A stretch of DNA of 50,185 bases from the IMG/VR virus record IMGVR_UViG_3300045988_141000; one strand, given 5' to 3'. A program made the translations under genes and the position numbers. Origin of the DNA: a virus. The notes under the pieces were generated by a model, which was not told the DNA's origin, searched no databases, and worked only from the letters and a program-made list of their open reading frames with translations. Numbering within the stretch: position 1 is the first letter of the stretch; the number at the start of each line of letters is the position of its first letter. This document shows, piece by piece, positions 1 to 50,185 of this stretch.

Positions 1-55
1 GGCGGCGGCTCTTGCGAAACAAGGAGGTGCCGAATAATGGCCAACACAATTTTGA
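1..55. repeat. terminal overlap of a circular contig (identical to 50131..50185)
   Basis: Bases 1-55 recur exactly as the last 55 bases; the repeat lies inside the fibre operon, so it is an assembly overlap rather than a biological terminal repeat; unique length 50,130 bp. Confidence 0.95.
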
Positions 56-933
56 TTACTGACGCCGGTCTGGCCGAAGTTGTTGAGGCAGAGCAGGGAG
101 GATTCGCGCCCGTCGTCATTACAGAGGTGGGCTACGGCACGGGGCAATACACGCCGACTGGCGACATGACGGCTCTGAAGGAAGAGTTCAAGCGTCTGAC
201 GACCATCGCAGGCGGTGCGGTTGGAGACAACGTCATCCACCTTGCGGCTCGCGATGATTCGTCCGAGGCCTACACTGTCTACGAGGTCGGCCTCTACACG
301 GCGAGCGGAACCCTTTTCGCGGTTTGCTCTCAGACAGTTCCGATCATCCAGAAGGCTTCGCAGTCGCAGGCTCTGCTCGCGATTGACCTTGCTGTGACGG
401 ACTTCTCTGCAGATTCGATCGCGTTCGGAGATACGAACTTCCTGAACCCGCCGGCGACGACCACGACTCTCGGTGTCGTTGAACTTGCGACGAATGAAGA
501 AACGATTGCAGGAACAGATGGGACGCGTGCTGTCACTCCGAAGAGCCTCAGCGCACGGACATCGACGGAAAGCCGCACCGGTTTGATCCGCATCGCGGTG
601 CCTGCGGAAGTGCTTGCTGGCAAGGAAAACACAAAGGCAGTGACGCCGTTTGGCTTGCTTTCTGCCTTCTTGAAGAATCACGGCGACAGCGGCTTTCAGA
701 AGTTGCCGAACGGTTTGATCGTGCAGTGGGGAAAAGCCTCGATTGCATCCGATGGCTCGACCGTTGTTGCCTTCCCAGTTGCTTTCCCGACGAGCGCCGT
801 TTTCGCGAACGCGACGCCTACTGGTGAGGTTGCTGCGGACTTCGTTGCCACTGGTTTGACGAAGGGGAACACGACCTTCAAGCACAACGCAAACGGAAAG
901 GTCCAGGCGCTCTGGATGGCGCTCGGATTCTGA
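37..933 (+). CDS. tail fibre protein, paralogue 2 (gpH-like N-terminal anchor, fibre repeat, C-terminal tip domain)
   Basis: AAGGAGG RBS upstream; N-terminal ~190 aa align by eye with ORF 49097..50167 (GTLFAV.SQ..PII.K, LLAID); fibre repeat GVVELATNEETIAGTDGTRAVTPKSL; C-terminal LPNGLIVQWGK tip-like segment. Confidence 0.8.
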   Translation: MANTILITDAGLAEVVEAEQGGFAPVVITEVGYGTGQYTPTGDMTALKEEFKRLTTIAGGAVGDNVIHLAARDDSSEAYTVYEVGLYTASGTLFAVCSQTVPIIQKASQSQALLAIDLAVTDFSADSIAFGDTNFLNPPATTTTLGVVELATNEETIAGTDGTRAVTPKSLSARTSTESRTGLIRIAVPAEVLAGKENTKAVTPFGLLSAFLKNHGDSGFQKLPNGLIVQWGKASIASDGSTVVAFPVAFPTSAVFANATPTGEVAADFVATGLTKGNTTFKHNANGKVQALWMALGF

Positions 934-947
934 AAGGAGAGGACAGG

Positions 948-1316
948 ATGGCTTACTACTACAGCGCGTCTCAACGCGCGTTTTACTGCACAGAGATCGT
1001 GTCTGTGGACGTTATGCCCGCAGACAAGGTGGCAGTCGCGGACGAGGCATACAAGAGCCTCATGGCCGCCCAGAATGCGGGGAAGTTGATCCGTCCAGGT
1101 GCGGGCGGAGCTCCTGAAGCCGTCGACCAGACGGGCGCTGCCGCAACTGGCATCGTCCACGAGCTGACGGCTGCAACTGCTGACAAGCTGGGCCACATCA
1201 AGATCGGCAAGAACGTCGATGTTGCAGCAGACGGAACGATCTCGGTCAATCTCTCGAAGGACGTTGGCGATCAAAGGGATCGTGCTCCTGAAAAGCCTGA
1301 CTATGGCTTGAGTTGA
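948..1316 (+). CDS. fibre-associated protein, tail-fibre-assembly-like N-terminus
   Basis: Starts MAYYYSASQRAFY, like the YYFS..N.FY start of P2 gpG / Mu gpU type fibre assembly proteins; contains LGHIKIGKNVDVAADGTISV fibre-type motif; ends DRAPEKPDYGLS (motif repeated at 2952-2987). Confidence 0.5.
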   Translation: MAYYYSASQRAFYCTEIVSVDVMPADKVAVADEAYKSLMAAQNAGKLIRPGAGGAPEAVDQTGAAATGIVHELTAATADKLGHIKIGKNVDVAADGTISVNLSKDVGDQRDRAPEKPDYGLS

Positions 1317-1329
1317 AGGAGGTGAGGGA

Positions 1330-1695
1330 ATGGCTGCTGTTCACAACTTTTCTCTCGATCAAGGTTCGGACAAGGTTGTCTATTTCGTCTTGCGAGATAA
1401 GAGTGGACCGATTGATTTGAGTGGGTACTCGGCTGCCATGCAGGTGCGCCGGTACGCATTCAGCGAGGCGGCTATTGACACGCTGACAACGTGTAATGGT
1501 CGCCTTCTTATTGATAGCCCTGCCGGGAAAATCACAGCGAAGTTCAATCACGAAAACACCGAGCAATATCCGGGCGATTCGGTGCTTTATGACATTGAGC
1601 TTGAGTCTCCGGACGGTGCAATCACAAGGATTCTTGAAGGAAAAATCAAAGTTTCTCCGGAGGTGACCCGTGTCAGATGCAAGCCTAAGGCGTGA
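1330..1695 (+). CDS. hypothetical virion-associated protein
   Basis: 121-aa ORF with AAGGAGG RBS, tightly packed in fibre cluster; beta-rich sequence without a motif I can name. Confidence 0.55.
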   Translation: MAAVHNFSLDQGSDKVVYFVLRDKSGPIDLSGYSAAMQVRRYAFSEAAIDTLTTCNGRLLIDSPAGKITAKFNHENTEQYPGDSVLYDIELESPDGAITRILEGKIKVSPEVTRVRCKPKA

Positions 1696-1909
1696 GAAGT
1701 TTCGCAGAAAAATTGCTTTAACTGAAGAAATCTACATCGAAGGTCAATGTAGCGATATTGCTCCAAAGGTCGTCACGGTAGAGGTTCCTGGCATCCAGGG
1801 ACCTCCGGGCAAGGATGGGGCAGACGGAAAACCCGGAGAACCTGGTAAACCAGGCGAGGGGGCTCACGTCGAAAGCATTGACAACTCTTTCATTGACAAT
1901 CTTTTTTAA
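1670..1909 (+). CDS. small collagen-like repeat protein
   Basis: GTG start with GGAGG 6 nt upstream, overlaps previous ORF by 26 nt; eight G-X-Y triplets GIQGPPGKDGADGKPGEPGKPGEG (about 1790-1861). Confidence 0.5.
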   Translation: MSDASLRREKFRRKIALTEEIYIEGQCSDIAPKVVTVEVPGIQGPPGKDGADGKPGEPGKPGEGAHVESIDNSFIDNLF

Positions 1910-1929
1910 TCGTAAAAGGAGTGAGAAAA

Positions 1930-2787
1930 ATGAGTGAATTGAATGCATTTTTAGATAAGCAAGGTTTGACTCATTACGACAGCAAATTGAAGACGGTCGT
2001 TGCCGGGCAGATGACGATCGAGGGGCGCACGATCACGCTGAAGAGCGTCTCTGGTGCAACGCTCGCAACGGTGACGATGCCGCAGACGATCTATGAGCTT
2101 GCAACGACTCAGAAAGACGGTCTGATGAGCAAGGAAGACTTCGCCAAGTTGCAAGGTGTCGCAGCTCAGGCGACGAAGGTCGAAAACTCTGAAACGAACG
2201 GGAACATCCAGATCAATGATGTTGAGACGCCCGTTTATGTACACCCGAGCGTGACGGCAGGTGCTCTTGGTGCAGGACTTTACAAAATCACGACTGACGG
2301 CAATGGGCACGTCACTTTAGGCACGAAGGTTGTCAAGGGCGACATCACGGCGCTCGGTATTCCGGCTCAGGACACGACGTATGGTCCGGCTTCGGCTGAT
2401 GCGGCGGGTTTGATGTCTGCTGCCGACTTCACAAAACTGCAAGGAGTCGCTGTGGGAGCTCAGGTCAACGTACTCGAAAAAGTGAGCGTCAACGGCGGTG
2501 CTCTGCCGGTCAGTTCGAAGGGCGTCAATATCGATCTCACGCCGTACGCGCTGAAAACGGACATTGCGAGCGCTGTGAACTACAAGGGTTCCGTCGAAAA
2601 CTATGCGGCGTTGCCGACCAAGGATGTGAAGGCCGGCGATATGTACAACGTCGAGACTGCCGATCCTGCTCATCAGATCGACGCCGGGATGAATGTCGTT
2701 TGGAATGGCGCGAGTTGGGACCCGATGGCCCCGATGATCACGATGACTGGCATTACGAACGAAGAGATCGACGCCCTCTTCGCGTAG
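1930..2787 (+). CDS. tail fibre-like protein
   Basis: ATG 1930 with AGGAG 8 nt upstream (track ORF begins at GTG 1921); N-terminus SELNAFLDKQGLTHYDSKLK and two GLMS..DF.KLQGV motifs, both common in phage fibre proteins. Confidence 0.65.
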   Translation: MSELNAFLDKQGLTHYDSKLKTVVAGQMTIEGRTITLKSVSGATLATVTMPQTIYELATTQKDGLMSKEDFAKLQGVAAQATKVENSETNGNIQINDVETPVYVHPSVTAGALGAGLYKITTDGNGHVTLGTKVVKGDITALGIPAQDTTYGPASADAAGLMSAADFTKLQGVAVGAQVNVLEKVSVNGGALPVSSKGVNIDLTPYALKTDIASAVNYKGSVENYAALPTKDVKAGDMYNVETADPAHQIDAGMNVVWNGASWDPMAPMITMTGITNEEIDALFA

Positions 2788-2798
2788 GGGGCGTTCCG

Positions 2799-3011
2799 AT
2801 GGCTAACTCTTTTCTTGATTTGATAGGGCTGGCTCACTTCAAAGAGAAGCAGAGTCAGCAAATTAGCAAAGAGTTCGCAAAGAAGTCCGAGGTAGTCACA
2901 AAGGCTGATGCCTCGGATTTCGCGAAACACAAGACGTGCAGCGCGATTCGAGATCGAGCACCGTCAAAGCCGGACTACGGCTTATCAAAAACAAAGGAGG
3001 GGGCTAAATAA
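2799..3011 (+). CDS. small fibre-associated protein
   Basis: In-frame ATG 2799 inside track ORF 2700..3011 (upstream part overlaps the previous gene); N-terminus MANSFLDLIGLAHFKEK is fibre-type; contains DRAPSKPDYGLS. Confidence 0.5.
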   Translation: MANSFLDLIGLAHFKEKQSQQISKEFAKKSEVVTKADASDFAKHKTCSAIRDRAPSKPDYGLSKTKEGAK

Positions 3012-4876
3012 TGGCTCTGAAAGAACAAGACATCGTCTTTACGACGACGGATGAAGCAGGCAACACCGTCATCCAGTTTCCGATTACGCGCGTCGAAAAT
3101 GTCGAAGACGCCGTGCGTACTGTGAACAAGAAGAAGCCTGACAGCAATGGCGACATTCAGATCGATGTCGACATGAGTCATCTGGCGACAAAAGACGAGC
3201 TGACGAAGGGCTTGGCGAATAAGCGAGATCACACGATCCAGATCGCAAACGCCGACCTGAACACGCTACTTGAGGACAAAACATGGGCCTGCAGTGGAAC
3301 GCTGAAAAACACACCGATCGCTTGCACCTTCTGCATTGTGCATGCATACGACACGGGTGCTCCTGTCAGCGGGAACATCGTGCAAGTCTGCTACGTTCCG
3401 AACCAAACCGACAACACAGTCCGCACCTTTTGGCGCAACTGCAATAATGGGGTGACCTTCGGGAAATGGAGCGAATCCGGTGCGGTGAAGACGGTGAATA
3501 GCATCGCGCCTGATGCTTCTGGCGAAGTGACGCTGCCGAACGCTACGACGAGCAAGGCCGGTCTTGTGCGCCTTGCTGCTGAAGAAGACGTTTTGAACGA
3601 AGCTCCCCAGACGGCGGTCTGCACTCAGCTGATCTACGAAATCAATGAGTTCCGTCGCAAGTCAACGGCGTACCAGGTCGGGGACAAGGTGGACTGTGCT
3701 TTCCAATACGAGCGCTTCCTTGAATGCACGAAGGCTGGGACGACGAGCGGGGAGTTGCTCGATACTCGCAACGTCACGCATGGGCAGGTCATTACGGACG
3801 GCACGGTTGAATGGACTGTGCGTACCCATGTTCGAAGCGTGAATGGTAACGTTGCAGGCGCGGACGGTAATGTTCTGGTTGACGTTGGGGTGAAGACGGT
3901 CAACGGGAATGGCCCGGATGGATCGGGTAATGTGAAGGTTGATACTGGCCTCCCGCTCGGTCATCTATTCGCGTGGCCGTACCAGACGCCGCCGGACGGC
4001 GCGATCCAGTGCAACGGCGCGACCTACAACCGTGTGCTTTACAAGGACTTCTTCGCCTATGCGACCTCGAAGGGTTGGGTGAAAACCGAATCCGAGTGGC
4101 AGAGCATCGCTTCTGCCAACGGTGGTTTTTGTCCGTACTACTCACAAGGCGACGGCTCGACGACTTTCCGCACGCCGAAGTTTGCACCTTTCATGCAGAT
4201 CGCAATTGCGGGGTCGAGCGCGGGTAAGTACCACAAGGCGGGGTTGCCGAATATCAAAGGTACTTTTAACGCTTCTCAGCTCACTGACGGGAATGACTCC
4301 GCCTCTGGTGCTCTGATTGTTGGAGGGGGCGTATCAAAACCAACGCCGGGCAGCGCTTCTGACGATTCGCAAAATGGCTTTAGCTTTGACGCCTCTAAAT
4401 CCAACGCCATCTACGGTCGCTCCAGTACCGTTCAACCCGAGTCGCACGAGTGGATGATTTGCGTCGTCGTGGCAGGGCAGGCGACGAATCTCGGTTCTGT
4501 GGATATGGCCGATGTTTTGACGACCGTTGCGCAGGTGCAGGCGGACGTCGGGGACGTTCAAACAGCGTTGTTGTCAATGCAAGCGGAAATCGAGCGGATT
4601 GCAGCCAAAAGCATGATGCCGAATTATTCGTCTTATGTTCAAGTTTCAAAAGGCGATTTTACCCCTACATATGACGGATGGATTCGCCTGTATCTTTCCG
4701 CGTCTAGTGACTATCGTAGCTTCACGGTAAAACACAAGGATAGCAATCAAGTCATTTTGAATTACGCCCAAGCGCGTTACCCGGGTTCGGGTTGGTTTAT
4801 GTGTCCTTTGGTAGCTGGAGAAACTTATACGATCTCGAGCAGTGAAAGCGCAATTTACTTCCATCCGATGAGGTGA
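3011..4876 (+). CDS. tail fibre protein with phage tail-collar domain
   Basis: 621 aa; repeated V(K/R)(T/S)VNG..PD.SGNV units; tail-collar-like signature GHLFAWPYQTPPDGAIQCNGATYNRVLYKDFFAY...GDGSTTFRTPKF; TSKAGLVRLAAEEDV fibre repeat. Confidence 0.8.
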   Translation: MALKEQDIVFTTTDEAGNTVIQFPITRVENVEDAVRTVNKKKPDSNGDIQIDVDMSHLATKDELTKGLANKRDHTIQIANADLNTLLEDKTWACSGTLKNTPIACTFCIVHAYDTGAPVSGNIVQVCYVPNQTDNTVRTFWRNCNNGVTFGKWSESGAVKTVNSIAPDASGEVTLPNATTSKAGLVRLAAEEDVLNEAPQTAVCTQLIYEINEFRRKSTAYQVGDKVDCAFQYERFLECTKAGTTSGELLDTRNVTHGQVITDGTVEWTVRTHVRSVNGNVAGADGNVLVDVGVKTVNGNGPDGSGNVKVDTGLPLGHLFAWPYQTPPDGAIQCNGATYNRVLYKDFFAYATSKGWVKTESEWQSIASANGGFCPYYSQGDGSTTFRTPKFAPFMQIAIAGSSAGKYHKAGLPNIKGTFNASQLTDGNDSASGALIVGGGVSKPTPGSASDDSQNGFSFDASKSNAIYGRSSTVQPESHEWMICVVVAGQATNLGSVDMADVLTTVAQVQADVGDVQTALLSMQAEIERIAAKSMMPNYSSYVQVSKGDFTPTYDGWIRLYLSASSDYRSFTVKHKDSNQVILNYAQARYPGSGWFMCPLVAGETYTISSSESAIYFHPMR

Positions 4877-4881
4877 TAAAT

Positions 4882-5337
4882 ATGATTTGTCGTTATAAAA
4901 TTCACGACCAAGAAACGAACGAAGTCCTTATCGCCGTAGGCGACAACAGCCAATTTTTCGAATCTATGGGCTATACGGAGGTTGGCGAGGTTGAACAAGC
5001 CTACGACGGACGGTATTTCGTAGCGGGGTATGCGCCTACGATGCCGCAAGAAGAGATCGAAGCGCAACGACTCTCCGAAGCGAAGCGCATTCGAGCAGAG
5101 CAAGTTGGCACAATCATCGTCGAGGTCGACGGAATGCCCTTTGATGGTGGAGAGCATGCTCAAGCGAGAATGGCGAACGCCATTAAGGCGTCTGAAATTC
5201 TGGGTCGCTCGTCCGTCATCTGGGTGTTGGCGAACGACGAAGTCGCGACCGTCACGGTCGAGCAGCTGAAAGAGGCGTTTGCAAAGTCCGTAGTGACAAT
5301 GGGGGAGTTCTGGCCAAGGCCTTATGAGAGGGCATAA
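4882..5337 (+). CDS. fibre-adjacent protein (DUF4376-like / fibre chaperone candidate)
   Basis: ATG 4882 with GAGGTG RBS (track ORF starts GTG 4873); C-terminal pattern VDGMPFDGGEHAQARMANAI...WVLANDEVATVTVEQLKEA resembles proteins that follow fibre genes. Confidence 0.45.
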   Translation: MICRYKIHDQETNEVLIAVGDNSQFFESMGYTEVGEVEQAYDGRYFVAGYAPTMPQEEIEAQRLSEAKRIRAEQVGTIIVEVDGMPFDGGEHAQARMANAIKASEILGRSSVIWVLANDEVATVTVEQLKEAFAKSVVTMGEFWPRPYERA

Positions 5338-5392
5338 CGGCGTCAACTCCCAAGAAACTTGACACCTCCGCCCGCAGGCGGTAGGCCGATCA

Positions 5393-6190
5393 TCAATCTT
5401 GCGTAAGCGTCAGGGTTCTTTTCTTGCGGAACATCGTCGAAAGGCGATAGCTGCCAGACTTGAACCCACGGAGTAAACGCACTTTTACGCTCGTCGGTAG
5501 CCGTCTGCGGTTGGTTCGGTCCCCGATGTCCGACGGGGCGTCGAGCGTTGTAGCGCAAGCCGAAAACAGTCTATGCGGAGGAAAACGCTTCGCGAAATCG
5601 GAGTAAGGGCAGAACAGCCAGTCGTCGACGGGGGCCGGTATCGGCATATAGGTCGCGAGTGCGTAGGCAGCGGCTTCGCGATGAATCAGATACGCAAAGC
5701 AGCAAAGCGGTGTTGGCCGGATGATCCGAAACAATTCCGTGTCGTGAACTGGATAGCTCTCTCCGACAGTGAACGTTTGACGGGATCCGTGGAGCTGGAT
5801 GACGCGGGCTCCTTGAGGGATCCAATCGGAAGACGCGGCGAACAGCTTGAAGCGGGGGGATAGGACGATGTCGTCCTCCATGATCAAGCCCCATTCGCAG
5901 TTGCTTTTTACGAGCTTCTCCCAACAGGCCGCATGCGATAGGAAGCACGCAATCTCAGTTGGCCACAGCGCTTTTCTGAAGACGAATTTCTCGGGGGCGT
6001 CGTAGGGGGCCTCTAGCCGGGAGAGTTCCTCCGGGCTCAATTTACGACCGTCTCTGGCGGGGATGCGTTGGAAGGAGAGGCCTTGCACGGAAAGTTGTTT
6101 TGAAATCGATTCTAGACGCTCGGGCGAGCGATCGAGATTAATCACCAAACGGAGAATATTGGTCGGGGGGGGGGTAACATCTTGAAACAT
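5393..6190 (-). CDS. glycosyltransferase family 25 (LOS/LPS beta-1,4-galactosyltransferase type), moron
   Basis: 265 aa from ATG 6190; LVINLDRSPERL, FQRIPARDG, EIACFLSHAACWEKL, GLIMEDDIVL match GT25 (Lic2B/LgtB/LgtE family) hallmarks; only reverse gene in fibre cluster; track ORF extension to 6559 rejected. Confidence 0.8.
   Translation of the reverse strand: MFQDVTPPPTNILRLVINLDRSPERLESISKQLSVQGLSFQRIPARDGRKLSPEELSRLEAPYDAPEKFVFRKALWPTEIACFLSHAACWEKLVKSNCEWGLIMEDDIVLSPRFKLFAASSDWIPQGARVIQLHGSRQTFTVGESYPVHDTELFRIIRPTPLCCFAYLIHREAAAYALATYMPIPAPVDDWLFCPYSDFAKRFPPHRLFSACATTLDAPSDIGDRTNRRRLPTSVKVRLLRGFKSGSYRLSTMFRKKRTLTLTQD
6165..6174 (-). repeat. homopolymeric C10 tract (G10 on + strand) in codons 6-9 of the GT25 gene
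   Basis: Minus strand reads ATG TTT CAA GAT GTT ACC CCC CCC CCG ACC; uninterrupted run of 10. Confidence 0.95.
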
Positions 6191-6265
6191 ATTTAATATG
6201 AATGCAAAAAGACTCACGGTTGTCGAATCATCCGTGAGCAGGGTACGTACACATAACTTTATCAC

Positions 6266-6286
6266 ACCGCCTTCGGGCGGTTTTTT
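6266..6286 (+). terminator. rho-independent-type hairpin (ACCGCC-TTCG-GGCGGT + T6)
   Basis: Perfect 6-bp GC-rich stem, tetraloop, T6; sits 4 nt before ATG 6290 with no upstream + strand gene to terminate. Confidence 0.5.
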
Positions 6287-6289
6287 CAT

Positions 6290-6547
6290 ATGTGGAATTT
6301 GATTGTCCAGGCGCTGAAAGATGCGCTGAAGGAAAAGGTGACTGAAATGACGAAAGAAGAAGTGAAGGAGTGGCTCGACAAGCTCGGCGTCAAGGTCGAG
6401 GAAGTGACCGACGATCTCATCGCCAAGGTAGAGGCTCAGAAGGCTCTGCTCGATGCGGAGACGCGCCGGAAGACTAGACTCTTCTGGGGCCCGGTTGGTT
6501 TTCTGGCTGGGGTTCTCTGCACGTGGCTGTACAACATCCTCTTCTGA
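6290..6547 (+). CDS. small tail-anchored membrane protein, unknown function
   Basis: 85 aa; charged helical N-terminal part (KEEVKEWLDKLGVKVEEV) and one C-terminal hydrophobic helix LFWGPVGFLAGVLCTWLYNILF. Confidence 0.5.
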   Translation: MWNLIVQALKDALKEKVTEMTKEEVKEWLDKLGVKVEEVTDDLIAKVEAQKALLDAETRRKTRLFWGPVGFLAGVLCTWLYNILF

Positions 6548-6612
6548 GGATAGATGCAACGAGCTGTGAGAATCTGCGCGTTGCGACTCAGAGCATGCTA
6601 CTGTGTGCTCAT

Positions 6613-6642
6613 GGCCGGGGGACTGTCCCTCGGCCTTTTTTT
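6613..6642 (+). terminator. rho-independent terminator
   Basis: GGCCGGGGG-ACTGT-CCCTCGGCC (9 bp incl. one G-T) followed by T7. Confidence 0.7.
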
Positions 6643-6655
6643 ATAAGGAAAGCCA

Positions 6656-7909
6656 TTGTTTTATTACGGCTTCATTAACGACCAGAGCATCTGCACTGGC
6701 ACATACGGTTTCCCGACAGAGGTAACCATTCCTAACTACATCTACATCGGAACGACAGACGACAAGACCGTCATCGGGAAGAAGTGGACTGGCAACGGCT
6801 GGGTCGAAGTGATCTATTACTTCTACGCACAGCTCAACGAAAAGGACCTCTGCATCGGCGTGCAGGAGTATCCGACCGAAGTGATCGACGCGCGTTTGAT
6901 TCGAATCGAAACGCTCGACGAGTCTCTGATTGGGTTCTGGTACGACCGCACGGATTCGACCTTCAAGCCTGCGCCGATCCGTGTGCTCGCGGATCACTCC
7001 ACCGACGTTGTGAACTATCGCAACGAAGACCGTTGGCTTTCGGATGTGCTTGACGAAAAGGCGAACAGCCTTACCATCTACAGCAAGACCGAATCGGATG
7101 CTCGTTTTGCCCTCAAGGGCGAAGGTGGTTCTGGTGGAACGCCGGGCGCTGACGGCGCTGATGGTTTGAGCGCTTACGAGGTGGCTGTGGCGAATGGCTT
7201 CATTGGCAGCGAGGTTGAATGGCTTGCGAGCCTTGTTGGTGAACCTGGCCTGCCTGGCAAGGACGGCGTTGATGGCAAGAACGGCATCGACGGTGCTCGC
7301 GGTGAGCAGGGCCTCCCGGGCAAGGATGGTCTTCCCGGTGCTGAAGGTGCGCCCGGTAAGGACGGCGCTCCTGGTAAGGATGGACTTCCTGGTCGAGATG
7401 GCGAACGCGGTCCGCAGGGCTATCCGGGTGCCGATGGTCGCGATGGCACGAATGGCCGAGATGGTCAGGACTTCGGCGGCTCTGTAGCGTCTGACGTGAT
7501 TCGCCTAAACGGTACTCAGGCGCTCTTCAAAACGTCGTCCATGATGACGCTCGCGACGAACGGCCTTGAGACGATGATTGCCGGTTCGAAAATCTACTCG
7601 AAGACGGCCATCAGCGTTTCGTCGGACGTTCGGCTTAAGGAAGGAATTGCGAAGGTCGATGCCGACCGAGCGATTGAGTTCATTCGCAAGCTCCCGGTCG
7701 TGACTTACTCCTACATTGGCGAGGAAGACGGTCAGAGGCACATGGGGCTCATTGCGCAGCAGGTCCAGAATGCGGACCCGCAGATTGCGAAGCTCTTTGT
7801 CAGCAAGTCGTCTGAGGGCTATCTGGCGGTGGACTATGCCTCTCTGGTGTGTCCGTTGATCCTCGCGGTTCAGCGACTTTCGGATGAGGTTGAGCGACTT
7901 AAAAGCTAA
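6656..7909 (+). CDS. collagen-like tail fibre with C-terminal intramolecular chaperone (peptidase S74-type) domain
   Basis: TTG start; about 25 G-X-Y triplets (aa 195-270, nt 7238-7465); SAYEVAVANGFIGSEVEWLASL motif; C-terminus SSDVRLKEGI...HMGLIAQQVQ...VDYASLVCPLILAVQRLSDEVERLK resembles the S74 autoproteolytic chaperone domain. Confidence 0.75.
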   Translation: MFYYGFINDQSICTGTYGFPTEVTIPNYIYIGTTDDKTVIGKKWTGNGWVEVIYYFYAQLNEKDLCIGVQEYPTEVIDARLIRIETLDESLIGFWYDRTDSTFKPAPIRVLADHSTDVVNYRNEDRWLSDVLDEKANSLTIYSKTESDARFALKGEGGSGGTPGADGADGLSAYEVAVANGFIGSEVEWLASLVGEPGLPGKDGVDGKNGIDGARGEQGLPGKDGLPGAEGAPGKDGAPGKDGLPGRDGERGPQGYPGADGRDGTNGRDGQDFGGSVASDVIRLNGTQALFKTSSMMTLATNGLETMIAGSKIYSKTAISVSSDVRLKEGIAKVDADRAIEFIRKLPVVTYSYIGEEDGQRHMGLIAQQVQNADPQIAKLFVSKSSEGYLAVDYASLVCPLILAVQRLSDEVERLKS

Positions 7910-7928
7910 GTCTTAAAGCTCCATAAAG

Positions 7929-7957
7929 GGGGACGGGAAACCGTCCCCTTTTTTTTT
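7929..7957 (+). terminator. rho-independent terminator
   Basis: GGGGACGG-GAAA-CCGTCCCC followed by T9. Confidence 0.85.
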
Positions 7958-8047
7958 ACGCCTGCGATGCCTCCGGGCGTGCCAGAACTGGTGCTTTTCG
8001 AAGTCGTTGCATATGGTGGAAGTGAAGAAAATCCAAGGAGGCGATCT

Positions 8048-8509
8048 ATGGAAAAAGGGTTTGTGCAGACGTTCATCGACTACATGTCGTTGCTCGTACC
8101 TGCTAAAGGGGAGGCGTATCTGATGGTCGTTTCAGGGGCTGTCGGAAGCGCACTGGCTTGGGCGCTAGGAGGGATTGACCTGCAGTTGCAGTGGCTGTTG
8201 ATGTTCGTCGCCGTGGACTACGTGACGGGGACCATCGCTGCAGGAAAGACCGGCGAGTGGAACAGCCGTGTCGGCTTTCGAGGGCTTTTCAAAAAGGTTT
8301 TCATTTTCGTCGTCGTTGCGCTGTCGCATGGGCTTGATGTCATCACAGGCACCGAGATGCTACGCAACGCTGCCATTGTGGCTTACGCCGTGAATGAGCT
8401 CGGCAGCACGCTTGAGAATCTCGACCGCCTTGGCTTCGGCGGCATGATCCCAGGCTTTCTGCATCGAGCGATTAAGGAAATTAAAAGTAGGGAGGTTGTC
8501 AAAAAATGA
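8048..8509 (+). CDS. holin (phage_holin_4_1 / toxin-secretion holin type)
   Basis: ATG 8048 with AAGGAGG 6 nt upstream; multiple TM helices; VAVDYVTGTIAAGKTGEWNSRVGFRGLFKK...NELGSTLENL matches the family pattern; overlaps endolysin start (ATGA). Confidence 0.75.
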   Translation: MEKGFVQTFIDYMSLLVPAKGEAYLMVVSGAVGSALAWALGGIDLQLQWLLMFVAVDYVTGTIAAGKTGEWNSRVGFRGLFKKVFIFVVVALSHGLDVITGTEMLRNAAIVAYAVNELGSTLENLDRLGFGGMIPGFLHRAIKEIKSREVVKK

Positions 8510-9051
8510 GTAAGAAACTGACTATCGTTCTGGACCCTGGGCACGGCGGGACCGATCCGGGGGCTGTGAATGGTCGCTACAAAGAGTCCGAGGCGACCTT
8601 GGGTATCGCAAACAAAATTGCGGACAAACTAAAGGCGAAAGGGCATCGCGTTGTGCTCACTCGAACGAAGGATCAGGCGCTTCTGCTTCAACAGCGATGC
8701 GATATTTCGAACGCAGCCAAGGTGGACGCGTTTATTTCGATCCATTGCAATAGTGCCGAGAACAAGGACGCAAGCGGAATTGAGACGTTCAAATATCCGG
8801 GGGTCGGAGGCGTGACGAAACGCCTTGCTGAAAACATCCAGAACGGTCTAGCTTCAAACTTTCCTGAAGAAAAAGACCGAGGTGTCAAGGAGGCGAAGTA
8901 CTACGTTCTGAAGCGCACGAACGCACCGGCCGCACTGGTGGAGGTTGGCTTCATCTCACACGATCCGACAGCCGAGAAATTGTTCAGGTTCAGCTACCAA
9001 GACAAGCTCGCACGAGTAATTGCCGAGGGAGTTGAAAAAACTTTTTCTTGA
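8506..9051 (+). CDS. N-acetylmuramoyl-L-alanine amidase endolysin (Amidase_3 type)
   Basis: LDPGHGGTDPGAV, ISIHCNS, GIETF, VEVGFISH motifs. Confidence 0.85.
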   Translation: MSKKLTIVLDPGHGGTDPGAVNGRYKESEATLGIANKIADKLKAKGHRVVLTRTKDQALLLQQRCDISNAAKVDAFISIHCNSAENKDASGIETFKYPGVGGVTKRLAENIQNGLASNFPEEKDRGVKEAKYYVLKRTNAPAALVEVGFISHDPTAEKLFRFSYQDKLARVIAEGVEKTFS

Positions 9052-9109
9052 GCCGAATTTCAAAAATTCTTGTGACCTATAAGGGTTTACGATATACTAA
9101 TTAGGCATG

Positions 9110-9344
9110 CAGAGAATTACGCGGGAAGTGACGCGTAAGTGACACGAGAACACGAAAACCGCGTCACACCGGGCTTTGTCCGACTAATCAAGTTACTGTT
9201 GTAGTAAATTCTGTAGCGTCCTACAAGACACGAGAAAAGCCCCTGAAACCTACGTACGGCGCGGTTTCTGGGGCTTTTTAACTTTCAGAGAATTACGGGA
9301 AAACGCCCTGTTTTAAAGTGCGTAAGTGACACGTAAGTTACACG
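9110..9344 (+). repeat. attP-like region: two repeat clusters flanking a hairpin (candidate integrase arm-type sites)
   Basis: CAGAGAATTACG at 9110 and 9286; tandem 11-bp-period sites G(G/T)AAGT(G/T)AC(G/A)CG at 9124, 9135, 9322, 9333, all same orientation; adjacent to the integrase 3-prime end. Confidence 0.5.
9238..9279 (+). terminator. strong hairpin + T5 between the two repeat clusters
   Basis: AGCCCCTGAAACC / GGTTTCTGGGGCT, 12 of 13 bp paired, 12-nt loop, followed by TTTTT. Confidence 0.7.
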
Positions 9345-9395
9345 ACACGCCTAGAAAAAAGCCTTTCGGCTTGACTTTTCCAGTTCACTGAATTG

Positions 9396-10499
9396 TCACA
9401 CAACGTTCACTTGTAATTTGTCGATTGCGTCGATCAGGTCGGTAACGTCCTTGTGCGTATACAACTCTGTCACGTTCGAATTCGAGTGGCCGACGATCCT
9501 TTTCAGGACCACTGAGTTTGACGATACGCCGCAAGAATCCATCAGAGAAACGAACGTATGTCGGAGCGCATGAGGCGTGTGCGAGACGCCCAGGCTCTCC
9601 ATATACGGGTCGAAAAAGTGCTTCTTGTACTGGTCGTACTTAATAGGCTTGCCGTTCGCGTTTTCGATCAGGTGCTCGCCATCGAGGCGCTTTGACAGGA
9701 TCGGTGCAAGCTCTCGGTGGATCGGCACGATCCGGTCTGCGTTTTCGGTCTTTGTCCCGCGCACGTGGATGATGCGCTGCGCAAGGTCCACGTCTTCAGT
9801 CTTGACCCCGAGGAGCTCTCCTATCCGCATGCCGGTGTAAAGCATGATGAGCACAGTGTCAGCCAGCCGCAGTTCCGCGTAAGACTTCTTGCCAGTAGGG
9901 AATTGCACTGCGAAGTCTTGCGAGCCAAATACAGCGCCAAGCTCCTCTGCCGTGAAGAATTTTTCCTTCGCGGCCTTTTTCTTTTTGGGCGGTGTGATCA
10001 CCAGGAACTGCGAGTAGTCTTTCGTGACGATGTCGTTCTCGATGCAGTACTTGAACGCGTTTTTGAAGATCGATTTCACCTTGCCCTGACTCTCCTCCGA
10101 CATGTGATTCATGCCGTCGAGGATGTCCTGCATGTGGACCTTCTTGATGTCGGCCATCTGCATGTCGTAGAGCGGGGCGCAGCGCTTGTAGGCTGACCTG
10201 AGCCCGGCGGCGCTGCTCGGGTACTTCTTGAAGTGCGGCGGCGTCCAGATGTCCCAGACCTCAGCAAAGGTGAGCGTCTTTCTTGTGAGGTCGATTGGGT
10301 TCTGGTGGTACTCGGCCAAAGCGATCATCGCTTCTTTTCGGCTTGCGTAGTATCCAAGCGTGGACGTGAGCTGCTTTGCCTTTCCCGTCTCTTCGTTGAT
10401 CTCCCATCCGGTTGTGATTCGTACCCAGAAGGGCCGTCGGCGATTGCCGCTTAATTTTGAAATGTTTCCATAGCCGTTTGGCGCTTTAATTGTCATCAC
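9396..10499 (-). CDS. int: tyrosine integrase with N-terminal arm-type (AP2-like) DNA-binding domain
   Basis: GNRRRPFWVRIT...ETGKAKQ...GYYASRKEA arm-binding-type N-terminus; catalytic-type motifs YTGMRIGELLGV, HALRHTF, GHSNSNVTELYTH. Confidence 0.9.
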   Translation of the reverse strand: MMTIKAPNGYGNISKLSGNRRRPFWVRITTGWEINEETGKAKQLTSTLGYYASRKEAMIALAEYHQNPIDLTRKTLTFAEVWDIWTPPHFKKYPSSAAGLRSAYKRCAPLYDMQMADIKKVHMQDILDGMNHMSEESQGKVKSIFKNAFKYCIENDIVTKDYSQFLVITPPKKKKAAKEKFFTAEELGAVFGSQDFAVQFPTGKKSYAELRLADTVLIMLYTGMRIGELLGVKTEDVDLAQRIIHVRGTKTENADRIVPIHRELAPILSKRLDGEHLIENANGKPIKYDQYKKHFFDPYMESLGVSHTPHALRHTFVSLMDSCGVSSNSVVLKRIVGHSNSNVTELYTHKDVTDLIDAIDKLQVNVV

Positions 10500-10809
10500 C
10501 TTCTTTGAGGTGCTTGGTTTGATACTCCTTCAAGAAGTTCTCCATTCCAATGCGCTCGGTTTTCGATAGCTGCTTGAGGAAATCCGTCTGAACTGGCAGG
10601 CCTATCAGCAACGCAGGATTCACTCTCAGTTCGACGGCCATATCCCTGAGGATGTTTCGCTTGATGTTCGTGACCTTTCCGCTTTCCCATTTTTGGACCG
10701 CAGCGGCCTGCACACCAAGTCGCTCACCGAGTTCCGCCTGCGTCAGATTTCGAAGCATCCTCGCGCGTTTGATGATGTAGCCTATTTCTTTGTCGGATAA
10801 ATACTCCAT
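10486..10809 (-). CDS. XRE-family HTH repressor (CI-like) of module A
   Basis: ARMLRNLTQAELGERLGVQAAAVQKWESG HTH_3 pattern; 14-nt overlap with integrase start; divergent from Cro-like genes. Confidence 0.8.
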   Translation of the reverse strand: MEYLSDKEIGYIIKRARMLRNLTQAELGERLGVQAAAVQKWESGKVTNIKRNILRDMAVELRVNPALLIGLPVQTDFLKQLSKTERIGMENFLKEYQTKHLKEGDDN

Positions 10810-10835
10810 TAAACTCTCTCCCTTTGCTGTTATAA

Positions 10836-10867
10836 ATATCTAATTTAGATATATATCTAATTTAGAT
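10836..10867. promoter_or_regulatory. two tandem operators (ATATCTAATTTAGAT x2, 17-bp period) in AT-rich divergent control region
   Basis: ATCTA-N3-TAGAT inverted repeats at 10838-10850 and 10855-10867, 28 nt upstream of the repressor start. Confidence 0.6.
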
Positions 10868-11039
10868 CATTTAATTTATCAAAGCAAGAGAAACGATTAA
10901 CTTCCAAAAATTCACTATTGAACTCAATTGTCTTATTTCGTACTATTTTTTTGAAAGGCAGTGAGAGGCACCGTGCGATCATGCGCGATTTTTTTTAACC
11001 GCAACTGTCTAAAAAAGATGAAAAAGGAGATGTTTTCCA

Positions 11040-11225
11040 TTGAGAAACCTAACGGTGAACGATGTCGCTAAGGCGCTCAATAAATCGCCTCAGTACATCA
11101 GAATCTGCTTACAAAAGGGTTTGCTCCCGTTTGGTGCGGCCGCAAAAATGCCGCATTCCGGGCAGTGGACTTACGTAATTTTTCCGAAGAAATTCAAGGA
11201 ATATGTCGGCGATGAAGCCGTTTGA
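11040..11225 (+). CDS. small HTH protein (excisionase/Cro-like)
   Basis: TTG start with AGGAG 10 nt upstream; LTVNDVAKALNKSPQYIRICLQKGLLPF resembles MerR/excisionase-type HTH. Confidence 0.5.
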   Translation: MRNLTVNDVAKALNKSPQYIRICLQKGLLPFGAAAKMPHSGQWTYVIFPKKFKEYVGDEAV

Positions 11226-11433
11226 GAGAACTGCGTTGAAAAAGGCACGCAGGGAGGCAGGGTTCACGCAGGCAGAGCTGGCCGTGCTTGTCGGTTGCGG
11301 ACAGCAAACAGTCTCAAAACATGAGAGCGGAGTAGCGACACCGGCACACTTCAAGACGTTGCGAGCGTATGAGGATGTGCTCGGTGTTCCGGCTTGCGAG
11401 CTCTTTCCAGATGTTTTTGAGGAGGGGGCATGA
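11203..11433 (+). CDS. XRE-family HTH protein (Cro/antirepressor-like)
   Basis: LKKARREAGFTQAELAVLVGCGQQTVSKHESG; start may be the second ATG at 11212. Confidence 0.65.
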   Translation: MSAMKPFERTALKKARREAGFTQAELAVLVGCGQQTVSKHESGVATPAHFKTLRAYEDVLGVPACELFPDVFEEGA

Positions 11434-11500
11434 AAAATGCCCCGCCGTGACAGTTCGGCGAGGCTATCGAATGAAATGAGGGGAGGAATTTATCTCTAGT

Positions 11501-12001
11501 ATGACATCCCCAGATGAAAAATCAATAAAGCCTAGCGCGTCGGGCGTAAAGCACCATTTCAGCGTGTCGGTTGCCGTCGAGGTCGGCGTCAATGCCGCCG
11601 TTGTCCTTGAGAACATTGCGTTCTGGGTGCGGGCGAACCGCCGAGCCGGACGCCACCACCATGACGGGAAACATTGGACCTATGGGAGCACCCGGCACTT
11701 CGCCGAGCTTTTCGACTACCTGACAGAAAAGCAGGTGAGAGGGGCTATGGACAAGTTGATAACCTGTGGATATGTGGAAACAGGGAACTTCAACCGATCG
11801 GCATATGACCGGACCAGGTGGTTCACGCTGACCGAAAAAGGCGAGCGCGCGACCCAGGAGCGGCAGTCCGAAAAGCCGACAAAGGCAAAAGGTGCAGCCG
11901 GCAATGGGCGACCTATACCAGATAAAAACAAGAAATCGAAAACGGGATATATGACAGACTCAGCGGCGGGCGATTATCGTCGCGATCCTTTCGATTTTTG
12001 A
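11501..12001 (+). CDS. putative replication initiator / replisome organiser (winged-helix)
   Basis: AAVVLENIAFWV...HWTYGSTRHFAELFDYLTEKQVRGAMDKLITCGYV...RTRWFTLTEKG pattern seen in phage/plasmid wHTH initiators; directly precedes a DnaC-like loader. Confidence 0.45.
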   Translation: MTSPDEKSIKPSASGVKHHFSVSVAVEVGVNAAVVLENIAFWVRANRRAGRHHHDGKHWTYGSTRHFAELFDYLTEKQVRGAMDKLITCGYVETGNFNRSAYDRTRWFTLTEKGERATQERQSEKPTKAKGAAGNGRPIPDKNKKSKTGYMTDSAAGDYRRDPFDF

Positions 12002-12019
12002 GGGAAGGAATGAGAATGA

Positions 12020-12808
12020 ATGGCTTTGAGGGAAGTCGATCTTTCACACATTCGCAACGGGCGCACGAAGCCCGCAATCTGCACCAGGCATGGTGCATTT
12101 ACGGACACTGGCGTAACGATCCGCGACAGGATCATCTGGATGGGCTGTGCGCAATGTGCGCTTGAGGCCCGCGACCGTGAGAATGCACGACTCGCAAGAG
12201 AGGCAACGAAGCGCAGTGAGGCTGTGAAGGCTTGTCGCATCATTGGTGACGCAGCCATCCCGGAGCGATACCGGGGTCGCACGCTTGAAGGCTACGTCGT
12301 GTCGAATGCGGGCCAACGTGCTGCGCTTGAGGCTTCAAGGGAGTACTTGAAGACCATTACGCAGGCCGATGACAGTGGGGCGAACATGCTTTTCTACGGC
12401 ACGTCCGGGACTGGCAAAACGCACCTTGCTGTCGGTGTCGCGCAGGCGTTGATCGAGCACGGAGGCTCGGCACTCTATACGAGGGCGTCACGCATCGCTC
12501 AGAGAATCAAAGAGACATACGGTCGCCAGTCTGACAGGACTGAGCGCGAGGTTTATGAGTCCTTTGCTACGCCCGATCTTCTTGTCATCGACGAGGTCGG
12601 CAGACAGTTCGGAACGGATGCCGAGAAGCTGATGCTTTTCGAGGTTATCAACTCACGCTACGAGGCGCTGAAGGCAACGATCGTCATCAGCAACCTTTCT
12701 GGCGAGGCGTTGATTGACTATCTTGGCGAGGCGGCAATGGACCGGCTTCGAGAAGGAGGGCGTTCGGTGCTCTTTGACTGGACGAGCTACCGGCGCCGAG
12801 GATATTGA
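12020..12808 (+). CDS. DnaC/IstB-like AAA+ helicase loader with N-terminal zinc ribbon (copy A)
   Basis: Walker A GTSGTGKTHLA, Walker B LLVIDEVG; same architecture as ORF 25824..26636. Confidence 0.8.
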   Translation: MALREVDLSHIRNGRTKPAICTRHGAFTDTGVTIRDRIIWMGCAQCALEARDRENARLAREATKRSEAVKACRIIGDAAIPERYRGRTLEGYVVSNAGQRAALEASREYLKTITQADDSGANMLFYGTSGTGKTHLAVGVAQALIEHGGSALYTRASRIAQRIKETYGRQSDRTEREVYESFATPDLLVIDEVGRQFGTDAEKLMLFEVINSRYEALKATIVISNLSGEALIDYLGEAAMDRLREGGRSVLFDWTSYRRRGY

Positions 12809-12815
12809 AATACAT

Positions 12816-12840
12816 GAGACCCCTTTGCGGGTCTCTTTTT
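12816..12840 (+). terminator. rho-independent terminator
   Basis: GAGACCC-CTTTGC-GGGTCTC followed by T5; 8 nt after the loader stop. Confidence 0.8.
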
Positions 12841-12854
12841 GCATGGAGGCTTCG

Positions 12855-13265
12855 ATGAACTGGAAGTTTTTTGTGCCGCTCGGGCTTTTCGCTGCGGGCG
12901 CTGTCGGCGGGTACATGTACGCGTCCCACGAATACGGCGAGGAGATCGCTAACATCAAACTTGAGGCGGCGATCATTCGCGCCAATGACGGGAGGAAGTC
13001 CTATGAAAAACTGGTTGCGGCGCAAAACGCGCTTGATGCTTCTCGGCGCGATGCTGTGCGCCTCTCTGACGACCTTGACCGGGTGCGGCGTGCCTACAAA
13101 GATCGCGAGCGACGAGCCTCTGCCGACGCCTGCCGAGTGGAACGAGCCGCAATCGCCAGGTGCGAGGGACTTCTCAGAGAAAGCACAGAGCTTCTTGCAG
13201 AGGGTTCAGACCTACTTCAAAGAAACGCCGGAGTTCACGATGCAGCCGTGAGCCTGAACCAATGA
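12855..13265 (+). CDS. Rz: i-spanin (Rz-like)
   Basis: ATG 12855 with GGAGG 5 nt upstream; N-terminal TM helix WKFFVPLGLFAAGAVGGYMY then Ala/Arg/Glu-rich coiled coil; contains an embedded lipoprotein ORF in the +1 frame. Confidence 0.75.
   Translation: MNWKFFVPLGLFAAGAVGGYMYASHEYGEEIANIKLEAAIIRANDGRKSYEKLVAAQNALDASRRDAVRLSDDLDRVRRAYKDRERRASADACRVERAAIARCEGLLRESTELLAEGSDLLQRNAGVHDAAVSLNQ
13003..13251 (+). CDS. Rz1: o-spanin (Rz1-like lipoprotein) embedded in Rz
   Basis: ATG 13003 with GGAGGA RBS; signal peptide + lipobox LTGC (Cys28), Pro-rich mature part; entirely inside the Rz reading frame. Confidence 0.75.
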   Translation: MKNWLRRKTRLMLLGAMLCASLTTLTGCGVPTKIASDEPLPTPAEWNEPQSPGARDFSEKAQSFLQRVQTYFKETPEFTMQP

Positions 13266-13267
13266 AA

Positions 13268-13291
13268 AGCGCCGGTGGATGTCCCGGCGCT
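13268..13291. terminator. hairpin between convergent genes
   Basis: AGCGCCGG-N8-CCGGCGCT perfect 8-bp stem; A4 before, weak T-rich after. Confidence 0.5.
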
Positions 13292-13300
13292 CTGGCTTAA

Positions 13301-13558
13301 TTATTTTCTACGAGATCTCTTAGTTCTCTTTTTAGATGATGAACTGGCGCGTGTCTGGCCGCCATAGACGTCTGGGTCGCAGATTTTCTGGCTTCTGCTG
13401 AACTTGCCGTTATTGCACAGAAACCTTCCATCAACGCAGCGATCGACACCTCCCATCCGGCCTGAACAGGGGGCTTTTGCTGCCATGGCTTGGGATGAAA
13501 AGAAAGTCGTTGCTAGAAAGGTGGCAACAACGAAAACAGAAAATGTTTTTGCGCTCAT
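13301..13558 (-). CDS. small secreted Cys-rich protein with basic tail (moron)
   Basis: Signal peptide ...SSQAMA-AK; four Cys in [30 protein letters not shown]; C-terminus [14 protein letters not shown]. Confidence 0.6.
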
Positions 13559-13576
13559 AAAGCTAAAATCAAGAGA

Positions 13577-14263
13577 TTACTTCTTGTCAATCGAAATGTC
13601 GTACTTGACTTCGGTGGGTTTGTGAGCCTTTACAGCGCTGGCAATGGCGTCGACATTAGCAACAGCCCCCAGAGCAATCAGCGGCGTGACGATTTCTTCG
13701 GGTTTCTTGTTGAGCTTTGTGGCAATTGCCTTCACGAGTGCAGGCTCATCAGTCGTACCGTCTGCTTTCAAGTGCTGGTTGCGCAAGCCTGCCCACAGGC
13801 GAACAATTTCTTGCTCATCCTTGGTTGTCGTGCGATCAGCGGCCATGACATCGTCCCAAGTCCACTTCTGTGAGCCATTGAATCCCTTGCCGTCCGTCGC
13901 ATAGTTGCATCGAGCGACGGCGATCTGTGCGGCCTTGATGCCGATCACGCGGTCAATAAGCTGAACAGAGGCTATGTCCGTAAGATTATGTTCGGCAAAA
14001 TACTTGGCAGCACCCATGCAGGTAGCGGCCAGGTTGGTTGAATTGACGGTTTGTGCCGGCTCGTTCAGACCGACGACAGCGTACGTAATGGTGCGAGTTC
14101 CTGCCTTAGTAGCTTTTTCTTCAGTGATGACGGCATAAGGGAGAAGTTCGAAGCTGACCTGTTCGACCGTTTTTTGCGCGGTTTTTTCTTCTTCTGACGT
14201 CTTTTCGACACAACCAGCCAAGACAGCGGCGGCGAGAGCGAGGGCAATGGCGATCTTTTTCAT
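13577..14263 (-). CDS. lipoprotein, unknown function (moron)
   Basis: ATG 14263 (GGAGA RBS) gives MKKIAIALALAAAVLAGC lipobox; the upstream part of track ORF 13577..14428 overlaps the next gene and is rejected. Confidence 0.7.
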   Translation of the reverse strand: MKKIAIALALAAAVLAGCVEKTSEEEKTAQKTVEQVSFELLPYAVITEEKATKAGTRTITYAVVGLNEPAQTVNSTNLAATCMGAAKYFAEHNLTDIASVQLIDRVIGIKAAQIAVARCNYATDGKGFNGSQKWTWDDVMAADRTTTKDEQEIVRLWAGLRNQHLKADGTTDEPALVKAIATKLNKKPEEIVTPLIALGAVANVDAIASAVKAHKPTEVKYDISIDKK

Positions 14264-14346
14264 AAGTTCTCCAGGAGGAATAGGACAGCGAAACGACAAA
14301 AGCGCGGAGGTGATCCGCGCGTAGATTTTCAAATTGTAACTTACTT

Positions 14347-14544
14347 TTAGGGAATGGCCTCGAGGCGGGCGGCAATTTCGTCGCGTTCGTCGCAAAGCGC
14401 CAGGAACGCCTTGACAAGGCTCCGCCATTCTACTTTTTTCCCGGCCGCGTAAGCGTCAGCAGCCTCGTCGCTCTTGAGATCGATGGCGAGTTCGAGCTGT
14501 TCGAGGGCTTTTTCGAGTTCGCGGCGGCTGGTGTTGTTCGTCAT
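14347..14544 (-). CDS. small helical protein, unknown function
   Basis: 65-aa ORF downstream of integrase B, same strand; no motif recognised. Confidence 0.45.
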   Translation of the reverse strand: MTNNTSRRELEKALEQLELAIDLKSDEAADAYAAGKKVEWRSLVKAFLALCDERDEIAARLEAIP

Positions 14545-14641
14545 GATTGTCTCCGGTGTTTGTGTTTTGGTGTGCTCATGTTCGCTCTGTACCTCGGAGA
14601 CAGCAAGTTGTAGTTAAACATTCTTGCTGTGAATCATTCTT

Positions 14642-15802
14642 TCATGTCGGCAGGATCGCGTCTGCCCACTGCTGCATGACCGGGCGGCGTTGCTCAAGGA
14701 GGTCTGAGCGTTGGTAGGCCTGCACGACCTTGTCGCCCTTTACGTGAGCCAGAGCGCGCTCGGCAAGGGCCTCATGGATGAAGTTTTCCTCGCACCAGTC
14801 GCGGAACGTTGATCTGAAGCCGTGCATTGTGAAAGACTCGCCTGTCGCCTTCCGGATAAAAGCCCGAGGGCTGTCGATAACCATCTCTTTGTCTGATCGT
14901 GGCGCAGGAAAGACGAGCTCAGACTTTCGTTCGCAGCGTTCTAGGACTGCCAGTGCCTGACGTGAGAGCGGGACGCGGTGCTCAAGACCGCACTTCATCC
15001 TAGGGGCCGGGATCGTCCACGTCGCGCGCTGGATGTCGATCTCGTCCCATCGTGCGCAAAGGAACTCTTGCACGCGTGTAGCAGTGAGGATGCCGAAAAG
15101 GACGGCGCGAGACACGACAGAAGTCTTTTTCGCCGTCTCCGGTGCAAAACTTTTCAGAATTTCAAGAGGCATTGCCTCATGGTGCTTGACTTCGTGGACT
15201 TTTGAGATCGGCGGCAGGAAGAAAGCTAGCCCGTCTTTCCAAGTAGCAGGGTTTGTTTGTATGAGTTCTTCAGCGATTGCTTGAGAGAAGAGACTTTCGA
15301 GGCGGCCTCGTAGGCGGCTGGCTGTCTCTGGCTTTTCTGTCCAGATCGGTTTGAGGACTTCGAGGATGTCTCCTCGCGTGATGTCCTTTACGCGAAGAGC
15401 ACCGAGAACCGGGACGGCATAGGTTTCGATTGTGGACACCCACTGCGATGCGTGCTTTTCGTTTTTCCAGCGCTTGACGTTTTGAATGGTCGCGATTGCA
15501 CCAGGATAGAACTCTTTGAAAGTGATGCTTTCTCGGGCGTCTGCTTCTGAAAGCTTTGATGATGACGGATCGATGCCGTCGGCCGCCATTGAGAGAATTT
15601 TTGCTGCCCGCGCTTTTGCAGACGTGATTGAAATGCGCGAGGCGCCACCGATCGACAAGTCTTTCCGTGTCCCCGCGAATCGGTAGCGGACAACCCACTG
15701 CCGGGAAGACTCAGAACGCACGAGAAGCATCAACCCACCGCCGAGCGAGTACCGGCCGGGTGGCAGCGTCATGAAATTTTTCGACGTGACTTGATCTTTC
15801 AT
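14642..15802 (-). CDS. int: P4-type tyrosine integrase (DUF4102-like N-terminus)
   Basis: ATG 15802; LPPGRYSLGGGLMLLVRSESSRQWVVRYRFAGTRKDLSIGG N-terminus typical of P4-like integrases; HGFRSTFRDW and LAHVKGDKVVQAYQRSD catalytic-type motifs. Confidence 0.9.
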   Translation of the reverse strand: MKDQVTSKNFMTLPPGRYSLGGGLMLLVRSESSRQWVVRYRFAGTRKDLSIGGASRISITSAKARAAKILSMAADGIDPSSSKLSEADARESITFKEFYPGAIATIQNVKRWKNEKHASQWVSTIETYAVPVLGALRVKDITRGDILEVLKPIWTEKPETASRLRGRLESLFSQAIAEELIQTNPATWKDGLAFFLPPISKVHEVKHHEAMPLEILKSFAPETAKKTSVVSRAVLFGILTATRVQEFLCARWDEIDIQRATWTIPAPRMKCGLEHRVPLSRQALAVLERCERKSELVFPAPRSDKEMVIDSPRAFIRKATGESFTMHGFRSTFRDWCEENFIHEALAERALAHVKGDKVVQAYQRSDLLEQRRPVMQQWADAILPT

Positions 15803-15829
15803 ATCTACCTTTGGGCGGTGAATCGCGTA

Positions 15830-15876
15830 AGACCCACCAGAGACCCACCGAAAAAAGACCCACCAAAAGACCCACC
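15830..15876 (+). repeat. four direct copies of AGACCCACC (candidate arm-type / regulatory sites)
   Basis: Copies at 15830, 15841, 15856, 15868 (spacing 11, 15, 12), starting 28 nt upstream of the integrase B start. Confidence 0.85.
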
Positions 15877-15977
15877 TCCACAGTCTATCGCATGGCGTGA
15901 TATGTCGCAATCTGGCGGATTTTGGCGGAATCGACGAAAGTAGAATTCTGGAATGTGCCTGGTACTCAAGGTGAATA

Positions 15978-16010
15978 AAGAAAAACCCCGGAGCCTGAGA
16001 GGCTTCGGGG
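15978..16010 (-). terminator. rho-independent terminator (minus strand)
   Basis: CCCCGAAGCC-TCTCA-GGCTCCGGGG (10 bp incl. one wobble) followed on the minus strand by TTTTTCTTTATT. Confidence 0.75.
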
Positions 16011-16019
16011 TCTGAATTC

Positions 16020-16039
16020 TGGCGGAAGGGGAGGAATTC
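16020..16039 (-). other. tRNA 3-prime-end-like segment, candidate attP core for integrase B
   Basis: Minus strand reads GAAT-TCCTC-CCCTTCC-G-CCA = end of T-loop, T-stem 3-prime strand (5), acceptor strand (7), discriminator, CCA; followed 9 nt later by the terminator; no complete tRNA present. Confidence 0.4.
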
Positions 16040-16083
16040 ATGAATTAAGGCGTAGCAACGGTTGTAGAGGCTTTAATGTCAAA

Positions 16084-16104
16084 AGACCCACCAAAAGACC
16101 CACC
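16084..16104 (+). repeat. two further copies of AAAAGACCCACC
   Basis: Copies of AGACCCACC at 16084 and 16096 (12-bp period), same orientation as the 15830-15876 cluster, on the other side of the tRNA-like core. Confidence 0.85.
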
Positions 16105-16120
16105 GACGAAAAAAAGAAGA

Positions 16121-16432
16121 CTAACGGTTTTTTTTGCTTGTGGCGTTGCGAGATTCTCTGGCTACGCGACTCAGGAACTCGCGTAGAGCTGCGATGGGGT
16201 ACGCAGTAATGCCTGGATAGGCTACAGGGTCCGGGAAGCCGCTTTCCAATGCCCAACGTCGAAGTGTCGGCTCTGATGTATCAAAGGCGGCGATGACTTC
16301 ATCTCGCGTTAGAAATGCATAGTCAGGAACTGCCGGATCAAAGAGCATCTCGCGAAAACGCATGCCGTCGCGAATCTTGTTGGACGCCGTCATCATTTTT
16401 TCATCATCCTGCTGTTTGTTCAAGTCTTTCAT
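16121..16432 (-). CDS. alpA: AlpA-family HTH regulator / excisionase
   Basis: LTRDEVIAAFDTSEPTLRRWALESGFPDPV...AALREFL matches the AlpA/Xis pattern; true start may be the MM at 16396 (the first 29 nt overlap the upstream gene). Confidence 0.7.
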   Translation of the reverse strand: MKDLNKQQDDEKMMTASNKIRDGMRFREMLFDPAVPDYAFLTRDEVIAAFDTSEPTLRRWALESGFPDPVAYPGITAYPIAALREFLSRVARESRNATSKKNR

Positions 16433-17153
16433 TCCTGGTGACCTTTCCTTCTTTCAGGAGTGCCTGATAAAGCCTGTACAGCCCTTTCGGAGTAACGTGC
16501 GCCGTGATCGACACGCTCAGTCCTTTTTCCGGGTGCGTGAAGTTCGACACGCGAGGGCGCAGGACGCCTTGCTTCACGCGGTCCGCGTAAGGTTCATTTT
16601 TCATTGTGATCCACGAGTGTGCGCGTAGCCAGTCAAAGAGAAGCGTCGCTGGATAGCCGAGCGTCTTGGCGGCTTCTCTGATGAGCATGTCACCGTAGGA
16701 CGCTTCGACTGTCTCAGCAAAGGCTACCTTCGGAGCGTCCTCCGCGACCTTGTGTTCAAGCGCAGCTTGCTTCTCTAATGAAGAGGCGAGCTGTCGCAGC
16801 GCCGTTGGATAGTCCGGCAGCGCCGGAGCGGTAGCCTTGGCCTTTGCGATTTTTTCGCACTCGATGAAGTAGAGGCGGGCTTGCTTGCCTTTCGCGTTTC
16901 GTTCGACCATCGCCAGCTCTTTTGCCATGCCGAGGGAAACGGAAAATTCCTTGCTCGGACGACCGCCAGAACTTTCGCTCAAAAATGAGCAAAAGTCCGT
17001 GTTCTCGACAAAGCCGAAGTCTTTGATGCGACGAGCTATCCAGTCCTTGAACTCGGTCTTGACGCCGAGGAACGCATGAAGGTCACGCGCGTTGACGGTC
17101 TGAATTTCTTCGCCGCCAATGGTTGCCGCACTCAGTGCGATGATTTCGGTCAT
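16404..17153 (-). CDS. ant: antirepressor (AntA N-terminal + KilA-C/ANT C-terminal domains)
   Basis: VNARDLHAFLGVKTEFKDWIARRI...LGMAKELAMVERNAKGKQARLYFIECEK and C-terminal LIREAAKTLG...LFDWLRAHSWI. Confidence 0.8.
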   Translation of the reverse strand: MTEIIALSAATIGGEEIQTVNARDLHAFLGVKTEFKDWIARRIKDFGFVENTDFCSFLSESSGGRPSKEFSVSLGMAKELAMVERNAKGKQARLYFIECEKIAKAKATAPALPDYPTALRQLASSLEKQAALEHKVAEDAPKVAFAETVEASYGDMLIREAAKTLGYPATLLFDWLRAHSWITMKNEPYADRVKQGVLRPRVSNFTHPEKGLSVSITAHVTPKGLYRLYQALLKEGKVTRNERLEQTAG

Positions 17154-17162
17154 TGGTTCTCC

Positions 17163-17585
17163 TTAAAACGGTACTTCGCCGTCGTCATAGGTCTGGGCTT
17201 GTTCTTGTACGCGTGAACGCCTTGCCGGTTCTTCATGTTGTTGTGCTCGATCCTTCGCGCTCTGGACGAATTGGAAGTGTTCGCAGATGACTTCCGTCAC
17301 CCATCGGTCGGCGCCGTTTTTGTCTTTGTACTTTCTCGTTTGAAGACGACCACGGACCCAGATCGGCGAACCCTTGTGGAGATACTCGGCAATTGTCTCG
17401 GCAGTCTTGCCAAAGGCGACGACGGTGTTCCAGTCTGTGACGTTTTCGTATTGACCGTCCGCGTTTTTCACTCTACGGTTTGTGGCGACGGCCAGGGAAA
17501 CGAACGCAAGGTTGTTCGTTCCGTAGCGGAGATCAGGGTCGCGGCCAAGACAGCCGCAAATGGTCACTTCGTTGATGTTCAGCAT
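17163..17585 (-). CDS. ssb: single-stranded DNA-binding protein
   Basis: OB-fold SSB pattern (NEVTICGCLGRDPDLRY...TDWNTVVAFGKTAE...VRGRLQTRKY) and acidic tail DDGEVPF. Confidence 0.9.
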   Translation of the reverse strand: MLNINEVTICGCLGRDPDLRYGTNNLAFVSLAVATNRRVKNADGQYENVTDWNTVVAFGKTAETIAEYLHKGSPIWVRGRLQTRKYKDKNGADRWVTEVICEHFQFVQSAKDRAQQHEEPARRSRVQEQAQTYDDGEVPF

Positions 17586-17896
17586 TGTTGTTCCTTTGAA
17601 ATTCGGTTGATTTGTCGTTCAATCTTTTCGTGCATTGCTAGGTCGACCTTGGCGCTGAAACCGGGGATCAACAGGCGCAGTTGACCGATCATCACGAGGC
17701 AGTCGGCACACTCTTCCGCAAGGTTGTTTTCAAGCGCCGTGATGCACCGATACTTGCCGCCGGATGCTTCGGCCTGTCGGGCGAGCGCAAGACGTGAAGC
17801 CGCAGTTGCAGCCTCTCCGAACTCTTCGGCAGCCTTGAGCGTCTGATGGTCTCGCCCGTAGTGTCTGGCAATGTCTTTCAGTTCTTCGTCGATCAT
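17579..17896 (-). CDS. MazG-like nucleotide pyrophosphohydrolase (small)
   Basis: KAAEEFGEAATA...LAEECADCLVMIGQL resembles the MazG EExxE/helical-bundle signature. Confidence 0.55.
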   Translation of the reverse strand: MIDEELKDIARHYGRDHQTLKAAEEFGEAATAASRLALARQAEASGGKYRCITALENNLAEECADCLVMIGQLRLLIPGFSAKVDLAMHEKIERQINRISKEQQC

Positions 17897-18111
17897 TCTT
17901 CGTAGTCCTCACACCAAGGCCGGAAAGAAAGCTGATACCTGCTGACGTCCAGCTGTCGATTGTGCTCGTCGAACCAGTCCCGTCCGTTGAAGTACGCGTA
18001 CATGCAGAATCCTTTGTGGCCGTCACGAGGGACGAGGCTGATCTGGTAGTGCCCGGGTTCCGGACGCTCTTTCTTGAAGGGGCGCCAGCGTTCGTTGTCT
18101 TGTTGGTTCAT
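17893..18111 (-). CDS. small early protein, DUF551-like, PW-acidic-tail family member 1
   Basis: 72 aa ending FRPWCEDYEE; 4-bp overlaps with neighbours. Confidence 0.55.
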   Translation of the reverse strand: MNQQDNERWRPFKKERPEPGHYQISLVPRDGHKGFCMYAYFNGRDWFDEHNRQLDVSRYQLSFRPWCEDYEE

Positions 18112-18344
18112 TCCTGCTCCTTGATCTCTTCAATGTCCTGCCACTCGATACGGACGTGCGCGAGGCAGGCGCCTATCCATATGCCGACCGTGATGCCATC
18201 GGCAAACTCCTGATCCGTCACGCGTCCGGCTTTGTGAGCCTCCGCGAAGTTGGCTGCGTACATGTTCAGACGCTCGTGGAATTTGCCACCGGACAGCGTT
18301 TCTAGTTTTCTTCGCGCTTTTTCGTCGCGCAGTCGGTATTTCAT
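18108..18344 (-). CDS. small early protein
   Basis: ATG 18344 (ATGA overlap with the upstream stop) gives MKYRLRDEKARRKLETLSGG..., N-terminus paralogous to ORF 19080..19475; longer track ORF rejected. Confidence 0.55.
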   Translation of the reverse strand: MKYRLRDEKARRKLETLSGGKFHERLNMYAANFAEAHKAGRVTDQEFADGITVGIWIGACLAHVRIEWQDIEEIKEQE

Positions 18345-18820
18345 TCGATCAGTCCTTCCTCTTTCATGATGCGAACAGGCTTCAGATGGTGCTTCATGAC
18401 ATAGTGAAGCGCCTGGTCCATCTCTTTGTAGGAGAAGCCCTTGAATAGCTCGATAAGGTTCGGCAACAGGGCTTCGGCTTGCAGCAGGTTTTCTTTCGCG
18501 ATCACGTGGTGTTCTTGCCAGATGCGCCAGGCGGCGTCGACCTGACGCCACGCCGGCTCAATCTCACGCCTGAACTCTTCGCCTTCTTCGAGGTCGTAAG
18601 AGAGGCGATCCGCGAGAAGCAGAAGCCCAACGAGGTAAGCCCACGATTCGTGCGAAGGCTCCGTTCTGAAGGACTGCAAGTGAATGCGGTAGTCAAGCTC
18701 GATACTGGCGGCGGCGCGATCGCTGAGCCCCTTATTCGCCGAGATGTCGAGCATGTCGAGGTAACCGATGCGGTGCTTCTTCGGGTCGTACTTCTTCGTG
18801 CGCTTTTTCTTAGGCTTCAT
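18341..18820 (-). CDS. early protein, unknown function
   Basis: ATG 18820 (ATGA overlap) gives MKPKKKRTKKYDPKKHRIGY...; 159 aa; longer track ORF overlaps the upstream gene. Confidence 0.55.
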   Translation of the reverse strand: MKPKKKRTKKYDPKKHRIGYLDMLDISANKGLSDRAAASIELDYRIHLQSFRTEPSHESWAYLVGLLLLADRLSYDLEEGEEFRREIEPAWRQVDAAWRIWQEHHVIAKENLLQAEALLPNLIELFKGFSYKEMDQALHYVMKHHLKPVRIMKEEGLIE

Positions 18821-19083
18821 TCCTCGTCCTCCCACGGAGCATATCGGGCGGTCACATCCTCGCGTCCGAAGGCGTCCAATCGGCCGTTCCAAAAGATAGG
18901 AAGCCGGTGGAACGAACCAAACGGGATGAAGTCGTGCCCGTCGAAAACCGCAAACCCCTGAAAAAGCGTCTTGCCGTAGTACGGTTCCGGCGTGCCAGTG
19001 TTTTGATCCTTTTCTTTGACTTCGAGCCTGAGCGGCAAGCCGCGCGGCGGCGTCGTGTCCGGGAAGTATTTCCATTGCGTCAT
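18817..19083 (-). CDS. small early protein, PW-acidic-tail family member 2
   Basis: 88 aa ending ARYAPWEDEE. Confidence 0.55.
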   Translation of the reverse strand: MTQWKYFPDTTPPRGLPLRLEVKEKDQNTGTPEPYYGKTLFQGFAVFDGHDFIPFGSFHRLPIFWNGRLDAFGREDVTARYAPWEDEE

Positions 19084-19475
19084 GCTTCGTCATCCTCATC
19101 CCACGGGCGGAAGCGTTTTACAGGAAACGCAAACTCATAGTTTTCAAACGACTCTCTACTTGGGTATCGCCATTTTCCGTTTTCAAAAACAAGACATGTT
19201 TTCATTTGGTTGCATTCAACCCGCATCAAGACTCCCTCCGGCGGCTCGACTTCGGGGAAGGAGTTCCAGCCGTTCGGGTTGTATTCCCTTAACGATTCGA
19301 GCATGTCAGACGTTACCTCTAACATGAGGTGCGGATTCTTGCTGAAGTGCAGAAAGTCAGGTTCTGAGGATTGTGTTGTGTAGTACGGAAGTCTTCCCAA
19401 CATCCGGGATAACCCCCCGTTACTGATCTCGTCGAGCTTCTTCTGCAACTCGCGGTCTTTGAGTCTGAATCTCAT
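19080..19475 (-). CDS. early protein, PW-acidic-tail family member 3
   Basis: 131 aa, starts MRFRLKDRELQKKLDEISNGG, ends FRPWDEDDEA. Confidence 0.55.
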   Translation of the reverse strand: MRFRLKDRELQKKLDEISNGGLSRMLGRLPYYTTQSSEPDFLHFSKNPHLMLEVTSDMLESLREYNPNGWNSFPEVEPPEGVLMRVECNQMKTCLVFENGKWRYPSRESFENYEFAFPVKRFRPWDEDDEA

Positions 19476-19493
19476 TTGTTTCTCCGTACGAAA

Positions 19494-19514
19494 AGCCCCG
19501 CACGAAGCGGGGCT
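19494..19514 (-). terminator. hairpin terminator (minus strand)
   Basis: AGCCCCGC-N5-GCGGGGCT perfect 8-bp stem, T4 on the minus strand. Confidence 0.55.
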
Positions 19515-19522
19515 TGAATGGG

Positions 19523-19960
19523 TTACTGGTGCTTGAAGCTGAAGCGAATGTCGCCGTTGTCTTCAACGGTCATGGAGGTGCCGGCGATCTTTTTCAATGC
19601 TGCTAGATCAAACGCAGGCGTCTGTTCGGTGGGCACCGTTTCAGCGACGGGTTGGTCGACGGTTTCCTCGCTTTCTTCAGCGGTTTCTTCAGTGTCGTCA
19701 TAAGCAAACATCAGAGCACTGATTTCGTTGCTTTCGATTTTGGCTCGCTCGATTGTGAGTGCGTAGTTGCAGACGGAGTGGGCGATATTCTGGAGGACTT
19801 CCTTGTGTTCGCTTTTGTGGCTTTCGAAGGCGATCAAGAGGGCAGATTCGACGAGGAGAGAAGTGTCGATGTCATCGATCTGGTTGTCATACTGATTGTT
19901 GATGTCGAACAGAGCGGACTGGATGATTTCAGAGGATTTGGCTTTGAGCATGATTTTCAC
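19523..19960 (-). CDS. acidic protein, unknown function
   Basis: 145 aa; acidic linker DDTEETAEESEETVDQPVAETVPTEQ; follows recT. Confidence 0.55.
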   Translation of the reverse strand: MKIMLKAKSSEIIQSALFDINNQYDNQIDDIDTSLLVESALLIAFESHKSEHKEVLQNIAHSVCNYALTIERAKIESNEISALMFAYDDTEETAEESEETVDQPVAETVPTEQTPAFDLAALKKIAGTSMTVEDNGDIRFSFKHQ

Positions 19961-19977
19961 CTTGTTGAGAAGGTGGG

Positions 19978-20826
19978 TTAATTGTTTTCGTTGACTGCGT
20001 CGTCGATGTACTCGGCGTCGTTCACGTCGCCTTTCTCGATGAACTCAGCGTCCAAGAAGTCCTGATCGGTCGTAGCTTCACCACGGTCGGTCTTCTCGTC
20101 GATCTCGACTGCGCGGACGGCCTCGATGCTCACCGGCAGGTACTTGAAAAGGCGGCGAATTACGCTCTTTTTCGCCATCTCTTCCCAGTGACTTGCCCAC
20201 GGGCCAGTGTTGCCGGCCTTCGAAGTCGAGCGCACCTTTTCGATTTCGGCGCGGCTCATCACTTCAAACTGGATGCCGCCTCCCTTGAGCTTGGCGACTG
20301 CGTAGACATGAGTGACAGGACCTCGGTCTGCGGTCGATGCTGGCACATGCTGAATGTCGGGATCGAGGCCGAGCTGGTAGTTGAAAGTGTCCTGTGCGTG
20401 CACCGTCCAAGCCTGCAAGCTGATGATCTGCCCGGAGCGGCGGGCGAGGTCGATCATGCCGCGATAGCCGATGATGAGCTGTGCGTTCGGGCGGCCGCTG
20501 CGGTCTTTGCCGTTGCCGAAGGGAAGCAGGTAGCAGTGTCCAAGTGCCGATCCCGGCTCAAGGCCGAGCGCAGCGCACTGGAGGACTGCGCCGTAAAAGC
20601 TCTCAGGGGCGCACTTCAGAAGAGCCGGTGCCTTGCGGCACTCAGTCATGACGATGCGCGTCAGGCGATCAGCAGTCATGCTCTTCGGAAGTGCCAGGGC
20701 CATCTGAGCCTGAAACTTTTTCGAGCGCACGACGTCGATGACGGTTGCGGCTTTGACCTGTTGCACGACGGCGGTCTGTGCGGCGGCAGGTGCGACCTGC
20801 GACTTGAGAACATCAGTTGTTGACAT
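19978..20826 (-). CDS. recT: RecT-family single-strand annealing protein
   Basis: SFYGAVLQCAALGLEPGSALGHCYLLPFGN...LIIGYRGMIDLARRSGQI typical RecT core. Confidence 0.85.
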   Translation of the reverse strand: MSTTDVLKSQVAPAAAQTAVVQQVKAATVIDVVRSKKFQAQMALALPKSMTADRLTRIVMTECRKAPALLKCAPESFYGAVLQCAALGLEPGSALGHCYLLPFGNGKDRSGRPNAQLIIGYRGMIDLARRSGQIISLQAWTVHAQDTFNYQLGLDPDIQHVPASTADRGPVTHVYAVAKLKGGGIQFEVMSRAEIEKVRSTSKAGNTGPWASHWEEMAKKSVIRRLFKYLPVSIEAVRAVEIDEKTDRGEATTDQDFLDAEFIEKGDVNDAEYIDDAVNENN

Positions 20827-20840
20827 GAGTTTCCTTTTTG

Positions 20841-21863
20841 TTAAGCGAGTCGAAGGATTCGGGTGGGGGTGACTTGTACGAAAGTTGCGTACAGGTCAGG
20901 GTGTTCTTTCTTGAAGGCGGTAGAGGAGAAGCGAGTGCTGTTCTGCGCCTTGTAGGTGACGGCCTTTTGACCGCCGATCGTGAGCCCGGTCTTTTCACCA
21001 ATGGCGAGGATCACGCGAGAGGCGACGGCCTTCTCTTGCTCCTGAAGCTCTTTGATCTGTTCTTTGATCGTTCGGAGCTCGCCTATGTCGGCAGCTTCGT
21101 CGTTACTGGCTTCTTTCAGCTCGCCGTTGTCTCGGGAATAGAGCTTCTTGATGTCGTCGACGTTGATGGGGTCAGGGGCGACGTCAGCAAGGACCTTCTC
21201 GAACCAGAAGGCGCGGCACTTTTCGACGATGGCTTTGATCACGTCCTCATCGCGCTGCACTTCGTACATTCGGAAGTCCTGACCGCCGATGAGAACAGCG
21301 ACATAGAACTTCTTGATGCCCGTCACCGCCATGTACCACTGAATCTGCGTTTCGTAGTAGAGCGGAATCTGGTGCTCGGTGACGACCTTGCCGGACACGA
21401 TCTCATCTTCCTGCGAAGGTCCCCACTTGTCAGCCATGAAGGCGTTGGCGGTCTTGCACTCGAGGCCGACGTCCGTCGAAAGCATGAGGCCGGTTTCGGC
21501 TGCCTTCGCGGGCTTGTTGACGCGGACCGTTTTGGCAATCTGTTCGTTGACGATCGCTCGGTCGATGTTGCCGCGCATCCACCCGTCTTCGCCGGTCGAA
21601 AGAAGGAAGTTCACGCGCTGAATCTTCATGCCGGTGCGCTTGCTGAACTCTTTCGCGACAACGTCCTCTAGAGTCGTTCCCCAGTAGGCCGCTTCGCCTG
21701 CCGGGGAGCCTTTGGTCTTGCCGGTCTTTTCTTCCCACAAGCTCAGCGGCGTCTTGTAAGGGTTGAGGCCGAGGACGGTTGCAACGTCTGAACCGCCGAT
21801 GCCCTTGCTGCGCTCTTGCAGCCAGTCATCGCGTGCCATCTCCGCAGTCTTGATTGCTGTCAT
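20841..21863 (-). CDS. YqaJ-type viral recombinase exonuclease
   Basis: WLQERSKGIGGSDVATVLGLNPYKTPLSLWEEKTG N-terminal YqaJ signature; adjacent to recT. Confidence 0.8.
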   Translation of the reverse strand: MTAIKTAEMARDDWLQERSKGIGGSDVATVLGLNPYKTPLSLWEEKTGKTKGSPAGEAAYWGTTLEDVVAKEFSKRTGMKIQRVNFLLSTGEDGWMRGNIDRAIVNEQIAKTVRVNKPAKAAETGLMLSTDVGLECKTANAFMADKWGPSQEDEIVSGKVVTEHQIPLYYETQIQWYMAVTGIKKFYVAVLIGGQDFRMYEVQRDEDVIKAIVEKCRAFWFEKVLADVAPDPINVDDIKKLYSRDNGELKEASNDEAADIGELRTIKEQIKELQEQEKAVASRVILAIGEKTGLTIGGQKAVTYKAQNSTRFSSTAFKKEHPDLYATFVQVTPTRILRLA

Positions 21864-22087
21864 CTAAAAACTCCTTGAATGAGTGCTCCGGCACTAACCG
21901 CAAGCGCTCCTACGAGAACAACGACCTTCCAGATCAACGATGGTTGTTCACATGAAAAAGGCTCGACGTTCTGCCGAGCCTGCTTTGCTTTCTTCCGCTG
22001 TTCGAGCGGTCGCTTTGGTGTCTTGCGTTTCATGTCGAAGTCGGGTGGTATGTGTTCGATTGTCTTTCCGGGGTCGGAGTAGCTCAT
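21860..22087 (-). CDS. small membrane protein
   Basis: 75 aa, basic middle, C-terminal TM helix LIWKVVVLVGALAVSAGALIQGV; 4-bp overlaps on both sides. Confidence 0.5.
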   Translation of the reverse strand: MSYSDPGKTIEHIPPDFDMKRKTPKRPLEQRKKAKQARQNVEPFSCEQPSLIWKVVVLVGALAVSAGALIQGVFR

Positions 22088-22305
22088 TTGGTTGCCTTGA
22101 AGATGCCTTTTTGGAAGGCTTCGTAGACCGCCTCGGCAGCCGTTCTCGCGCCGAGTGTTCGCAACGCTTCTTCGTGGTGGGACTTGACGGTGGTTGTCGC
22201 AATGCCCATGACTTCGGCGATTTCTCGACGCCTTAGCCCTTTTGCGACGAGCGTGAGGTACTCGACTTCACGGGGTCTCAGGGTTTTTCGAAATTCCGCT
22301 TTCAT
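22084..22305 (-). CDS. LuxR/GerE-type HTH regulator (stand-alone DNA-binding domain)
   Basis: LRPREVEYLTLVAKGLRRREIAEVMGIATTTVKSHHEEALRTLGA. Confidence 0.75.
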   Translation of the reverse strand: MKAEFRKTLRPREVEYLTLVAKGLRRREIAEVMGIATTTVKSHHEEALRTLGARTAAEAVYEAFQKGIFKATK

Positions 22306-22316
22306 TGGCGTTTTCC

Positions 22317-22508
22317 TCAGTCAAAAAACCAGTGGTAGAGGGTTGCGGCCGCCATGGCCGGCAAGATCACCAGGCCGAAAAAACCGAGTAGGCCTTCGAG
22401 GCCCTCGATGAGGGAGCCAACGAAGCCGGGGCGATGAGGCTCAGTGCCGTCGGTGCCGAGATACGTGCGACGTGCGAGACCGTCAAGGTAGGAGATAAAG
22501 CGCTTCAT
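22317..22508 (-). CDS. small membrane protein
   Basis: ATG 22508 with GGAGG RBS gives a 63-aa protein with C-terminal TM LLGFFGLVILPAMAAATLY; longer track ORF rejected. Confidence 0.5.
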   Translation of the reverse strand: MKRFISYLDGLARRTYLGTDGTEPHRPGFVGSLIEGLEGLLGFFGLVILPAMAAATLYHWFFD

Positions 22509-22751
22509 GACGCCTCCAAAAAAAGAAAAGACATTCAGACGCCCTCGCTCGGAAGAACTGCCGGCTCGTGATGGCACGGGCAAGGGCGCGTGAATGTCTT
22601 TTGGGTTTGTGGTGGGTGAGGGAGCCGGGGTGAACGCAAAAGCCTCTCGTCTGCAGATGCCCCGGCTTTGGGATTCGTCGGAGTGTCGCGGCACAGTGCG
22701 ACAGGAACGAACCGGCTCATATCTGCGTCAAGCCGTTTGCCCTCGAAGTCG

Positions 22752-22979
22752 TTACGGAAGTTCGTCCATGACGCACTGGACGTTGCAGGCGACCTGCTCG
22801 TACTTCTCCGCTGCTGGGCAGTGGATGACGGTCGGCTCGGTCTTCATGTAGAAGTGGAGGTCTGCAGCGTTCTTGATGCTCACGAGAGCGAACTCATGCA
22901 CGTCGTTTTCATTGCAGGTCTCGCGGCCTTGTGCGCGGAGGTGGTGCGCCAGTCGGGCGTCGAAGTCGCTGCGCTTCAT
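22752..22979 (-). CDS. hypothetical early protein
   Basis: 75-aa ORF, start overlaps the upstream stop (ATGA). Confidence 0.45.
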   Translation of the reverse strand: MKRSDFDARLAHHLRAQGRETCNENDVHEFALVSIKNAADLHFYMKTEPTVIHCPAAEKYEQVACNVQCVMDELP

Positions 22980-23146
22980 TCTTCGTCCTCCTCGTCGTCA
23001 TCGTTGAGCAAACCAGTCAGAAGGGTGTCGGCGGAGTCGAGCGCACCGATGTACGCGTCGTCGTCGCCCCGGAGGAAGGCCTCTTCGGCCTCCGAGATGT
23101 AGTCCTTGATGTACTCAAGGTTTTCGAGCTTTTCTTTGTCAGTCAT
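22976..23146 (-). CDS. very acidic 56-aa early protein (not in the ORF track, below 60 aa)
   Basis: AAGGAG RBS 5 nt before ATG 23146; MTDKEKLENLEYIKDYISEAEEAFLRGDDDAYIGALDSADTLLTGLLNDDDEEDEE; 21 D/E vs 4 K/R by eye. Confidence 0.6.
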   Translation of the reverse strand: MTDKEKLENLEYIKDYISEAEEAFLRGDDDAYIGALDSADTLLTGLLNDDDEEDEE

Positions 23147-23155
23147 GGCTTCTCC

Positions 23156-23425
23156 TTAGTCCTCGACGTAGTAGCAGCGCTCTTCGTCGTCCCAGAGGAT
23201 GTCGTGGTATTCCTCGTCGTAGTAGTCGCTTCCGACCCATTGCGGGTCTACGTAGACGAACAGATCGTCGTAGATGTGCTCGACGTCCTTTGCGTCGACC
23301 CCGAACTCGTTCGCGACGCAACCGCAGAGTTCGATCCAGTCTTCGTAGCCGCCAGCTTCGACTTCGTCAAACAGGCGTTGTTCGATCTTGTCCTGCTGTG
23401 CGCAGGAGACATTAAGAATCTTCAT
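23156..23425 (-). CDS. very acidic 89-aa protein, first gene of the leftward early operon
   Basis: 26 D/E vs 5 K/R by eye; ends ...YYDEEYHDILWDDEERCYYVED. Confidence 0.6.
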   Translation of the reverse strand: MKILNVSCAQQDKIEQRLFDEVEAGGYEDWIELCGCVANEFGVDAKDVEHIYDDLFVYVDPQWVGSDYYDEEYHDILWDDEERCYYVED

Positions 23426-23733
23426 GGTGTTCTTCCGGTAAGCCGTCCCGCGTGTCGCTCTTTGCGGGTGCCTGCGAGACGGCTGTGATCTTTATGAAAG
23501 TCCATCCAAGCGCTCTCGCGCCAGCCCCCTACGCATTGAACACATGCGCAAGAACGCTTGAATCGACTTTCTGCTGTGCACGGTCCCGCGTTTTCCGCAG
23601 GCAGCCGCTCGGGTCTTCGTGACCTCTGCCTCTCTCGGCTGCACCAGCTACGTCCGCCGCTCCACGTCTCTCAACGTCTGCATCCCCGCGTCCGCGTTTT
23701 CATGTCTGCCCTCCCGATTGTTGTCGGAAAGTT

Positions 23734-23783
23734 GGTGTTGAATGGTTTCTTCCTGTTATGTGCGGGCGAAACCATTCAACACC
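23734..23783. promoter_or_regulatory. 16-bp perfect inverted repeat with 18-nt loop in the early-left leader
   Basis: GGTGTTGAATGGTTTC (23734-23749) / GAAACCATTCAACACC (23768-23783). Confidence 0.6.
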
Positions 23784-23856
23784 GTTGATGTTACACCAAA
23801 ATAAAACCGAAACGGTTGCTGCAGGGTGTTGGCGGGGTGTATAAATTGGGGAGTTG

Positions 23857-23870
23857 TTGATGCGCATCAA
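23857..23870. promoter_or_regulatory. perfect 14-bp palindrome TTGATGCGCATCAA (candidate operator)
   Basis: Self-complementary; lies between the cI terminator and the early-left leader; a related GTATGCGCGGCAA occurs at 24642-24654 in the cI-cro intergenic region. Confidence 0.4.
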
Positions 23871-23888
23871 TGACACTGAAATTAAGAC

Positions 23889-23916
23889 AAAAAAAGCCCG
23901 CCTTGAGTGGCGGGCT
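23889..23916 (-). terminator. rho-independent terminator of the repressor gene
   Basis: AGCCCGCC-N6-GGCGGGCT perfect 8-bp stem followed by T7 on the minus strand. Confidence 0.85.
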
Positions 23917-23943
23917 TGATTTGGTTGTGTTATGGGGTTTGGT

Positions 23944-24603
23944 TTAGTAGGTGTTGAATGATCCGCAAACGACGCCGACGACCTCTAAACCGTGTTGCCT
24001 GGAGTGAAGGATTGGATAGTCTGGGTTCAGCGGCTTCAGATCAAAGAGTTCTCGACCTTGATCGTCGTATCCGGTGACGACGTATTTCTTGAAAGTCGTC
24101 TCTGTGAGAATGCCAGACGTAGAACGTGCGATGACGAAGTCTCCAGGTTTTGGCAGCCTATTGGGGTCGACGAAGAGCAGTTGTCCTTCTTGGAAATTTG
24201 GCGACATGGAGTCGCCTCTTACGCGAAGAGCAAAAGTTTTCTCCGGCAATGTTTCTGGGACGATCGCCCATTCATCGTATTGTTCTTGTCCGTTGTCTGT
24301 AAGCATTCCCGCCTGCACATATGAAAGGATTGGTATGCGCTTGAAACGTATCGTGCTTACTTGGGGGTTGCCGAGTTCTGCGTTTTCCGTGTCAAGTGTT
24401 CCTGGGGGAAGGCCAAGCTTATCTTCAATCTCTCTAGCGATTCGTGCTCCAAAAGACTTCGTTCCTCTGATCATGTCATTGATCTGCTGCGGAGCTTTGC
24501 CAAGTATCTCGGCCAATCGAGACCGCGAGCCATTCAGCTCTGCCAGACGACTCAGGTTTGCAATGCGTATCCGCTTCAGGGTGTCTTTTTCATTCGTACT
24601 CAT
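23944..24603 (-). CDS. cI: CI-type repressor (HTH + LexA/S24 peptidase-like C-terminal domain)
   Basis: ATG 24603 with GGGAGG RBS; N-terminal HTH (SRLAEILGKAPQQINDMIRG); C-terminal FALRVRGDSMSPNF...GDFVIAR S24 pattern. Confidence 0.85.
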   Translation of the reverse strand: MSTNEKDTLKRIRIANLSRLAELNGSRSRLAEILGKAPQQINDMIRGTKSFGARIAREIEDKLGLPPGTLDTENAELGNPQVSTIRFKRIPILSYVQAGMLTDNGQEQYDEWAIVPETLPEKTFALRVRGDSMSPNFQEGQLLFVDPNRLPKPGDFVIARSTSGILTETTFKKYVVTGYDDQGRELFDLKPLNPDYPILHSRQHGLEVVGVVCGSFNTY

Positions 24604-24730
24604 AAGAAGTACCTCCCTTCTGCAATAGTAGTGTGGAAGGTGTATGCGCGGCAACATGTTCGGCAACCAACAAAAGCGGCGAAAATGTTGTATTATGGTT
24701 TAACACCAAAACAACACCGAGAGGTCTGAG
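24604..24730. promoter_or_regulatory. cI-cro divergent control region
   Basis: -10-like TATTAT at 24691-24696; motifs TAACACC/CAACACC (24701-24718) shared with the leader at 23734-23831. Confidence 0.45.
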
Positions 24731-24952
24731 ATGACGCCTCGAGCGCTCGAATATTTCAAATCCCTAAAGCCAATCGAAAAGAAGGCCTTGTGCCAAAAAG
24801 TAGGCATTTCTGTCCGATGGCTTCACAACTGCATGTATGTCCCGTCGAAGAATTTCAGCCCGGAAGTCGCTGAGAAGATCGAGATGGTTTCTTGTCGAAA
24901 AGTGACGCGCGAAGACCTGCGCCCAGATATTGACTGGTCGCTTATTCGCTAA
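24731..24952 (+). CDS. cro: Cro / YdaS-family HTH regulator
   Basis: ALCQKVGISVRWLHNC...VTREDLRPDIDW resembles YdaS/Cro-type proteins; divergent from cI. Confidence 0.65.
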   Translation: MTPRALEYFKSLKPIEKKALCQKVGISVRWLHNCMYVPSKNFSPEVAEKIEMVSCRKVTREDLRPDIDWSLIR

Positions 24953-24961
24953 GGGGACGCC

Positions 24962-25813
24962 ATGAGCTTCAAGGTTTCCGCACTGGCATGGATGGTTCCG
25001 GTTGAGAAGTCAACCGAACGTCTTGTGCTCCTCGCTCTTGCCGACCGGGCCGATGACGAAGGCAAGAACTGCTATCCGTCCGTCGAGACCATTTGCGGCA
25101 TGACGCAGATGAATCGAAAGACGGTATTTGCTGTCATTTCGAGACTTGCGGAACGTGGCGTTTTGTCAGTACGCAAGCGAGAGGTGCACAACTCGAATGA
25201 GTACCTTCTGCACATAGAGGATTGGCCCAAAAACGGAAGTACCGAAAACGGGACGACCCAAAAACGGGACAACCCAAAAACGGTACGTCAGTTGTCCCGA
25301 AAACGGGACGATGGTTGTACCGAAAACGGGACGACAGTAGTACCGAAAACGGGACACGAACCTATCAATGAACCTATCAATGAACCTATCAATAACCAAT
25401 CAATAACCAGTAGAGAAGACACGCCGCCAAAAGCCAGAGCCAAGAAAGGCGAAGCCTGGAAAAAGTGGATCAAGGTCGAAAAACCGGACGAAGTTCCTGA
25501 TGACCTCTGGAAGCAATTCGGAGAGATTCGCGCCCTGAAAAAGCGGGCTTTGACTGAAAGTGCGCTTGAGCTTCTTCGATCCGAAGGGGAGAAGGCTCAC
25601 ATGACGCTGCTTCAGGTCATCGAGCATTGCTGCGCCAATGCCTGGGCAGGCTTCAGAGCCTCCTGGTTGACGAGGACGAGCGGTAGCACCTACCGAAAGC
25701 CTCAGAACGTCACCCAGACGGCTGAATACCGAGAACGACTTCAGGCCTGCTGCCGAGGTGAAGGCAGAACTGAAAAACTCGCCGACGACGGCGTAACGAT
25801 CATCGTGGATTGA
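24962..25813 (+). CDS. replication initiator (lambda O-like role) with N-terminal winged-helix domain
   Basis: ERLVLLALADRADDEGKNCYPSVETICGMTQMNRKTVFAVISRLAERGVLS HTH_36-like; internal iteron array; followed by a DnaC-like loader. Confidence 0.7.
   Translation: MSFKVSALAWMVPVEKSTERLVLLALADRADDEGKNCYPSVETICGMTQMNRKTVFAVISRLAERGVLSVRKREVHNSNEYLLHIEDWPKNGSTENGTTQKRDNPKTVRQLSRKRDDGCTENGTTVVPKTGHEPINEPINEPINNQSITSREDTPPKARAKKGEAWKKWIKVEKPDEVPDDLWKQFGEIRALKKRALTESALELLRSEGEKAHMTLLQVIEHCCANAWAGFRASWLTRTSGSTYRKPQNVTQTAEYRERLQACCRGEGRTEKLADDGVTIIVD
25226..25408 (+). repeat. origin-like iteron array inside the initiator gene
   Basis: Seven copies of CC(G/C)AAAACGG(G/T/A)A(C/G) at 25226, 25242, 25257, 25273, 25297, 25320, 25343, then GAACCTATCAAT x3 (25358-25393) and AACCAATCAATAACC. 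Confidence 0.75.
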
Positions 25814-25823
25814 GGAAAACAAC

Positions 25824-26636
25824 ATGAAAAAAGCAGAAGGCTTGGTCGGCTTGTTGGGCTTTGCCGAGGGGGAAGAGGAGCGGGTATGCCCAGAGCATGG
25901 GCGGTATATCTCGCACCTGACCTACCTGAAGGGAGAGCTCAAGAATGCGAGCGGATGTCCGAAGTGCCGAGCGATCCAGTTGCAGAAGCGGCAGGAAGAC
26001 GAAGAGCGCGAACGAAAGGAACATGAAGAACTTGAAAAGCGCCGCGCGTATGAGCAGACGCTGGACCGAACGGCCATCCCGACCAAATACCGATCCAGGA
26101 CGCTCGCATCCTTCAGAACCGATGGGAACGACCAGAAAGCGAAGGTGCTCAAGATCGCCGAGTCCTACATCACAAAGTTCGACGCGCTTCGCCAGTCCGG
26201 CATAGGAATGGTTTTTATCGGCGAATGCGGGACTGGCAAGACCCATCTGGCGTGTGCGGTGCTTCAGGAACTCTTGAGCAAGTGCGCCGGCATCTACACG
26301 ACGGCACATGAGATGGGGCAGAGGGTTGCCGATTCCTGGGGCTGCCGAGAGACGGGTAAGACGACCGCAGACGTGAAAAGAGCCTACAAAACCTGTCCGC
26401 TGCTTGTCGTCGATGAGGTCGCAAAGGAAGACGCGAAGCCGATCACAAAGGAAGTCCTCTCAGAGGTCTTGTACGCCCGCTACGACACTCAACTTCCGAC
26501 CATCTGGATCACCAACGCCGATCCGGCGCTGCTGAAGACCGCGATAGGAGAGCAGGAGTACGACCGGCTCAAAGAAACATGCAAGTTCATCCGGTTCTCG
26601 TGGCCGAGTATGCGGAAGAACGACATCGATTTTTAA
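25824..26636 (+). CDS. DnaC/IstB-like AAA+ helicase loader with N-terminal zinc ribbon (copy B)
   Basis: CPEHGRY...CPKC, Walker A GECGTGKTHLA, Walker B LLVVDEVA. Confidence 0.8.
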   Translation: MKKAEGLVGLLGFAEGEEERVCPEHGRYISHLTYLKGELKNASGCPKCRAIQLQKRQEDEERERKEHEELEKRRAYEQTLDRTAIPTKYRSRTLASFRTDGNDQKAKVLKIAESYITKFDALRQSGIGMVFIGECGTGKTHLACAVLQELLSKCAGIYTTAHEMGQRVADSWGCRETGKTTADVKRAYKTCPLLVVDEVAKEDAKPITKEVLSEVLYARYDTQLPTIWITNADPALLKTAIGEQEYDRLKETCKFIRFSWPSMRKNDIDF

Positions 26637-26649
26637 CAAAGGAGGAGTC

Positions 26650-26823
26650 ATGAAAGAAAGTGACGAATATCGCCTCGGACGATCTGCCGCATTGCGTGGT
26701 GAGTCGATGGCGAAATACCAGAGCCTCACGGCTCGAATGAATCCCAAAAAGAGAGCAGCCTTCGTGCAGGGCTACTTCGATGGGCAGAAACAAAAGGAAT
26801 TCACATCAAAGAAATCAAAGTGA
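26650..26823 (+). CDS. 57-aa protein, possibly Rmf/CrpP-like (not in the ORF track)
   Basis: AAAGGAGG RBS; MKESDEYRLGRSAALRGESMAKYQSLTARMNPKKRAAFVQGYFDGQ...; family assignment weak. Confidence 0.4.
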   Translation: MKESDEYRLGRSAALRGESMAKYQSLTARMNPKKRAAFVQGYFDGQKQKEFTSKKSK

Positions 26824-27038
26824 GCTGGCAACTTGAGACGGCCTCCGGGGAACCCGTGACGGTCTATCTCTGCCAAAGAACTGGAGAAGGTTTCTCCAGC
26901 CCACTCTTTCGACCAAACGGCGAGATGTTCGTCGGGATCGAGACCGACTCCGGCTTCTGGGTGGCTGAGGCGCCCGTGGACGACACCGAAGTCGAGGAAC
27001 TCAAGGAGATGGCCGCCCGTCAGCTCTGCGAAACATGA
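26820..27038 (+). CDS. hypothetical protein
   Basis: 72-aa ORF, GTG start overlapping the previous stop (GTGA). Confidence 0.4.
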   Translation: MSWQLETASGEPVTVYLCQRTGEGFSSPLFRPNGEMFVGIETDSGFWVAEAPVDDTEVEELKEMAARQLCET

Positions 27039-27057
27039 ACAAAAAGGAATGACAGCA

Positions 27058-27474
27058 ATGAATTTCAAAATTGAAGGACTCCCAAAGGGGAAAGGGAGGC
27101 CGCGCTTTACTCGCAGCGGCCACACGTACACGCCAGACACGACGCGCAAGTATGAAGCGCTCGTGACGGCCAGGGCAAAGGAAGCAATGATCGGCAAGAG
27201 AAAGATCGAAAAGCCGAACGCAGTCCGGGTGGACATCCTCGCCATCTTCCCAGTGCCCTCGTCATGGTCTAAGAAACGCCGCACAGCGGCTCTGCAAGGT
27301 GTCGAGCATCACGTCTCAAAGCCGGACCTTGACAACGTGCAGAAGGCGATTCTTGACGGCATGAACGGGATCGTTTTTGAGGACGACTCGCAGGTGATCG
27401 ACAGCCGGACCAGAAAGGCATACGGACCCGAGCCGGGTGTAAAAGTTTTTATTGACGAGGTGAAGCATGGATGA
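27058..27474 (+). CDS. rusA: RusA-family Holliday junction resolvase
   Basis: GLPKGKGRPRFTRSGHTYTP...KPDLDNVQKAILDGMNGIVFEDDSQV; ATG 27058 has better RBS spacing than 27049. Confidence 0.85.
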   Translation: MNFKIEGLPKGKGRPRFTRSGHTYTPDTTRKYEALVTARAKEAMIGKRKIEKPNAVRVDILAIFPVPSSWSKKRRTAALQGVEHHVSKPDLDNVQKAILDGMNGIVFEDDSQVIDSRTRKAYGPEPGVKVFIDEVKHG

Positions 27475-27691
27475 TGCAGACCGAGCCGCTAGAAGCGATG
27501 AGTGGATCATGCGAGCGGCAATTGAGGAGAGAAAGCCAGAGGGACCGAGACCGATCGTGGTGAGCTTGTGCTTGAACTGCGGGGAAGTGATCGAGAGAGT
27601 GCCTGCAACGGTCGAGGGAGTTCGAAATGTTCGACGTTGGTGTTGTGCCGAATGCCGAGACGAATGGGAAAGGGAGCATGCGAATGGATGA
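27467..27691 (+). CDS. C4 zinc-finger protein (TraR/DksA-like)
   Basis: CLNCGEVIE...CCAECRDEWE. Confidence 0.55.
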   Translation: MDDADRAARSDEWIMRAAIEERKPEGPRPIVVSLCLNCGEVIERVPATVEGVRNVRRWCCAECRDEWEREHANG

Positions 27692-28055
27692 AGCGGAGCG
27701 CCGAATTCTTGAAGCGCGCCTTGAGAACTGGAGTTCATGGGCGCGTGAGGGAAAGCCTCGTGGAAAGAGTTCAATGCTCGGCGTGATGCGAGAGGCCGGC
27801 TATGTGCCAGAGGAAGGCACAAAGGAACGTCCTCGCATTATCGACATCAATGACGCTGTGGAGATCGAGGCGGCATGGAGCGCGATGCTCGATTCAAAAG
27901 AGAAGCGGTTGTTGCAGGAGGCCTATGGGAATCCGAGCCGGCCGCTCTGGATAACCTGTCGTGTGGTAGGCATCCGACCACGCAAGTACGAACAGCATCT
28001 CATGTTGGCAATGCGCATGTTGCACAACGTGCTGTCCCGTGATAGACTTCACTAA
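27678..28055 (+). CDS. putative late-gene regulator (antiterminator Q-like)
   Basis: N-terminal LEARLENWSSWA resembles the LERWGAWA start of Q-type antiterminators; last early gene, followed by a terminator and then packaging genes. Confidence 0.4.
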   Translation: MRMDEAERRILEARLENWSSWAREGKPRGKSSMLGVMREAGYVPEEGTKERPRIIDINDAVEIEAAWSAMLDSKEKRLLQEAYGNPSRPLWITCRVVGIRPRKYEQHLMLAMRMLHNVLSRDRLH

Positions 28056-28142
28056 TCAAATTATGCCGGTGTGTCCGAGCTGGAGGGCGAGTCTTTTAGG
28101 CTCGCTTTGCCATGCCTAGGAAAAACATCAGCAATTCTGGAA

Positions 28143-28181
28143 AGCGGTATCTCCTCCACGGTGATGCCGCTTTTTTGTTTT
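28143..28181 (+). terminator. rho-independent terminator downstream of the Q-like gene
   Basis: GCGGTATC-N11-GATGCCGC (one G-T) followed by TTTTTTGTTTT. Confidence 0.75.
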
Positions 28182-28323
28182 GAAAACAACACCGCGCACG
28201 CCTCTCAACGATGCGCAACCCGCGCGGTTTCCATTCGCTACCTTAGGGCAGTTTGCTCTAGGGGATGTCTGAGGGGCGCCCTGTTTGACCAGGGTGTCCC
28301 TTGGGCTGTTTTAGGAGTGCCAT

Positions 28324-28548
28324 ATGAAGCGTTGGCTCAACTATCTTGATGAGAAGATCATCGACTTTCTGGCACGCCAGTTCATCGCAACCATTCGACG
28401 TCGCAATCGACGCATTGGTATTGAAGATCGTTCCCGATATGAAGGGATTCGATTCTTCAATGTGGGAGGCGGACGCGGCTCTCTGGTTTATGACGTTCGG
28501 TTACCCGACACGGCGAGGCCTTCCGTGCTTGCCGATCAGGTGGCGTAA
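28324..28548 (+). CDS. hypothetical basic protein
   Basis: AGGAG 6 nt before the ATG; 74 aa; 3-prime end overlaps the convergent ORF 28501..28734 by 48 nt. Confidence 0.35.
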   Translation: MKRWLNYLDEKIIDFLARQFIATIRRRNRRIGIEDRSRYEGIRFFNVGGGRGSLVYDVRLPDTARPSVLADQVA

Positions 28549-28734
28549 GGCTTCTGTTGTGGGGTTGTGCTTGTACTCAAGCCATTCCTCAACCGTGACA
28601 CAGTCAATCAGCCATTGGCTGCCGTCGGCCCGGAGAATGAGAACCTCATCTCCTGGTTGACGCTGGACTTCGGTAATGCCGTCTTCATCATGGTTGACGA
28701 CATCGAAGCCGTCTACATAAGCAAATTCATTCAT
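28501..28734 (-). CDS. hypothetical acidic protein
   Basis: ATG 28734 with GGAG RBS gives 77 aa MNEFAYVDGFDVVNHDEDG...; longer track ORF rejected. Confidence 0.4.
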   Translation of the reverse strand: MNEFAYVDGFDVVNHDEDGITEVQRQPGDEVLILRADGSQWLIDCVTVEEWLEYKHNPTTEALRHLIGKHGRPRRVG

Positions 28735-28797
28735 GAGGTCTCCTGGTGGAGTTGATAGGGTCAGAGCTTCAACGATACACCAGGGAGAGCGTGACGC

Positions 28798-28966
28798 CCT
28801 CGGGGGAAACCTCGGGGGCTTTTCTTGTTGGGCGAGCGGCCTTGGGTCCTCCCGGGGCTTTTTGAGGCCTGCGGGTCGGACGAGCCCCGAAAACGGTCTA
28901 GATGCAATTTTCAAAAGGGTGTTCATGAACATTTCACTTTACGCTTTTCGTGAACGGTTTACGCTT
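28798..28966. other. candidate cos / terminase-recognition region
   Basis: Upstream of terS: CCTCGGGGG x2 (28798, 28810), 10-bp palindrome GTTCATGAAC (28921-28930), TTTACGCTT x2 spaced 20 bp (28938, 28958); the terminase is GpA/Nu1-like, which implies cos packaging. Confidence 0.3.
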
Positions 28967-29041
28967 GCCGGTGCCTGCCGGTATTGAAGCGAAAGCGCGA
29001 ACGCGTGAAGATGGAAGTACCAAACAAAATGAGGTGTTGGC

Positions 29042-29584
29042 ATGGCGAACGATGGCGTCAGCATGCGAGAGTTTGCGCGCCAGGTCGGACGTAGTGCCGC
29101 ATACGTAAGCGGGAAGTGCAAGACTGGCGAGCTGCCTCTCGTCGACGGAAAGATTCCGTTGAAAGAAGGTATTAAAGCCTTCAAGGCTCTGGTCAAGTCT
29201 GAAGAACAAAAAAAGGCGAGCCGCCGCACGTCGAGAAAGACTGCGGACGTGTTCATGGGCGACGACGATGACGACAAGCAGATCGCTTCTGCGATGAATC
29301 TCAATGAGGCGTTCAACAAGGCGCGCGTCGCCAAAGAGGTCGCAACCGCAAAAATCAAGGACCTCGAATACAAGAAGCTCAAGGGCGAGTACGTAGCGGT
29401 TGCCGATGTTGAGGCGGACGCGAGAGAGGCGGCAGCAATGCTCCGAAACTTCGCGATCTCCGCGCCGACACGTTATTCCGCGCTGCTTGAAAATCGGACG
29501 CAGCGCGAAGCTGAAGAAGTCCTTGAAGACATCTTCCGCGACCTTCTGAAAACAATCAACGACTCGCGCTTCGCAAAGGAGTGA
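29042..29584 (+). CDS. terS: terminase small subunit
   Basis: N-terminal HTH (MREFARQVGRSAAYVSGKCKTGELP), coiled-coil centre; immediately upstream of terL. Confidence 0.7.
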   Translation: MANDGVSMREFARQVGRSAAYVSGKCKTGELPLVDGKIPLKEGIKAFKALVKSEEQKKASRRTSRKTADVFMGDDDDDKQIASAMNLNEAFNKARVAKEVATAKIKDLEYKKLKGEYVAVADVEADAREAAAMLRNFAISAPTRYSALLENRTQREAEEVLEDIFRDLLKTINDSRFAKE

Positions 29585-29588
29585 TGAC

Positions 29589-31439
29589 ATGGGCATTTGG
29601 GCCAAGGCGTGGGCGCAAGCCTGTCGCCCGATCTCTCGTTTGACTGGGAGCCAGTGGGCCGACAAGTTCCGCGTTGTTGCGTCTGGTACTTCTCCAGAAG
29701 CCGGCTCTTGGCGCACAAGTCGAACTCCCTACCTACAGGAGCCGATGGATTCAGCAACGGATCGACGCACGGAAATCGTCGTCATGTGTTGCTCGTCTCA
29801 GCTCGGCAAGTCGGAGATGCTCCTGAACATCATGGGCTACTACGCCGATCAGGAGCCCGCGCCTCAGCTTATGCTACAGCCGACCGTTGAAATGGCCGAG
29901 GCGTTCTCGAAGGAGCGCATCGAGCCCATGTTCCAGAACTCTCCAGGCTTGCAAGGCAAGCTCGAAGAAGGAAAGGACGGTCGCGGTTCCGCGAAAAAGT
30001 CAAGCACGACAATTCGCATGAAGCACTTCCCCGGTGGCTACCTTGCCCTTGTCGGTGCGAACTCGCCGGCGGGGCTTGCGTCCCGTCCGATTCGCGTCCT
30101 GCTTTGTGACGAAGTGGACCGCTACGGCGTGACGAAAGAAGGGGACCCTCTGAAGCTTGCCATTCAGCGAACTCAGAACTTCGGAAACCGAAAGATCATT
30201 CTTGTCAGCACGCCGACCATCAAAGGCGCGTCGAAGATTGACGACTGGTACGAACGAAGTGATCAACGTCGCTTCTTTGTCAAGTGCCCGCATTGCGGTG
30301 AGGAACACATTCTGCAATGGGCAAACGTGACCTGGCAGAAAGACGACGAAGGGAATGCGCTGCCGATGACAGCAAGCATGCATTGTCCAGAGTGCGGTTG
30401 CATCACGAGAGGCGCTTACAAGCCCGACCCGAAGCTACTGCAGAGCGGTCGTTGGATTGCAACGAACCCCGGAAGCAAGATCAAGGGCTATCACGTCAAC
30501 GCGCTCTATTCGCCTTGGGTCAATTTGCACGATCTGGTGGAGGAGTTCGTTTCGGTGAACCACAACCGCGACAAACACGGCCTCATGGAGTTCGTGAATT
30601 TGAAGCTCGGCGAGGCCTGGGAGGAAATCAACCCTGACGCCGACAACTGGGAGCAACTGTTCAACCGGCGCGAAAGCTATCCGCCAAACGGCGTCCTCCC
30701 GGAAGGCGTCTTGCTACTGACCGCTGGCATCGACGTTCAGCACGACCGTCTCGAATGCACGGTCTATGGATGGGGCGTCGGGCGGGAGTGTTGGGGCATT
30801 GAACATCGAGTGCTTTATGGCCGCCCGGACGATCCGCGAACATGGCAGCAGCTTGATGCAATCCTGCAGCGGCAGTATTCGATGCAAAACGGCGTCCATG
30901 TTTCGGTCGCTTGCGCCTGCGTTGACTCTGGTGACGGTACCTACACAACGAACGTCTACCAGTACACGAAAGCCCGAGAACGAATGCGCGTTTTCGCGAT
31001 CAAGGGGCGAGGCGGCATCGGTGTCCCGTTCATCAACACGCCGACGAAGAGCAACGCGATGAAGGCAACGCTCTTCACGCTCGGTGTTGACAGCGGAAAG
31101 TCGCTTGTCATGAACAGGCTTTCCGTGCAGGAACCTGGTCCGAACTTCGCGCACTATGCGGCGCAGGAGGACAGGGGCTTTTCTGAAAACTTCTTCAAGC
31201 AGTTGACCGCTGAGGTGCTTGAAAAACACTTTGAAAAAGGCGTCGTGAAAATGGCGTGGAAGAAAATCCGCGAACGCAACGAGGCCCTTGACTGCGCGGT
31301 CTACGCGACTGCCGCACTCGAATTGCTGAACCCGAACTTCGAGTTCCTTGCCGACTTCTACCAGAACGGCGGGGCACTCAGACAGCAGACCGCTCCCCGC
31401 AAGCCGCGAGGGACGCTGTCGAAGGGAATAACCGTGTAA
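29589..31439 (+). CDS. terL: terminase large subunit, lambda GpA family
   Basis: WADKFRVVASGTSPEAGSWRTSRTPYLQEPMD...VVMCCSSQLGKSE (Walker A-like), zinc-ribbon CPHCGEE...CPECG; 616 aa. Confidence 0.9.
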   Translation: MGIWAKAWAQACRPISRLTGSQWADKFRVVASGTSPEAGSWRTSRTPYLQEPMDSATDRRTEIVVMCCSSQLGKSEMLLNIMGYYADQEPAPQLMLQPTVEMAEAFSKERIEPMFQNSPGLQGKLEEGKDGRGSAKKSSTTIRMKHFPGGYLALVGANSPAGLASRPIRVLLCDEVDRYGVTKEGDPLKLAIQRTQNFGNRKIILVSTPTIKGASKIDDWYERSDQRRFFVKCPHCGEEHILQWANVTWQKDDEGNALPMTASMHCPECGCITRGAYKPDPKLLQSGRWIATNPGSKIKGYHVNALYSPWVNLHDLVEEFVSVNHNRDKHGLMEFVNLKLGEAWEEINPDADNWEQLFNRRESYPPNGVLPEGVLLLTAGIDVQHDRLECTVYGWGVGRECWGIEHRVLYGRPDDPRTWQQLDAILQRQYSMQNGVHVSVACACVDSGDGTYTTNVYQYTKARERMRVFAIKGRGGIGVPFINTPTKSNAMKATLFTLGVDSGKSLVMNRLSVQEPGPNFAHYAAQEDRGFSENFFKQLTAEVLEKHFEKGVVKMAWKKIRERNEALDCAVYATAALELLNPNFEFLADFYQNGGALRQQTAPRKPRGTLSKGITV

Positions 31440-31454
31440 GGAGTTGCAAGTCTA

Positions 31455-32693
31455 GTGCGACAAGAGAAAACGCAGATCGAATACGTTAGCGTTGACAATC
31501 TGAAGGCGTACGAGCGAAATGCTCGAACGCACAGCGACGAGCAGGTACAGCAAGTCGCAGAATCGATCAAAGAGTTTGGGTTCACAAATCCCGTTTTGAT
31601 CGACGAAAACAACGAGCTCATTGCAGGCCACGGTCGAACAATGGCCGCGAAGTCGATCGGCATGAAGGAAGTGCCGGCGATTCGCCTGAAGGGGCTCACA
31701 GCTGCGCAGAAGAAAGCGCTGCGCATTGCCGACAATCAGTTGGCACTGAACGCCGGATGGGATGAGGAGCTTCTCCGCATCGAGCTCGGTGAACTTCAGG
31801 AACTTGACTTCAACCTCGATGTCATGGGCTTCTCTGACGAAGAGCTCGACCTTCTGCTTGATGGGACCGGCTCGATTGATGACGACGAGGAGCACGGGAA
31901 AGACGCTGAGGAAATCGCGGAACCGTCAGAAGACCCGGTTGTCAAGCCTGGCGAACTTTGGCTCCTTGGGGACCATCAGCTGTTGTGCGGAGATTCAACA
32001 CGCATCGATGATCTTGTTCGCTTGTGCGAAGAAGGCAGCGTCGATCTGTATTTGACCGACCCGCCTTACAACGTGGCCTACGAAGGCGCGACGAAAGACA
32101 AGCTGACGATTCAGAACGACAACATGTCGGACGAGAACTTCCGAAAGTTCTTGATTGATGCCTTCTCTACTGCTGATTTTGCCATGAAGCCAGGAGCGTC
32201 TTTCTACATCTGGCACGCGGACGCTGAAGGCTACAACTTCCGAGGCGCGTGCCGAGACAACGCGTGGAAGGTGCGCCAGTGCCTTGTGTGGAACAAAAAC
32301 TCTCTTGTTCTTGGTCGTTCTGACTACCAGTGGAAGCATGAGCCGTGCTTGTACGGCTGGAAGGAAGGCGCGGGGCATGCCTGGTACTCGGACCGTAAAC
32401 AAACGACGGTTCTCGACTTCGATAAGCCGTTGAGGAACGGGGATCACCCGACGATGAAGCCGGTTGATTTGTTTGAGTATCAGATCGGCAATTCCACAAA
32501 GAAGGGCGACGTCGTTCTCGACAGCTTTGCCGGCTCTGGCACGACCGTCATTGCTTGCGAGAACACAGGTCGTAAGGCTCGGGCGATGGAGCTCGATCCA
32601 CGTTACTGCGACGTCATCATCAAGCGATGGCAGGACTTGACGGGAGAGGACGCGGTTCGTGAAGACGGCGTGACGTTCAACGACTGCAAGTAA
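31455..32693 (+). CDS. ParB-like nuclease domain fused to N6-A/N4-C DNA methyltransferase
   Basis: N-terminal NARTHSDEQVQQVAESIKEFGFTNPVLID (ParB/Srx), then DPPYN (motif IV) and HPTMKPVDL...DSFAGSGTT (motif I), beta-class order. Confidence 0.85.
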   Translation: MRQEKTQIEYVSVDNLKAYERNARTHSDEQVQQVAESIKEFGFTNPVLIDENNELIAGHGRTMAAKSIGMKEVPAIRLKGLTAAQKKALRIADNQLALNAGWDEELLRIELGELQELDFNLDVMGFSDEELDLLLDGTGSIDDDEEHGKDAEEIAEPSEDPVVKPGELWLLGDHQLLCGDSTRIDDLVRLCEEGSVDLYLTDPPYNVAYEGATKDKLTIQNDNMSDENFRKFLIDAFSTADFAMKPGASFYIWHADAEGYNFRGACRDNAWKVRQCLVWNKNSLVLGRSDYQWKHEPCLYGWKEGAGHAWYSDRKQTTVLDFDKPLRNGDHPTMKPVDLFEYQIGNSTKKGDVVLDSFAGSGTTVIACENTGRKARAMELDPRYCDVIIKRWQDLTGEDAVREDGVTFNDCK

Positions 32694-32716
32694 TCACAAA
32701 CAAAGGAGGCATCGAA

Positions 32717-32944
32717 ATGTCTTGGATCACCATAGACGAGGCCCGCGCGAATCTGAAGATGTGGCTCGATGCCGAACGCGCGGTCGCCTCTGGCCAGTCT
32801 TACAAAATCGGAACGCGTAGCTTGACGAGAGCTTCGCTCTCAGACATTGCAGCTCGCATCAAATACTGGCGCAACGAGATCGACAAGCTCGAAAACGGCC
32901 GTAAGGGGGCACGTGTAATGCGTGCCGTCCCTCGCGACCTGTAA
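32717..32944 (+). CDS. head-tail joining protein gpW-like
   Basis: 75 aa between terminase and portal; ARANLKMWLDAERAVASGQSYKIGTRSLTRASLSDIAARIKYW fits the gpW pattern. Confidence 0.65.
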   Translation: MSWITIDEARANLKMWLDAERAVASGQSYKIGTRSLTRASLSDIAARIKYWRNEIDKLENGRKGARVMRAVPRDL

Positions 32945-32956
32945 GGAGGCTTGCAA

Positions 32957-34531
32957 ATGAATCTGCTTGACAAAGCAATCAGGGCGATCAGTCCTGAGCG
33001 CGCGTTGAAGCGTTATGAAGCCCGCCGAAAGCTCGAAATTCTCAACAGCGGATATTCGCGGCACGGTGGCTCATACGCCAAGAAGTCCCTTATGGGATGG
33101 CTATCCGGCGGGAGCGACGCGGACGCGGACATCGTTGACAACTTGGAGACGCTTCGCAATCGCTCGCGCGACCTCTATATGGGTTCGCCTCTTGCAACTG
33201 GCGCGCTCAAGACCGTTCGAACGAACGTCGTTGGGTCCGGGCTTGCGCTGAATGCCCAGATCGATGCGAAGTTCCTAGGCCTTACCGAGGAGCAGGCGAA
33301 AGAGTGGGAAGAAAACACCGAACGTGAATGGCGGCTGTGGTCTGAAAGCGTGAACTGCGATGCGGAAAGACGGCAGACGTTCTTTCAGCTTCAGTCTTTG
33401 GTGCTCCTTTCTGCGTTGATGAGTGGCGACGTCTTTGTGACGATGCCGATCATCCCGCGCAAGGGCTGCGCCTACGACTTGCGAATCGGCCTCATCGAAG
33501 CCGACCGCGTGTGCGATCCGCTGAACCCTCCGACGACAGCTAATGTCCTCGGCGGCATCGAGGTCGGGACATACGGCGAGACCGTTGCCTACTGGGTGGC
33601 GAAACATCATCCGGGCGCGATCCCTCGCATTGGTCAGGACCTGCAACAGGAATGGAAGCGCGTGCTGGCTTTCGGCACAACGACGGGGCGTAGAAACGTT
33701 TTGCACATCATGGCAGACGTTGAACGTCCTGCGCAGCGCCGAGGCGTGCCGATGCTTGCTCCGGTCATCGAGGCCTTGAAGCAACTTTCAAGGTATTCGG
33801 AAGCCGAGCTGATGGCGGCGGTCGTGTCCGGAATGTTCACGGTCTTCGTCAAGAGCAACACTCCCGATTCTCCACTCGGACAGGCTTTCAATCCCGCGAT
33901 GCAAGTCGACAAGGACCCGAACGCCTATGAAATGGGTAACGGGTCGATCGTCGCCCTTGACGAAGGTGAAGAGGTCCAGATCGCGGACCCGAGTCGACCG
34001 AATCCGAACTTCGATCCTTTCGTGATCGCTATTTGTCGCCAGATCGGTGCGGCGCTGGAGATCCCTTACGAGCTTCTCGTGAAGAACTTCACAGCGTCCT
34101 ACAGCGCGTCGAGGGCTTCGCTTTTGGAGGCTTGGAAGATGTTCCGCATGCGCCGCGAATGGCTCGTGGGGAACTTCTGTCAGCCGATCTACGAGGAGTG
34201 GCTGACCGAGGCTGTTCTGAAAGGTCGTGTGCAAGCACCCGGCTTCTTCGATGATCCGGCAATCCGTGCAGCTTGGTGCGGGGCCGAATGGTTCGGCGAT
34301 GCGCAGGGACAGCTTGATCCGCTGAAGGAAGCCAACGCGGCGAAGGTCCGTGTCGATGAAGGCTTCAGCACTCGAGAACGCGAGGCGGCTGAGCTCACCG
34401 GCATGAAGTATGACCAGGTTCACGCGGTGCGAAAGCGCGAGGAGGCAATGCGCAGGGAAGACGGTCTGAGTGCGACAGCTCCGGCTCAACCGATGACGGA
34501 ACCGGAGAAGGAGGAAACAGATGAAGAATAA
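32957..34531 (+). CDS. portal protein, lambda family
   Basis: ATG 32957 with AAGGAGG 7 nt upstream; size, position and N-terminal RALKRYEARRKLE...GYSRHGGS pattern match lambda-type portals. Confidence 0.85.
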   Translation: MNLLDKAIRAISPERALKRYEARRKLEILNSGYSRHGGSYAKKSLMGWLSGGSDADADIVDNLETLRNRSRDLYMGSPLATGALKTVRTNVVGSGLALNAQIDAKFLGLTEEQAKEWEENTEREWRLWSESVNCDAERRQTFFQLQSLVLLSALMSGDVFVTMPIIPRKGCAYDLRIGLIEADRVCDPLNPPTTANVLGGIEVGTYGETVAYWVAKHHPGAIPRIGQDLQQEWKRVLAFGTTTGRRNVLHIMADVERPAQRRGVPMLAPVIEALKQLSRYSEAELMAAVVSGMFTVFVKSNTPDSPLGQAFNPAMQVDKDPNAYEMGNGSIVALDEGEEVQIADPSRPNPNFDPFVIAICRQIGAALEIPYELLVKNFTASYSASRASLLEAWKMFRMRREWLVGNFCQPIYEEWLTEAVLKGRVQAPGFFDDPAIRAAWCGAEWFGDAQGQLDPLKEANAAKVRVDEGFSTREREAAELTGMKYDQVHAVRKREEAMRREDGLSATAPAQPMTEPEKEETDEE

Positions 34532-35600
34532 GTTTTGGAACGTCAAGGCCGAGGGGAAACGGGCGCAGCTCGATCTTTTCGGCTATGTCGGCGGGTCGAA
34601 GGACGATCCGTGGGGGAAGGGCTTCAACGAGGCTGAATTCCTCGCGGACTTCCGAAAAATCCCGTCCGATAGCCCTCTTGATATTTCGATCAATTCGTTC
34701 GGCGGGGCCGTCTATACGGGCTTGTCCATTTATTCGCTTCTAAAGGCGCATAAGGGACAGATTACCTTCCGAATTGACGGCGCTGCCATGAGTGCTGCGA
34801 CGATCATCACGAGCGTGCCTGGCGCGAAAGTCGTCATGCCGAGGGGCTCAATGATGATGATCCACAAGGTCAGCTCTGGCGTCTGGGGGAACACGGACGA
34901 CATGAGAAAGGCGGCGGACGACATGGAGAAGCTTGAGGACAACCTCATTGACATCTATGTCGAAAAGACCGGTCGCACGGTTGCCGAGATCAAGGAAAAG
35001 GTCAACGCCGAGTCCTATTTCACAGCAGAAGAGGCTGTGGAGTTCGGTCTGGCTGATGAGATTGATGAAACGACGGAGGTCAAGAACACGGCTTCTGGCG
35101 GTTTCGTCATGTTAAACGGCCTGAAGGTAGATTCGCGTTTCTTTGCGAATGCGCCGAAGGGCTTCATTCACGCGGAACAGCCCAAGGCATCCGCAGTTCA
35201 AAAGGAGGTTCACAAGATGAATCTGGAAACGTTGAAAGCGGAACATCCTGACTTGGTGCAGGCGATCCGCGAAGAAGCTATTGCCGAAGGCGCTACGAAT
35301 GAACGCGCACGCATCCAGGCGATCGAAGACATCGCTGTCGCAGGTCATGAAGACCTTGTGAACGCAGCGAAGTTTGACGGCAAGACGACCGCAGAAGCGC
35401 TTGCAGTTCAGATCCTGAAGGCCGACAAGGCTCGCGGCGCACAGATGCTCAAGGATCGCAAGAGCGACGCGAAGGCTCTTGAGGGTATCGAATCGGAAGG
35501 CAATGAAGGCCTTGATCCGAAGGCAGAAGCGAAGGCAAAGCTGGACGCCGAAATGAAGGCGGCCATTGAAGCAGGTGCGCGCGCCTTCGCTCGCAAGTAA
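34521..35600 (+). CDS. ClpP-type head maturation protease fused to scaffold-like coiled coil
   Basis: ISINSFGGAVYTGLSIYSLL...GAAMSAATII...MMIHKVS ClpP-like; C-terminal 160 aa Ala/Lys/Glu-rich. Confidence 0.8.
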   Translation: MKNKFWNVKAEGKRAQLDLFGYVGGSKDDPWGKGFNEAEFLADFRKIPSDSPLDISINSFGGAVYTGLSIYSLLKAHKGQITFRIDGAAMSAATIITSVPGAKVVMPRGSMMMIHKVSSGVWGNTDDMRKAADDMEKLEDNLIDIYVEKTGRTVAEIKEKVNAESYFTAEEAVEFGLADEIDETTEVKNTASGGFVMLNGLKVDSRFFANAPKGFIHAEQPKASAVQKEVHKMNLETLKAEHPDLVQAIREEAIAEGATNERARIQAIEDIAVAGHEDLVNAAKFDGKTTAEALAVQILKADKARGAQMLKDRKSDAKALEGIESEGNEGLDPKAEAKAKLDAEMKAAIEAGARAFARK

Positions 35601-35614
35601 AGGAGGAAGAAGAA

Positions 35615-35977
35615 ATGGCAATGCAAGAAACTCATACGACGACTGTCGACAATCTTTTCGCTGCGTCGCAGATCATGCCGGTTGTTGCTGACAGCATGAT
35701 GGTCAAGACTAGCCAGGGCGTGCTCAAGCGCGGCGCTCTGCTTGATAAGGACGGCACGCTCTGCAAGGTTGACTCTGGGAAGACGACGATTTCTGCAGTG
35801 TATGCAGTCCTTGCCGAGGACGTGGATACGGCTTCCGGCGACAAGGTCGCTGCCGTGTATCTCACCGGCGAATTCAACGAAGATGCTCTTTCTTTTAACG
35901 CTGAGAACAGCGCTGCCGTTGCGGACTTCAAGCCGTCTGCTCGTCAGGTCAGCATCTTCTTCAAGCCGAGCATCTAA
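35615..35977 (+). CDS. head decoration protein (gpD-like)
   Basis: 120 aa directly upstream of the capsid gene; GALLDKDGTL...AVLAEDVD...AAVYLTGEFNEDAL fits the gpD family pattern. Confidence 0.7.
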   Translation: MAMQETHTTTVDNLFAASQIMPVVADSMMVKTSQGVLKRGALLDKDGTLCKVDSGKTTISAVYAVLAEDVDTASGDKVAAVYLTGEFNEDALSFNAENSAAVADFKPSARQVSIFFKPSI

Positions 35978-35998
35978 ATCTCAGGAGGGACTACAACA

Positions 35999-37051
35999 AT
36001 GGCAATTGATATGTTTACTACTCGCACGATGCTCGCGATGGTCGAAGAAGGCCAAAAGAGCAATTCCACCTGGTTGCGCGATCGCTACTTTACGAATCGC
36101 CCGACCTTCCACACCCAGAAGATCGACTTCGACATCATCGGTCGCGGCGGTCGCAAGATTGCGCCCTTCGTCAACCCGAAGGTTGGCGGTGTCGTGCTGA
36201 CGCGCGAAGGCTTCCGCACGGAAAGTTACGAAGCGCCGGAAGTTTCTCCGATGCGCGTGACGACGGCAGAAGACATGCTGAAGCGCCTGCCTGGCGAAAC
36301 GATCTACTCCGCAAAGAGCCCGACGCAGCGTGCTGCCGAAATCCTCGGCAAGGACTTGTCCGACCTCGACGACATCATCACGCGTCGTGAAGAGGTCATG
36401 TGCGCCGAGGCTCTTTTCCAGGGCAAGGTGACGGTCAAGGGCGAAGGCTACGATGAAGTTCTGAACTACTGGGCTCACCTGGAGACGAAGGAGCAGCCGA
36501 AGACTACTTTGGGCACGAAGTGGGACGCTGCTGACGCCGCCCAGATCATGGGCGATCTTCGTACGCTTCGTCGCACGATGATTCAGTCCGGCGGCTTTAC
36601 GCCGCACGAGCTGATCTGCGGCTCGAAGGTGCTTGATACGATCCTCGATAAGCTCACGACTGCCAATCAGCTCGATACGCGTCGCGTCGACATGGGCGCG
36701 ATTGATCCGCAGCACTTGCCGAATGGCGTGACGTACTGGGGCTATCTCAAGGACTCCGGTCTTGACATCTACTCTTATGACGAGTGGTACACGGATGACG
36801 CCGGCAAGGAACAGCCGATGGTTCCCGAAAAACTCTGCATGCTCGCAAGCCCGAACGCGAAGACGATGCTTGCTTACGGCCTGGTTTCCTTGACCGGTGA
36901 TGATGCGGTCAAGTTCTACGAAGGCGCTCGTGTCCCTGATTCTTGGGTTCAGCGCGCCAACCCGTCTGGTCGTATTGTGCAGATCAAGAGCCGTCCGCTG
37001 CCGATCATTCAGCAGATTCACGGCTTCCACGTCATCGAAGCTCTCGCTTAA
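35999..37051 (+). CDS. major capsid protein (lambda gpE family)
   Basis: MFTTRTMLAMVEE...WLRDRYFTN...IDFDIIGRGGRKIAPFVNP typical Phage_cap_E N-terminus; 350 aa. Confidence 0.9.
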   Translation: MAIDMFTTRTMLAMVEEGQKSNSTWLRDRYFTNRPTFHTQKIDFDIIGRGGRKIAPFVNPKVGGVVLTREGFRTESYEAPEVSPMRVTTAEDMLKRLPGETIYSAKSPTQRAAEILGKDLSDLDDIITRREEVMCAEALFQGKVTVKGEGYDEVLNYWAHLETKEQPKTTLGTKWDAADAAQIMGDLRTLRRTMIQSGGFTPHELICGSKVLDTILDKLTTANQLDTRRVDMGAIDPQHLPNGVTYWGYLKDSGLDIYSYDEWYTDDAGKEQPMVPEKLCMLASPNAKTMLAYGLVSLTGDDAVKFYEGARVPDSWVQRANPSGRIVQIKSRPLPIIQQIHGFHVIEALA

Positions 37052-37070
37052 GAGCGACAAAAACCGAATT

Positions 37071-37099
37071 AGGGCAGGCAGTACGACCTGCCCTTTTTC
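37071..37099 (+). terminator. rho-independent terminator after the capsid gene
   Basis: AGGGCAGG-N8-CCTGCCCT followed by T5. Confidence 0.8.
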
Positions 37100-37114
37100 G
37101 TAGGAGGGACAGAA

Positions 37115-37387
37115 ATGAAAGTTGTTCTTTTAGAAAACCTTCTCAGTTCCGGCAAACGCTACACGGCAGGTGAGGAGATCGAGGTTGACGAGACGGTCGG
37201 CCTTCAGCTTCTCAAGGAAAATCTGGCGCTTGTCGGCGTGAATGAGGTCGAGGACGCCCCTGTCGAAGAAGCTCCATTGCCGACGCCGGAAGCTGCTTTT
37301 GCTCCGATTCCCGAAGCAGAAGATGAGCCAGAGGTTGAAGTCAAGCAACCTGTCAAGCGTCGCACGACGAAGAAGGTGGCGGGATGA
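37115..37387 (+). CDS. hypothetical acidic protein
   Basis: 90-aa ORF with AGGAGGGA RBS; Pro/Glu-rich C-terminal half. Confidence 0.5.
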   Translation: MKVVLLENLLSSGKRYTAGEEIEVDETVGLQLLKENLALVGVNEVEDAPVEEAPLPTPEAAFAPIPEAEDEPEVEVKQPVKRRTTKKVAG

Positions 37388-37698
37388 GTGCCTTCAAGGA
37401 TTTCGTTGCTGCTGACGTGCAGAACGTCTTCATCAACCTCGACGAGTTTGCCGAGGAGCACGAAATCGGCCATGAGGTTGTGCCGTGCATTCTCGACAAG
37501 ATCATCACGCAGGCGAACGGCGACGATTCATACCTTGGCGTTTTTGTCAACCAGCTGACGATCTACGTCGAAGTCGGCGTGATTGAAACGCCGGTCGAGG
37601 GCGAGCTTCTCAACATCGACGGCGCGCTTCATCTTGTCAAGTCCGTCAGCAATGAGGGTGGCGTGCTCGTCATTGTGACGGAGGCGAATGAGCAATGA
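37384..37698 (+). CDS. putative head-tail connector protein
   Basis: 104 aa, overlapping start/stop with neighbours; function by position only. Confidence 0.45.
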   Translation: MSAFKDFVAADVQNVFINLDEFAEEHEIGHEVVPCILDKIITQANGDDSYLGVFVNQLTIYVEVGVIETPVEGELLNIDGALHLVKSVSNEGGVLVIVTEANEQ

Positions 37699-38303
37699 GT
37701 AAAGCGCTAGAGGTCATCGTTTCCGACGGACAGGGGCGGTACAAGGACGCTCTTGAGAAGGCCGCTAAGTTGCTCTCGGAAGTTCCGAACGGATACGAGG
37801 CTGCCGTCAGTCGTTCGATGAATCGTGCGGCCACTGCCGGACGCTCTGCCGCGGTCTCAACGATCCGGCAGGAGTACACGATCAAGGCCTCAACGGTGCG
37901 CCGTAACTTCTCCATCCATAAGGCGACGCGCTCAGACCTTGAAGCGCTGGTCACGAGTAAGGGGCCTCGCATTCCGTTGGTGAATTACAAGACTCGTCCG
38001 AAAACCGACACGACCGGCAATACACGAAAGCCGGTGCGCGTCGCCGTCAAGGCACGGGGAGGTTTGAAGCCATTGGGGAAAACGTTTGTCTATCGCGGAA
38101 GGATTCTTCAGCGATTGGGCACAAGTTCGCTTCCTGTGCAAGAGGTTTATGGTCCAGCAATCCCGGTGCTGTCTGGGAATAACGAGGTCGTAGACAACGT
38201 CGAAAAGGCGATGCAGGAGACCTTCCTCAAGCGTCTGGATCACGAAACCGGCTATCTCCTCGGCGGTGGGAACATCAACAAATACACAAAACACAAGGGG
38301 TGA
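37695..38303 (+). CDS. minor tail / head-tail joining protein (gpZ-like)
   Basis: AVSRSMNRAATAGRSAAVSTIRQEYTIKASTVRRNFSI resembles lambda gpZ-type proteins. Confidence 0.5.
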   Translation: MSKALEVIVSDGQGRYKDALEKAAKLLSEVPNGYEAAVSRSMNRAATAGRSAAVSTIRQEYTIKASTVRRNFSIHKATRSDLEALVTSKGPRIPLVNYKTRPKTDTTGNTRKPVRVAVKARGGLKPLGKTFVYRGRILQRLGTSSLPVQEVYGPAIPVLSGNNEVVDNVEKAMQETFLKRLDHETGYLLGGGNINKYTKHKG

Positions 38304-38788
38304 TGCGGATGGTTGAAAACGAACTGACGCGCGCGATCCGTGAACTGGTCGCGGAGGCCGTGAAGAACTTCTCGCTTCCAACGAAACCAGAGCGCGGCTC
38401 TGCAGAGGGCGATCTTCGTGCTCCGCAGGTCGTCAACGGGTATCTGCCGCCGAAGCGTACCGGACAGAAGGACGACTTTCCTTTCGTTCTTGTCCGAGCC
38501 GACGAAGGTGCGACAGACCAAGACTCAACCGAGGTGAGTGTTTCGATCATTGTCGGGACCTACTCCGAAGAGTACGACGGGCACGAATACTGCCTGAACG
38601 TTATGTCCCGCATTCGCACTGCGCTGTGCTCCTTGCCGGGGATGACCTTGGCTAATCGATATCGGCTGAAGCATCCGATCAAGTGGAGCACCTATGCGGA
38701 GCAGCCCTATCCGTACTGGCAGCTCGACATGCAGACGACGTGGGACATCCGCACGCCGCAGCCAATTGATAAGGAGGAGGACTTCTGA
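38300..38788 (+). CDS. putative neck / tail-completion protein
   Basis: 162-aa ORF upstream of the sheath gene; function by position only. Confidence 0.4.
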   Translation: MMRMVENELTRAIRELVAEAVKNFSLPTKPERGSAEGDLRAPQVVNGYLPPKRTGQKDDFPFVLVRADEGATDQDSTEVSVSIIVGTYSEEYDGHEYCLNVMSRIRTALCSLPGMTLANRYRLKHPIKWSTYAEQPYPYWQLDMQTTWDIRTPQPIDKEEDF

Positions 38789-39063
38789 TGACTATGAAGA
38801 AACCCACAACTAAAAAGGCGCAAACCGCCGAGGGAAAGGCCGTCGTCTATATCGGCCCGACCCTTGGCGGTGGTGCACTGATGCGCAATGCGGTGTTTCG
38901 TGCAGGGGAGTTTCCTCCGCACATCGTATCGATGCGCGAAAAGAGTGAGGCCCTGCGCGGTCTCTTTGTCCCGGTGTCTGAACTGGCGACAGCGCGAAAG
39001 CGCATCGGCGTGAAGGGCGACATCCTAAACGCCTATGTGCGTCAACTCAAAAATGAACTCTAA
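38788..39063 (+). CDS. hypothetical protein
   Basis: 91-aa ORF, ATGA overlap with the previous gene. Confidence 0.45.
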   Translation: MTMKKPTTKKAQTAEGKAVVYIGPTLGGGALMRNAVFRAGEFPPHIVSMREKSEALRGLFVPVSELATARKRIGVKGDILNAYVRQLKNEL

Positions 39064-39075
39064 GGAGGTCATCAA

Positions 39076-40554
39076 ATGGCATACAACCACGGGGTAAAAA
39101 TCTCCGAAGTGCCGACTTCTATCCTGCCGCCGGTGCAGGTTGAGGCGGCCATTCCTTTCATCGTCGGGACGGCTCCGGTCAATATGGCAGACCCGACGAA
39201 CGTCAATAAGCCTGTTCTCTGCTACTCGTATGACGAAGCCGTTGCGGCTTTCGGCTACGTTCCGCCGGTAGAGGACAGCGTCAGCGGTCTGAAAAAGTAC
39301 GACTTCACGCTGAGCGAAGCGATCTATTCCCAGTTCGCTCTCTTTGGCGTCGCGCCGATCATTGTGGTCAACGTTCTCGATCCTGCGAAGCACAAGAAGA
39401 CGGCGACGGCAAAGACGGTGACGCTTGACTCGAAGACCGGCTCTGCAACGATTGCAGAGACCGGCATCATCCTGTCGACCCTCAAGCTTTCTCAAGACGT
39501 GACGACCTATCAGGAAGGAACTGATTTCGTAGCGACTTTCAATGACGCGGGGCATCTTGTCATCACGTCGAAGAAGGATGAGGACAGCTTCAAGGTGCCG
39601 GTCGGCGCATCGCTGACGTTTGCGGCTGAAAAGCTCGATCCGTCTGCTGTGACGAAGTCTGAAATCATCGGCGGCGTTTCCGTTGACGGTGCAAAGAGCG
39701 GCCTTGAACTTGTTGGCGAGTGCTTCCCGCGCTTCCGCCTTGTGCCGGGGCAGATCGTCGCTCCGAAATATTCGAGCGATCCGGAGGTGGCGGCTGTGAT
39801 GGCAGCCAAGGCAGTCAATATCAACGAACACTTCCGCGCGATTTCCCTTATCGACGTTCCGACGGACACTGTCGATTCCTATTCGAAGGTCGCGGAATGG
39901 AAGAACAACAACAACGTCGTCGATGAGGCGCAGGTCACTTGCTGGCCGATGCTTGCCCTTTCCGGCACGGCGTACCACATGAGCACGCAGCTCATGGGCC
40001 TTATCGGCAAGGTGGACGGTGACAACGACAGCACTCCGTATGTGTCGCCGTCGAACAAAAACTTCCAGATGACGGCAACGGTCCTCGCGAACGGCAAGGA
40101 AGTCTGGCTCGGACCTGAAAACGGCGCTTATCTGAACGGCCAGGGCGTCGTGACGGCGCTCAACTTCATCGGCGGTTGGGTGTGCTGGGGCAACCGAATG
40201 GCTTGCTACCCGGGCAACACCGACGTGAAGGATTCCTTCATTCCTGTTCGCCGCATGTTCAACTGGATCGGCAACACGCTTGTTCAGACCTTCTGGCAGC
40301 GCGTTGATGCCCCGCTGAATCGTCGTCAGGTCGACACAATCGTTGACAGCGCCAACATCTGGCTGAATGGCCTCGCTGCTCGCCAGTACATTCTCGGCGG
40401 TCGCGTGGAGTTCCTTGAGAGCGAAAACCCGACGACGGACCTTATGGACGGAATCGCACGCTTCCATGTGTACGTGACGCCGCCGTCTCCGAATCGCGAG
40501 ATCGATTTCATTCTTGAGTACGACGCGAGCTATCTCTCGACGCTGTTTGAATAA
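39076..40554 (+). CDS. contractile tail sheath protein
   Basis: MAYNHGVKISEVPTSILPPVQVEAAIPFIVGTAPV typical sheath N-terminus; 492 aa; followed by the tube gene. Confidence 0.9.
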   Translation: MAYNHGVKISEVPTSILPPVQVEAAIPFIVGTAPVNMADPTNVNKPVLCYSYDEAVAAFGYVPPVEDSVSGLKKYDFTLSEAIYSQFALFGVAPIIVVNVLDPAKHKKTATAKTVTLDSKTGSATIAETGIILSTLKLSQDVTTYQEGTDFVATFNDAGHLVITSKKDEDSFKVPVGASLTFAAEKLDPSAVTKSEIIGGVSVDGAKSGLELVGECFPRFRLVPGQIVAPKYSSDPEVAAVMAAKAVNINEHFRAISLIDVPTDTVDSYSKVAEWKNNNNVVDEAQVTCWPMLALSGTAYHMSTQLMGLIGKVDGDNDSTPYVSPSNKNFQMTATVLANGKEVWLGPENGAYLNGQGVVTALNFIGGWVCWGNRMACYPGNTDVKDSFIPVRRMFNWIGNTLVQTFWQRVDAPLNRRQVDTIVDSANIWLNGLAARQYILGGRVEFLESENPTTDLMDGIARFHVYVTPPSPNREIDFILEYDASYLSTLFE

Positions 40555-40567
40555 GGAGGCTTGAATT

Positions 40568-41098
40568 ATGGCAACTGGAAACAAGGTGCCCGAGCGCCTG
40601 ATTAACTTCCGCGTTTACAACGACGGAAACGACTTGCTCGGCGTCGCGAATGTGGACCTGCCGTCCATCGAAGCGATGAGTGACACTGTCAGCGGAGCCG
40701 GGATTGCCGGTGAAGTTGAAAGCCCGATTCTTGGTCATTTCGGCTCGATGACTGCGACCTTCACTTGGCGCACCATCACGCCGGAGCTTGCAAAGCTCGC
40801 GAACCAAAAGGCGCATGCGCTTGACTTGCGCGGATCGCAGCAGGTATACGACGCGGCGCTCGGCGAATATTCGTCTGTTCCCGTGCGCGTGTCTCTGCGT
40901 GCGACGCCAAAGAGCATCTCTCTCGGATCGTTCGAGGTCGGTTCTACGACGGACAGTGAAACCGAGTTTGAGGTGATTTACATGAAGGTCCTTGTGAATG
41001 GCAAGGAACTAATCGAAATCGATAAGTACAACTTCATCGCCAAGTTCGATGGGGAAGACAAGCTCGCCAGCGTTCGAAAGGACCTGGGCTTGGCGTAA
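40568..41098 (+). CDS. tail tube protein
   Basis: NFRVYNDGNDLLGVANVDLPSIEAMSDTVSGAGIAGEVESP typical P2 FII/Mu-type tube pattern. Confidence 0.85.
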   Translation: MATGNKVPERLINFRVYNDGNDLLGVANVDLPSIEAMSDTVSGAGIAGEVESPILGHFGSMTATFTWRTITPELAKLANQKAHALDLRGSQQVYDAALGEYSSVPVRVSLRATPKSISLGSFEVGSTTDSETEFEVIYMKVLVNGKELIEIDKYNFIAKFDGEDKLASVRKDLGLA

Positions 41099-41161
41099 AG
41101 CACAACGCCGGGGGCGGAATGAGCCGTGCCCCGGCAATCCAAAAACAAAGGAGTGAAAAAC

Positions 41162-41437
41162 ATGAAGTACATCCTCTCGAAGGAATATGAGTTCGAAGGC
41201 CAGAAGTACACGGAGATTGAGTTGAACCTTGATGTCCTTACTGGCAAGGATGTGTCTGCGGTGAAGCGCGAATGGGCGCGTGCGGGGAATATTTCTCCGT
41301 TGGTTGCCGTGGACACTGACTTCTGCGTGTACCTTGCTGCGAAGGCCGCGAAGCTTCCGATTGAGTTCATGGAAAACCTTCCCGCCAAGGACTACTGCGC
41401 AATCGGGCAGGAGGTCAGCAATTTTTTGTTAGGGTGA
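41162..41437 (+). CDS. tail assembly chaperone (P2 gpE-like, zero-frame product)
   Basis: ATG 41162 with AAGGAG RBS; position between tube and tape measure; ends 7 nt after the slippery heptamer. Confidence 0.75.
   Translation: MKYILSKEYEFEGQKYTEIELNLDVLTGKDVSAVKREWARAGNISPLVAVDTDFCVYLAAKAAKLPIEFMENLPAKDYCAIGQEVSNFLLG
41422..41428 (+). other. -1 programmed frameshift slippery heptamer T_TTT_TTG
   Basis: Zero frame ..AAT TTT TTG TTA GGG TGA; the -1 frame is open from 41428 to 41619. Confidence 0.7.
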
Positions 41438-41619
41438 TCGGCTTTGCAGAACGGTCTGATCCTGACGACGAGGTCAAGTCGACGGCGGTATCCATCGCAC
41501 GCGTCATGAAAGGCGGTGCGCTTGAGTGGATGCAAGAGCCGCTGATTGAGCTCGCATCATGGAACAGAACGATAACAAAGCAGCTAGAAGCCGAAGCGAA
41601 GGCAAAAAAACGAAAGTGA
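41428..41619 (+). CDS. -1 frame extension of the tail chaperone (P2 E+E-prime-like)
   Basis: No own RBS; GALEWMQEPLIELASWNRT resembles the GpE family C-terminal part; classic chaperone pair upstream of the tape measure. Confidence 0.65.
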   Translation, partial: VRVIGFAERSDPDDEVKSTAVSIARVMKGGALEWMQEPLIELASWNRTITKQLEAEAKAKKRK

Positions 41620-41684
41620 GTTGCTTATTCTGGGACTTCTGTCCCTTTCAACGGTATGCTGTGAGTACTGAAGGAGGGGATTGG

Positions 41685-41789
41685 ATGTTTATGCGTTTAC
41701 TGAACGGCGCTGTTGAAGGCGTTATGACGGTTTTGGGTGTGTTGTTATGGGTCGTGATTCTTTTCGGCCTGTACATCCTGATTTTCTAA
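41685..41789 (+). CDS. 34-aa hydrophobic peptide
   Basis: GAAGGAGGGGA RBS 4 nt before the ATG; MFMRLLNGAVEGVMTVLGVLLWVVILFGLYILIF, one TM helix. Confidence 0.45.
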   Translation: MFMRLLNGAVEGVMTVLGVLLWVVILFGLYILIF

Positions 41790-41813
41790 CGCATCCCAAA
41801 TTTGAAAAGATGG

Positions 41814-41876
41814 AGCTCGCTTTTGGCGGGCTTTTTTCTTTTGTACGGAAAGCTCGTTTCGGCGGGCTTTGTTTTT
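41814..41876 (+). terminator. two tandem similar hairpins with T-runs upstream of the tape-measure gene
   Basis: AGCTCGC-TTTTG-GCGGGCT + T6 (41814-41838) and AGCTCG-TTTCGG-CGGGCT + TTGTTTTT (41851-41876). Confidence 0.5.
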
Positions 41877-41892
41877 GAAAGGAGGTGACCTC

Positions 41893-44487
41893 ATGTCGAA
41901 GGTTTACGACATCGCCTTCAAGATCGCGGGGAAGCTTTCCGGAGACTTCGCGAGCACCTTCAAGAAAGGGCAGGAGACCGTCGCCCGCATGGGTGATTCA
42001 CTCGCTACGCTGAACGCGAAAGCCGCAAAGATGGACGGTCTCGTAAAGGCACGCAAGGCTGTTGGCGAAAGCTCACGAGAGTACATCCGTGCGAAAGAAA
42101 AGGTCGCAGCACTCGGAAGAGCAATGAGCGCGACCAGGGAGCCGTCCGCCCAGATGGTCTCCGAATTCAACAAGGCTAAAGCCGCCCTTGAAAAGTCGAA
42201 GGCGGCTCTTGAGCGGAATCGATCCGCTCTGCGCGAACTTGACGGTCAGATGGGAACAACTGGCACGCATCTGAGGACGCTTATCGAACGACAGAATGCG
42301 CTCGCGCAGTCGGCCGACAGGGCTCGTGCGGCACAGCAGAAGCTCGCGAAGATCAACGAGCGTTTGAGCAAAGCTCAGGGCGTTCAGGATAAGACCAGCG
42401 AAATGCGGTCTTCGAGCGCGGGCGCTCTAATGGGCATTGGCGCTACGGTTGCCGCAACCGCTGGTGCTCCGGTCAAGCAGGCGATGAGCTTTGAAGACCA
42501 ACAGGCTGAGCTCCGAAAGTTCTCGGACGACTACAAGCAAGTCTTCGATGGCATTCAGAAGCTCTCGCTCCAATACGCGAAGAGCACTGAGGACATGACA
42601 GCGATGGCGGCGAACGCCTTCCAGTCCGGTATCGCAAAGACGGCTGACGAGGCTCTGAAGCTCGTTGAGATTCAGAACCAAATGGCCATCGCCTTCGATA
42701 TGACTGGTGATGAGGTCGGTGCTGCATACGCTGACATTCAGTCCAAGATGGGCATCAACATCGAGCAGAGCAAGGCAATGTTCGACATCGTCAACCAGAT
42801 CGGCAATACCACGAGCGCGTCGGCAAAGGACGTCGTCGAGGTGCTTGCTCGATCCGGTGGTGCCCTCAAGGGCTTGACCGCGATGAATGAGAAGCAGATT
42901 GCGGCCCTTGCTGGCTCGTTCCGCTCTGCGTCCGTGTCGTCCGAGGTCGCCTCGACCTCGATGATGTCTTTCATCAATGCGCTGTCATCTGGTGAAGGCG
43001 CAACGAAGGGGCAGAAGAAGGCGATGGAAGCGCTCGGCATCGATGCTGGCAAGATGGCGCACATGATGACGTCGAGCTCTGAAAATGCTCAAAAGGCGAT
43101 TCAGGACGTTTTCAAGCGCATCAACGGTCTGCGTGAAGACCAGAAGTCTTCGATCATCGGTGCTCTCTTCGGTAACGAGGCGGGTGTGAAGTCTGCGGTG
43201 GCAACGCTTGCCAAGCAGGGCGACTTGCTTGCAGGCAACTTCGCGATGATTTCCGATCCGGCGCAGTATGCCGGGTCCATGCTGAAAGAGTTTCAGTCTC
43301 GTGCCGATACGACGTCGAATTCTCTGCAGATTGCAGGTAACGCGGTCAAGCTAGTCGCCGGCGGAATCGGGACCGCTCTTCTTCCGGCTGTCCGAAAGTC
43401 GGCAGAAGCCTTCGTGAAAAGTAGCGAGGGCGTCATCAAGTGGGTGAGTGAGAACCAGTCGTTGATTCTGACGGCCATGAAGGTCGGCGGCGCGATTCTC
43501 GGTTCTGTGGCCGCCTTTCATGCGTTACGCCTTGGCTTCGCGCTTTTGGCGAGCCCGGTCATCTCGATGTACAAGGGTTTCCTGAACATCCAGAAGGCAA
43601 TCACGCTGATGAGGAACAGCACCGTTCTTGCGACGGTCGCGTCAAAGGCTCAGGCCTTTGCGATGGGGGCTTGGAAAATTGCTGTGACGGCTGCGACGGC
43701 AACGGCGAAGCTGATGCGGACAGCGATGCTCCTGCTGAACGGAGCCATGAGAGCGAATCCGGTAGGCGTCGTCATTACGGCTTTCACATTGCTCGTTGGT
43801 GCCGGGCTTGCTGTCTACAAAAACTGGGACGTGATCAAGGCGAAGGCTGTCGAGCTGTGGAATTCGTTCTCCTCGAACTTCCCGAATATCGCTTCGGTCG
43901 TGAAGGCAAACTTTGCGATTGTCGCTGGTGTCGCCAAAAACGTCTGGGGCGTCTTCTCGAACCTGATCGGCTTCGTGAAAAACGTCTTTACCGGACAGTG
44001 GTCTGCGGCCTGGGAGAACGTTAAGGGTATTTTCTCGAATGCTTTTCAGGCGCTTGAGGGTATTGCAAAAGCTCCGATCAACGGCGTCATCAATCTGGTG
44101 AACGGGGCAATCGGCGCGATCAACGGCATCTCGGTTGATATTCCGGAGTGGGTGCCGAAGTTCGGCGGTCAGACCTTCGGCGTCAACCTTCCGAAGATTC
44201 CGCAGCTCGCAGAGGGTGGCATTGCTACTCGCTCGACGCTAGCAAACATCGGCGAAGGCGGAGAGCCCGAGGCAGTCATTCCGCTTTCGAAGCTCTCGAA
44301 CATGCTTGGTGCCAGGGGTGGCATGGGGGGCGGCATCACCGTCAATTTTTCACCTGTTATCAACGTGTCGGGCGGCTCTGGCGATGTCTACGAAGGCGTG
44401 AAGCGCGGCCTTGATGAAGGTCGCCGACAGCTTGAAAAGGACCTGCGTCGCCTTCTGGCGGATCAGCAGCGTCTATCTTTTGCTTAA
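41893..44487 (+). CDS. tail tape measure protein
   Basis: ATG 41893 with GGAGGTGA RBS; 864 aa, Ala-rich coiled coil, central hydrophobic stretch, position after the chaperone pair. Confidence 0.9.
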   Translation: MSKVYDIAFKIAGKLSGDFASTFKKGQETVARMGDSLATLNAKAAKMDGLVKARKAVGESSREYIRAKEKVAALGRAMSATREPSAQMVSEFNKAKAALEKSKAALERNRSALRELDGQMGTTGTHLRTLIERQNALAQSADRARAAQQKLAKINERLSKAQGVQDKTSEMRSSSAGALMGIGATVAATAGAPVKQAMSFEDQQAELRKFSDDYKQVFDGIQKLSLQYAKSTEDMTAMAANAFQSGIAKTADEALKLVEIQNQMAIAFDMTGDEVGAAYADIQSKMGINIEQSKAMFDIVNQIGNTTSASAKDVVEVLARSGGALKGLTAMNEKQIAALAGSFRSASVSSEVASTSMMSFINALSSGEGATKGQKKAMEALGIDAGKMAHMMTSSSENAQKAIQDVFKRINGLREDQKSSIIGALFGNEAGVKSAVATLAKQGDLLAGNFAMISDPAQYAGSMLKEFQSRADTTSNSLQIAGNAVKLVAGGIGTALLPAVRKSAEAFVKSSEGVIKWVSENQSLILTAMKVGGAILGSVAAFHALRLGFALLASPVISMYKGFLNIQKAITLMRNSTVLATVASKAQAFAMGAWKIAVTAATATAKLMRTAMLLLNGAMRANPVGVVITAFTLLVGAGLAVYKNWDVIKAKAVELWNSFSSNFPNIASVVKANFAIVAGVAKNVWGVFSNLIGFVKNVFTGQWSAAWENVKGIFSNAFQALEGIAKAPINGVINLVNGAIGAINGISVDIPEWVPKFGGQTFGVNLPKIPQLAEGGIATRSTLANIGEGGEPEAVIPLSKLSNMLGARGGMGGGITVNFSPVINVSGGSGDVYEGVKRGLDEGRRQLEKDLRRLLADQQRLSFA

Positions 44488-44500
44488 AGGAGGCGGTGAC

Positions 44501-44725
44501 GTGAAGACATACACGACCGTCGCGCAGGATACGTGGGACATCATCGCTAAGCGAGTCTATGGCTCTGAGGCGTTGATGGACCAGCTGATCCGTGCGAACT
44601 TACAGCACCGGAAAACGGTGTTTTTCAGCGCGGGCGTTGTGCTCAATGTGCCGGACATTGACACTGACTCGATGGAGTTTGCTGAGAACCTGCCGCCTTG
44701 GAAACGTCAGGAGGGGACGCGATGA
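44501..44725 (+). CDS. tail protein X (LysM-like)
   Basis: GTG 44501 with AAAGGAGG RBS; YTTVAQDTWDIIAKRVYGSEALMDQLIRANL...AGVVLNVP matches the P2 gpX pattern. Confidence 0.75.
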   Translation: MKTYTTVAQDTWDIIAKRVYGSEALMDQLIRANLQHRKTVFFSAGVVLNVPDIDTDSMEFAENLPPWKRQEGTR

Positions 44726-45819
44726 GTGGACCTATCCAGACGTACTTGAGGCTCCTCTTCACCGAAGCCGGCAAGTCGGTGTCGGAGGACATTCTGCCGG
44801 ACCTGCTCTCTTTCACGTACGACGACAAAGAGACGAATGAGGCGGACGAAATCAGCATTACTTTGAAGGACCCGACAGGGAAGTGGGCGAGCAAGTGGAA
44901 GCCGGACGGCGGCGAAGTCGTCCGCGCTTACATCGCATCGGGGACGGTTGACGGGAAGAAGGGGCGCGAGCTTTTCTGCGGAAAGTTCTTCGTCGATTCT
45001 CTCCGCACCAGTGGCTCGCCTCGTGTCTTCGAGATGCGCGCAGTGTCGATCCCGATGAACACGCCGATCCGACGCAAGATGATCACGAAGGCTTGGGAGA
45101 AAAAGACGCTCAAGGGCATCGCTCAGGAGATCGCGGCGGCCGCGAAAGTCAAGCTCCTCTTTGATTCTAAGGAGAACCCGAGCTACGACCGACAAGATCA
45201 GAAGGCTGAAAGCAACTTGAAGTTCCTCTCGCGCCTATGTGAAGACGCCGGGCTTTCGATCAAGGTGACAGATTCGCAGATCGTGATCTTCGACCAGGCG
45301 TCATACGAGAAGAAAAAGCCCGTCAAAACGCTCACGCTTGGCGTTTCGGACATTCTCTCGTGGGACTTCGAGTCGCAACAGTCTGAGACGTACAAGAGCT
45401 GCACGATCTCGTACAGAAACCCGAAGGAAAAGAAAAAATCCTCGGCTGGCGGCTACGCGTCGGACGAGTACGACATCGATGCTGTGCCCGGCAAAAAGAA
45501 CCCGGCCGTCATGACCTACACCTATGTAGATCCTGACGTCGAGGACAACGGGCAGGAATACCAGATCAAGAAGCGTGCGACATCAATCAACGAGGCGATG
45601 CGAATCGCGAAGGCCACGCTGCGCAAGCTCAATCTTCGGAAGATGACAGGCAGCCTTTCTCTTGTCGGTGACACGTCCCTTGTGGCGGGTGTCGTCATCA
45701 AGCTCAAGGGATTCGGAAGTTTCGACGGCGGTTTCATAATCGAGAGCGCTTCGCACAGCGTCAGCACTAGCGGCTACGTGACGAGCCTTTCGGTTCGCCG
45801 CGTCAACAACAACTACTGA
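44722..45819 (+). CDS. baseplate hub / late control gene D-like protein
   Basis: ATG 44722 (ATGA overlap); LLSFTYDDKETNEADEISITLKD...; size and order as P2 gpD / Mu gpP. Confidence 0.8.
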   Translation: MSGPIQTYLRLLFTEAGKSVSEDILPDLLSFTYDDKETNEADEISITLKDPTGKWASKWKPDGGEVVRAYIASGTVDGKKGRELFCGKFFVDSLRTSGSPRVFEMRAVSIPMNTPIRRKMITKAWEKKTLKGIAQEIAAAAKVKLLFDSKENPSYDRQDQKAESNLKFLSRLCEDAGLSIKVTDSQIVIFDQASYEKKKPVKTLTLGVSDILSWDFESQQSETYKSCTISYRNPKEKKKSSAGGYASDEYDIDAVPGKKNPAVMTYTYVDPDVEDNGQEYQIKKRATSINEAMRIAKATLRKLNLRKMTGSLSLVGDTSLVAGVVIKLKGFGSFDGGFIIESASHSVSTSGYVTSLSVRRVNNNY

Positions 45820-45830
45820 GGAGGTGCGGC

Positions 45831-46538
45831 ATGAACCTATTTGACATGCCAGAGGGGGTGCCGAGCCTCATCAAGATTGGTGAAATCTCGAGCATCGACC
45901 CTGCGAAATGCACAGCCCGCGTGGTCTTCGACGACGAGGATAGCATCGTGAGCTACGACCTCCCCGTTCTTCAGCGCAACTCGCTCAAGAATCACGACTT
46001 CGCGATGCCTGATATTGGGGAGGACGCAATCGTCCTCTTCTTTGGTGAAGGGCAGGAAGACGGCGTCATCATCGGCTCGATTTACGCGGGCGAAGTGACG
46101 CCTCCGGAATCGACGGAGAACCGACGCACGGTGGTCTTCGATGACGATACGCGCGTCTGCTACGACCGCCAGGAGCACAAGCTCACCGTGACGATCGAAG
46201 GCACGGAGATCGTGTTCAACCGTCAGGACGGCTCCATTACGGTCCCGAATGCCGTCACGATCAACTGCACAACGGCGACGGTCAATGCGTCGTCGAGCGT
46301 CACGCTTGACACGCCGAAAACGGACATTACTGGTGTGCTGAACGTCACTGGACTCATTACAGGGAAGGGCGGCCTTGCCGTCAGCGGTGGTTCTGGCGCG
46401 GCAGTGTCCGTTACCGGGGACATGAATCTGCAGGGGCAGGTTGATGCTTCTGGTGACGTTAAGGCAGGCGGCATCAGCCTCATGAACCACGTTCACACTG
46501 AACAAGGTGACGGGGCCGACGTGAGCAAGCCGAAATAA
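45831..46538 (+). CDS. baseplate spike (gpV-like)
   Basis: GEISSIDPAKCTARVVFDDEDSIVSYDLPVLQ OB-fold N-terminus; C-terminal beta-helix and HVHTEQGDG. Confidence 0.8.
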   Translation: MNLFDMPEGVPSLIKIGEISSIDPAKCTARVVFDDEDSIVSYDLPVLQRNSLKNHDFAMPDIGEDAIVLFFGEGQEDGVIIGSIYAGEVTPPESTENRRTVVFDDDTRVCYDRQEHKLTVTIEGTEIVFNRQDGSITVPNAVTINCTTATVNASSSVTLDTPKTDITGVLNVTGLITGKGGLAVSGGSGAAVSVTGDMNLQGQVDASGDVKAGGISLMNHVHTEQGDGADVSKPK

Positions 46539-46555
46539 GAAAGGAGGGCTTTCCT

Positions 46556-46957
46556 ATGGGCTTGGGTTTCAGCGCAGTTGGCATTTTCGGCAAACTGCCT
46601 TTTCTCTGCAGTAGTGCAGTGACATTCACCTTCAAGGACCTGTCTGTCTCGCGCAGCGCCAGATGGGCGACGCACGAAGTGATAGGCAAGAAACCATTAC
46701 TTGAGTACATCGGACCGGGGCTTACGGAGGTCAGCTTCAATATTCAACTGAACTCGATGTTGGGGACGCCGCCTTTGGCAGCGCTCATTCAGCTCAAGAA
46801 AATGCTCGAGAAGAAACAGGCTGAGCGACTGCTCATCGGGCCAGACTACCTTGGAAAGTTCGTCATTGAGTCGATTGGTGAGGAGCGCAAATACCACAAC
46901 AACTTCGGCATCTGCGTGTCTGCAGAGGTCGGCATCACACTGAAGGAGGCGGCGTAA
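46556..46957 (+). CDS. tail protein GpU-like
   Basis: FTFKDLSVSRSARWATHEVIGKKPLLEYIGPGLTEVSF...GKFVIESIGEE parallels the P2 gpU pattern. Confidence 0.65.
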   Translation: MGLGFSAVGIFGKLPFLCSSAVTFTFKDLSVSRSARWATHEVIGKKPLLEYIGPGLTEVSFNIQLNSMLGTPPLAALIQLKKMLEKKQAERLLIGPDYLGKFVIESIGEERKYHNNFGICVSAEVGITLKEAA

Positions 46958-47283
46958 TGGCTCAGTACACAGTGACGCTATCAAGTCAAGTCGACTTCGC
47001 GCCGTCTGACGAGGTGCGAGAGATTCTGCAGAACGTGCGGACGATCCTCAGCACGCGTAAGGGCTCCGTTCCTCTGGACCGAGACTTCGGGCTGACGTGG
47101 GCGCATATCGACAAACCAATGCCGGTTGCAAAGATGCTGATGCGGTCTGAGGTGATTGACGCGATTGAGGAGTACGAGCCAAGAGCAACGGTCGTGTCTG
47201 TCGACTTTGACGAGGACACTGCGAGCGCAATGGACGGCATTTTGAAACCGCGCGTTGTTGTGCAAATCGGAGAGGAGGAATAA
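46957..47283 (+). CDS. baseplate wedge protein gpW / gp25-like
   Basis: ILQNVRTILSTRKGSVPLDRDFGL...IEEYEPR. Confidence 0.85.
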   Translation: MAQYTVTLSSQVDFAPSDEVREILQNVRTILSTRKGSVPLDRDFGLTWAHIDKPMPVAKMLMRSEVIDAIEEYEPRATVVSVDFDEDTASAMDGILKPRVVVQIGEEE

Positions 47284-47286
47284 GAC

Positions 47287-48423
47287 ATGGCTGAAACAAT
47301 TCCCCGTTGGCACTTGCCGGCGGTTGAATTCCTTGAAACGGACGCCGAGACCATCAAGGCCGAGATTATCACTGGGTACGAACAAGCAAGTGGGCGAACC
47401 CTCGCGGCGGGCGACCCAGTACGACTCTACCTTTTGAGCCTTGCTGCCGTCATCATTCAACAGCGCACGGCTGTGAATCTGGCGGCGCAGCAGAACCTGC
47501 TTTCATATGCTCAGGACGGCTACCTCGATGCACTCGGCACGCTTTTGAGCGTTACGCGTCTTTCTGAAAGCAAGGCCGTCACGACGATCAAATTCACGCT
47601 TTCGCAGGCTCTGGCGACGGTCTACACGATCCCTGCAGGAACTGAGGTGACGAACGGTGTTGTGACATTCGCGACGGACCATGAACTCAATATTGAGAAA
47701 GGTAAGCTCGAAGGGAGCGTCACGGCATCCTGCACCGTTGCAGGGACGGTCGGCAACGACTACCTTGCCGGTCAGGTCAACACCATCGTCAAGCCAATGA
47801 CGTTCGTAGCGAAAGCCGAGAACACAACCATCACGACAGGCGGCTCTGAAGCGGAAAGTGACGAGTCCCTTGCCGAGCGCATTCGACTCGCACCGAACGG
47901 CTTCTCTGTTGCGGGGCCTGAGAAGGCGTACGTTTATCACGCGAAGAGCGTGTCGAGCTCCGTGCTTGACGTTTCCGTTACCTCCCCGACACCGGGCGAG
48001 GTCGATGTCTATGTGCTTCTTGCGGGCGGCGAATTGCCTTCCAAAGAAACGCTTGAGCAGATCGATGCGTACTTGAGTGATGAAACGCGTCGACCTCTCA
48101 CGGACTTCGTTCAGGTGCTTGCGCCGAAGGCCGTGAATTACGAGCTTGAGATTCACTACTGGATCAGTCGCGAGGACAGTTCGCGCGCCGAGCAGATCAA
48201 ATCTGATGTCGAAAGGGCGGTCGAAAAATACCGCGTGTGGCAGCAAGGAAAAATCGGTCGCGACATTCTCCCTGCAAGGCTCATTCAGTACGTCATGCAG
48301 GCGGGAGCTTCGCGCATCGACAACCCGACGATGAAGCCAGTTGACTTCCAGAAGCTCGAAAGCGACCAGGTCGCCCAATGCACTGGCGTGAAGATCGTTT
48401 ACGAGGGCTACAAGGATGAGTAA
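47287..48423 (+). CDS. baseplate protein J-like
   Basis: 378 aa after gpW-like; order and size as P2 gpJ / Mu gp47. Confidence 0.8.
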   Translation: MAETIPRWHLPAVEFLETDAETIKAEIITGYEQASGRTLAAGDPVRLYLLSLAAVIIQQRTAVNLAAQQNLLSYAQDGYLDALGTLLSVTRLSESKAVTTIKFTLSQALATVYTIPAGTEVTNGVVTFATDHELNIEKGKLEGSVTASCTVAGTVGNDYLAGQVNTIVKPMTFVAKAENTTITTGGSEAESDESLAERIRLAPNGFSVAGPEKAYVYHAKSVSSSVLDVSVTSPTPGEVDVYVLLAGGELPSKETLEQIDAYLSDETRRPLTDFVQVLAPKAVNYELEIHYWISREDSSRAEQIKSDVERAVEKYRVWQQGKIGRDILPARLIQYVMQAGASRIDNPTMKPVDFQKLESDQVAQCTGVKIVYEGYKDE

Positions 48424-49084
48424 GGGGCTCGCGGACGTAAGGCTGAGCGACTTACTTCCGGACTCAATTGCTCAAGACGACAACGTCAAGCACAGCGCGA
48501 CGGCGCTTGACAAGCAGTTGCTCGATATGACGGCGGCGGTTGATCTTCCGTCGATCTACGTCAGCATTGACAAACTCACGAGCACGCAGCTCGATCATGT
48601 CGCCTACGGGTGGGATGCGAGCGTCTGGCGCGATTCGTGGCCCGTTGCTTTGAAGCGCAGCGTCTTGAAAAACGTTGTGCGCGAAAAGCGCAAGAAAGGC
48701 ACGCTTCGTGCTGTCAAGGATGCCGTTTCTTCGATCGGTTCGGCTGCGACCATCAAAGAGTGGTGGCAGCAGGAGCCGAAGGGAACGCCCCACACTTTCG
48801 AGATTCAGGCGACGCTTGGAAACATCGACGGCACGCTTGATGCAGAAATGCAGGAGGACCTTTTCGCGCTCATCGACGACGCGAAGCCGGTCCGATCGCA
48901 CTACACCTTCGTGCTTGTGAGACAGCTCCAGGGCGGCATGGGTGTTGACGGTTATCTGCGCCCGGTAGCTTACGCGCGTATTCGCTCTGAAGAGATTGTC
49001 AGCCGTGATATTGATGCGGCTGTCGGCATTTTCGTCGGAGCGCGACCTATTGCTATGCGGTCCCTTGTTGGGCTTGCAAAATAA
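48416..49084 (+). CDS. tail protein I-like
   Basis: LSDLLPDSIAQDDNVKHSATALDKQL N-terminus typical of P2 gpI; precedes the fibre genes. Confidence 0.75.
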   Translation: MSKGLADVRLSDLLPDSIAQDDNVKHSATALDKQLLDMTAAVDLPSIYVSIDKLTSTQLDHVAYGWDASVWRDSWPVALKRSVLKNVVREKRKKGTLRAVKDAVSSIGSAATIKEWWQQEPKGTPHTFEIQATLGNIDGTLDAEMQEDLFALIDDAKPVRSHYTFVLVRQLQGGMGVDGYLRPVAYARIRSEEIVSRDIDAAVGIFVGARPIAMRSLVGLAK

Positions 49085-49096
49085 GGAGGGTTTCTC

Positions 49097-50167
49097 ATGG
49101 ACATCGTTTTGACGACAGCCGGTATTCAGGCCGTCATCAATGCACAAGAGACCGGTACGAACGCCGTCACCATTTCTGAGATCGGCGTCGGAACCGGCAA
49201 ATACACAGCAAACAAGGAACAGACACAGCTACAAGCTCAAGTCAAGCGCATGCCGATCCTAGAAGGTGGGCAAGCGGGTGACAACGCGATTCACGTCGCG
49301 TGCAAGGATGACGGCCCGGGCTCGTATGAAGTGTGCGAGTTCGGGCTTTTCCTTTCTGATGGGACGCTTTTCGCTGTTTACTCGCAGAGCACGCCGATCA
49401 TCGCAAAGCAGGAGTCAAGCAATCTGCTCCTTGCTATTGACATGAAGCTCGAAGGCGTCAACGCTGGGAACATCACTTTCGGCGATGTGTCTTTCTCTTT
49501 CGCTGCTGCAACGGCCGTGAATGCGGGGATCGTTGAGCTTGCTACTGACGAAGAAACGCAGGCAGGGACCGATACGCAGCGAGCTGTGACGCCCGCCGGT
49601 CTGAAGAGCTTGACTTCCACTGCAGAACGTGCGGGTCTCATCCGCACAGCAACGGAAGCCGAAGCGAAGGCAGGAACGGAAGGCGCTGCGGCTCTCACGC
49701 CTGCGACCCTGAAAGGCGCTGCGGCTTCTGAAGCAGAGACGATTGAAGGCAAGTCGGACGCTCACTTTGTGACGCCTCTCGGTCTTCGAGGCTTGAAAGC
49801 TACGACCGGACGAAACGGGCTTGTCGAACTGGCGACAGAGGCTGAGGCAAAGGCAGGGACGGACAAAGAACGCGCCGTTACTCCTGCGGGCTTAAAGGCT
49901 GTCGTCGATGAGGCGACACCGGACGCAAGCGAAGCAGCCAGGGGGATGATTCAGATCGCCTCTACGGTTGAAGCTACATCCGGAATAGATGCTTTGAAGG
50001 CAATGACGCCCGCAACTGGAAAGGTTGCGCTCGATGCTCGAATTGCGACGGTTGAAGAGGCGAAAGTTGGCACGTCGACGACGAAGCTCATCACGCCTGC
50101 AACGCTGAAGGCCGTTGTGGATGCAGCTGTGGCGGCGGCTCTTGCGAAACAAGGAGGTGCCGAATAA
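49097..50167 (+). CDS. tail fibre protein, paralogue 1 (gpH-like anchor + six fibre repeats, no tip domain)
   Basis: N-terminus paralogous to ORF 37..933; repeats GIVELATDEETQAGTDTQRAVTPAGL, GLIRTATEAEAKAGTEGAAALTPATL, GLVELATEAEAKAGTDKERAVTPAGL and others up to the C-terminus. Confidence 0.8.
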   Translation: MDIVLTTAGIQAVINAQETGTNAVTISEIGVGTGKYTANKEQTQLQAQVKRMPILEGGQAGDNAIHVACKDDGPGSYEVCEFGLFLSDGTLFAVYSQSTPIIAKQESSNLLLAIDMKLEGVNAGNITFGDVSFSFAAATAVNAGIVELATDEETQAGTDTQRAVTPAGLKSLTSTAERAGLIRTATEAEAKAGTEGAAALTPATLKGAAASEAETIEGKSDAHFVTPLGLRGLKATTGRNGLVELATEAEAKAGTDKERAVTPAGLKAVVDEATPDASEAARGMIQIASTVEATSGIDALKAMTPATGKVALDARIATVEEAKVGTSTTKLITPATLKAVVDAAVAAALAKQGGAE

Positions 50168-50185
50168 TGGCCAACACAATTTTGA
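50131..50185. repeat. terminal overlap (identical to 1..55)
   Basis: See feature 1..55; contains the stop of fibre paralogue 1 and the start of paralogue 2. Confidence 0.95.

Follow-up and report, generated by a model that had tools for sequence, protein, structure and literature searches.

The GT25 locus and its phage context

On the minus strand of the window (the whole stretch of DNA analysed, 50,185 bases), a gene for a glycosyltransferase of family GT25 lies among tail-fibre genes, and its reading frame crosses a poly-C tract close to the start. The genes and features of the locus are as follows.

3011-4876, plus strand: 621-aa tail fibre, its distal end inside the segment that is swapped among related phages
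4873-5337, plus strand: DUF4376 tail-fibre-assembly-like gene, convergent with the GT25 gene and co-inherited with it; matches tail-fibre PHROGs
5368-5381, no strand assigned: GC hairpin CCGCC-TGCG-GGCGG, 5 bp, without a T-run, between the convergent GT25 and DUF4376 genes
5393-6190, minus strand: GT25 glycosyltransferase gene, 265 codons plus TGA in the C10/ATG1 state (translation, Pfam, AF2/Foldseek)
6136-6148, minus strand: TTGGTGATTAATC, supplying TGA and TAA in two alternative frames (in-silico tract series)
6165-6174, minus strand: poly-C tract, codons 6-9 (G10 on the plus strand), the proposed hypermutable switch
6178-6180, minus strand: ATG2, 10 nt downstream of ATG1; in frame at 8, 11 or 14 C
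6188-6190, minus strand: ATG1; in frame at 7, 10 or 13 C
6205-6239, minus strand: 8-bp hairpin (GCTCACGG-N12-CCGTGAGT) with a T5 run after it, on the GT25 sense strand and some 15 nt before ATG1
6256-6264, minus strand: TGATAAAGT, candidate extended -10 element and start of the conserved upstream block
6266-6286, plus strand: terminator-like hairpin with T-run, just before the ATG of the 85-aa gene
6290-6547, plus strand: 85-aa gene with no assigned function, oriented divergently beside the switch in most phage loci

All four motifs that a preliminary description had quoted from the minus-strand ORF (LVINLDRSPERL, FQRIPARDG, EIACFLSHAACWEKL and GLIMEDDIVL) were present in the translation, and the PF01755 profile search proposed there as a check returned a match of 88.6 bits (cut-off 24) over residues 14-190, covering profile positions 4-197 of 199. 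PHROG 2835, annotated 'glucosyltransferase, moron', also matched the ORF (E = 1e-22). Sequence matches in the PDB comprised COLGALT1, bacterial GT25 enzymes and mimivirus R655, with the EDD motif aligned, and E105-D106-D107, the residues that align with the EDD of COLGALT1, were invariant in an alignment of 44 homologues. In the AF2 model (pLDDT 89.9), residues 1-10 are predicted to be disordered and the first strand begins at residue 12, so a varying number of prolines at the N-terminus would be tolerated. A Foldseek search of the PDB with this model placed only GT25 proteins among its top 18 matches, the best being 9crz, 8xkd/8xlz and 9evj (E 6e-12 to 1e-9), and the combination of a predicted GT-A fold with an acidic DXD-type motif was thereby satisfied. 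Profile, sequence matches to solved structures and predicted fold agree, and confirm the product of 5393-6190 as a GT25 glycosyltransferase as far as sequence and modelling can. The NCBIfam search gave no equivalog match, so donor and acceptor specificity cannot be named; transfer of a UDP-hexose to the LPS/LOS core is inferred, with support only from the gene context of chromosomal relatives.

The window had been taken for a prophage, which must be corrected: it is a phage contig that closes into a circle through a 55-bp terminal repeat and measures 50,130 bp without the duplicate copy, rather than a prophage in situ. Its gene content includes an integrase, an HTH repressor, a lambda-type (GpA) terminase, a holin and an amidase, and on the evidence of the first three the source phage is temperate. 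The description of a lone reverse gene held: of the genes with family support that lie between the fibre genes (37-5337 and 6656-7909) and the lysis genes (7967-9051), GT25 alone is on the minus strand. Its reading as a moron is supported by the temperate phage, the reverse orientation and the replacement of the gene by other cargo in phages 90-95% identical on both flanks. Two of the defining features of a moron are present, namely temperate carriage with a non-core role (the PHROG 2835 family is classed as 'moron') and presence, absence or replacement among syntenic phages, which carry Stealth or GT32 genes instead. GT25 was also found in at least three other phage backbones, and in other backbones it is adjoined by the DUF4376 gene at 73-98% identity; the Pfam match of that gene (23.2 bits, E = 9.7e-5) falls just under the 25-bit cut-off. 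One gene away from GT25, the fibre gene at 6656-7909 encodes collagen triple-helix repeats and an S74 chaperone domain. No family match to the 85-aa gene was found in Pfam, PHROG or NCBIfam, a blastn search of positions 5300-6400 against 50,697 GenBank phage records returned no match and so supplied no cultured phage for comparison, and scans for tRNAs and Rfam families yielded nothing further here.

The gene had also been described as bracketed by hairpins. Hairpins do lie at 5368-5381, 6205-6239 and 6266-6286, but that at 5368-5381 has no T-run and went uncalled by the consensus terminator scan, which called only the one at 6266-6286 and none on the GT25 strand. The 6205-6239 hairpin is conserved. 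Where only one arm has changed, G-U pairing survives if the RNA is read in the sense orientation but not in the antisense, and RNAalifold detected only such G-U-compatible single changes, without any double compensatory ones; its fold z-score is a modest -1.7, and its deletion in locus L105 indicates that it is dispensable. On these three grounds, no role as an attenuator is claimed. Conservation across loci starts at GTGATAAAGTTA, even where the sequence farther upstream differs (L037, L019/L020, L105), and TGATAAAGT is a candidate extended -10 promoter element on the basis of conservation alone, with no expression data. No sigma-70 promoter for GT25 emerged from a consensus two-hexamer scan of the minus strand.

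Tract length and reading frame across phage copies

The uninterrupted C10 run reported in codons 6-9 (ACC CCC CCC CCG) was verified. Its plus-strand counterpart is the longest homopolymer in the window, where the next G/C run has 6 bases; by chance, a first-order Markov model would predict 0.03 G runs of at least 10 bases, and an i.i.d. model 0.18. With 7 or more bases required of a G/C homopolymer at a contingency locus governed by simple sequence repeats (SSRs), the demand for a repeat of mutable length inside the 5' reading frame is satisfied.

With 10 C the frame is open for 265 codons from ATG1, as had been stated. The accompanying expectation, that a change of one C in either direction would truncate the protein, was borne out for loss of a C: at 9 C, no in-frame ATG, GTG or TTG exists upstream of the tract in the window allele. 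It failed for gain of a C, which leaves the protein untruncated because ATG2 rescues that frame and gives a 262-aa product. Out-of-frame products from the window allele would stop after 11-18 residues at the stop codons of 6136-6148, according to the in-silico tract series. The switch thus appears to have three states (ATG1-ON, ATG2-ON and OFF), with the use of ATG1 and ATG2 inferred.

We compared 42 phage-borne GT25 loci, which are partly non-independent, some contigs being present in both IMG/VR and ENA. C-run length ranged from 6 to 13. At least 17 loci shared a 100% identical 762-nt body and carried runs of 7, 8, 9, 10, 11 or 13 C, and 172 locus pairs differed by no more than three substitutions in 762 nt yet had unequal tract lengths, which satisfies the expectation of repeat-length polymorphism among near-identical alleles. 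In 476 kb of collected loci, G/C runs of 8 or more were confined to the GT25 leader and its host counterpart. ATG1 was in frame in 25 of the 42 loci against an expected one-third (p = 4e-4), and ATG2 was the in-frame start in a further eight, including the prophage L028 of a Sutterella wadsworthensis isolate; the two ON frames together (33/42 against an expected two-thirds) were only weakly enriched (p = 0.07). In one sub-lineage, the spacer after the tract is 1 nt shorter, and the in-frame tract lengths shift to match.

The full 253-codon body was kept in all eight OFF loci and in the one frame-2 locus without an ATG, wherever the contig reached that far, in contrast to the ordinary -1 or -4 indels of many tract-less chromosomal copies, and dN/dS between phage lineages was 0.10-0.18, showing, in terms of codon comparison, that the gene is under purifying selection. 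Frame toggling with an intact downstream ORF is likewise satisfied by the in-silico series, the OFF loci and dN/dS, and the intact OFF bodies and low dN/dS support a switch rather than decay as the source of the variation. The earlier proposal of phase variation is therefore strongly supported by comparative evidence (lengths of 6-13 C, six of them on identical bodies, intact OFF bodies and a preference for the ATG1 frame), without read data; switching within a clone is inferred.

Chromosomal relatives, sister phages and rival explanations

One GT25 copy (L028), with a C8 tract, lies in a prophage of S. wadsworthensis 2_1_59BFAA, and the phage host is Sutterella, a human gut bacterium. The closest non-phage homologues (77-83% amino-acid identity) have no tract and all directly follow a GT9 heptosyltransferase, in the order GT9-GT25-GT2-GT4-GT90, a neighbourhood that reads as an LPS-core locus; all further homologues are at most 40% identical. 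These tract-less copies start at an ATG that precedes LRLVINL by 11-14 codons; in most the distance is 12, which is also that of the window gene. The next gene of the chromosomal locus, GT2, opens with ATGTTACAAAATGTTA followed by C10, C4TC9 or C4TC16, and three contigs end inside its tract. This host gene has the same leader as the phage GT25, with a variable C tract of its own. The idea that truncated chromosomal copies of GT25 owed their state to another tract inside the gene was discarded, as alignment shows ordinary lesions instead (-1 in AAA, -1 elsewhere and a 4-nt deletion).

In sister phages, the GT25 upstream block, with its two starts and C tract, is fused to other cargo, comprising two Stealth phosphotransferases and one GT32. 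Homology of these phages to the window ends at 6166/6167, exactly at the tract. The C tracts ahead of Stealth and GT32 cargo also vary (6-11 C), and of 16 loci with cargo other than GT25, 7 have ATG2 in frame. The switch would thus be a transferable 5' module common to unrelated cargo genes, with at least four enzyme cargos and one host LPS gene. As to the fibres, residues 1-599 of the window fibre are 84% identical to that of a Stealth-carrying phage, and only residues 1-313 match in one GT25-carrying phage. In a test of whether the receptor-binding part of the fibre follows the cargo, co-variation was limited to the chaperone and the last 20-90 fibre residues and did not extend to the central fibre domain, and a 'matched receptor' for this reason stays a hypothesis.

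Three other explanations were weighed against a translational switch acting on LPS. The tract could be hypermutable without switching translation, if initiation occurred at the in-frame TTG and GTG of codons 15 and 16 (6148-6143), 3' of the tract, or if the tract lay in the 5' UTR, its length then being neutral or merely tuning expression. No Shine-Dalgarno sequence was found before ATG1 or ATG2, the GTG at codon 16 is the start chosen by gene callers in P0016 and P0017, and typical GT25 proteins start only about three residues before VINL in the consensus of the 44-sequence alignment, all of which favour such an independent start. The GTG, however, likewise lacks a purine-rich motif upstream, and a start at V16 would remove most of the predicted strand at residues 12-18. 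We regard this explanation as unlikely given also that tract-less homologues retain their ATG-started N-terminal extension and that ATG1-frame lengths are enriched and shift with spacer length in another sub-lineage. Still less credible is the attribution of the length differences to homopolymer sequencing or assembly errors, or of the gene to a decaying pseudogene. In its favour, homopolymers are prone to error, the host tract is where several contigs break, and truncated GT25 derivatives exist (L024, L025/L066), but a spread from 6 to 13, recorded in an isolate genome as well as in consensus assemblies of many samples, far exceeds an error of +/-1, every OFF body is intact under the low dN/dS given above, and three other cargo genes show the same pattern. 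We consider it next to untenable.

A different acceptor was also considered, in which GT25 would act not on LPS but on a collagen-like protein, the phage's own collagen-repeat tail fibre at 6656-7909. The proximity of that fibre, with its triple-helix repeats and S74 domain, and the presence of COLGALT1 and mimivirus R655 among the best solved relatives speak for this idea, which was nonetheless largely rejected and which we hold to be very improbable: GT25 is anti-oriented to the structural operon, the same gene occurs in backbones without a neighbouring collagen fibre (L028 type, L019-L021), and its 77-83% identical chromosomal relatives sit in the LPS-core locus beside a heptosyltransferase. 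No lysyl hydroxylase was found among the neighbours examined.

A proposed contingency locus, its precedents and its implications

We consider it probable that the locus is a contingency locus on a temperate Sutterella phage, consisting of a reverse-oriented, poly-C-switched GT25 moron of LPS/LOS-core type. The reading frame would cross a hypermutable tract five codons after its start, and slipped-strand mispairing during replication would change the tract length. At 7, 10 or 13 C, ATG1 (6190) would be in frame and full-length protein made; at 8, 11 or 14 C, ATG2 (6180) would give a protein that lacks 3-4 residues of the disordered N-terminus; and at 6, 9 or 12 C, no start would be in frame and only peptides of 12-16 residues would result (OFF). 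Through these frame shifts, lysogen populations would stochastically and reversibly add, or omit, one hexose on the LPS core. Within-clone switching, the use of ATG1 and ATG2, lysogenic expression and the LPS-core acceptor are all inferred, as is the ecological role, whether superinfection exclusion, receptor masking, or escape from immunity or from other phages. That GT25 modifies the phage's own receptor is likewise an inference.

A broader proposal, which we offer tentatively and hold to be possible rather than probable, is that of a portable cassette, with a leader derived from the host LPS gene and varied glycan enzymes behind it, each editing the glycan bound by the fibre tip of its own phage. 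The cassette would consist of the conserved upstream block, the hairpin, two starts 10 nt apart and the poly-C tract, with GT25, GT32 or one of two Stealth phosphotransferases as cargo. The enzyme gene would travel with the adjacent fibre chaperone and fibre C-terminus, so that each phage would bring a stochastic editor of its receptor glycan. If true, superinfection exclusion would be switchable and would match the receptor-binding specificity of the phage.

In Neisseria, Haemophilus, Campylobacter and Helicobacter, it is textbook knowledge that LOS glycosyltransferases are switched by homopolymers, there as chromosomal traits of pathogens, and lgtB/lgtE and Haemophilus Lic2B/Lex2B encode GT25 enzymes. 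The Neisseria genes lgtA/lgtC/lgtD (poly-G) and lgtG (poly-C) exemplify LOS glycosyltransferase phase variation (PMC2192423). The phage gene resembles this system in its homopolymer within the 5' coding region of an LOS/LPS-core glycosyltransferase, in a slipped-strand frame shift that would toggle one sugar addition and, for lgtB/lgtE, in enzyme family. It differs in residing on a temperate phage of the gut commensal Sutterella, whereas Neisseria lgt genes are chromosomal in mucosal pathogens, and in having a switch that appears to be a transferable 5' module common to unrelated cargo. Haemophilus influenzae lic1A/lic2A/lic3A are tetranucleotide-repeat genes with alternative initiation codons that lead to different expression levels. 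As in these lic-type repeat genes, which are covered in an SSR survey (PMC2651432), two starts in different frames lie upstream of the repeat and two of three length classes would yield protein; the lic repeats, however, are tetranucleotide and chromosomal, whereas the phage GT25 has a homopolymer, is phage-borne and uses its ATGs only by inference.

Among temperate phages, P22 and other Salmonella phages carry phase-variable gtrABC operons for O-antigen glucosylation (PMC2909390, PMC3688519), which are, like the GT25 gene, lysogenic-conversion genes modifying LPS; they are heterogeneously expressed in lysogens and affect phage adsorption in Salmonella. In P22, switching is epigenetic, with Dam methylation and OxyR acting on the promoter, and gtr is a three-gene periplasmic system (GtrA flippase, GtrB and GtrC), in contrast to a DNA-length change and a single cytoplasmic-type GT25 here. 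The GT25 neighbours are fibre, chaperone-like, 85-aa, holin and amidase genes, among which Pfam and PHROG scans found no gtrA or gtrB family match; as a single gene without gtr neighbours, the locus lies outside the GtrABC class and the analogy is functional only.

Phage-borne repeat switches have also been described, with hypermutable poly-G in the receptor-binding protein genes of Campylobacter Fletchervirus (Sorensen et al. 2021, cited in bioRxiv 10.1101/2025.10.21.683753) and contingency loci in T2/T4 (bioRxiv 10.1101/2025.10.21.683753). These share with the phage GT25 the presence of 7-11-base homopolymers in phage genomes that give ON and OFF subpopulations, and differ in that they concern virion or phage-function genes of lytic phages and their own phenotype, whereas GT25 is a temperate conversion gene that would act on the lysogen surface. 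Comparison can also be drawn with genes that act on a receptor. Receptor-blocking genes such as T5 llp and lambdoid cor lie beside receptor-binding or tail-fibre genes. Like GT25, they are small accessory genes next to a tail-fibre module (anti-oriented in T5) and are exchanged together with it; they encode protein blockers of FhuA without a stochastic switch, whereas the receptor link of GT25 is only inferred. To our knowledge, the repeat tracts described in phages have until now been linked to the own functions of lytic phages. Our literature searches found no report of phase variation in Sutterella and none of an SSR-controlled, phage-borne LPS glycosyltransferase, and the occurrence of the same upstream block, starts and tract on other cargo in sister phages is new.

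Overall, the locus combines three known themes, namely homopolymer switching of LOS glycosyltransferases, phage-borne LPS modification and repeat tracts in phage genomes, in that a temperate phage of a prevalent human gut commensal brings a DNA-length switch along with a surface-glycan enzyme. If confirmed, it would represent a natural, modular phase-variation element transferable from gene to gene and a system in which to test phage bet-hedging on the masking of its own receptor, and variable N-termini, 'split' genes and contig breaks in metagenomic calls at such loci would reflect biology and not error. Ultimately, lysogeny would then confer heritable yet reversible surface heterogeneity on Sutterella, which would bear on how strains are recognised by IgA and the immune system, on their susceptibility to phages and on their persistence.

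The GT25 gene and the phage that carries it

The minus-strand ORF at 5393-6190 encodes a 265-residue protein starting MFQDVTPPPTNILRLVINLDRSPERL, in whose translation all the GT25 motifs quoted in the preliminary description are found. The Pfam profile check proposed there was positive (PF01755, GT25; 88.6 bits), PHROG 2835 ('glucosyltransferase', moron category) matched at E = 1e-22, and a PDB sequence search gave matches, aligned at the EDD motif, to human COLGALT1, a bacterial GT25 and mimivirus R655. In an AlphaFold2 model from 44 homologues (pLDDT 89.9), disorder covers residues 1-10, the prolines encoded by the tract among them, and the first strand begins at residue 12; the best 18 PDB matches to this model are all GT25 enzymes. 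As profile, PDB sequence and modelled fold all point to GT25, the gene belongs to this family by sequence and predicted fold, whilst the donor and acceptor cannot be named because NCBIfam provided no equivalog for the gene.

Earlier read as a prophage, the window carries a 55-bp exact terminal direct repeat (1-55 and 50131-50185), indicating that it is a circularly assembled phage genome of ~50.1 kb rather than a prophage within host DNA. The phage is temperate, with an integrase, an HTH repressor and other phage genes present, including a GpA-type terminase, and tail fibres flank the GT25 gene on both sides.

Features around the GT25 gene
4873-5337, + strand: chaperone-like gene (DUF4376, tail-fibre-assembly-like), convergent with GT25
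6205-6239, GT25 gene's strand: conserved 8-bp hairpin followed by T5
6266-6286, + strand: terminator-like hairpin before an 85-aa gene
6613-6635, + strand: strong terminator-like hairpin before the second tail fibre
6656-7909: second tail fibre; collagen triple-helix repeats, S74 intramolecular chaperone domain at the C-terminus
7967-8509: holin
8506-9051: amidase
9396-10499: integrase, HTH repressor adjacent

Within the 6205-6239 hairpin, single-sided substitutions preserve G-U pairs only in the sense orientation, and no double compensatory changes were found. One locus lacks it (L105, ~2945-2990, with a GT32 cargo) and retains TGATAAAGTTA and the leader. Conservation across differing contexts starts at TGATAAAGT (6256-6264), a candidate extended -10 promoter element resting on conservation alone; a consensus promoter scan called none on the GT25 strand, and neither ATG1 (6188-6190, minus strand) nor ATG2 (6178-6180, minus strand) is preceded by a Shine-Dalgarno sequence.

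Elsewhere, a T9 run just upstream of the holin start (7949-7957) is the window's second-longest homopolymer. An Rfam abiF RNA motif (RF03085) lies at 28192-28228 on the + strand (49.1 bits, gathering score 37); no AbiF-like gene was seen beside it, the + strand ORFs upstream (27627-28055) and downstream (28346-28660) having no Pfam match. A cluster of tandem repeats (periods 12, 15-16 and 23) at 25226-25408, lying in an HTH_36 gene (24962-25813) or at its end, may represent replication-origin iterons.

Length variation of the poly-C tract and its reading frames

The C10 tract is present as originally described, codons 6-9 reading ACC CCC CCC CCG (G10 on the + strand, 6165-6174). It is the window's longest homopolymer, other G or C runs not exceeding 6, and only 0.03 G runs of this length are expected under a first-order Markov model. 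The predicted N-termini of close homologues in a protein search differ, including MFQDV(T/I)PPPT..., ...MLPPPT..., long upstream extensions (...VSRCYPPPT...) and fragments from an internal MEDDIVL. We retrieved sequences for 67 related loci (IMG/VR, GTDB genomes, human gut metagenomes), and 42 phage-borne copies (window counted) had C-runs of 6, 7, 8, 9, 10, 11, 12 or 13. In a single lineage whose flanks are invariant (GATGTTA-Cn-AACCAACATT), lengths of 7 (n = 7), 8 (n = 3), 9 (n = 7), 10 (n = 7), 11 (n = 2) and 13 (n = 1) occurred; at least 17 loci are 100% identical over the 762-nt coding body but show six tract lengths, and the tract differs in 172 of 209 locus pairs with three or fewer substitutions. 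In the 476 kb of sequence retrieved, the leader and its host counterpart are the only sites with G or C runs of at least 8. In a few alleles the tract is interrupted (CCCCCCTC) or absent (ACCACC in L035), and these look locked. This cross-locus polymorphism, set against intact bodies, strongly supports a hypermutable tract and upholds the proposed phase variation, although switching within a clone has not been shown.

A second start, ATG2, lies 10 nt after ATG1 and had been overlooked. In an in-silico tract series of the window allele, 7, 10 or 13 C gave 264-266 residues from ATG1, 8, 11 or 14 C gave 261-263 residues (MLPPP...) from ATG2, and 6, 9 or 12 C gave only peptides of 12-16 residues, the out-of-frame peptides ending at a TGA/TAA pair within TTGGTGATTAATC (6136-6148). 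The expectation that a change of one C in either direction would truncate the protein thus holds for loss, since with 9 C no in-frame ATG, GTG or TTG precedes the tract before a stop, but fails for gain, where ATG2 yields a near-full protein. The switch therefore has three states, ATG1-ON, ATG2-ON and OFF, start codon use itself being inferred.

Among the 42 loci, ATG1 is in frame in 25 and ATG2 in 8, one is in the second frame and has a mutated ATG2, and the remaining 8 are OFF. The full 253-codon body persists in all OFF copies that no contig end interrupts. The ATG1 frame exceeds one third (p = 4e-4; p = 6e-4 with duplicates removed). The in-frame lengths are displaced correspondingly in a sub-lineage that has one base fewer in its post-tract spacer. 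This favours translation of the tract as codons.

Cargo exchange and host relatives of the switch

A leader search of IMG/VR yielded five further contigs with the same upstream block (GTGATAAAGTTA, hairpin GCTCACGG/CCGTGAGC, T5), two starts and a C tract before different genes.

Other cargo genes behind the leader and tract
L082/L096:2991-4014 and L083/L113:2991-3999: Stealth-family, two proteins (CR2 137 bits)
L090/L101-L112:~2985-3726: GT32-type (Gly_transf_sug 44.6 bits, Caps_synth)

In the GT32 loci (n = 12) the tract is either interrupted or 6, 7, 8, 9, 10 or 11 C long. The other-cargo loci (n = 16) have tracts between 6 and 11 C long and occupy every frame state (ATG2 frame, 7; first-start frame, there GTG, 4; OFF, 5), with all bodies intact.

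Sister phages that are 90-95% identical to the window on either flank can be aligned with it from 9175 to 6166/6167, where the alignment stops precisely at the tract. It resumes from 4548 or 3933 downwards, so that the swapped unit comprises the cargo, the chaperone-like gene and the distal fibre. Leader, cargo and chaperone travel together across backbones (L096/L097, L102/L101, L002/L028), and L021 has only leader and cargo in common. The central fibre region did not co-vary with cargo; GT25 is accompanied only by the DUF4376 gene, at 73-98% identity, and by the C-terminal ~90 residues of the fibre, at ~50%, a co-inheritance that may be mere adjacency. Replacement by Stealth or GT32 genes at the same place, with the PHROG 2835 category, supports the earlier designation of the gene as a putative moron.

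The metagenomic contigs derive from human gut, and an isolate genome, that of Sutterella wadsworthensis 2_1_59BFAA, has one copy (C8, ATG2 frame) in a prophage. Tract-less homologues (77-83% amino acid identity) are all chromosomal and directly downstream of a GT9 heptosyltransferase, in the order Na/Ala symporter, GT9, GT25, GT2, GT4 and GT90 (opposite strand) and ValRS, and all remaining database homologues are at most 40% identical; the phage gene is hence inferred to be a captured host gene of LPS-core type, its LPS acceptor not being shown. Saturated dS between phage and chromosomal copies indicates that the capture is old. Many chromosomal copies are pseudogenes (L057, L059-L064, L067, L068:6686-7489, L029:122-610), with -1 and -4 indels, splits into 101-aa and 162-aa ORFs or 5' truncation, whereas the phage copies are intact and differ at the tract alone. 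Two deletion derivatives were also seen, one holding only phage GT25 residues 1-113 (L024:2859-3197) and one in which residues 168-265 abut a collagen-like fibre gene (L025/L066, ~6001-6294 and 3001-3294), and assembly OGOX01 holds both a phage GT25 (C9, OFF) and a chromosomal tract-less one (L044, L051).

The next chromosomal gene, GT2 (Pfam 122.6 bits), starts AAACATGTTACAAAATGTTA (also given as ATGTTACAAAATGTTA) followed by C10, C4TC9 or C4TC16 (L029:689-720; L068:7568-7610; L071, L073), and three contigs break inside this tract (ends of L056, L070, L072). Its leader agrees with that of the phage gene in 25 of 27 positions, so that the host, too, employs a poly-C device with two ATGs in its LPS locus, and GT2 is probably an LPS gene that Sutterella itself phase-varies.

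Alternative readings and precedents

That the tract lengths reflect sequencing artefact or a decaying gene is contradicted by their range (6-13), the copy in an isolate genome, the intact bodies and a dN/dS of 0.10-0.18 among phage lineages. Initiation at a TTG or GTG downstream, which would make the tract irrelevant, is not excluded, but is opposed by the ATG1 frame bias and by a conserved N-terminal extension; in tract-less homologues the ATG lies 11-14 codons before LRLVINL, mostly 12, and ATG1 likewise at 12. The relatives COLGALT1 and R655 might suggest that GT25 glycosylates the neighbouring collagen-like fibre, a reading contradicted by the gene's opposite orientation, its occurrence in backbones without such a fibre and the LPS-core context of its chromosomal relatives.

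Haemophilus lic genes have multiple ATGs and a three-state switch, and by analogy the ATG1/ATG2 pair may resemble their dual start. The tract is of the same mechanistic type as the switch of Neisseria lgt (PMC2192423). P22 gtrABC, the nearest phage precedent in function, varies phase epigenetically and relies on different enzymology (PMC2909390), and the GT25 locus is therefore not a Gtr system. Phage repeat tracts are reported in Fletchervirus receptor-binding proteins, a BPP-1 methylase, a PB1-like baseplate gene and T2/T4 (bioRxiv 10.1101/2025.10.21.683753); unlike phage GT25, none of these is a conversion gene of a temperate phage. No report of phase variation was found in the literature on Sutterella.

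The observation is thus confirmed and its interpretation as phase variation supported, as corrected to three states, whilst expression in lysogens, an LPS acceptor and an effect on adsorption are not shown. The mechanism is classical; what is new is its carriage by a temperate gut phage and a switch common to four enzyme cargos and one host gene.

Follow-up and report, generated by a model that had tools for sequence, protein, structure and literature searches.

A putative second control, recombination and helicase-loading module among the lysis genes of a temperate Sutterella phage

Why should a temperate phage carry a second integrase, a second repressor and a second pair of replication-type genes between its endolysin and its spanins? 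The question is raised by the window (the whole 50,185-nt stretch of DNA analyzed here), a circular genome with a 55-nt overlap between its ends that belongs to a common prophage of human-gut Sutterella and that we judge, with moderate confidence, to be a temperate Sutterella wadsworthensis myovirus that combines, as a stable hybrid, two complete early-control regions. Profile searches (Pfam, PHROGs) uphold the gene calls of a sequence-only reading of this locus from the holin to the DnaC/IstB-type loader (Table 1), including replication-type matches for the last two genes, and its att-like repeats and two ATCTAATTTAGAT operators were likewise recovered. The duplication of functions that it described is real: beyond this region (module A), the phage has a P4-type integrase (IntB) and, in module B, an S24/LexA-like CI, an iteron-bearing O-like initiator and a second DnaC-like protein, which is 36% identical to the module A loader. 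Decay of this second set had been considered, but each of the two modules proved intact and shows purifying selection. We lean toward the reading of a hybrid temperate phage in which module A works as a second unit for control, recombination and helicase loading, its precise role being putative and predicted from sequence.

Table 1. Coordinates of the features discussed (nt positions in the window; a dot marks features listed with no strand)
Feature	Position	Strand	Evidence
Conserved 85-aa ORF, left flank of exchangeable block	6290–6547	+	blastn vs L081, L082, L084, L086, L088
Collagen-repeat/Peptidase_S74 tail-fiber protein	6656–7909	+	Pfam Collagen 8.6e-16, Peptidase_S74 3.1e-14
Strong intrinsic terminator upstream of holin	7925–7952	+	terminator scan; -21.8 kcal/mol, z -3.7
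Holin	8048–8509	+	Phage_holin_4_1 6.6e-32; phrog_199
Endolysin, N-acetylmuramoyl-L-alanine amidase	8506–9051	+	Amidase_3 6.6e-52
Promoter-like site TTGTGA-17-TATACT, reads into attP(A)	9070–9098	+	promoter scan
attP(A) P-arm repeats, GTAAGTGACAC type	9127–9146	.	kept in L011, L112, L113
Putative attP(A) core, imperfect palindrome AGTTACTGTTGTAGTAAAT	9191–9209	.	unique within window, 0 expected by chance
Bidirectional hairpin terminator between core and P′ arm	9235–9279	.	inverted repeat I6; -25.9 kcal/mol, z -4.1
attP(A) P′-arm repeats, two tandem CGTAAGTGACA units	9320–9344	.	kept in all alleles
Tyrosine integrase A (intA)	9396–10499	-	Phage_integrase 2.4e-21; phrog_1 3.9e-53
XRE-family repressor A (XRE-A), overlaps intA start	10486–10809	-	HTH_3 2e-10
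Two 17-bp repeats, each with palindrome ATCTAATTTAGAT, putative operators	10832–10867	.	
Small HTH_17/MerR-like protein, candidate excisionase	11040–11225	+	phrog_6058 3.9e-17
Cro-like XRE protein	11203–11433	+	HTH_3 5.9e-11; dN/dS about 0.1
Winged-helix initiator-like protein (repA), 166 aa	11501–12001	+	phrog_11233 "replication initiation protein" 2.6e-35; phrog_6493 2.4e-14
DnaC/IstB-type helicase loader, Cys-rich N-terminal extension	12020–12808	+	IstB_IS21 6.6e-20; phrog_50 3.1e-68
Moderate intrinsic terminator after loader	12816–12835	+	terminator scan; -12.6 kcal/mol, z -1.8
i-spanin Rz	12855–13265	+	N-terminal TMD and coiled-coil sequence
o-spanin Rz1, embedded in Rz +1 frame	13003–13251	+	signal peptide, lipobox LTGC, Pro-rich mature part
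P4-type integrase B (intB)	14642–15910	-	Arm-DNA-bind_3, Phage_int_M, Phage_integrase
attP(B) core	16021–16039	.	identical to host tRNA-Ser(GGA) 3′ end
AntA/ANT antirepressor	16404–17153		
Module B: LexA-like CI (-), O-like initiator with iterons 25226–25408, DnaC-like loader	23944–26636	.	

Extent and age of the exchangeable block

The order holin-endolysin-module A-Rz/Rz1 recurs in the isolate Sutterella wadsworthensis 2_1_59BFAA (L016) and in several dozen independently assembled metagenome and virome contigs (ENA, Logan, IMG/VR, JGI), which refutes the suggestion of a chimeric assembly. The module does lie between endolysin and Rz, as had been proposed, but the unit that differs from module-less relatives is about 6511–12932 and not 9052–12854. 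Relatives with a contiguous holin, endolysin and Rz/Rz1 were found, and they lack the module and have a GH24 lysozyme in place of the Amidase_3 endolysin. Two of these (L081, L082) match the window in the tail genes (87–91% nucleotide identity) and in IntB (92% amino acid identity), and the only interruption of this homology runs from 6510 to 12933, where they display a holin, a Phage_lysozyme gene and a 58-aa TM ORF. At the left breakpoint (~6510), blastn against five relatives (L081, L082, L084, L086, L088) gives about 90% identity to positions 6498–6559 and then a break; the variable block opens with the S74 fiber gene, which is missing at that position in L081, where the counterpart of the pre-holin terminator lies at 6888–6912. 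The right breakpoint (~12933) falls inside Rz, after the TMD. By these sequence comparisons, the exchangeable block spans ~6.4 kb, from the S74 fiber to the 5′ end of Rz, and the earlier picture of a clean insertion gives way to one in which module A is the core of an older block that also holds the fiber, holin and endolysin genes. Throughout, intA adjoins the Amidase_3 endolysin at every locus that has one, and the GH24-lysozyme loci are all devoid of the module; in the assembly collection, 174 blocks are indexed with the identical endolysin protein.

The order endolysin, attP-int-repressor diverging from cro...rep-DnaC is also that of the closest intA relatives recovered, and it is found again, in diverged form, in other phages. 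One of them (L138, GC 0.45) has an S74 fiber (61–68% amino acid identity) upstream of the holin, followed by amidase, int and an XRE gene divergent from hth17, cro, rep and DnaC, at whose stop an embedded Rz/Rz1 pair begins; the same unit follows the holin in L136 (GC 0.40) and L140 (GC 0.66), the latter with a homologous, P2-like tail. The GC3 of the module A genes (0.56–0.74) equals that of the backbone. Given this recurrence in more distant phages and the ameliorated GC3, we take the block to be old and not a recent insertion.

attP(A), integrase A and the integration route in use

As had been suggested, attP(A) is intact, with arms and core present and never split in the contigs. The sequence TTACTGTTRTAGTAA is unchanged in 73 occurrences, including that of L113, whose integrase is only 63% identical, and the putative core is placed relative to arms and hairpin just as the phage-host junction is in an integrated relative (L013). 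Conservation of the arms, the core palindrome and the hairpin extends to alleles whose adjacent integrase gene has saturated dS: compensatory changes in L113 preserve the base pairs of the hairpin, and the -10 element of the upstream promoter-like site is kept in 7/7 aligned alleles, L113 included. In IntA, the residues R225, K250, H310, R313, H338 and Y347 are invariant across 20 homologues, and its ORF is intact in 49/50 loci (dN/dS 0.05–0.19). The candidate excisionase matches HTH_17 at 1.5e-3, under the Pfam cut-off, and its homologues (62–90%) accompany related integrases in six other loci (L012–L014, L017, L136, L138). Judged from sequence, IntA, the Xis-like protein and attP(A) likely constitute a complete recombination system under constraint.

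The integration route in all integrated copies is nonetheless that of IntB at tRNA-Ser(GGA). Host DNA adjoins intB in L002–L009 and L016, homology to the integrated prophages ends at 16039, inside the tRNA gene, and in L002, L003, L006 and L016 the tRNA-Ser(GGA) gene extends across the junction. No split attP(A) and no host DNA beside intA were seen in isolate, ENA/Logan, IMG/VR or JGI contigs; nor was an attB-like core found in any fetched host flank, or a second attP(A) core elsewhere in the phage. These observations weigh against a dual-attP bet-hedging strategy, by which IntA and attP(A) would be a working second integration system, with the module A switch and replication genes as its matching alternative program, for use where tRNA-Ser(GGA) is already taken or missing, or in a different host species. 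We hold this only as a tentative option. It draws on the complete, constrained attP(A), on an integrase with all its catalytic residues and on the conserved Xis-like partner; moreover, related integrases (57%) with the same att layout do integrate prophages, and the sampled integrated contigs may stem from few integration events. The earlier proposal of one phage with two lysogeny programs, or of an old capture, fits best as regards two intact modules under purifying selection, ameliorated GC3 and a layout shared with distant phages, but the alternative lysogeny program itself is unproven.

Repressor classes and selection on module A

XRE-A is 98–100% conserved in most loci, with heteroimmune-like alleles (53–60%) in L011 and L112. 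Such sharply distinct classes on otherwise similar backbones are the expectation for immunity specificities, and A-type modules are present in other phages, so that module A might be immunity or exclusion cargo, with XRE-A, perhaps together with the initiator and loader, repressing or interfering with superinfecting phages that have A-type operators and IntA/attP being carried along. We consider this improbable, since it does not account for intA, rep and DnaC being under purifying selection or for attP(A) being conserved, and the other A-type phages, with a GC of 0.37–0.45 or 0.66, may have hosts other than Sutterella.

Module A ORFs are intact in 46–49 loci, with no pseudogenes among 7–17 alleles per gene, and their dN/dS of 0.05–0.2 (about 0.05 for the loader gene) is similar to that of intB and the fiber gene. 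The within-lineage values (dS 0.15–0.3, dN/dS 0.13–0.19) have few substitutions behind them, and where alleles are highly divergent, their low dN/dS may in part date from evolution in other phages, before they were imported. With its int, repressor, divergent cro/xis, initiator and loader, module A resembles in gene content the left half of PICI/SaPI-type satellites and might be a minimal integrative-replicative hitch-hiker inside a helper genome, as the sequence-only reading had entertained, but this is very unlikely, for searches found no copy outside this phage context and no empty endolysin-Rz site within the lineage or among phages with an Amidase_3 endolysin, while the module is flanked by neither att repeats nor other direct repeats (the sole match is inverted, 15 nt long at 87%), has its boundaries with module-less relatives in conserved genes rather than att sites, retains attP(A) in place of attL and attR, and is co-inherited with the lysis genes at ameliorated GC3. 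Equally hard to credit is a non-functional relic retained solely through linkage to the needed holin and endolysin: that linkage is strict and IntA action has never been seen, but the open frames, the low dN/dS and the conserved non-coding attP elements and operators all speak against it. Module A has, we infer, long belonged to a mosaic genome and is kept there by selection.

Proposed working of the module and of the spanins

For module A as a functional second control unit, we propose the following scheme. In the lysogen, XRE-A would bind the paired ATCTAATTTAGAT palindromes (10838–10850 and 10855–10867), autoregulating the leftward XRE-A/intA operon and silencing the rightward operon of Xis-like, Cro-like, initiator-like and loader genes. 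A Pfam search found no S24 or peptidase domain in XRE-A, unlike the CI of module B, which has S24; lacking a self-cleavage domain, XRE-A must be derepressed from elsewhere, most plausibly by the SOS-sensitive module B, e.g., through its AntA/ANT antirepressor, whose link to XRE-A is purely conjectural.

The spanins lack family matches in profile searches and are identified by the TMD, the lipobox (LTGC), the +1-frame embedding and homologues directly after the endolysin in relatives: Rz homologues (75–87%) follow the GH24 lysozyme in L081–L086, and the embedded Rz1 ORF is kept in L081 and L083. Their expression had been thought to depend on read-through from module A. The strong terminator assigned downstream of the endolysin stands, but the one after the loader is moderate and not strong, as it had been described, and its read-through may indeed yield Rz/Rz1; early synthesis would be harmless, since spanins act only once peptidoglycan is degraded. 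The pre-holin terminator and the hairpin at 9235–9279 bracket holin and endolysin themselves, and with a weak Q-like candidate in the phage (phrog_79, 1.2e-4) they make late Q-type antiterminated transcription, running past the pre-holin terminator and on through Rz/Rz1, an equally good route, so that dependence on the module no longer follows.

The derepressed rightward operon would also supply a second helicase-loading pair. The claim of self-contained replication holds for the presence of initiator-like and loader genes but not for an iteron array or recognizable origin, neither of which was found in module A. The AF2 model of RepA has a wHTH at residues 17–120 (pLDDT about 90), with weak Foldseek matches to TubR, RepA_N NTDs and MarR/PadR (all E >= 6e-3). 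The module A loader matches that of Vibrio phage X29/phi 2 from end to end, at 48.6% identity.

Gene content and limits of the module A block

An ORF listing and profile searches upheld every gene call that the sequence-only reading had made for module A, the integrase-immunity-replication block at about 9052-12854, and for the lysis genes to either side of it.

Features of module A and of the flanking lysis genes in the window
Feature	Position	Strand	Family match or character
Holin	8048-8509		Phage_holin_4_1
Endolysin	8506-9051		Amidase_3
intA, tyrosine integrase	9396-10499	-	Phage_integrase 2.4e-21
XRE repressor (XRE-A)	10486-10809	-	107 aa; overlaps intA start
HTH_17-like protein	11040-11225		61 aa; phrog_6058
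Cro-like XRE protein	11203-11433
Initiator-like protein (repA)	11501-12001		phrog_11233 2.6e-35
DnaC/IstB loader	12020-12808		IstB_IS21 6.6e-20; phrog_50 3.1e-68
Rz	12855-13265		i-spanin; N-terminal TMD (residues about 4-24), periplasmic coiled coil
Rz1	13003-13251		+1 frame inside Rz; lipobox LTGC, Pro-rich mature part

The catalytic hexad of IntA (R225, K250, H310, R313, H338 and Y347) is unchanged across 20 homologues, and its PDB matches are XerA/XerC-like recombinases and an unnamed 'Int protein' (6en0/6emy/6emz). Residues 1-110 are strongly conserved among the homologues and match no Pfam arm-binding model even at E<=1; an exact look-up of the protein returned no record. Across 11501-12808, replication-type families were matched for both the initiator-like protein and the loader, as had been supposed from the sequence. 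The loader displays a Walker A motif (GTSGTGKTH) and matches the NCBIfam DnaC model at 1.1e-36, under the equivalog cut-off. The AlphaFold model (AF2) of repA is a winged HTH whose nearest folds include the N-domains of RepA_N initiators, with Foldseek E-values all at least 6e-3, and a PDB sequence search with repA gave no match. XRE-A features only an HTH_3 domain and lacks Peptidase_S24, which the module B repressor CI-B matches at 1e-18. A search for iterons or an origin found no repeat array within 10780-12900. Rz and Rz1 match no family in Pfam, PHROG or NCBIfam; we call them spanins on account of the TMD, the lipobox and the +1 embedding, and because their homologues in relatives follow endolysins (75-87% identity for Rz, directly after holin, Phage_lysozyme and a small TM ORF in L081 and L083-L086).

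A chimeric assembly, one of the explanations initially offered for the doubled functions, is excluded by a gene order shared with the isolate genome of Sutterella wadsworthensis 2_1_59BFAA (L016), about 22 IMG/VR contigs and 18 metagenome contigs. The window ends overlap by 55 nt, as the ends of a circular assembly would. The assembly collection has 174 indexed blocks with an identical endolysin, which in all 10 of the places listed is followed by intA, XRE, rep, DnaC, Rz and then intB, the module B integrase gene. A megablast of 7900-13400 against GenBank phages returned no match.

Homologues of Rz (75-87% identity) are also found in IMG/VR contigs without module A. Two such module-less sisters, L081 and L082, are of the window's own lineage (tail genes 87-91% identical in nucleotides, intB 92% in amino acids), and in them holin, Phage_lysozyme (PF00959), a 58-aa TM ORF and Rz/Rz1 are contiguous and overlapping, the lysis order that had been named as normal for phages of diderm hosts. 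Homology of the window to these sisters breaks at about 6510, where a conserved 85-aa ORF ends, and returns at about 12933, inside Rz past its TMD. The proposal of a 3.8-kb unit inserted between endolysin and Rz was therefore too narrow: the interval occurs as a 1.24-kb allele with holin and lysozyme, and as a 6.4-kb allele with the S74 fibre, holin, amidase, attP(A), module A and the 5' end of Rz. As intA adjoins the endolysin in every locus with Amidase_3 and in none of the lysozyme loci, we conclude from this linkage and these breakpoints that the lysis genes and module A travel together.

Several neighboring slots vary among the relatives. The 58-aa TM ORF (L081 7796-7972), which lies between the GH24 lysozyme and Rz and overlaps the Rz start, has no counterpart in the window and may be an antiholin or lysis regulator. 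The Rz-intB cargo (13301-14544, minus strand) comprises an 85-aa lipoprotein and a DUF4875 lipoprotein in the window, a 552-aa SNIPE/T5orf172 nuclease-like protein in L002, L008 and L081, and an unrelated 274-aa ORF in L004. Among the tail-fibre genes, a minus-strand glycosyltransferase (5393-6559) belongs to GT25 in the window and to another family in nearly every relative (GT2, GT4, Gly_transf_sug, Caps_synth or DUF1796); this slot is probably a hot-spot of serotype-conversion cargo.

Origin of the block and its module B counterpart

IntA is next most similar (52-63% identity) to integrases encoded by low-GC prophages (L012-L014, L017 Phascolarctobacterium, L113), which feature int and an XRE gene divergent from cro and, where visible, holin and Amidase_3 across attP. 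Identity falls to 36-41% with clostridial relatives and to 35% with the nearest cultured-phage relatives, the Butyrivibrio phages, with Arawn as the nearest; Sutterella is the sole proteobacterium among 48 genome matches. Among cultured phages, the loader comes closest to those of Vibrio phages X29 and phi 2 (48.6% full-length identity), and this union of a Firmicutes-type integrase with a Vibrio-phage-type loader indicates that module A is itself mosaic. In the window, its genes have the same GC3 as the backbone. We considered a recent transfer from a low-GC donor and rejected it, given this full amelioration and the mosaic make-up.

Equivalent arrangements occur in distant phages of very different composition. 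L138 (GC 0.45) has the order S74 fibre, holin, amidase, int, XRE divergent from hth17, cro, rep and DnaC, at 53-90% amino acid identity, and its embedded Rz/Rz1 pair begins at the DnaC stop codon. L136 (GC 0.40) displays the same int-to-DnaC unit followed by a leftward operon, and L140 (GC 0.66) couples a homologous P2-like tail module to holin, int, HTH_17, cro, rep and DnaC in the equivalent place. As judged from these gene orders and sequence comparisons, the module A block is an architecture that is old and recurs among phages, and did not arise by a recent insertion.

The second set of lysogeny functions, module B, proved to be real, with a P4-type intB, an S24-type CI, an O-like initiator with iterons at 25226-25408 and a DnaC-like protein (36% identity to the module A loader). 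The iterons form three adjoining arrays inside the initiator gene, made up of AAAACGGGAC-type units of 15-23 nt and of GAACCTATCAAT repeated 4.4 times, and are the sole recognizable origin in the genome. Further along, just 3' of the Q-like gene and 5' of the terminase genes, an Rfam abiF RNA (RF03085) is matched at 28192-28228 (plus strand; 49.1 bits against a gathering score of 37).

Two attachment sites and the standing of a possible second lysogeny system

In host-flanked contigs, homology to the window ends at 16039 inside tRNA-Ser(GGA), the 3' end of the tRNA being phage-derived; hence the prophage integrates by way of intB, and attP(B) is placed between this gene and the AlpA-like one. 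Its core is identical to the 3' end of the host tRNA-Ser(GGA) and is flanked on both sides by CAAAAGACCCAC arm-type repeats (15829-15876, 16021-16039, 16080-16104). The L081 sister lineage (intB 92%) sits at tRNA-Ser(GCT) instead.

Next to intA, attP(A) comprises in order a P-arm repeat, a palindromic core, a hairpin and two P'-arm repeats. The arm-type repeat GTAAGTGACAC occurs at 9135, 9322 and 9333, on both sides of the inverted-repeat core, and the putative core (9191-9209) is the palindrome AGTTACTGTTGTAGTAAAT, present once in the window. These elements are kept in L113 and in alleles whose int has saturated dS; the integrated relative L013 has the matching layout of int, arms, hairpin, core and host, and the hairpin inside attP(A) is maintained by compensatory changes. 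Repeats, operators and hairpins were all found where the sequence-only reading had placed them, but the terminator after the loader, which it had called strong, comes to only -12.6 kcal/mol and is moderate (12816-12835). The hairpin 3' of the endolysin (9235-9279) reaches -25.9 kcal/mol, and a terminator 5' of the holin (7925-7952), which had gone unmentioned, -21.8 kcal/mol.

Some further features of this region deserve record. A conserved sigma-70-type promoter-like site (TTGTGA-17-TATACT) is directed into attP(A), with the strong hairpin about 175 nt downstream (9070-9279, plus strand); the 9105-9279 stretch may thus be a small transcript across the P arm and core. Compensatory changes there are confined to the terminator stem, and Rfam and tRNA scans of the attP(A) region returned nothing. 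A weak leader hairpin with T8 (10972-10996, plus strand; -7.3 kcal/mol, no better than shuffles) precedes the first rightward gene of module A, downstream of a putative rightward promoter at 10918-10946 (TTGAAC-17-TACTAT). Sister phages carry a Cys-rich ORF of 211-214 aa (L068 3601-4236, L072 3913-4557) left of the P arm in one lineage and between the P' arm and intA in another (window equivalents about 9052-9110 and about 9345-9395). attP(A) is intact in both lineages. The ORF has no match to Pfam or NCBIfam and looks like a free-standing mobile, homing-endonuclease-like gene.

A recombined attP(A) was sought, and no split attP(A), attB or attL/attR was found in IMG/VR, JGI metagenomes or the fetched loci. 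The hairpin 19-mer occurs in IMG/VR in the same phage only, and in JGI/ENA metagenomes in 18 phage copies with attP intact and in 4 chance terminator look-alikes; the core pattern across all fetched loci gave phage copies only. As a test for an inversion or deletion switch, a second core copy was sought inside the phage, and there is none within 3 mismatches.

All six genes of module A are intact in 46-49 loci, and pairwise dN/dS is 0.05-0.2 for each, in close and distant alleles alike, the range also seen for intB and the fibre gene. We advance tentatively, and hold to be rather unlikely as it stands, the reading that two functional, orthogonal lysogeny systems coexist in this genome. In one, a P4-type Int would act at a tRNA-Ser attP, with an SOS-cleavable CI as repressor; in the other, a Firmicutes-type Int would act at a complex attP, with a non-cleavable XRE repressor. 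Each would have its own helicase-loading pair, offering a choice of two sites or hosts and two induction signals, with the spanins wired to the second switch and not to the holin-endolysin transcript. Full autonomy of module A is opposed by the lack of iterons or an origin, by XRE-A having no autocleavage domain and by attP(A) never having been found recombined.

The strongest rival to the mechanism given further below is bet-hedging between two attP sites, with IntA/attP(A) as a second integration system; the recombination system is complete and constrained, yet its product was never seen in the collections searched. Alternatively, the repressor role could be the selected function and module A immunity cargo, which accounts for the discrete classes of repressor alleles (about 100% against 53-60% identity), like immunity types, but leaves selection on int, rep and DnaC unexplained. 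A satellite, as had been suggested, is not supported. Independent copies of the module were sought, and every close homologue sits in this same phage setting with no separate island; there is no empty site, and the only candidate for flanking direct repeats is an unconvincing 15-nt, 87% inverted match (9378-9392 / 12851-12865). The boundaries lie in conserved genes, attP(A) is intact, and 9396-12808 has no terS, capsid-size remodeling or cos/pac genes. A decaying relic is contradicted by the intact genes and their low dN/dS.

In the most likely mechanism, XRE-A bound to the paired palindromes (10832-10867) would, in the lysogen, autoregulate the leftward XRE-A/intA operon and silence the rightward one. 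Derepression would probably come from module B, where SOS cleavage of CI-B would release a leftward early operon with an AntA/ANT antirepressor (16404-17153). Once on, the rightward operon would supply an extra initiator-like protein and loader pair, and read-through of the moderate terminator may yield Rz/Rz1 from the same operon; in L138 the spanins are the last genes of the rightward (replication) operon. Antiterminated late transcription reaching Rz could equally be the route; strong terminators bracket holin and endolysin, and a weak Q-like candidate follows RusA. Spanins act only once peptidoglycan is degraded, as in lambda, so their early synthesis would be harmless in principle.

Mosaicism is normal in temperate phages, and each part of the module is a known family. 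What is unusual is that two complete sets of int, attP, repressor, cro, initiator and loader are stably kept under selection in a widespread prophage, with the spanins attached to the second switch physically and perhaps also transcriptionally. The prophage is common in human-gut metagenomes, and its presence in a cultured S. wadsworthensis strain makes a direct test possible. Should modules A and B both prove functional, the prophage would clearly exemplify, in nature, redundant and orthogonal lysogeny/replication circuits under selection in one phage. It would then bear on the way in which foreign control modules are taken into mosaic phages, on bet-hedging over host range or attB, and on whether spanin expression can be separate from that of holin and endolysin. 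For annotation, prophage and satellite finders that look for 'integrase + repressor + replication' will wrongly divide the genome into two elements, and 'lysis cassette contiguity' is an unsafe rule.

Likeness to known phage and satellite systems

The window shares the gene order and orientation of the Firmicutes-type lysis-attP-lysogeny junction (holin, Amidase_3 endolysin, attP, int, XRE divergent from cro, xis and onward to initiator and DnaC; e.g., L113, L012, L013), including attP between endolysin and int with arm repeats, hairpin and core in the same order, and an integrase of the same family (52-63% to Phascolarctobacterium-type prophages, 35-41% to Clostridia and Butyrivibrio phages). 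It differs in being a betaproteobacterial phage with a complete lambdoid module and another integrase in use, in an early region down to four genes with the spanins after the loader, and in a loader whose closest cultured relatives are from Vibrio phages and not Firmicutes phages. With the lambda-type S-R-Rz/Rz1 cassette it shares a lipobox o-spanin embedded in an i-spanin with an N-terminal TMD, and its sister phages also share the contiguous order of holin, endolysin and Rz/Rz1. It differs in the 3.8 kb and two terminators that separate endolysin from Rz in the window, and in spanins that match no spanin family model; in L138 the replication operon has the spanins fused to its end.

PICI/SaPI elements (int, stl-like repressor divergent from str/xis, pri-rep) resemble module A in the compact set of int, repressor, divergent small HTH and replication genes. 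Unlike them, module A lacks packaging or capsid-redirection genes, independent chromosomal copies and flanking att repeats, and is housed in a phage genome with which it co-evolves. The early region of P2/186, with attP, int, C divergent from cox, B helicase loader and A, adjoins the tail genes. We take as P2/186-like the opposition, in the window, of a leftward int-repressor unit to a rightward operon of Xis/Cro-like and helicase-loader genes after a P2-like tail module (Baseplate_J, Tail_P2_I, GPW_gp25; cf. L140). The possible likeness is one of layout, and the window differs in having lysis genes between the tail genes and int and a lambdoid CI/Cro/O/P/Q-like region as well. Literature searches on two integrases, two lysogeny modules and Sutterella prophages returned no phage with two complete sets of int, attP, repressor, cro, initiator and loader. 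Temperate phages with two immunity regions or two integrase genes are reported, for example P22 (immC/immI) and phages in scattered genome reports, and the window shares with them the presence of lysogeny functions twice in one phage genome.
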